Source of the DNA: Psammoneis japonica
Lineage: Eukaryota
Assembly: GCA_008632985.1 (NCBI GenBank)
Contig: QPGO01000249.1
Location: 59,476-79,475, forward strand
Direction of reading: 5' to 3'
Length of the DNA: 20,000 nucleotides
Under the pieces are notes generated by a model that was given only the letters and a program-made list of their open reading frames with translations, was not told the DNA's origin and did not search any database. Of the stretch, positions 1 through 20,000 are shown piece by piece (within the stretch, counting starts at the first letter, position 1; every line of letters starts with the position of its first letter). The position numbers and the translations under genes are program-made.

Positions 1-563
1 TCCTCCTCGTTTGGTTTCTCAGCTGGCTGCTCCGGTTTTTCTTCTTCAAGTTCAGTTGATACGAAAGGTACATTATCTGTTGCGGGGACTTCCTTGTTCA
101 CCACTTTGGCTTCCTCGACGGGCGGAATAATGACGGGGCCCTCATCTTCTTCACTGGGTTCGTCTGATATCATTGTATTCTTACCGACAAGTGGCTCTGA
201 TTCCTGTACAGGCTCTGCTTCTCTGTGCGCCGCAGGATCCTGTTCCAGGTGCGTCTTTTCCTTCTGTATGCGTTCCTTCACCGACGCGATGAGATCTTCT
301 GTCACGTCATCTGAAGAAGGTGAAGAGGTGACTGCAGGTTCATCTTGTGGTAGTACCGGATTTTCTACCAACGTCATGACTTGCTTTTCCGCTTGCACCT
401 TTTCTTTCTGCACACTCACAGAGTCGACGATTTCTCGGGACTGCTTCTCGGATCCTTTCAAGGGAGCGACTTCTTCTTCTTGTGCCGCCTTGTGCGTCGC
501 TCGCGGACTTTGAATGCTGCGGACCTCTGCCGATTCGGTGGCCTTGCTTGATGAACAACCCAT
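1..563 (-). CDS. Acidic, low-complexity protein with an N-terminal MGCSSSK dual-acylation (myristoyl/palmitoyl) motif; runs off the left edge of the window
   Basis: Not in the ORF track because no stop falls inside the window. ATG at 563-561 opens MGCSSSKATESAEVRSIQSPRATHKAAQEEEVAPL...STELEEEKPEQPAEKPNEE, open to position 3. The Ser-rich + strand ORF 94..513 is its antisense shadow (TCT/TTC runs are GAA codons). Confidence 0.8.
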   Translation of the reverse strand, partial: MGCSSSKATESAEVRSIQSPRATHKAAQEEEVAPLKGSEKQSREIVDSVSVQKEKVQAEKQVMTLVENPVLPQDEPAVTSSPSSDDVTEDLIASVKERIQKEKTHLEQDPAAHREAEPVQESEPLVGKNTMISDEPSEEDEGPVIIPPVEEAKVVNKEVPATDNVPFVSTELEEEKPEQPAEKPNEE

Positions 564-788
564 TATATAGCTCAATAAGTTTACGAATTACTCTTTTGCT
601 ATTTAGACTCTGGTTCAAAGCGTTTTTTGTGCTTTAGAATTCTTCGAGAAGAAGCTCACTGAGTTTTGAGGTTTGACGCGAATATCGTGCTTTCTTCGCA
701 CTGCAACGCAACCACAGACAACACGACCGGGAACCCGCGCGACAGCGAAGTCACGGATGAGATCCAAGATTCGATGTGTACCAAAGCT

Positions 789-806
789 TACGTAGAATTC
801 TACGTA
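789..806. promoter_or_regulatory. Perfect 18-bp palindrome TACGTAGAATTCTACGTA in the divergent intergenic region between the MGC gene and SIT
   Basis: The sequence is its own reverse complement and contains two TACGTA (ACGT-core) half-sites. A regulatory role is inferred only. Confidence 0.4.
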
Positions 807-963
807 TAATACACACCTACTTATATGAATATACGATAAAATTTTGATCTGTCGTCACCCATCGTGCGTTGGCGCGCCCTCGCTTCTCGCCCGTAACGGC
901 AATGCGCAATGCGCAACGGCATTTTCAGAATACCTAAAAAAATTGAAAGAGCAAACACGGACC

Positions 964-2541
964 ATGGTAGTGGGTCCTTCTTGCGCCAAGACCGGCAATG
1001 CCTTCAAGTGTATCTATTCAACAGCACTGCTGATCCTTGCGGTTTCAGTCACTCTGGCTACAATCTTTGATGAGAATACGCAGCTTTCCAGGGACGTACA
1101 TCCAGTATTCGCCTTTGTCATGATTTGGCTCGCCGTCCTTTGGCTTTCCATGGTAGAAGGTGGACAAGCCCCTTTGGTTGGATTGCCACCAGTTGACAAG
1201 GAACTTTACAGGAAGAGCCATCCTATTACGCACACGTGCGCGTCGGTGGCTCATAAGGGCGACAACTTGGACCGATATTTGATTGGTAGACAGTTCCTGG
1301 TGATTTTGATTGTCTTTTTGACCAACTTGGCTGGCCGTCCTCTCCAAGTTGCACAAGTTCTGGGACTTCCCGACGTGATTCTACAAATATTCTTGGGATC
1401 CGGATTGGCCATGACATTGATGACGGCCAATATTGGGCAACTGGCCTCTCAAGTGAACGCGTCCCGATGCATGCTGGACTATATCAACACCTATTTCATG
1501 GTTTTTACTCTTTACGTGGCAATGGCCATTGAAGCTTCTGGTTTGTTGCATTCTGTCTACTTTGTGCAAATGTGCTTTGCTAAGCTTTCCGGCAAGAAAT
1601 TCAAGTCCAAAGAACCACCCCGAGGAGACTTTCAAAACATGTTCTTTTTCGGACGAATATATTTTTCCTTGGCCGTGCTGGGCTTTTGCTTTGCAGTCAC
1701 CCTCAAGGCTATCATTGATGGAAAAACAACCATGCGGGACGGCGTCCCCAAGGCTGTCTTGGTTGTTTTATTTTTTGTCCTCATGTCAATAGTTGGTATG
1801 TTAGAGGGTATGCAGATTGCATTCTTTGCTGTCGCCAAGCTCTCCAAGGACGAGCAGCACCAACATCCAGTGGCCATGAAGACATGCGACTTGTTGTTCA
1901 AGGGTGAAGGACGAAATTTGCCGGGATTTATGATTGGACGACAAATCTGCGTCACAATGTGTTTCTTATTTATTGCTCGAATTACCACAATCAATGTGGA
2001 CGTGGATGCTGGTGAAGAGACGATATTCGGTGTATCCGCAGGCTTGCAGCAATTCTTCAACACCGGACTCCCAGGAGCTATCATTACAACCATTGTGGCA
2101 TCACTATCATGGCAGCTGGTAGCTTCCTCTTTTCCTGTAGCCTTTTTGTCCAATCCCTTGGTCTACGTCCTTCTTCGAATTTGCCTCGCTCTCGACGCCA
2201 CCGGCATTTGCTCAGCCTCACGGGTCCTTGCCTGGATGCACAAGCGTCTGGTTGGCTTTCAAAAGGATGAAGTGTACATTGGGACACCGGGAGAACGAGC
2301 CGCCGCGAACCATCAAGATGACGAACAAGCACTGGATGTCAATCCGGGACATTTTTTCCCAGGAGTACCAACCTTGCCCAGATCCGTCACAAGGTACCAA
2401 GGGTATATAATTATCACCCTTGACAAGGTACCCACGGAACAATCGCAGCTGGCTGTCCGTCTTGATGAAGATCTATTTCCTATTTCCGACACAAGACGAG
2501 CACAGCACTATAATGCAACTGGTTCTACCGAACGTACCTAA
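964..2541 (+). CDS. SIT: Diatom silicon (silicic acid) transporter, SIT family
   Basis: Four GXQ motifs (EGGQ, GRQ, EGMQ, GRQ), the CMLD motif, KGDNLDRYLIGRQF, GQLASQVNA and multiple hydrophobic TM segments. The first in-frame ATG is at 964; the ORF-track start at 844 is a TTG. Confidence 0.95.
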   Translation: MVVGPSCAKTGNAFKCIYSTALLILAVSVTLATIFDENTQLSRDVHPVFAFVMIWLAVLWLSMVEGGQAPLVGLPPVDKELYRKSHPITHTCASVAHKGDNLDRYLIGRQFLVILIVFLTNLAGRPLQVAQVLGLPDVILQIFLGSGLAMTLMTANIGQLASQVNASRCMLDYINTYFMVFTLYVAMAIEASGLLHSVYFVQMCFAKLSGKKFKSKEPPRGDFQNMFFFGRIYFSLAVLGFCFAVTLKAIIDGKTTMRDGVPKAVLVVLFFVLMSIVGMLEGMQIAFFAVAKLSKDEQHQHPVAMKTCDLLFKGEGRNLPGFMIGRQICVTMCFLFIARITTINVDVDAGEETIFGVSAGLQQFFNTGLPGAIITTIVASLSWQLVASSFPVAFLSNPLVYVLLRICLALDATGICSASRVLAWMHKRLVGFQKDEVYIGTPGERAAANHQDDEQALDVNPGHFFPGVPTLPRSVTRYQGYIIITLDKVPTEQSQLAVRLDEDLFPISDTRRAQHYNATGSTERT

Positions 2542-3015
2542 GCTGCTGCACATTCTCAGCATTGATTTGTTGTTTTTACTGCTATAATAGTAAAGATTCA
2601 CTTTTGAGCTACACATTAATGACGTCCTCTTCGTTGTGGCAAGTAGTACCCAAATGATACCTTAAAAAAAATAGTCAAAGCTTGCGAATATGGTGATGAA
2701 ATGGTTCCGTACTTGCGTGTTGTTGTTGTTCGTCGGAAGTCGAGAAGAGTCTGTCACGTGAGCAAGGAAGCGCGCAAAGAAATCCCTTTTTCAAAGATAA
2801 GAAACAGAAGCAGGTACCAAGAGCCTGGCACTAGAAATACAATGGCCAAGGAATGATAACAAAGAGAATCAATATTATGCAATTTTTAATGTATCCAACG
2901 ATAACCCAATCGATTCAAGCTTTTAGCACAGTACACAATCGCATACAATATATCGCAACCGCCCCCATAGGAACAACGATCCCGCACATAAATAGGTGTA
3001 AAAAGGAACCAAGTA

Positions 3016-4092
3016 CTACAAATCGTCTTCTTCTTCTTCTTCGTCTTCTTCCTTCAGCCACTTAAAGAATCTCCCCAAGGCGCGAAGGGGCAATCCAATT
3101 GCACTAGTCATGACGCTAAAGTTCCACATTACATGTGATCCCACCGAGGCTGCAAACCCAACATCCTCAAAGACCGGCGTAAAGACACGAATCGAAACGA
3201 TAAATGCCGCATAACATTGGGCTACGGCAGCAGAAGCCACAGTCAAGGCCTTGACAACGCTCTCGGCATCCGTCACGATGGACGCCTCGAGAGGACGTAT
3301 CCAATTGATCAAATGAGCAAAACCAAACACTAAACTCGATAGAACTGCCCAGAGTGATAAATCTTGTCGCTTTTCTTGGAGTGAGGAGCGATAGGTTGAA
3401 CTTGGCCTTCGCTGTACAACCTTCTTAATCGCATTCATGATGCCTTTCCGAAAGATTAATTCCTCCACAATGGGTGCAATGAACAAGACTTGGAAGAAAT
3501 AAATAAAGGACTGGAAGAAAGAAGTATCGCCCATTATACTCCTCCCTCCCGTGATCATAAGGCTGCCTCCCGATAGACCAACAGAACCTGGTAGCGGCAG
3601 GAAAGACACCGGCTTGTACATCAACATACCCATCGAGGCGAGAGATTCGGTCACTCGATCCACAACGTTGATTCCGAGTTCAGGAGAGAATGCGTAGGTA
3701 ACAGCAAATATGCCGGCACACATTAGCACGCCCAGAGCTGCTCGTCCGTAAATGCTCCAAAACAGATCCCAGAAGAAATGATTCACTACTCCTGCACCCG
3801 TCATGAAATCCTCCATGGCACTTCCCATTCCTCCTTCTCCACTGTCTTCGATTTCACTTAGCTGAGAAGCTCCAATCCTAGGAAAAGAGGCGATGGTATG
3901 CCTCTTGAACCCTGCTCTCGACTGGGGAACCGATCTTTGCATACCGGAAGGACTGACGACAAGTCGACCACTGCTCAATAACCCCAGCGATGGTTGAGTC
4001 GAAAAACCGTGAATCTTTTGACTCTGATGAAACAGAAAGAGGACGATCCAACAAAGTGTGACTGACACTCTTCCGGACGGGACTGCCACCAT
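3016..4092 (-). CDS. CPBP family (Rce1/Abi, CAAX protease type II-like) intramembrane metalloprotease with a probable bipartite plastid-targeting presequence
   Basis: Motifs APIVEELIFR (EExxxR), SSLVFGFAHL (FxxxH) and SHVMWNF (HxxxN). ATG at 4092. A hydrophobic signal ends in IHG-F and is followed by a Ser/Arg-rich transit-like stretch. Acidic C-terminal tail. Confidence 0.85.
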   Translation of the reverse strand: MVAVPSGRVSVTLCWIVLFLFHQSQKIHGFSTQPSLGLLSSGRLVVSPSGMQRSVPQSRAGFKRHTIASFPRIGASQLSEIEDSGEGGMGSAMEDFMTGAGVVNHFFWDLFWSIYGRAALGVLMCAGIFAVTYAFSPELGINVVDRVTESLASMGMLMYKPVSFLPLPGSVGLSGGSLMITGGRSIMGDTSFFQSFIYFFQVLFIAPIVEELIFRKGIMNAIKKVVQRRPSSTYRSSLQEKRQDLSLWAVLSSLVFGFAHLINWIRPLEASIVTDAESVVKALTVASAAVAQCYAAFIVSIRVFTPVFEDVGFAASVGSHVMWNFSVMTSAIGLPLRALGRFFKWLKEEDEEEEEDDL

Positions 4093-4251
4093 GGTTAGAC
4101 ACACAAAAAACGAAGTCACGATGCTTGGTGTCGATCTTGGCTTCGGTTCGATTAGCGAGGTGTGATGTTTGATGTGCGTTGATGTCGGTGGATACGGTAC
4201 GGCGTCGGACGCACAATCGCGATCACGCGATCCTCATCGCCAACGGATGAC

Positions 4252-4318
4252 TGACGTAGGCCAGAATCGAGAAAAGAATACGTCAGCGTATGGCATTTCT
4301 ACGGTAAGTGCCACGTCA
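4252..4318. promoter_or_regulatory. Cluster of three TGACGT/ACGTCA (CRE-like, bZIP-type) elements upstream of the CPBP gene
   Basis: TGACGT at 4252-4257, ACGTCA at 4280-4285 and ACGTCA at 4313-4318, lying 160-226 bp upstream of the ATG at 4092. Confidence 0.45.
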
Positions 4319-6299
4319 GCACTGGGAAAAATGAAAAATGAGTGGCGCTTTTTTGTGGATGATTTCGAGATTTTTTTTCGAGATTTCCGGTGTTTTTGAG
4401 GAAATCATGCAGCATTTTGTCGGAGGTGCTCCAAAGCTTGCTTCAGAAAAGTTCAGTGAGAACCCCCTTGGAAAATTGAGGCGATTTCATCATTTTTTGT
4501 CCTGGTGCCACTTGAGGGGTGCAGAGGAGCTCTCAGAAGCGTGTGAGAGACTGATGGCGTGGTGCATGCAAAAAGAGCACTCAAGCAGCTCTTGCAGCAC
4601 TGCAGTCTCTGGCAAGCTGTTCCCCCTGTGGCTTGACACTTCTGCAAGTGTGTGGCTGGGTTTTCAAAAGCTCAGAAGAAAAGTGTGCTCTTGCCCCTCC
4701 TCTCCTCTCTCACCATGTGTTTGAGAGGCACAACAAACAATGTTGACAGCAGCAGAGCTTTGCTGGCTTTCTCAGCTGTGAAACCATTTTTGAGGCTTGT
4801 CATTCAGCACAGGGTTTTTTTGTTGGCTGGCATGAAAGTTAAAAAGACCAAAAAGAGGCACGCACTGCTGCCCTCGTCACCCTCTGCATGTGGTGTGTGC
4901 ACTGTGTGCTGCTCAGCAACAAGGTGCTCATCTGGAATGCCAACAATCTGGGTCTGATCCCCGCCATCAAGGGTGTGTTTGATTTGCAGCCAGAAATTTT
5001 CTCTGTTCAATCCAAGACAATGCAGCCTTGACAAATCTGCACTCATGAACATTTGACAACAAAATGTCTCCATTCGTGCAGCCAACAATTTCTCTGCTGC
5101 GTGAGTGAGAGTGCAATGTTGTTTGTGTTCATGGCATTGCCCGAATGAAGTGCACCCCACTTTTCTGGATCCAAAACTCTTCAGTCATGCACCAAGTTGG
5201 ATTTTTCTTTCCTCCAAAATTTTTGCTCTCTGATGTTGCCATCCTTCTTTGTTTTGTTGCAAGAACACCTCAGCACTGCTCTTCTTCATTTGCTTTCAGC
5301 TTGTGAGCTTGCTTCATGCTGATTGCTTGCTGTGCTGGGGCTGGGGGATTGATGTTTGCATTGGGTGCACTCTTTTCAGTTTGTTGTTGTGCTCACATTT
5401 GTCTGTCATGCTTCATTGGTGATGCAGTCAGATGGTCTTGTGTGCCCTCATTGCAAATGGTCTTGGTTTGGTTCTGAGTGTGGTCTTCATCATCATCTTG
5501 CCACTGACTGTGTGTCATTTCCCTTGGTCCAACCAAGTCTTTTAGTTGTCCACATTGTGGACAGTGCAGTTTTGAGAATTAGAAAATCAGGCAGAGCATT
5601 GCCTTTCACATTGCTGTGCCACTTCCGCTGTTCTTCCTTCTCCTGGAACACAGCAGCACTCAAGAACTGACACATCCTGCCTGTTTGGTCAGACAAATTT
5701 GGTTGCTTCACTTTCTTGGGATGCTGCTGTCTCTGTTGCCTCTGTTGGGTCCACCCCCAACTGACCAAAATGTTCTTGTTGCCAAGCTCCTTTTTCAAAC
5801 AATGCCTGGCATCTCCAGAAGCATGCACCCTGCAGTGAAAGGGAGGATGCTTCCATGTGTGATGCTCTGCTGCTGTCACGTCCACTTCCATTGCTGCAAT
5901 TTCCCCTCCAGATGATGACACAGCTGGTGATTCACCAGGACTGGCAGGAGGCAATCTTGCCCTTTGTTGGGATTTTGACATTCCTCTGGTGCACTCATGC
6001 TGAAGCGCCGCACCCATGGCTTGCCTGTTGCACCTTTGTTGATGGCCTGGTGTTGTGATCAACTTCATCAAAACAAAGTGGTGAGAACAGCTCACAAAGA
6101 GCATGCCAAAAAGCAACTTGATTTGACAAAGCCTCCCACTGCAGCTGATGTGGCAATGAAGCAACTTCTGGAGCTGTTTCCCAACACCCTTTTTCCCTGC
6201 ACTGCAACTGTGATGCTCAAGCACAACAATCCAATCCATCAACAGAAGAACGGCCCCAAATGCCATCATTCCCCACCTTTCCCAGTTTTCAATTTCACA

Positions 6300-7560
6300 C
6301 CAAGACTCTGCAGGATCTCTTCACACAGAGCCCATTTTTCATGATCTTTCAAAGTTGCTGGCAAACCCAAATGACGTTTGGCCACCACATGTTCTTCCTC
6401 CCAGGGACAGTGATTTAGATTCTGATGCACCCCCTGGTGGTGGCAACAATTGATTCCCAAATTGTCCTGATGACTGGCAATTGTTGACTCAAAGTCAAGA
6501 TGCAGGAGATGGACAGTGGCTCCAAAGTTGTTTGAATGCTCAGGAAACTGTGCCCGACGTTCATGTTCACCTTTTTAATTGTTCTAACAAGACTGGCATT
6601 GATGCAGTCAATCCACATGGGATGGAGCCCCCCATGCACTCACTTGCCTTGATTCAAGAAGGTGCTCATTGGGATCACCATTGTTGCTGGCATCCTCTCC
6701 AGTTCATTCTAAATGTGGACAAGCAAGACAAAAAGGACAATTCTGGGTGTGCCTTGTCATTGACGATTGCTGCAGCATTCTGAAGTTGGGGCTTCATGGA
6801 CTGCTTTGTTGCCTGGGGACAATCCACCCATTGCCCACTCAATCATTGGAGCTGAGTGCCTGCATGTGAGAGCCAAAACACATCGCAACTCCCTGTTGGG
6901 TGACATCCTCAATCAAGAGCAAATGTTTGTTGCAGAGTCATGAGCTGAAACAAGATGGAGCAATTGTTGCACAATTGCCATGTGCCCTCATGCCTTGTGG
7001 ATGATCCTCTTCATGCTTGCAAGTTTTTCAACCAAGCTTTCATCAAGTCACTCACTGTTTCCATGCCCGGTCCTGATCCCAACAATGACAACAGCCACTG
7101 GCATCAGTTTTTGAAACAAGCACCATGCCATGACAGCCCAAAAGAAGGCAGAAAACAAGCTTTCTGCTTCCCTCCATTGGCAAATGAAAATGTGTTCCAA
7201 AATGCCAAGGCAAGCATTTGGTCAGCATGCTGTTGACAATGCCCACTTTCCCAATGATGTTGGTGATGACTGTCTCTGACATGATGCACATGAGACAGAG
7301 GCAGGCATCATCCCTCAAATCATGATGAAGGCAACAACTGGAGAAATGCACAACAAACACAAAGAGTTGTGTGACCGGACAACCTTGGAATTGTTCTGCA
7401 CAGCTTGGCATTGTCAAGTTATCAGAGGCTTGGCTGTCCACACTTGTGAGTGAATGGCGGTCTTTCCATCCTTGGCCAACTCACCAGTGATGAGAAGATG
7501 GGCAGGGTGATTGCCATGAAAGACAGTTGGCAAGGTTGGGTTTGGAAAAAGAAACCTTGG
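6300..7560 (+). pseudogene. Plavaka-type (CACTA/EnSpm-related) transposase relic with TGA stops and frameshifts
   Basis: Ordered motifs: NPNDVWPP, GDGQW, LFN(C/Y)SNKTGID...GMEPPM.SLALI (DKT..D...EP-like, ~6586-6650), LLGDILNQEQM, C.V....DDP...C, VDNA(H/Y)F..D.G, DMMH/EAGII (7278-7312) and GLSILGQLTSDEKMG (~7460-7503). This order matches my recollection of Plavaka transposases; not searched. Confidence 0.65.
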
Positions 7561-7859
7561 TGGGTGCAGCAGGTCCCACCTTTGTTTTTGATGCCAGGAC
7601 ATTGCACCTTGCCTTGTCAAATAAAACAGAGTCAGATTGGAAGAACGCCGCATCTCTGATCCACAAAATTTTGAGCCAGTCTCCATGCAGCATGTTGTGG
7701 CTGGGATTGAGAGTGTGAATGCCGGTGTCATCACTTGGCAGTCATCATGTTCAGCAGTGATTTGATGACAGTTGCAATGTGCCACAGGAGACATCAAACA
7801 ATGTAGAAGGCATGTTTTGCATTTAAAGGATTTTGGCTGCAAAGGACACAAACAGTCAA

Positions 7860-8530
7860 TTCATGTGAAGCAAGAATTTGCAGAATTTGCACCAAATTGC
7901 AGCAACAACATTTGCCAGCTGAGGTTGAGAACCACCACACACCTCACCACAACTCACATTTGACTTGCTTGACATTTTCATTTGTTGTGGAGTGCCTTGG
8001 CTCAACAATGCCATCTCTTCTTTTTGTGTGCTTGTGAAGAAGATGTTTGTCAACCCCACCACACCACAACCACAAAACATCCTTCTGCCAGACACCAATT
8101 TGTCAAGATCTCCTCCAGCCAAACAATTTTGTGTTGTGTTGTTGTCGAACAGCATCCATCCATTGCAGTTGTCAAAAAACATCTTGGTGTTGATCTCACA
8201 ATGCAAGCCATGTGCAGCATCATGTTCATCAAGGAAGGGCTGGCTGATCAAAGTTGGACTCATGCCAGGTGTGTCAGGACAGATGCCAGCACACCAAACA
8301 CTGCCCAACTTGTGATCACGACAGTGCAGCTCAATGCTGCATGCCCAGCACAGGTGGCAACAAGCTGATGAGAAGCAACTGCAGAAATTGCCACAACCAC
8401 TGCCGGCATCAATGAGCATCATGTTGCTGGACCAAGTGGCACAAACAGGGTGGGGCGGCAAATGACCTCAGCAGCAAAGTCAAAATTTGCCATGCCTCCA
8501 TGTGACTCTGTGCACCACCAGCAGCAATGC
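7860..8530 (-). pseudogene. DOT1-like class I SAM-dependent (histone H3K79-type) methyltransferase relic, frameshifted near 8460
   Basis: TES(H/Y)GGMANFDFAAEVI (from 8511 downward) resembles DOT1L EVYGETSFDLVAQMI. After the frameshift come LIDAGSG(C/Y)GNF (motif I, cf. FVDLGSGVG), A(C/Y)SIEL (cf. YGVE) and KMFFDN(C/Y)N (cf. VIFVNNF). Confidence 0.6.
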
Positions 8531-9269
8531 AACCAAATTGATGTTTTCCTTCTGGGCATGTGATGGCAGCACAGGGAACACATGTTCAGGTGGCTGCAAT
8601 GGTTCATTGCAACAATGTCAACACAACACCAGCACCAGCTTCAAAGAGAATTTGCAATTTTGTGGCCAAGCGGATTGGCGAATGTGTGCAGATGCACATT
8701 TTTTCAATGATTGCAGTGTTCTCTTTGGACAATGCTCATGCCAGTTGGAGATGGAAGCATTGCATTTGTTTTGCCAATGAGATTGTGGCATGTTGGAAAC
8801 AGAAGGACATCAGAAAAGATGAGGAAACAAACAATTTGGTTGTGGGTGAAACTTTGTCTTGCAGGCCACAAAATTTGCAATGTGACAAAATGCACACATT
8901 TGCATGTTTGAGTTTCTCACAGTGGAGCACATTTCAGAACAGTGGAAGGATTGGAAAAGTTCAAATGTCAGGTGAGAAGCATGTTCACAAAATTGGTGCA
9001 GAGCCCTGTTTGAATGAATCTGTGAGACAAGCCAACAATGGCAATGTGGAGAAGATCACTTGCAAAGTGTGCTCATTTTGTGACTTGTCTTGTTGCAAAC
9101 CAGCAGGGATGATGCAAATGAACAAACACAAGTGCAGCCAATTGGAGCAGAAAAGCAGATGGAGGAAACAGTTCTTGTGGGAGTGACAGCACAAGATGGC
9201 AGGAGTGTGGCATCAAGTGGCAAGCCATGAAGAGGAAGGCTCAACAGATTGAGACACTGTCACTGACAT

Positions 9270-10270
9270 GTCTGAGTTGGCCTCTTTGGCATGCTTGACA
9301 GTGACCATGAGTCCTGTGCTTGTGGGCTTGTTGAGTGTGCAAATGAACAAACACAGGGAGTCGAGCCAGGTCCTCCAGTTCACAACGAGTGGCTCAAGTT
9401 CTGTTGTCACTCCTGCAGAGGGATTTCATGCAGTGGACAATGCTCCAGCAGTTGGCAAAAAACTGGTTGGGTGCATGTTGACAAAGGTTGTCAACAAATG
9501 TGTGTCAAGGAGGGCAGCACATGAAAATGGCACTGCAGGAGTTGAGAAGCATGGTGTCAGTGCTGGAAGCATTCTGGAATGGTGCATGCAAAGAGAAAAA
9601 AACTCAGCAGGAAGAGGAACAACACACAGGACAATGTCAGGAGCAGGATGACAGGTGAGCCACATGAATTCTGGCATGCAATGGTTGGTTGCTTGGACTG
9701 TCTGACAGATTGAGTGTGGATGCCATTGTTTGCATCTGTGCAGTTTTTGCTTTGGAGGGTTTGCTGGTGGAGTGCAAAGATTTGATCAAGGGATGAAGGG
9801 CTGACAAAGACACCTGTGCATGGTTCTTGGAAAATGCAGCAATGGCGGTGGTGGGCCAGGCACAGTTTGGCAGAAGCATGACTGACTTGCTCAAGGAGTG
9901 GCTGACCCCATCATCTGAGACCTTTGCCATTCTGGTGCACTGGAACTTCTGTGACAAGGTGGTTGGGTGGCAGGGCAGAAAAATTGGAGAAGGACAACAA
10001 CATTGCAAGGTGCAGAAAGCTGAAGGCAGAAGATGCGACAGATGATGCAAAGCACACTGCACAGGGAAGGGGGAAATCAGCAAAGTGGAGCCAAGGATGG
10101 AGCAAGGAGGGGATCCAGAAACACACAATGAGCTTTGCAAATGGGTGGAACAAGGCAGAGAGAACAACCAAGGTTTTTGAGTGTGGCTCAAGGAATGAAG
10201 GCAAGAGAAGGCTGGCTTGTCAAAGGAGGCCAGAAAGAAATGAAAGAGAAATGAGAAAAGGAAAGAGAGA
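9270..10270 (+). pseudogene. Decayed ORF of an uncharacterised, probably TE-associated protein family
   Basis: WLTPSSETFAILV(H/Y)WNF(C/Y)DK (~9899-9958), then in another frame AK(H/Y)T...GWSKEGIQK(H/Y) (~10047-10124), followed by a purine-rich charged tail. The pattern resembles TxSxEAF..N..D / KYT / GWSxEGI hypothetical proteins I recall from diatom repeats. Confidence 0.45.
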
Positions 10271-10821
10271 GAGAGGATGGGTGGGATGTGCACATGGGAG
10301 AGGAACTGCCCTTGCAGCCAATGGCTGCTGGCAATGGCACAGAAGGAGTTGCAGCAATGGTGACAAACCAAGCTGGGGGTGTGTGAACACAAATTGCAGC
10401 AAAGGACAACATCAACAACACAATGAAAACAACAAGGTGGCATGTGGTGCAATTTTTTGTCAAGAACAAATGACTGTTTAGAGAGTTGCTTTTAAAGCAA
10501 CAGTGCAAGAAAAAAAGTGTAGAAGGATGTTTCAAGCAGCAATGCTGGATTGCATGTGGCAAGAGATGCAATGAAGGAGTGACAAAATGCAAATGTTAAA
10601 AAGGGCTGACTTTGACATCACAGGCAAAAATGCCCATCGTGCAAAGTGGGTGCAATTTGGAATCAAGGAGCCTGTGAACTTCAACAGCTCTGATCTGACA
10701 TTAAAAGGAAGACCTGGCTCAACAAGAAACAACAATCTGGGGGTTGCAGTCAGGAAATGCCCAGATTCTGACAGGCTGTCAGACCCAGATTGTTGGCATC
10801 CCAGATGCTTGCCTTGCCACT

Positions 10822-12120
10822 CAGCCAATGAGAGGCAGTGATTGCCTTGTTGGGGCCAGCCAAAGCCAAGCAACATTTGGCCAACCCCACACAAGAATCT
10901 GTTTGCTTTCAGATTGCAGAGAGATTGTGAGCTCTTGTGCCAGCATGGTCTGCTGCAGTGTGCAGAAAACATGAGTGCATGATTGTGCTGTGTGCACCCT
11001 GCCTCCAACCTGTGCACATGGTGCGCCACTCTTTGTGACATGTCAAGAGGCAAGAGGCAAGAAGGTTGCATGTTGCAACATCAGCACTGGTGTCTTTTCC
11101 CAGTTTTGTCATGCACCGCCCCCATGGAGAGGACAGCACTGCCCTGCAGATGGCTTGCTGTTGATGATGGGGGCAATGACAGATGATGGGCTGCAGAAGC
11201 AGCCACAGCAGAGCACAGCCATGTGTCTTGTTGAAAAGTGGCAGGCCAGAACAGAAATGGACAGGGCCAGCCCAACAACTTCCATCCAAAGCTGCAGTGC
11301 CAGAAACTTTCACAAATGAATTCATGTGCTCACACTCAGACACCTCTCAGACCATGGTCTGTTCATCAGCCAGTTGGAGGATTCCCAAATTTGGGGGTGC
11401 CACAAACAACACCATGGGTGTCTTTGTTCTTGTTTTTTTTTTCAGCTGTGGAGACATTTTTGAGGCTGGGGCGCAAGGTTTTGCAGATGGCACAAAAGCT
11501 GCCAAGAGCAAAACAAGGTGTTTGCTGTTGCCCTTGTCACCCTCCATGTGTGGCTGTGCACTCCTGCTCAGGGCAACAAAATGCCCGCCACCTCGTCCTC
11601 AGCAGCAGCAGCACACACACAGCTGCTGGTGGGCTGCACACACCATCATGATGCCCTCACGCAGCCAATGAAAGGCAGTGATTGCTTCATTGGGTCCAGC
11701 CAAAGCCAAGCAATGTTCTGCCAACCCCACACACAAAAAATGTTTTGCTGAAAGATTGTTGTTGCAGCCAGAGATGGCAAGCTCTTCTGCCAGCATGCTG
11801 ACCCGCCACGGTTTGTAGAAAATGAGTGCATCATCACAGTGTGCCCTTCAAGCTGTGCACATGGTGCACCACTCTTTGTGGTGTGCTGGTCAAGAGGCAA
11901 GAAGATTGCAAATCACAACATCAGCACTGGGGCCCTCTTTTCCCAGCTTCTTTGTCATGGCTGGCTGCAGACCATGGCGCTTGCTGTTCAGGAGGAGGAG
12001 GAGGAGCAATGGCACAGAGGGCAGCCACATGTCTCATTGAAAAGTGGTGGGCCAGAAAAACACAGACAGGGCCAACCCAACAACTTCCAACAAATCTGCA
12101 GTGCCAAAAACTTGCAAACG
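10822..12120 (+). repeat. Two diverged direct repeats of ~460-500 bp (copy 1 ~10822-11318, copy 2 ~11662-12120)
   Basis: Shared colinear blocks: CAGCCAATGA.AGGCAGTGATTGC, CCAGCCAAAGCCAAGCAA, CCAACCCCACACA, TGTGCACATGGTGC.CCACTCTTTGTG, CAAGAGGCAAGAAG.TTGCA, CAACATCAGCACTGG, TTGAAAAGTGG, ACAGGGCCA.CCCAACAACTTCCA and CTGCAGTGCCA.AAACTT. The offset is ~840 bp at the start. Confidence 0.9.
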
Positions 12121-13011
12121 CTGTGTGTGCAGGCCTTTGTGCCTTGTCCTCCCCTGGGCAGCAAGAAAAGAAGGAAGGAGACCAAGAAAAATGCTCCAGC
12201 AAAATCAACAGAAACATCTGACGGGCATTTTTTGACTTGTGGGCCACAACTTTGCACCTCAATCACAGATGCACAATGGTGCCACACCTCTGGAGAGGGG
12301 CCTTCAAAGTGTGCAAGGGGGGGACGAGCTTCTGTGTGGACAGAGCACGGTGCTCTGCACCATGCTCTGCACAGCAGCTGCCAGACAGATGGCTGGGAAA
12401 GTGGCTGTCTGTCATTTTTGAAGGATTCTCACTGCTCTGATAACCAGGTCATTGCAATTGCATTTGCTGCAGTGATTGCAATTGTTGATTGCAGTCCATT
12501 CTCGTCTCCGCGCAGAGAGCAATCGCATCAGGACCGGGCAATTGCCAATGATGTTCTCCCTCCAACCTTCAACAGGCCGTTTTGCGGAATCCGCTCGCAC
12601 GCGATAGTGCTGTTCAAATGCCTTTTAGAATCAATGTACATGTGTATCTTTATTATATTACTCTAAACTATGTATAAATATTTATATGTCCGTTTATCCG
12701 TTGCGCCAAACGTGCGTCCAGTGGTCGTACAGAATGTACTGCAACCTGCCGTGTGACAGAGAGAGCCTCTGCACCTCAACATCCACACTCCAAACTCCAA
12801 ACCCAAACATCAGAGACTCCTCATCGTATCGCGAATCACGACAAACAACCTACCGTGTATCGCAACAAATCACCGTCGTCGAAAGCCATTGCACTGATCC
12901 TTCACTTTCCAGAGCTCTTGACCTACGACTTTATATAGCGATAGATCTCATTTTTTCATTGGTCCTATCGATACCGTGCCAAGATAGAGTTTCAGGGCCG
13001 ATTGAAACGCA

Positions 13012-15129
13012 ATGGCAAGCACTGTCTCGAGCAGCGTGAATTGGGCCGACGACGATGAGCAAAGGCGACCTCAAGGGAATCATAATGAGTATTATGATGT
13101 GGAGTCGGTTGCATCAGGAGAAACTTCATCTCCGTTTACTCCTGTCTCTCGACAGTTGGCATCGTATTACCATTCATATGCCCATTCACACGCCCATTCA
13201 CAGTTTCATTTTCCTGAAGAACATTGGTCGGCTGCCGATGCAAGGCCAATACTGCCAATAGCTGCTTTTTTTATGGGCGATTTGAGGGATGGTATTCCCA
13301 TGGTACGAGATTTCTAGCCGTTTACAACTTTTGTTGGCTATACATGAAGAATCATCCTCTCACACATTGCTCGTTGTTTCTGTACATAGTTGAATATGCA
13401 AGCTGCGTTCTTGATCTCGGCAAAAGATTTCTCGCAGAAGCAGGTGGGCATTCTTTTTCTTGTTTTCGGCATTTCTCAGTTTGTCTGCCTGGCTCCTGCT
13501 GGGTATTTTCTAGATTATACGCGAGATAAAATCAAGTGGGTTAACTTTGCAGGGATTGCCTGCGCCGCTCTGACGGTCTTTACGGTCATGACGGCTGCGG
13601 ATGACGGACGAAACATGGGACTCATGATATTTTGGAAAGTACTGCAAGGATCGGTCACCGCCCTCTTTCCAACTGGTTTCAATGGTGTAACACTGGGTAT
13701 TGTTGGGAGCACTGGATTCTCCAAGCAAGTGTCAAGAAATCGCGTCATGACACACATTGGCACGGCGCTGGTGGTCGCCTGTGGTTCGATACTCGCGTAT
13801 TTGCTCTATCCAAATATCGGAGTCCTATTTGTTGTCAGTCCACTTTTTGCGCTTTTCTTTGTCCATCACATGAGACGAATAAGACCCACAGATGTAAACC
13901 CAGAGGCGGCGAGTGCACTCATCGTGGAATCGCCAACCATGACGGAATACGAGTGCATGGATGATATTGACGAGCACGAAGACATTTGGGGCATCACAAG
14001 TGACCTGAGCATCGATTCAATGTCAACTACTGGTGACTCCTCACGGAAAAAGGAGCAGATCAGACCAGCTCCTTACGCACCGCCAGACGTAGTGGGCGTT
14101 CGCACTGAAAAATCCGCCTCGGAACTGTCACCAAAGGCAGATCCTAGCAGACCAAATGAAATACCAAACCCCACACATCTCGGGCGACAACAAACGGCGT
14201 CATCCACTGCCACACCGTCTAGTGATGCATCACAGTCTGCTGGAACGTGGAGTGTACCAAGTTTTAACTTTGGCTGGGGGCAGCGGAAAAGGCCTCCACC
14301 CGCCCCGTCTTGTCGGGCTGCTGACACGGCAATGGCAGATTTGAAGTCACGACGCCCGCACACTCCTCTCTCCGTCTTGGTAGATCCTATACTGTTGGTG
14401 TTTATCATCATTGTCTTTTCTTTCAATGTGGCAAATGGTTCCGTACTGCCTCTGGTGATGCAATCTCTCAAGGTTAAGGATGCGCAGACATCGATTTTGC
14501 TTTCCGGTCTGTGTATCCTTATTGCACAGGGTCCCATGGCATACTTTGCAAGACTTTGCGGTGATTTTTCGCCGGAATGGGGACGGAAGAAAATTACTCT
14601 TTGGGGCCTATTTGCTTTGACGGTTCGCTGTTTCCTACTTGCCTTTTTGTCATGGACAAAGAACAATTTAGTCCAAACTCTGTCGGGCCTATACGTGATT
14701 AAATCTTGCATTCTTGCGACGCAATTGCTGGATTCCATGGGCGCCGGTATCTTTGGGACCATGTACATTTTGGTCACGAGCGATATTTCTAGTGGAACAG
14801 GTCGTTTCTCACTCCTGCTGGGAATGACAACAAGTGCAATGTGCTTGGGGGGGACAGTGTCTGGGTATATTGGACAATCCCTGGCTCAAGATTATGGGTA
14901 CACTGAAGCTTTCTTCTGCCTTGGCGTCATGTCCTTGGCACCCTTTCTTATGTTTGCCGCGTTTATGCCGGAAACGCTTCCGCAGTACGCTAAAGCATTC
15001 ACACCCAAGCCAAAAGCTAGCAAAAACACGCCCAAGTATAGAGGAGAACAGGCTCAGGATGTTGTGTCTTCTGCTTCTCAAAGATTGGGCGGGAGGGATT
15101 CGGGGACGGCAATAATGGAGCTTGTCTAG
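13012..15129 (+). CDS. Major facilitator superfamily (MFS) transporter, 2 exons (13012-13302, 13390-15129), ~676 aa, with a long central hydrophilic loop
   Basis: Phase-0 GT-AG intron at 13303-13389 (GTACGA...CATAG) joins FFMGDLRDGIPM to LNMQAAFL. Motif PAGYFLDYTRDK. Two sets of hydrophobic TM helices are separated by a Ser/Pro-rich loop. Confidence 0.9.
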
Positions 15130-15571
15130 TCCTTATCGTTGGTGATTACCAGCATCGTGCTGAAGTACGTGTCAAACTGCATCTTCCTAGAGAATCCGTA
15201 CCCAATATGTGTCTCAAGGCGATTCTGACCCAAGACAAACGGCGAAGCCAAGAATGGAGCTACGTTTGGTTTTTGAAGTTCTGTGAAGAGAATGTCCTTT
15301 CGTCTCAGAATATAGTGGGATCGTCCAACACGGCCGGTTGAGTCTATGTGATCCGTCGGACAATCTAGCCATGGTTTGGTTGCTCGGCTATTGGCTCGGT
15401 GACACTCCGTTGAGACAATACATTCCTGGTATTTGAACGGAGAACGCAAATAATGCCAACGTCACCTCCAGAGGCATAACTACGAGTATTACAAAAAAGA
15501 GCGAGTAGTGATGTGTTGTGTCCGAAAAGTGGTCGCGTTGGATGCATGAGACGTACGCAGGGATTTCAAAG

Positions 15572-18450
15572 CTAGCTGCTCTGTGCTGATTGAATTATAC
15601 GAAAGAGATGTGGACCATTCTTCCCTACTAGCCTCATCCTATCAAGTAGCGATTTAAGACCTAAATCAATAAATACAGTCAACTTAAATATAGGCTCAAC
15701 TTCCGAAACAGACCCCAATTGACTGCTTCCTTCTCTAAGATTACCACCTGCTTCTTCTCCTAACCACAAAACGAAGAAGGCTCGCCGTACTTTTTGTGAA
15801 GGGGGCTCATACATTTTCTTGACCCACTCGACAGATCAATAGGTCAGGCTGTACTCATACAACCCAAATCGACCCGAGCAACGACAATATTGCTGATTTA
15901 AGTGTGAAACAGAGTACTTCTGTTTGTGTCTTCGTCTTCGTCATCTTGCTGGACATGGCTCCGAGAATGTAAATTCGAATGTGTCGTACGCCATTGATAT
16001 CTCATCGGAGAGCATCTCCAAAACTACAGGTTTGCAATGAAGCTGAAACCTGTACTCCAACCCGTTGGCTTCGAACCAGTACCTGAAACTCTTGACCTTA
16101 TTTTTATCACTATTTTGATGTCGTGACCTCTTTTCCAGATCATTTCTTTGCCATCAGGGACTGTTCCGATTCGTAGTGTCCTGTTTCCGCCAATAAAGAA
16201 ACCCTTTTCGTCCGGAACAAGTGCCTCGTGTGGTCGTACAGCTTTGTTCTTGATATCCCCTCCGGAAATGCTGTCGCTAGACCGTAGAAGAATGTTCTCG
16301 ATCAACTGCCATGCTTCAGAGAAAGATAGGACGCGTTCCATAAGAACAATCTTGTACCCCATCTCTTCGAGCTGTCGATGCACGTGATCGATGCGCCTTT
16401 CAAAGTGCACTCGCATTCGTTCATCTTTGTACATCCGCGAACCTTGCAATGAGTGTGAGTGTGCATTTGTCTTTTTCGAAATGAGAGCTTGTTCTACTGT
16501 AGCCCACCTCCACATCCACTGAGCCTGAACGTGCTCTGGCATTGCCTCTAGCTCCTCGGAAGACCTTGCACGGATTCTAGCGATCAATCAAAATCCTTTA
16601 TCTTTGAGATGAGTTTCAGCAATGCGTCGTGCTGTTCGGGGGTAAGCCGTTCCACATCCAAACGTTGCTTCAGCTCCATGAGCTCGTTTGTAGCCACGAC
16701 ACCTGTGGCGCCAAACGTCGATCGACTGTAACCGAGCCTCCAAAGATGCAATTTGTCTCTCTAGCTCGGGCATTGAAGCCCACTGAGGCAAGTTGCACAA
16801 AGGAACAAGGGCTTCGTACTCCGCTTTGGCGCGCGCAACAGCCAACATTACATCCGGATCTGTCACACCTCTGGCCGCCTCAATAAAGTCTTGCAATCTT
16901 CGTATTTCTCTATTTAGAGCTGCACTTGTTTGGAACTTCTCAGCACAATCCTTTCGAAACTGCTCTTGTCTGCTCTCTTCTTCTTGTCTCTTCTTTTCTT
17001 CTACAAGTCGCATCCTTCGCTCTTCTGCTCTCTGTTCTTCAAGCCGCAAGTGCACCACCTCCTCATCACGATGCCGCCATTGAGTTGCTTCCTGCTCTGG
17101 TTGTTGTCGCTTTGCCTCTTCCTCTCTCCACGATTGCTCTAGTGCCAGCAGCTCTCTTGCAATTTTGCGGATTGTTTTCTGTTGTCAGCACTTGCATTGG
17201 GTTTCTGTGGGGAAGCTCTTGCCACTGGCATGGTGGGAACACCCACAATTCCTTGCCTCTGTGCTTTCAAAATCAAAACCACTTGGGAATGGCCTTTTTG
17301 TTCGGCCATGTCTGGCGCACTCTGTTTGCGAAAGTGGTCAATGCTGTGATGGGCTTTGGCTCCATTGTCCAAAAGAATCTGGGCCACCTCTCCATGTGCC
17401 CATTCTTTGCTGCAGCCATGAGAGGCATCTGCCCTGCTTTGAAGCCTGTGCTCACTTTTGTGCCATGATCCATCAAGATTTTTGTGGCATCCACTTGTCC
17501 TTGTTCACTGGCGTGGCAATGCACAGTTGAGTGTTGAGCCATCACTGTTGACTGCATCCACATGTGTGCGGCATCGTCGAGGAGTCCCGCCAGCATCATT
17601 TTGTCACCCTTGACATTTGCAAAGTCATCATTCTTGCACAACCCGTTCTTGTTTTGCCTCCACTTGCTCTCCTGCAAACAAGAGTCACAAATGAAAAAAG
17701 TTGCACGAGAAACACTCGTTTTCATTTTTGTGAGTTGCAAAATCACACTGGCGTTTTGGTGGCAAAACTGAAAAAAGCAACACATGGTCAATTTTGGCAG
17801 AGGCACAGTGGATTTTGAGTCTCGTTCTTGTTTTGCTGTTCGCCAATGCCTGAATTTCACTTCTCAAATTGTTGGAAATGCCTGTGTTGCCATCCAAGTC
17901 CAATCACTTCAAACTCTCATTGTGTCATTGCAGCATTTGCAGCAACTCTCTTGCACCATCATCACCACCAGTTTGAGCCCATCCAATGCAGTGTTGGTTT
18001 CAAGTGCTGATGCAAGCGTTGTTGCGCTGTCATCACCAAATTGGTTGTTGCAAAGACCCAGCTGTTGCAAAGCAGTGTTCATTTCAAGTGCCCTCACAAG
18101 CACTTTTGTGCCATTGTCACCAATTTGGTTGTTGCCAAGATGGAGCTTTTGCAATGTTGTGTTGGTTTTGAGTGCCCTTGCAAGCACTCTTGCGCCACAG
18201 CCACCAATTTTGCTGTTGCCAAGATGCAGCTCTTTTAACATGGTGTTTGTTTTGAGTGCTGTTGCGAGCACTCTTCTTGTGCTGTTATTGTCACCAATTT
18301 GGTTGTTGCAAAGATGGAGCTTCTGCAATGTCGTGTTGGTTTCGAGTGCCGATGCAAGCTTTTTTGCATCAGCATCACCAACCCGGGCTCTGTTCAAGAT
18401 GGAGCACTGCCAATGTCAGGTCATTTCACCGCAGATGCCAGCAGGCCTCG
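15572..18450 (-). pseudogene. Disrupted multidomain gene: RNI-like LRRs (17909-18397), ankyrin repeats (~17270-17530), coiled coil (~16591-17184) and an unknown C-terminal region
   Basis: LRR units such as LKTNTTLQKLHLGNNQIGD; ankyrin motifs PLMAAAKNGH and A...GHSQVVLIL. ORFs 16588..17058 and 16024..16587 share one frame separated by a single TGA. Further in-frame TGAs occur at 17187-17185, 15943-15941 (inside an Arg run) and 15838-15836, with several frameshifts. Whether all parts formed a single gene is inferred. Confidence 0.65.
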
Positions 18451-18900
18451 TTGAGTTTCACACCACTGCTGCATGATCACAAAATCACATGTGACCCACC
18501 CACGCACAACAAAAAAAAGGGTGCTGAACCACAGTGCACAGAGTGGATCGTGCGCGAGTTGGGTTGCTTTCAACAAAAGCAAAAACGACAGTGAGTCATC
18601 CACCGTGGCTTCGTTCGTGCTTTTCCAAAAAAACTTTGGACTTCGGGTTTCAGATAATTGATGTCATGTTTGACTGTGGACACTCCAGTCATTCACAATG
18701 AAACAGCATGCAGACTGATGCTGTACAGCCAGACGTCCCAAGCAGATTTTTTTCTCGTTTTTTCCCATCGCATCGTGGCATGCCGGCAGGGCATGCTGTG
18801 CCGGAACCGGCAGGCCAGGGCCAATGATGCGGCACGCGCGACGGCGTTTGACACGCAAAGTCGTTCCAATCCAATCGTTCCAGCAGCTTCAGAAAGGCTT
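17145..18900. other. Second TpA/CpG-depleted hypermutated block
   Basis: Only ~4 TA dinucleotides seen between 17142 and 18905 (near 18236, 18286, 18654 and 18724). LRR codons show Y->H, Y->C and T->M changes. Confidence 0.8.
17950..18400 (-). repeat. ~84-bp-period tandem DNA repeats encoding 28-aa LRR units
   Basis: Recurrent + strand strings TCACCAA(A/T)TTGGTTGTTGC near 18033, 18117 and 18291 (a diverged unit near 18202), and GTGTTGGTTT..AGTGC. Confidence 0.85.
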
Positions 18901-19071
18901 GCATGTTAAATGTACCGTAGTGCTGTTTATCACTGGGTAGGTTTGGTTTGCAGAGACTCAAAGTATCAGCATCGGCACTTCATTTCAGTTGCAGAAAGCA
19001 GAAAGTGACGATTTTTCAACTGGTGACGCCGCAGCACTTACTCTCAACCGCTAAAACATAATATACATCCC

Positions 19072-19932
19072 ATGAGCCTTCTTTTGTTCGCGTATTGTGA
19101 TCGATTGGAGAAGAACGATGAACGCATAACAAAACTGAACTTGGCCAATACGTACATTGATGCTTCGAGCGTTGGGGGGTTGGCACGATCGCTCAAAGGC
19201 AACACCGCCCTTTGCGATTTGAACCTTCGTCGAAATACAATTGGTGGCGGAGGAGTACGTGTCTTGGCGAACGCTTTGCCTCATACACGGCTAGCTAGAC
19301 TGGTCTTGTCTCGAAATGAAATTACTGACGAGGATATCAGTCACTTAGCGCAAGTCCTTCAAACGCCGAATTTAATGTTGCGGGTCCTGATCCTTTCATA
19401 CAATCAAATCACATCGGTTGGTGCCATGTCCTTGTCACGATCTCTAAAACAACCGCAGAAGTCGCTTTTGACGAGTTTGGTGTTGAACGGGAATGACATC
19501 GGAGATGAAGGTGCCATTGCCTTGAGCGAGGCGTTGACGACAAACAAGTCGCTGGTTAGCCTTTCACTGCGCAAGAACAACATTACAAATGTGGGCGCTG
19601 TGGCCCTGACTCGGGGATTAGAAGAAAACGAGTCACTGTTGTCGCTGGATTTGTATTTGAATCCAATTCGAAAAACCGAACCGCTGGAAACTACCTTTGA
19701 GCTCATGATGGAGCACAACACTACGCTCCAACACATCTCTCTCTGGAAACAAGTGCCGGCAAAGATTGCCTACTTGCTCATCGGAAACATGGCGGGACGT
19801 AAGCATGTTGGAGACATTTCGTTATCACAAGCATTGTGGCCGCATATTCTGCTACGAACTCTCTTCCTGAAAGGCGAGCAGACCGATCTCATCTATTACT
19901 TGCTTCGAGAAAAGCCAGAAATATTCCAATGA
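19072..19932 (+). CDS. Intact RNI-like (NLRC3/ribonuclease-inhibitor-type) leucine-rich repeat protein
   Basis: 28-aa LRRs (LTSLVLNGNDIGDEGAIALSEAL, LVSLSLRKNNITNVGAVAL). C-terminal N.AGR...LWP.IL...DLIYYLLREKP motif, which I recall as typical of diatom LRR expansions. Normal Tyr and CpG content. Confidence 0.9.
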   Translation: MSLLLFAYCDRLEKNDERITKLNLANTYIDASSVGGLARSLKGNTALCDLNLRRNTIGGGGVRVLANALPHTRLARLVLSRNEITDEDISHLAQVLQTPNLMLRVLILSYNQITSVGAMSLSRSLKQPQKSLLTSLVLNGNDIGDEGAIALSEALTTNKSLVSLSLRKNNITNVGAVALTRGLEENESLLSLDLYLNPIRKTEPLETTFELMMEHNTTLQHISLWKQVPAKIAYLLIGNMAGRKHVGDISLSQALWPHILLRTLFLKGEQTDLIYYLLREKPEIFQ

Positions 19933-20000
19933 ATTTTTGCTCTAAGTTAAAATAATCTGCAAAGACCTGTTTTCCCTAGTTCAATTCCCACCACTGTCTT

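What the first reader, a model, noticed from the sequence alone, without database searches (positions are those of the whole stretch)
4310..12600. Targeted TpA->TpG/CpA hypermutation of repeat DNA (a 'reverse-RIP' signature) on top of CpG decay
Seen: about 18 TA dinucleotides in ~8 kb, where several hundred would be expected, while flanking genes have abundant TA. CG is also depleted and TG/CA is in excess. Tyr and TAA/TAG codons nearly vanish in all six frames. Established: CpG->TpG loss is expected from 5mC (diatom TEs are CG-methylated), and fungal RIP creates TA rather than removing it. 5mC deamination cannot remove TA. Inference: a second process mutates A->G at TpA on either strand, restricted to silenced or repeated DNA. 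Candidates are error-prone Pol eta-type patch repair (WA hotspot, as in somatic hypermutation) triggered by T:G mismatches, or adenine modification/deamination. I do not know of a described genome-defence system with this spectrum.
Basis: partly seen in the sequence, partly recalled or inferred. Interest (0 to 1): 0.9.

Follow-up and report, generated by a model that had tools for sequence, protein, structure and literature searches.

The report
TpA-erasing hypermutation blocks in a diatom
Two stretches of a diatom chromosome have had almost every TA step turned into TG or CA, the mark of a targeted DNA-mutating process so far reported only once, in an unrelated alga.

Summary
Block A (4306-12604) has 18 TA where 350 are expected at the flank rate, and 66 CG where 441 are expected. 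TG+CA rises by the amount lost, so the changes are transitions inside pyrimidine-purine steps. A second block (16916-18906, a dead LRR-ankyrin gene copy) has lost TA but only half its CG. At the four block edges TA is gone while CG is normal, so TA loss does not depend on CpG decay.

The changes look mutational and made in place. Twelve of 14 adjacent double transitions between two internal copies are TG versus CA. One TG/CA difference separates the window from a near-identical read contig. Paralogous contigs carry CG or TA where block B has CA or TG.

A 2026 preprint measured the same TpA-to-TpG/CpA hypermutation in integrated viruses of Bigelowiella natans.

I read this as a new member of that kind, seen in a diatom at saturation. 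The leftover TAs are mostly YTAR, which points to a wider sequence preference. The enzyme and the origin of block A remain unknown, and no genome was held for a genome-wide test.

The parts
4306..12604 (.). Block A: TA-free, CG-poor, TG/CA-rich domain, mostly multi-copy DNA of unknown origin
   Evidence: TA 18 (350 expected), CG 66 (441 expected), TG 965, CA 954. Summed contig depth 135-683 over 4670-11339 against about 62 in the flanks. No Pfam family in any of the six frames.
4306..4560 (.). Left edge of block A: TA gone, CG normal, single-copy depth
   Evidence: TA 0 (10.7 expected), CG 9 (13.5 expected). Depth 62 in bin 4003-4669.
12500..12604 (.). Right edge of block A: TA gone, CG normal or high
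   Evidence: TA 0 (4.4 expected), CG 11 (5.5 expected).
10780..11360 (+). Internal repeat, copy 1
   Evidence: About 70% identical to 11620-12180. Of 14 adjacent double transitions between the copies, 12 are TG versus CA; 5.5 double transitions of all types were expected.
11620..12180 (+). Internal repeat, copy 2
   Evidence: Same evidence as copy 1.
4634..4635 (.). TG in the window, CA in the near-identical read contig of X1
   Evidence: Rows 4634 T>C and 4635 G>A, both in record 1, which has 8 other letters over 1-5044.
16916..18906 (.). Block B: TA-free domain with CG only half depleted
   Evidence: TA 6 (83.8 expected), CG 58 (105.8 expected), TG 219, CA 210.
17273..18415 (-). LRR_6 plus ankyrin reading frame broken by TGA stops, without Tyr (a pseudogene of a host gene family)
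   Evidence: Pfam LRR_6 E 2.7e-8, Ank_2 E 0.0019. Y 0 of 381 residues; C, W, M and Q raised. Only generic LRR relatives found. All 4 difference rows shown in this block put CG, TA, CG, CG in paralogous contigs where the window has CA, TG, CA, TG.
18725..18906 (.). Right edge of block B, upstream of the intact LRR gene: TA gone, CG high
   Evidence: TA 0 (7.6 expected), CG 16 (9.6 expected).
16916..17170 (.). Left edge of block B, lying inside a repeated gene-like unit
   Evidence: TA 2 (10.7 expected), CG 9 (13.5 expected). A paralogous contig (record 14) aligns over 16644-17010, across the edge.

Best explanation
Both blocks are products of a mutation process that works on chromosomal DNA in place, inside a bounded domain. 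It converts TpA to TpG or CpA, that is A to G on one strand or the other. Each site is hit independently, and the process runs until almost no TpA is left. This is the signature measured directly in Bigelowiella natans.

In the interior of the domain a separate and slower process removes CpG. This is most likely deamination of 5-methylcytosine at methylated CpG. The TpA process reaches 100-350 nt further out than the CpG-poor core.

The surviving TpA are mostly YTAR and never RTAY. I infer that the targeted A is hit fastest when a pyrimidine follows it (T-A-Y), so sites with no such strand last longest.

Shown: the composition, the transition-only balance, the independence from CpG loss, and the TG/CA differences between copies. 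Inferred: that an enzyme does this (an adenine deaminase acting on DNA, or a thymine-modifying route giving T to C), that silent chromatin or small RNA guides it, and that it serves as a defence.
For: 1. Size of the effect: TA 18 against 350 expected and 6 against 84 expected.
2. Transitions only: YpR per base is 0.2414 in block A and 0.2407 in flanks, and the gain in TG+CA (0.0859) equals the loss of TA+CG (0.0852).
3. Either strand, site by site: runs test on the TG/CA order gives z -0.57, and heterogeneity over 200-nt bins gives P 0.32.
4. After duplication and in place: 12 of 14 adjacent double transitions between the two internal copies are TG versus CA. There is one TG/CA difference against a contig that differs from the window at 8 of 5044 positions. 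All 4 difference rows shown inside block B give CG or TA in paralogous contigs.
5. Independent of CpG decay: the pooled edges have TA 2 against 33.4 expected and CG 45 against 42.2 expected. Block B keeps 55% of its CG and 7% of its TA.
6. Positional rather than bound to one element: a paralogous contig aligns across the 16916 edge, and the first 360 nt or so of block A are at single-copy depth.
7. Precedent: in B. natans, 230 of 231 new mutations in two integrated viral regions were A>G or T>C. All of these GC-biased mutations fell on TpA. The genome also holds clusters of TpA-poor, CpA+TpG-rich windows (10.64898/2026.01.13.699255, Results read).
8. Wider context: residual TA are YTAR in 12 of 18 cases against 62 of 409 in flanks (P 1e-6). 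RTAY is 0 of 18 against 151 of 409.
Against: No unmutated progenitor copy was recovered, so no copy-versus-consensus spectrum could be tabulated. In the core, TG/CA that came from TA cannot be told from TG/CA that came from CG.

The difference table showed only 40 rows; a further 1318 were not shown. The '4 of 4' and the single allelic TG/CA site are therefore small samples chosen by the tool.

The TG-versus-CA excess between copies would also arise from CpG decay alone. Run X1 may be the sample the window was assembled from.

The repeated stretch 16024-16915 is not mutated, so what selects a domain is unknown. No enzyme, base modification or chromatin data could be examined, and no whole genome was held. 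Sharing a signature with B. natans does not prove a shared mechanism.
Confidence: 0.7

Rival explanations
1. A single enzyme makes both changes. An ADAT2-like deaminase that can act on both A and C in DNA would convert TpA to TpG and CpG to TpG, breaking both self-complementary YpR steps. No separate methylation-driven decay would then be needed.
For: Both losses occur in the same blocks and both end in TG/CA. The B. natans preprint cites an amphioxus ADAT2 reported to edit both A and C in DNA (Results read; the cited paper itself was not read).
Against: The two losses are uncoupled in space and in degree. The edges have lost TA but not CG, and block B keeps 55% of its CG and 7% of its TA. The B. 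natans mutations were almost only at A:T, with 1 of 211 otherwise, and the preprint text does not contain the word CpG. Diatom repeats are reported to be CpG-methylated (PMC5124317, passages), which by itself predicts CpG decay.
Confidence: 0.1
2. The DNA was edited before it arrived. A mobile element's RNA or cDNA was hyper-edited by an ADAR-like or other deaminase and then integrated, so the blocks are insertions that were already TA-free.
For: The TA edges are sharp to within a few bases. Block A is multi-copy, and the loose-end sequences of other copies that one search shows are also TA-free.
Against: TG-versus-CA differences between the two adjacent internal copies, and against the near-identical contig, need independent hits after duplication or divergence. 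The block B edge at 16916 lies inside a unit that paralogous contigs align across. The edges of block A are at single-copy depth. Loss is confined to TpA and is near total, while AA is not depleted (o/e 1.21); promiscuous dsRNA editing would lower A more generally (recalled knowledge). No reverse transcriptase or integrase was found in any frame.
Confidence: 0.07
3. One reading: T:G mismatches from 5mC deamination recruit error-prone patch repair (Pol eta, WA hotspots), which mutates A at TpA.
For: TA loss and CG loss occur in the same blocks.
Against: TA loss is complete where CG is untouched (edges: TA 2 against 33 expected, CG 45 against 42 expected). AA, the other WA motif, is not depleted (o/e 1.21-1.46). 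The YpR total is conserved, so the transversions that Pol eta also makes at A:T (recalled knowledge) are not visible. There is no strand patchiness.
Confidence: 0.05
4. The composition is intrinsic. The blocks are foreign or viral DNA, or a repeat family, that was always written without TA and CG.
For: No homologue or Pfam family was found for block A. The other copies glimpsed are TA-free too.
Against: Block B is a member of a host LRR family whose paralogous contigs carry CG or TA at the compared sites, and its frame has 0 Tyr in 381 residues plus TGA stops. There are TG/CA alternations between copies. YpR frequency is identical to the flanks. The long open frames of block A are no longer than in shuffled sequence (maximum 284 codons; 95th percentile of shuffles 300).
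Confidence: 0.05
5. Sequencing or assembly artefact, for example modified bases misread by a basecaller.
For: The library type of run X1 is not on record, and X1 may be the source of the assembly.
Against: Contigs built directly from reads at depth about 62 reach 315 kb, and one 12.6-kb contig crosses the left junction. They match parts of block A with 0 differences (records 3 and 5). Error-prone reads would not give such contigs. The copies differ from each other in ordinary ways as well (65 transversions in the internal pair).
Confidence: 0.03

Closest known systems
TpA-targeted hypermutation of integrated NCLDV and virophage DNA in Bigelowiella natans (Mettrop et al., bioRxiv 10.64898/2026.01.13.699255; outline, Results and Discussion read)
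   Same: The changes are only A>G and T>C at TpA, giving TpG or CpA according to strand. They are confined to bounded regions. The long-term trace is TpA-poor, CpA+TpG-rich clusters, many of them without annotation. The enzyme is unknown; the preprint proposes an ADAT2-like adenine deaminase.
   Different: The host here is a diatom (stramenopile) and not a chlorarachniophyte (rhizarian). Depletion here is at saturation (o/e 0.03), while the active B. natans NCLDV region is at Rho 0.45. One target here is a host-type LRR-ankyrin pseudogene, and no viral or transposon domain could be recognised. CpG decay is superimposed here, which the preprint does not mention. An extended YTAR/RTAY context is inferred here and not discussed there. 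No direct rate measurement exists here.
Repeat-induced point mutation (RIP) of fungi
   Same: It works like RIP in outline: transition-only hypermutation of selected DNA in place. It ruins reading frames, copies diverge independently, and it seems to leak into adjacent unique DNA.
   Different: RIP makes C>T, mostly at CpA, and so creates TpA. Here TpA is destroyed. Dependence on repeats is not shown: a repeated neighbour is spared and single-copy-depth edges are hit. Diatom DNMT4 is related to fungal RID (PMC9998398, passages), but nothing links it to A>G changes.
CpG decay of methylated repeats by 5-methylcytosine deamination
   Same: It explains the CG>TG/CA loss in the cores of the blocks. 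Diatom repeats are reported as CpG-methylated in block-like domains (PMC5124317 passages; PMC9998398 abstract).
   Different: It cannot remove TpA. The CG-poor interval is narrower than the TA-free interval.
ADAR or APOBEC editing of viruses and retroelements in animals
   Same: Deamination is used as a mutagenic defence. ADAR favours a U before the edited A, as cited in the preprint's Discussion.
   Different: Those enzymes act on RNA or single-stranded DNA, give strand-clustered changes and have looser context. Here the hits are site-by-site on either strand, strictly at TpA, near 100%, and on chromosomal DNA.
Pol eta phase of somatic hypermutation (WA hotspots)
   Same: A>G changes at TA.
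   Different: AA is spared, no transversion signal is seen, there is no strand bias, and no link to CpG sites was found.

Membership tests
B. natans-type TpA hypermutation | Changes are A>G/T>C transitions that fall on TpA and give TpG or CpA | tested here: met
   Inferred from composition, not from observed new mutations. TA is at 5-7% of the flank rate, the YpR total is unchanged, and the TG+CA gain equals the TA+CG loss. The edges lose TA with CG intact. One paralogue row shows TA where the window has TG.
B. natans-type TpA hypermutation | Confined to bounded genomic regions while the rest of the genome is normal | tested here: met
   Two blocks with edges sharp to a few bases; flanking genes have TA o/e 0.61. 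Only 20 kb could be examined.
B. natans-type TpA hypermutation | Targets are foreign DNA (integrated viruses, transposons) | tested here: inconclusive
   Block A is multi-copy, but no Pfam family, homologue or viral relative was found. Block B is a host-type LRR-ankyrin pseudogene.
B. natans-type TpA hypermutation | Mutation rate in the region is measurably raised (about 1000-fold) and the process is ongoing | not testable with these tools
   The only hint is one TG/CA difference against a contig about 0.2% diverged from the window.
Fungal RIP | C>T at CpA (or another CpN), raising TpA | tested here: not met
   TpA is nearly eliminated and CpA is doubled.
Fungal RIP | Triggered by sequence duplication | tested here: inconclusive
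   Block A is mostly multi-copy. However, the repeated stretch 16024-16915 is TA-normal and the block A edges are at single-copy depth.
5mC-driven CpG decay | Loss of CG to TG/CA in methylated DNA, with no effect on TA | tested here: met
   Met for the cores only: CG 46 against about 456 expected from base composition in 4561-12499. It does not account for the TA loss. Methylation itself is not testable here.
ADAR-type hyperediting fixed by retrotransposition | Promiscuous A>G in strand-wise clusters with general loss of A | tested here: not met
   A is 26.8% of block A, AA o/e is 1.21, and TG and CA are interleaved at random.
Pol eta / somatic-hypermutation-like repair | WA (AA and TA) hotspots with mixed substitutions at A:T | tested here: not met
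   AA is not depleted and YpR is conserved.

The most novel reading that the evidence does not exclude
A TpA-specific, domain-restricted DNA hypermutation system is shared by diatoms and chlorarachniophytes, and so may be old and widespread in the SAR supergroup. It runs to saturation on silenced DNA, including dead copies of host genes. It spreads a few hundred bases into unique flanks, works independently of cytosine methylation, and prefers RTAY over YTAR. On this reading its enzyme is a still unidentified eukaryotic activity on double-stranded DNA (an adenine deaminase or a thymine modifier) that acts as a genome defence running opposite to fungal RIP.
Probability: 0.45. Interest if true: 0.85.

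Novelty: new member of a known kind. Interest (0 to 1): 0.66.

Why it matters
TpA-targeted hypermutation has so far rested on one preprint in one rhizarian alga. A saturated example in a diatom would show that the process is not a peculiarity of that species. It would give a simple genome-scan signature: TA-free blocks with doubled TG/CA and unchanged YpR. It would also move the search for the enzyme into a group with many genomes, methylomes and genetic tools.

The window adds three points that can be tested directly. TA loss is independent of CpG methylation decay and reaches further out. Host pseudogenes are targets, not only viruses. The residual sites suggest a T-A-Y preference.

There is a practical side as well. 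Such blocks create long false open reading frames without Tyr, because TAA and TAG are absent, and they hide the ancestry of repeats from homology searches.

Tried and rejected
- Whole genome: none is held for this window. The genome-wide scan, the copy-versus-consensus spectrum and the search for DNMT5, Pol eta or deaminase genes could therefore not be done.
- Origin of block A. Pfam on 20 ORFs and on all six read-through frames gave no credible family; the best was DUF6069 at E 0.24. The word-indexed search with the 284-aa ORF gave 0 hits. The exhaustive HMMER search gave 1 hit at E 2.8e-5, which was a match to an internally repetitive protein and was rejected. A viral-contig search with the 274-aa ORF gave 0 hits. 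Rfam gave 0 matches. Tandem repeats were found only outside block A or in the LRR array. ORF lengths in block A are not clearly above shuffles.
- Other copies elsewhere. A YR-degenerate 34-mer from the highest-copy part found 0 loci in metagenome contigs and 0 in viral contigs. The silicon transporter found no related locus in metagenome contigs.
- Tyr-to-Cys/His test on close paralogues of block B: only generic LRR proteins at 26-52% identity over the LRR part were found, so it was not possible. The neighbouring intact LRR gene is too diverged for a codon-level comparison.
- Species: the best silicon-transporter relatives are 72% identical and unnamed. Named ones are diatoms and one bolidophyte.
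- Expression: no RNA holder was listed. Run X2 gave no depth in the bins from 4003 to 12006 and only 3.23 in bin 12007-12673, but its kind is not on record, so nothing is concluded.
- Strand patches that would mark a processive single-strand deaminase: none found.
- Earlier notes of this scan: none for this genome or sequence. The one 'TpA depletion' note concerns a phage island and does not bear on this case.
- Literature: no paper in the held library reports TpA loss or TpA hypermutation in diatoms. Only the B. natans preprint describes this spectrum.

Full report
WHAT IS THERE. The window is nuclear DNA of a diatom or a very close silicifying relative. The flanks encode a silicon transporter (829-2541 +, Pfam Silic_transp, E 1e-202), an Rce1-like protease (3016-4233 -), an MFS transporter (13390-15129 +) and an LRR_6 protein (19027-19932 +). 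The transporter's best relatives are 72% identical and unnamed. Named relatives are diatoms, and a bolidophyte comes in at 47%.

Positions 4310-12600 hold 18 TA, 64 CG, 964 TG and 954 CA. With edges set by the nearest flanking TA, block A is 4306-12604. It has TA 18 against 349.6 expected at the flank rate and CG 66 against 441.1 expected. No Tyr codon survives in any of the six frames.

It has TA 6 against 83.8 expected and CG 58 against 105.8 expected.

THE SEQUENCE IS IN THE READS. One run (X1) holds 93% of the sampled words of block A. Its contigs are built from reads at depth about 62 and reach 315 kb. One of 12.6 kb crosses the left junction (1-5044, 8 other letters). Two cover 9178-9950 and 11222-12311 with no difference. 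X1 may come from the sample that was assembled, so this support is not fully independent. It does rule out an error introduced by the assembler, and it makes a basecalling artefact unlikely.

Summed contig depth rises from about 62 in the flanks to 135-683 over 4670-11339. Most of block A is therefore multi-copy at 80% likeness or more. The loose-end sequences that one search shows beside block A (places 6500-12482) are also free of TA.

THE LOSS IS BY TRANSITIONS WITHIN PYRIMIDINE-PURINE STEPS. YpR steps per base are 0.2407 in the flanks, 0.2414 in block A and 0.2477 in block B. In block A the gain in TG+CA (0.0859 per base) equals the loss of TA+CG (0.0852). AA and TT are not depleted. TG and CA are interleaved at random (runs test z -0.57; heterogeneity over 200-nt bins P 0.32). 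Each site was therefore resolved on one strand or the other independently, with no sign of a processive single-strand enzyme.

TA LOSS AND CG LOSS ARE TWO PROCESSES. At the four block edges (4306-4560, 12500-12604, 16916-17170, 18725-18906; 793 nt pooled) TA is 2 against 33.4 expected, while CG is 45 against 42.2 expected. Block B as a whole keeps 55% of the flank-rate CG but only 7% of the TA. From that I infer that TpA is lost at least about four times faster per site than CpG there.

The spared AA and the missing transversion signal speak against it as well. The CG-poor core fits ordinary decay of methylated CpG. Diatom methylation is reported as mainly CpG and concentrated on repeats in block-like domains (PMC5124317, passages; PMC9998398, abstract and passages).

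THE CHANGES HAPPENED IN PLACE, AFTER DUPLICATION.
(a) Two adjacent copies inside block A (about 10780-11360 and 11620-12180, about 70% identical) differ by 55 transitions and 65 transversions. Of 14 adjacent double transitions, 12 are TG opposite CA, against 5.5 double transitions of all kinds expected. Independent resolution of an ancestral TA or CG in each copy gives exactly this.
(b) The near-identical X1 contig reads CA where the window reads TG at 4634-4635. That site was therefore still TA or CG when the two versions, about 0.2% apart, split.
(c) All 4 difference rows that one search shows inside block B put CG, TA, CG, CG in paralogous contigs where the window has CA, TG, CA, TG.
(d) A paralogous contig aligns over 16644-17010, across the left edge of block B. 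The first 360 nt or so of block A lie at single-copy depth. The domain is therefore positional and not simply an insertion that arrived already mutated.

Two caveats apply. One search printed only 40 difference rows; a further 1318 were not shown. Points (a) and (b) would also follow from CpG decay alone.

WHAT THE BLOCKS WERE. Block B carries, on the minus strand, one frame with LRR_6 repeats and an ankyrin repeat. The frame is interrupted by TGA, has 0 Tyr in 381 residues, and has raised Cys, Trp, Met and Gln. It is a dead member of a host gene family, and only generic LRR relatives were found.

Block A could not be identified. There was no Pfam family in six frames and no real homologue of its longest frame in two protein searches. 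Nothing was found in viral or metagenome contigs, and there was no Rfam match. Its long open frames are largely a by-product of the missing TAA and TAG. The longest is 284 codons against a 95th percentile of 300 in shuffles, although 5 frames of 200 codons or more compare with 1.3 expected.

AN EXTENDED CONTEXT. Of the 18 TA left in block A, 12 are YTAR and none is RTAY. In the flanks 62 of 409 are YTAR and 151 of 409 are RTAY (P 1e-6). Against the contexts of the block's own TG/CA steps, which is the right baseline if the residual TA were new back-mutations, P is 5e-5. YTAR is the only class with no pyrimidine after the A on either strand. I infer that the process favours T-A-Y. In block B the 6 residual TA are mixed, with 2 YTAR.

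COMPARISON WITH WHAT IS KNOWN. Seven full-text searches found one report of this spectrum, bioRxiv 10.64898/2026.01.13.699255 (outline, Results and Discussion read). In mutation-accumulation lines of Bigelowiella natans, 231 of 302 nuclear point mutations fell in an integrated giant-virus region and a virophage region. Of those 231, 230 were A>G or T>C, and all of these GC-biased mutations were at TpA. The rate was about 1000 times the background, and only some lines were affected.

That genome also has 124 clusters of TpA-poor, CpA+TpG-rich 1-kb windows and 324 predicted genes with TpA frequency 0.0018, enriched for reverse transcriptase and DDE domains. The authors propose an ADAT2-like adenine deaminase but do not show it. 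The text does not contain the words diatom, stramenopile, CpG or trinucleotide.

From their numbers I calculate about 1e-5 per TpA per generation (211 mutations, 6169 TpA, 3132 generations). That gives a half-life of roughly 6e4 generations, fast enough to explain saturation here while CpG decay is still incomplete.

Fungal RIP works in a similar way (in-place transition hypermutation of selected DNA), but it creates TpA, and its repeat trigger is not evident here. ADAR-type editing and Pol eta fail on the points listed in the membership table.

VERDICT. The reading that a second, TpA-directed mutational process acts on selected DNA is supported. The proposed Pol eta mechanism is not supported, and the claim that nothing like it has been described has been overtaken by the 2026 preprint.

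I file this as a new member of that kind, in a diatom. Four features are not in the preprint: saturation, decoupled CpG decay in the core, a host pseudogene as a target, and a YTAR/RTAY context effect. The enzyme, the signal that defines a domain, the genome-wide extent and the identity of block A all remain open, because no genome, methylome or further copies could be reached.

Noticed in passing
window 12605-12614 and 18918-18927: The exact 10-mer TAGTGCTGTT occurs only twice in the window, both times just outside the right edge of a TA-free block. With one mismatch there are 7 matches against 1.44 expected. The core GTGCTG also lies within 40 nt of both left edges in the opposite orientation (4317, 16941). 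This is a post hoc observation. It could be chance, a shared promoter motif or a boundary element.
   Followed up: partly
window 16024-16915: A gene-like stretch on the minus strand directly continues block B. It is repeated in the genome (contig depth about 370, paralogous contigs about 85% identical) yet has normal TA (30) and CG (51). Being repeated is therefore not enough to be hit.
   Followed up: partly
window 10479-10702: Five of the 18 residual TA of block A cluster in 224 nt, inside the part with the highest copy depth (bin 10006-10672, depth 683). This may be a younger or less exposed segment.
   Followed up: no
window 829-2541: An intact, intron-free silicon transporter gene (570 codons from stop to stop). 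Its best relatives in the protein collection are only 72% identical, so the species is not closely represented there.
   Followed up: partly
window 12605-12700: A very TA-rich stretch directly abuts the TA-free block A. One search lists 16 TA between 12605 and 12695. This shows how abrupt the boundary is.
   Followed up: no
window 17984-18359: An 84-nt tandem array (4.4 copies, 73% matches) corresponds to the 28-residue LRR_6 repeats of the dead gene in block B.
   Followed up: yes
window 4003-12673 (run X2): Run X2 (kind not on record) gives depth over parts of the flanks and over 14675-20000, none in the bins from 4003 to 12006, and 3.23 in bin 12007-12673. If it were RNA this would fit a silent block A, but nothing can be concluded.
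   Followed up: no

Follow-up and report, generated by a model that had tools for sequence, protein, structure and literature searches.

Introduction

RIP changes C to T at CpA, which makes TA, and is triggered by duplicates that are more than about 80% identical. AID attacks cytosine in the active genes of B cells; both strands are hit close to the promoter, and the effect declines over kilobases. RIP of ascomycetes is described as reaching genes nearby (PMC2621366, PMC3105345). In the diatom Phaeodactylum tricornutum, methylation of transposons is reported to depend on DNMT5 (Hoguin et al., PMC9998398). The closest described system is the TpA hypermutation of integrated NCLDV and virophage DNA that the main text of a preprint on Bigelowiella natans reports (Mettrop et al., bioRxiv 10.64898/2026.01.13.699255). 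According to that text, TpA becomes TpG or CpA regionally and on both strands with almost no other change, the rate is about 1000-fold above background, and the process is active in some lines only. TpA-poor clusters are rich in transposon domains and contain some host-type Pfams, the candidate enzyme is ADAT2-like, and the choice of the DNA that is hypermutated is left open (10.64898/2026.01.13.699255). Its main text nowhere uses the terms diatom, pseudogene, promoter, gradient or LRR, and the supplementary gene tables may hold host pseudogenes. Searching the literature outside most subscription papers, we found no report of TpA-erasing hypermutation in diatoms.

Here we analyse a 20-kb stretch of diatom DNA (the window; positions 59476-79475 of contig C250 in a 91-Mb assembly), in which an initial annotation had read the codons of an LRR pseudogene as the record of a mutation process. 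The silicon transporter encoded in the window (Table 1) points to a diatom as the most likely source.

Results

A predicted LRR-ankyrin pseudogene lies partly within a depleted tract

Comparison with paralogs indicates that a broken LRR-ankyrin gene lies on the minus strand at about 15900-18461 and has the LRR frame as its 5' exon (Table 1). Intact paralogs, about 70% identical, were found on contigs C164, C310, C217, C145, C27, C16, C5, C250 and C392. The gene runs from the LRR repeats through a cap, an intron-like stretch and an ankyrin exon to a long 3' exon that ends at about 15900. The repeats match LRR_6 at 43 bits (family cut-off 23.4) and include an array at 17984-18359 with a period of 84 bp, or 28 residues. 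The ankyrin exon matches Ank_2 with an E value of 1.7e-4, a match that falls short of the curated cut-off. We infer an intron after the LRR cap; its acceptor reads CAG in the window copy and TAG in several paralogs. The window copy is dead: the paralog start codon has become GTG (18459-18461), eight frameshifts lie near 17969, 17839, 17568, 17538, 17399, 16715, 16559 and 16113, the last three in the 3' part, and about 920 bp near 16500 are absent relative to the C145 paralog. Near 17969 the lesion is a 13-bp deletion in the LRR exon. The 3' exon of the intact C145 paralog is a frame of 695 residues (L045:3777-5864, minus strand), and the window piece that matches it gave no hit in a Pfam search.

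Only five TA remain in 17101-18900. Within the depleted tract the TA-free runs are 17140-18236, 18286-18655 and 18724-18907, and in 200-bp bins the loss of CG is less marked toward the promoter end.

Table 1. Features of the window, with predicted gene parts and base composition
Feature	Position	Strand	Remarks
Silicon transporter	829-2541	+	TA and CG normal
Rce1-like protease	3016-4233	-	TA and CG normal
Second depleted block	4305..12600		about 8 kb; multicopy, 74 matches in genome
MFS transporter	13390-15129	+	TA and CG normal
3' part of pseudogene	15900..17139	-	broken but uneroded; from paralog comparison
TA/CG-depleted tract	17140..18907		spans promoter and first 1.3 kb of pseudogene
Ankyrin exon	17260..17699	-	frameshifted; from paralog alignment; Ank_2
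LRR cap and intron-like stretch	17700..17908	-	from alignment with ten paralog segments
LRR exon	17909..18461	-	about five 28-residue RNI-like repeats; Pfam LRR_6
Pseudogene upstream region	18462..18843		matches paralog upstream DNA to about 18577
Intact LRR gene, head-to-head	18844..19932 (ORF 19072-19932)	+	uneroded

TA and CG were lost from the front of the gene and kept in its rear

To polarise the changes, the front of the pseudogene was aligned with its paralogs. Shared TA sites were defined as alignment columns with TA in at least two paralogs. None of the 19 is kept in the window, which reads CA at nine of them, TG at eight, and AA and TT at one each, whereas as a control the five intact paralogs keep 42 of 87 (P 3.6e-5). 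CG in 17255-17985 numbers 14, compared to 40-58 in the five paralog segments. At conserved sites the front retains 1/19 CG and 0/4 TA, while the rear retains 40/48 CG (18/22 and 22/26) and 21/32 TA (8/10 and 13/22). According to the alignment, the clean readouts of Tyr to Cys and Thr to Met sit in the ankyrin exon and not in the LRR repeats: TGC at 17516-17518 stands where 6/6 paralogs have Tyr, and ATG at 17426-17428 where 6/6 have ACG.

Ordinary pseudogene decay or chance composition is a barely credible source of this pattern. The gene does carry ordinary lesions, and at non-target sites it diverges from the paralog majority at 71 of 527. However, the 3' part is equally broken and still retains TA and CG, and the 731 bp of 17255-17985 contain no TA where five paralog segments have 17-23. 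The uneroded rear, the TA-free front and the loss of all 19 shared TA sites refute both ideas. RNA editing followed by retrotransposition was rejected because both strands, the intron-like stretch and the promoter are all affected. The proposal of the initial annotation that the process also hits a host-type gene, and not only TEs, is borne out by this putatively intron-bearing LRR-ankyrin gene with changes of TA to CA or TG and of CG to TG or CA.

LRR codons record the process poorly

The codons that had been put forward as the readout are all present in the frame at 17909-18415 (minus strand): LHL with CAT in three repeats, LCNN with TGC in two, and ATG in NTML and LEMN. The premise that Tyr is common at the LxL position fails, however, in the 44 repeats from ten intact paralog frames, which have Asp in 11, His in 6 and Tyr in 5. 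In distant TA-normal LRRs (101 repeats from 26 loci) the position holds Tyr in 15 and His in 12. Since His is about as frequent as Tyr in the intact paralogs, the His of the pseudogene is not polarisable. At the Cys position the 44 intact repeats have Gly in 15, Ser in 8, Tyr in 4 and Cys in 2. The His and Cys codons were consequently rejected as a mutation readout. Taking the nearest intact repeat for each pseudogene repeat was uninformative, the neighbours holding TAT, CAT, GAT and others.

The initial annotation had named TA-poor functional homologs with His, Cys or Met already at these positions as evidence that would count against it. Part of that evidence exists: repeats that are TA-poor and have His do occur in the intact paralogs, but Met occurs in 0/44 at those positions. 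As to its reading of Met as former Thr, ACG is itself rare there (5/44 and 1/44). The adjacent intact LRR gene, which had been thought to keep its Tyr codons, has no Tyr at the LxL position in its translation. It belongs to another subfamily (best match 36-43% protein identity), and for both reasons it is no comparator for the codons.

CG counts in the same repeats were informative. Seven CG were observed compared to 25.8 expected from the 44 intact repeats (P 1.3e-5), and hot CG sites were retained at 3/24 compared to 152/220. The lost hot CG sites became TG or CA in 17/21 cases and the lost conserved CG sites of the front in 15/18, and these products match those of 5mC-type decay. TA loss alone was not significant in the LRR repeats (1 observed, 4.4 expected, P 0.066), because the repeats of the intact paralogs are themselves TA-poor, with 1.0 TA per repeat compared to 2.5 in the 101 distant repeats. 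Together, these results show that the predicted spectrum of TA to CA or TG and CG to TG was correct for the gene but is seen on codons other than the LRR ones named, and that LRR codons at variable positions are unsuitable for polarising substitutions.

Similar tracts are found in the window and across a genome sample

The second depleted block of the window (Table 1) is attributed, from its sequence, to the same process as the pseudogene tract. Contigs of sequencing run X1 have CA for TG or TG for CA at window positions 4634-4635 and 5266-5267, among 40/321 difference rows; this would fit one site resolved independently on two haplotypes, or paralogous contigs.

In two arbitrarily chosen 100-kb stretches of the genome, 16 tracts hold 67,650 of the 200,000 bases. 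TA in the tracts is at 0.04 and CA at 1.85 of expected, and the surviving TA are mostly in TTAA and CTAA. Among 673 windows of 400 bp, 30 were depleted in TA only compared to 2 in CG only, in agreement with a loss of TA that precedes that of CG. TA-free tracts lack TAA and TAG and therefore give rise to long false reading frames in annotation. Pfam searches on an unselected sample of 150 of the 353 tract frames left 148 blank and returned one LRR and one weak RTP801 match. The LRR frame (L104:4749-5498, minus strand) is of another class (LRR_8, LRR_14).

We also examined 58 LRR matches, part of 138 in the genome, with 20 loci chosen for stops or short frames. Eleven of the 58, the window pseudogene included, are situated in tracts and contain no more than 7.2 TA per kb; this is not a frequency, because 20 loci were preselected and the 138 matches were sampled in part. 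CG is also lost in seven of the eleven and kept in four. The ten other depleted matches have mixed geometry, and several lie deep in larger tracts. In four of them (L084, L085, L095 and one on L087), and also in the L104 LRR of the unselected sample, the tract begins shortly before the repeats. A second eroded and truncated copy of the pseudogene subfamily (L053:4536-4839; C27 near 237,600) lies inside a 4-kb tract, and there too the third repeat position is ATG and the LxL position CAT.

Erosion is copy-specific and, in one Copia family, runs inward from the 5' end

For higher power on the erosion process, we compared copies of Copia elements. Across the 234 TA compared between C160 and C7, 102 had become CA and 104 TG, 21 were kept and 7 had changed otherwise. 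The lost TA were thus almost all transitions (206/213), compared to 22 other transitions in a 2.3-kb part of the pair, and 198/252 CG were kept. In two strand-resolved Copia pairs, A changed to G in 100/306 TAY contexts compared to 22/178 TAR contexts (P 4e-7). Copia pairs at 95-96% identity differ mainly by TG/CA doublets, 14-40 per pair. Such a doublet is one TA resolved on opposite strands, and TA loss is therefore fast and ahead of CG loss. As recorded in these alignments, TA gives TG and CA about equally often, as A:T becomes G:C by transition on one strand or the other; loss is quickest with a pyrimidine after the A; and CG is untouched at first and changes to TG or CA much later.

Nine full copies of a 6.58-kb Copia element, at 96-99% identity, were compared. 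Five are near intact (L164, L167, L169, L171 and L172) and four are eroded (L160-L161 on C388, L166 on C44, L168 on C244 and L170 on C21). In the four eroded copies the erosion runs from the 5' LTR inward for 2-4 kb and ends at a sharp front: 82/467 TA are kept in the first 3 kb compared to 440/465 in the last 2.4 kb, and CG is kept at 721/769 in the first 3 kb.

The reverse transcriptase by which these copies had been selected is located 3', so we checked for bias by a second DNA search, with 5' and 3' segments of an intact Copia copy. Copies with both segments at 77% or more were taken; the query copy, two 3'-only copies, matches at about 70% and a partial pair on C2 were left out. The 5' segment was the less alike in 21 of 24 copies and tied in 3, and in none was the order reversed; the C2 pair runs opposite by one point (84 compared to 83). 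Thirteen of the 24 differ by at least 4 points between the segments, with TA loss confirmed in the 4 of these 13 that were checked, and even intact copies vary slightly more in the 5' segment than in the 3' one, by 0-2 points. The aligned copies show that TA erosion is copy-specific and, in one Copia family, 5'-polar; polarity was measured in this family and one host gene. The pseudogene, eroded over its promoter and first 1.3 kb, has the same geometry as the eroded Copia copies. The loss of CG as well as TA would mean that its silencing is much older than that of the young Copia copies.

Repeats and copy number do not explain the choice of target

The initial annotation suggested the 84-bp tandem repeats or multicopy status as a possible trigger, which would resemble the targeting of RIP. 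This is improbable, even though the gene belongs to a family with tandem repeats, the intact repeats of its subfamily are TA-poor, and the sole clear Pfam match in the unselected sample of tract frames is another LRR. CG is retained at 4.0-7.2 per unit in intact paralogs that have more 84-bp units than the pseudogene, up to eight, whereas the erosion extends over the non-repetitive intron, ankyrin exon and promoter. Near-identical families are spared, both that of the neighbouring gene at 90-92% identity and five of the nine Copia sisters at 96-99%. Synonymous TA-creating changes in intact paralogs (2/89 and 3/58) are no rarer than other C to T changes (2/84), and this comparison, at low power, gives no sign of an ongoing TA purge in the intact paralogs. 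Collectively, these results largely refute a trigger by repeats or copy number.

The neighbouring gene and possible spreading from upstream DNA

Three copies of the head-to-head LRR gene, one full length and two partial, are 90-92% identical to it and may include haplotype copies. Compared with the full-length one, the gene in the window keeps 33/38 TA and 58/61 CG. Homology common to the copies starts at 18844, near the right edge of the tract, and the window lacks an upstream sequence that three other copies have in common. Between about 18577 and 18843 no paralog match to the upstream DNA was found. DNA searches that skipped common words revealed no transposon remnant at 18462-18843 and no terminal inverted repeats round the pseudogene. 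An X1 contig over 18302-18956 has no differences, and depth there is 31.8 compared to 53.6-62.1 in the unique flanks; as this is about half, the other haplotype may differ from or lack this segment.

Upstream of nine of the ten intact paralogs, within 1.5 kb, there is a depleted tract that ends short of the coding region (L045-L054, L059). Several of these tracts have a 400-bp element in common.

The main rival reading at the pseudogene locus is that erosion leaked in from an upstream transposon tract, which was later removed when the head-to-head gene joined near 18844-18927. A lost neighbouring tract is conceivable because of the nine paralogs with upstream tracts and because the upstream DNA of the window changes near 18844, where the sequence common to the neighbour-gene copies is missing. 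Several of the other depleted LRR matches are found inside larger tracts or at their margins, and two of the four eroded Copia copies (C44 and C244) adjoin upstream tracts. We nevertheless consider spreading rather unlikely. The nine paralogs with upstream tracts keep their CG, and DNA searches that skip common words found no transposon remnant in the upstream region. Among the Copia copies, the one on C16 has a tract adjoining its 3' end (1 TA in a 900-bp flank) and is spared there, with 21/23 TA kept inside, whereas the one on C21 is eroded although its upstream flank is normal, with 35 TA in 900 bp.

A regional mutator and its chemistry

We favour the reading that a regional DNA mutator, acting in cis and on single copies, struck a dead member of the LRR-ankyrin family, and put the probability of this reading at roughly 0.55. 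Judging from the eroded copies, genes and transposons that have been switched off appear to be attacked first at their promoter end and from there inward. A silent-chromatin domain would nucleate at the promoter of such an inactive transcription unit, and an adenine deaminase with a TadA/ADAT-like taste for TAY might work inside it. Cytosine methylation of the same domain would then lead to the slow decay of CG.

The genome has nine PF00383 deaminase matches, a set that looks ordinary. Two of the nine read as TadA/ADAT2-like from motifs alone and are candidates; to our knowledge, such genes are near universal. PF00145 C5-methyltransferase matches number 27, and DNMT5 was not identified among them; those on C10, C27, C43, C59, C78, C297 and C301 include five that are full-length and many that are partial or stop-bearing, some of them clustered. 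As far as these domain matches go, neither family names a culprit.

The same targeting could be combined with another chemistry, such as a modified thymine in RTA context or error-prone gap filling, an alternative that overlaps with the favoured one in everything except the enzyme and that we regard as somewhat doubtful. TA is palindromic, hence TAY on the A strand is RTA on the T strand, and the sequence cannot separate an attacked A from an attacked T; the absence of an unusual deaminase among the nine PF00383 matches points the same way. On the other side, the changes are almost pure transitions, as in the Copia pair above, and AA is not depleted (1.22 compared to 1.19 of expected). Polymerase eta prefers WA, unlike the process here, which leaves AA undepleted. 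As TA is lost while CG stays, the changes do not stem from repair patches started by 5mC deamination.

Discussion

Within the limits of the main text describing the B. natans system, the diatom process works like TpA hypermutation, by analogy of product and strand. Both are A:T to G:C changes restricted to TpA (17/19 in the pseudogene, 206/234 in the Copia pair) and fall on both strands (8 TG and 9 CA in the pseudogene, 104 TG and 102 CA in the Copia pair). Erosion of four of nine Copia sisters is only suggestive as a sign of line-restricted activity. Unlike the viral or foreign target described for B. natans, the target here is a host LRR-ankyrin gene, and retrotransposons too. Further differences from that description are that the host is a diatom, that TA erasure is near complete over about one third of the 200-kb sample, that CG decay follows, and that there is a TAY bias and a 5'-anchored front.

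RIP shares with the diatom process regional, strand-symmetric transitions that ruin transposons and reach host genes. However, TA is destroyed here, as its near absence and the excess of CA in the tracts show. The trigger by duplication also differs, since the 90-92% neighbour family and five of nine Copia sisters are spared, and the closest paralogs of the eroded part are only about 70% alike, unlike the RIP threshold. The diatom process is not RIP. DNMT5 methylation, as described for P. tricornutum, would account for slow decay of CG to TG or CA in silent diatom repeats, but it does not explain the loss of TA, which precedes CG decay. The promoter-proximal zone that fades and affects both strands is shared with AID somatic hypermutation, from which the process differs in its A:T to G:C change, in acting on germ-line DNA and in the apparently silent units it affects.

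What is added here is a polarised host-gene case, the exclusion of a repeat trigger and a 5'-anchored front. A host gene in the eroded state means that foreign DNA is not the only target of the process. Spared and eroded sisters together with the 5' front make the choice of hypermutated DNA directly testable, and the Copia sisters with and without erosion are a ready-made test set for the targeting question. More tentatively, the patterns in these sequences could mean that diatoms have a natural adenine editor of genomic DNA, recruited to the promoter of any silenced transposon or host gene, which would advance 5' to 3' and erase TAY on both strands many times faster than CG decays. A natural A-to-G editor of genomic DNA would, if true, be relevant to mutation biology and base editing; in the diatom it might amount to a directional, copy-specific killing of genes, with the geometry of somatic hypermutation, that prunes an expanding LRR family.
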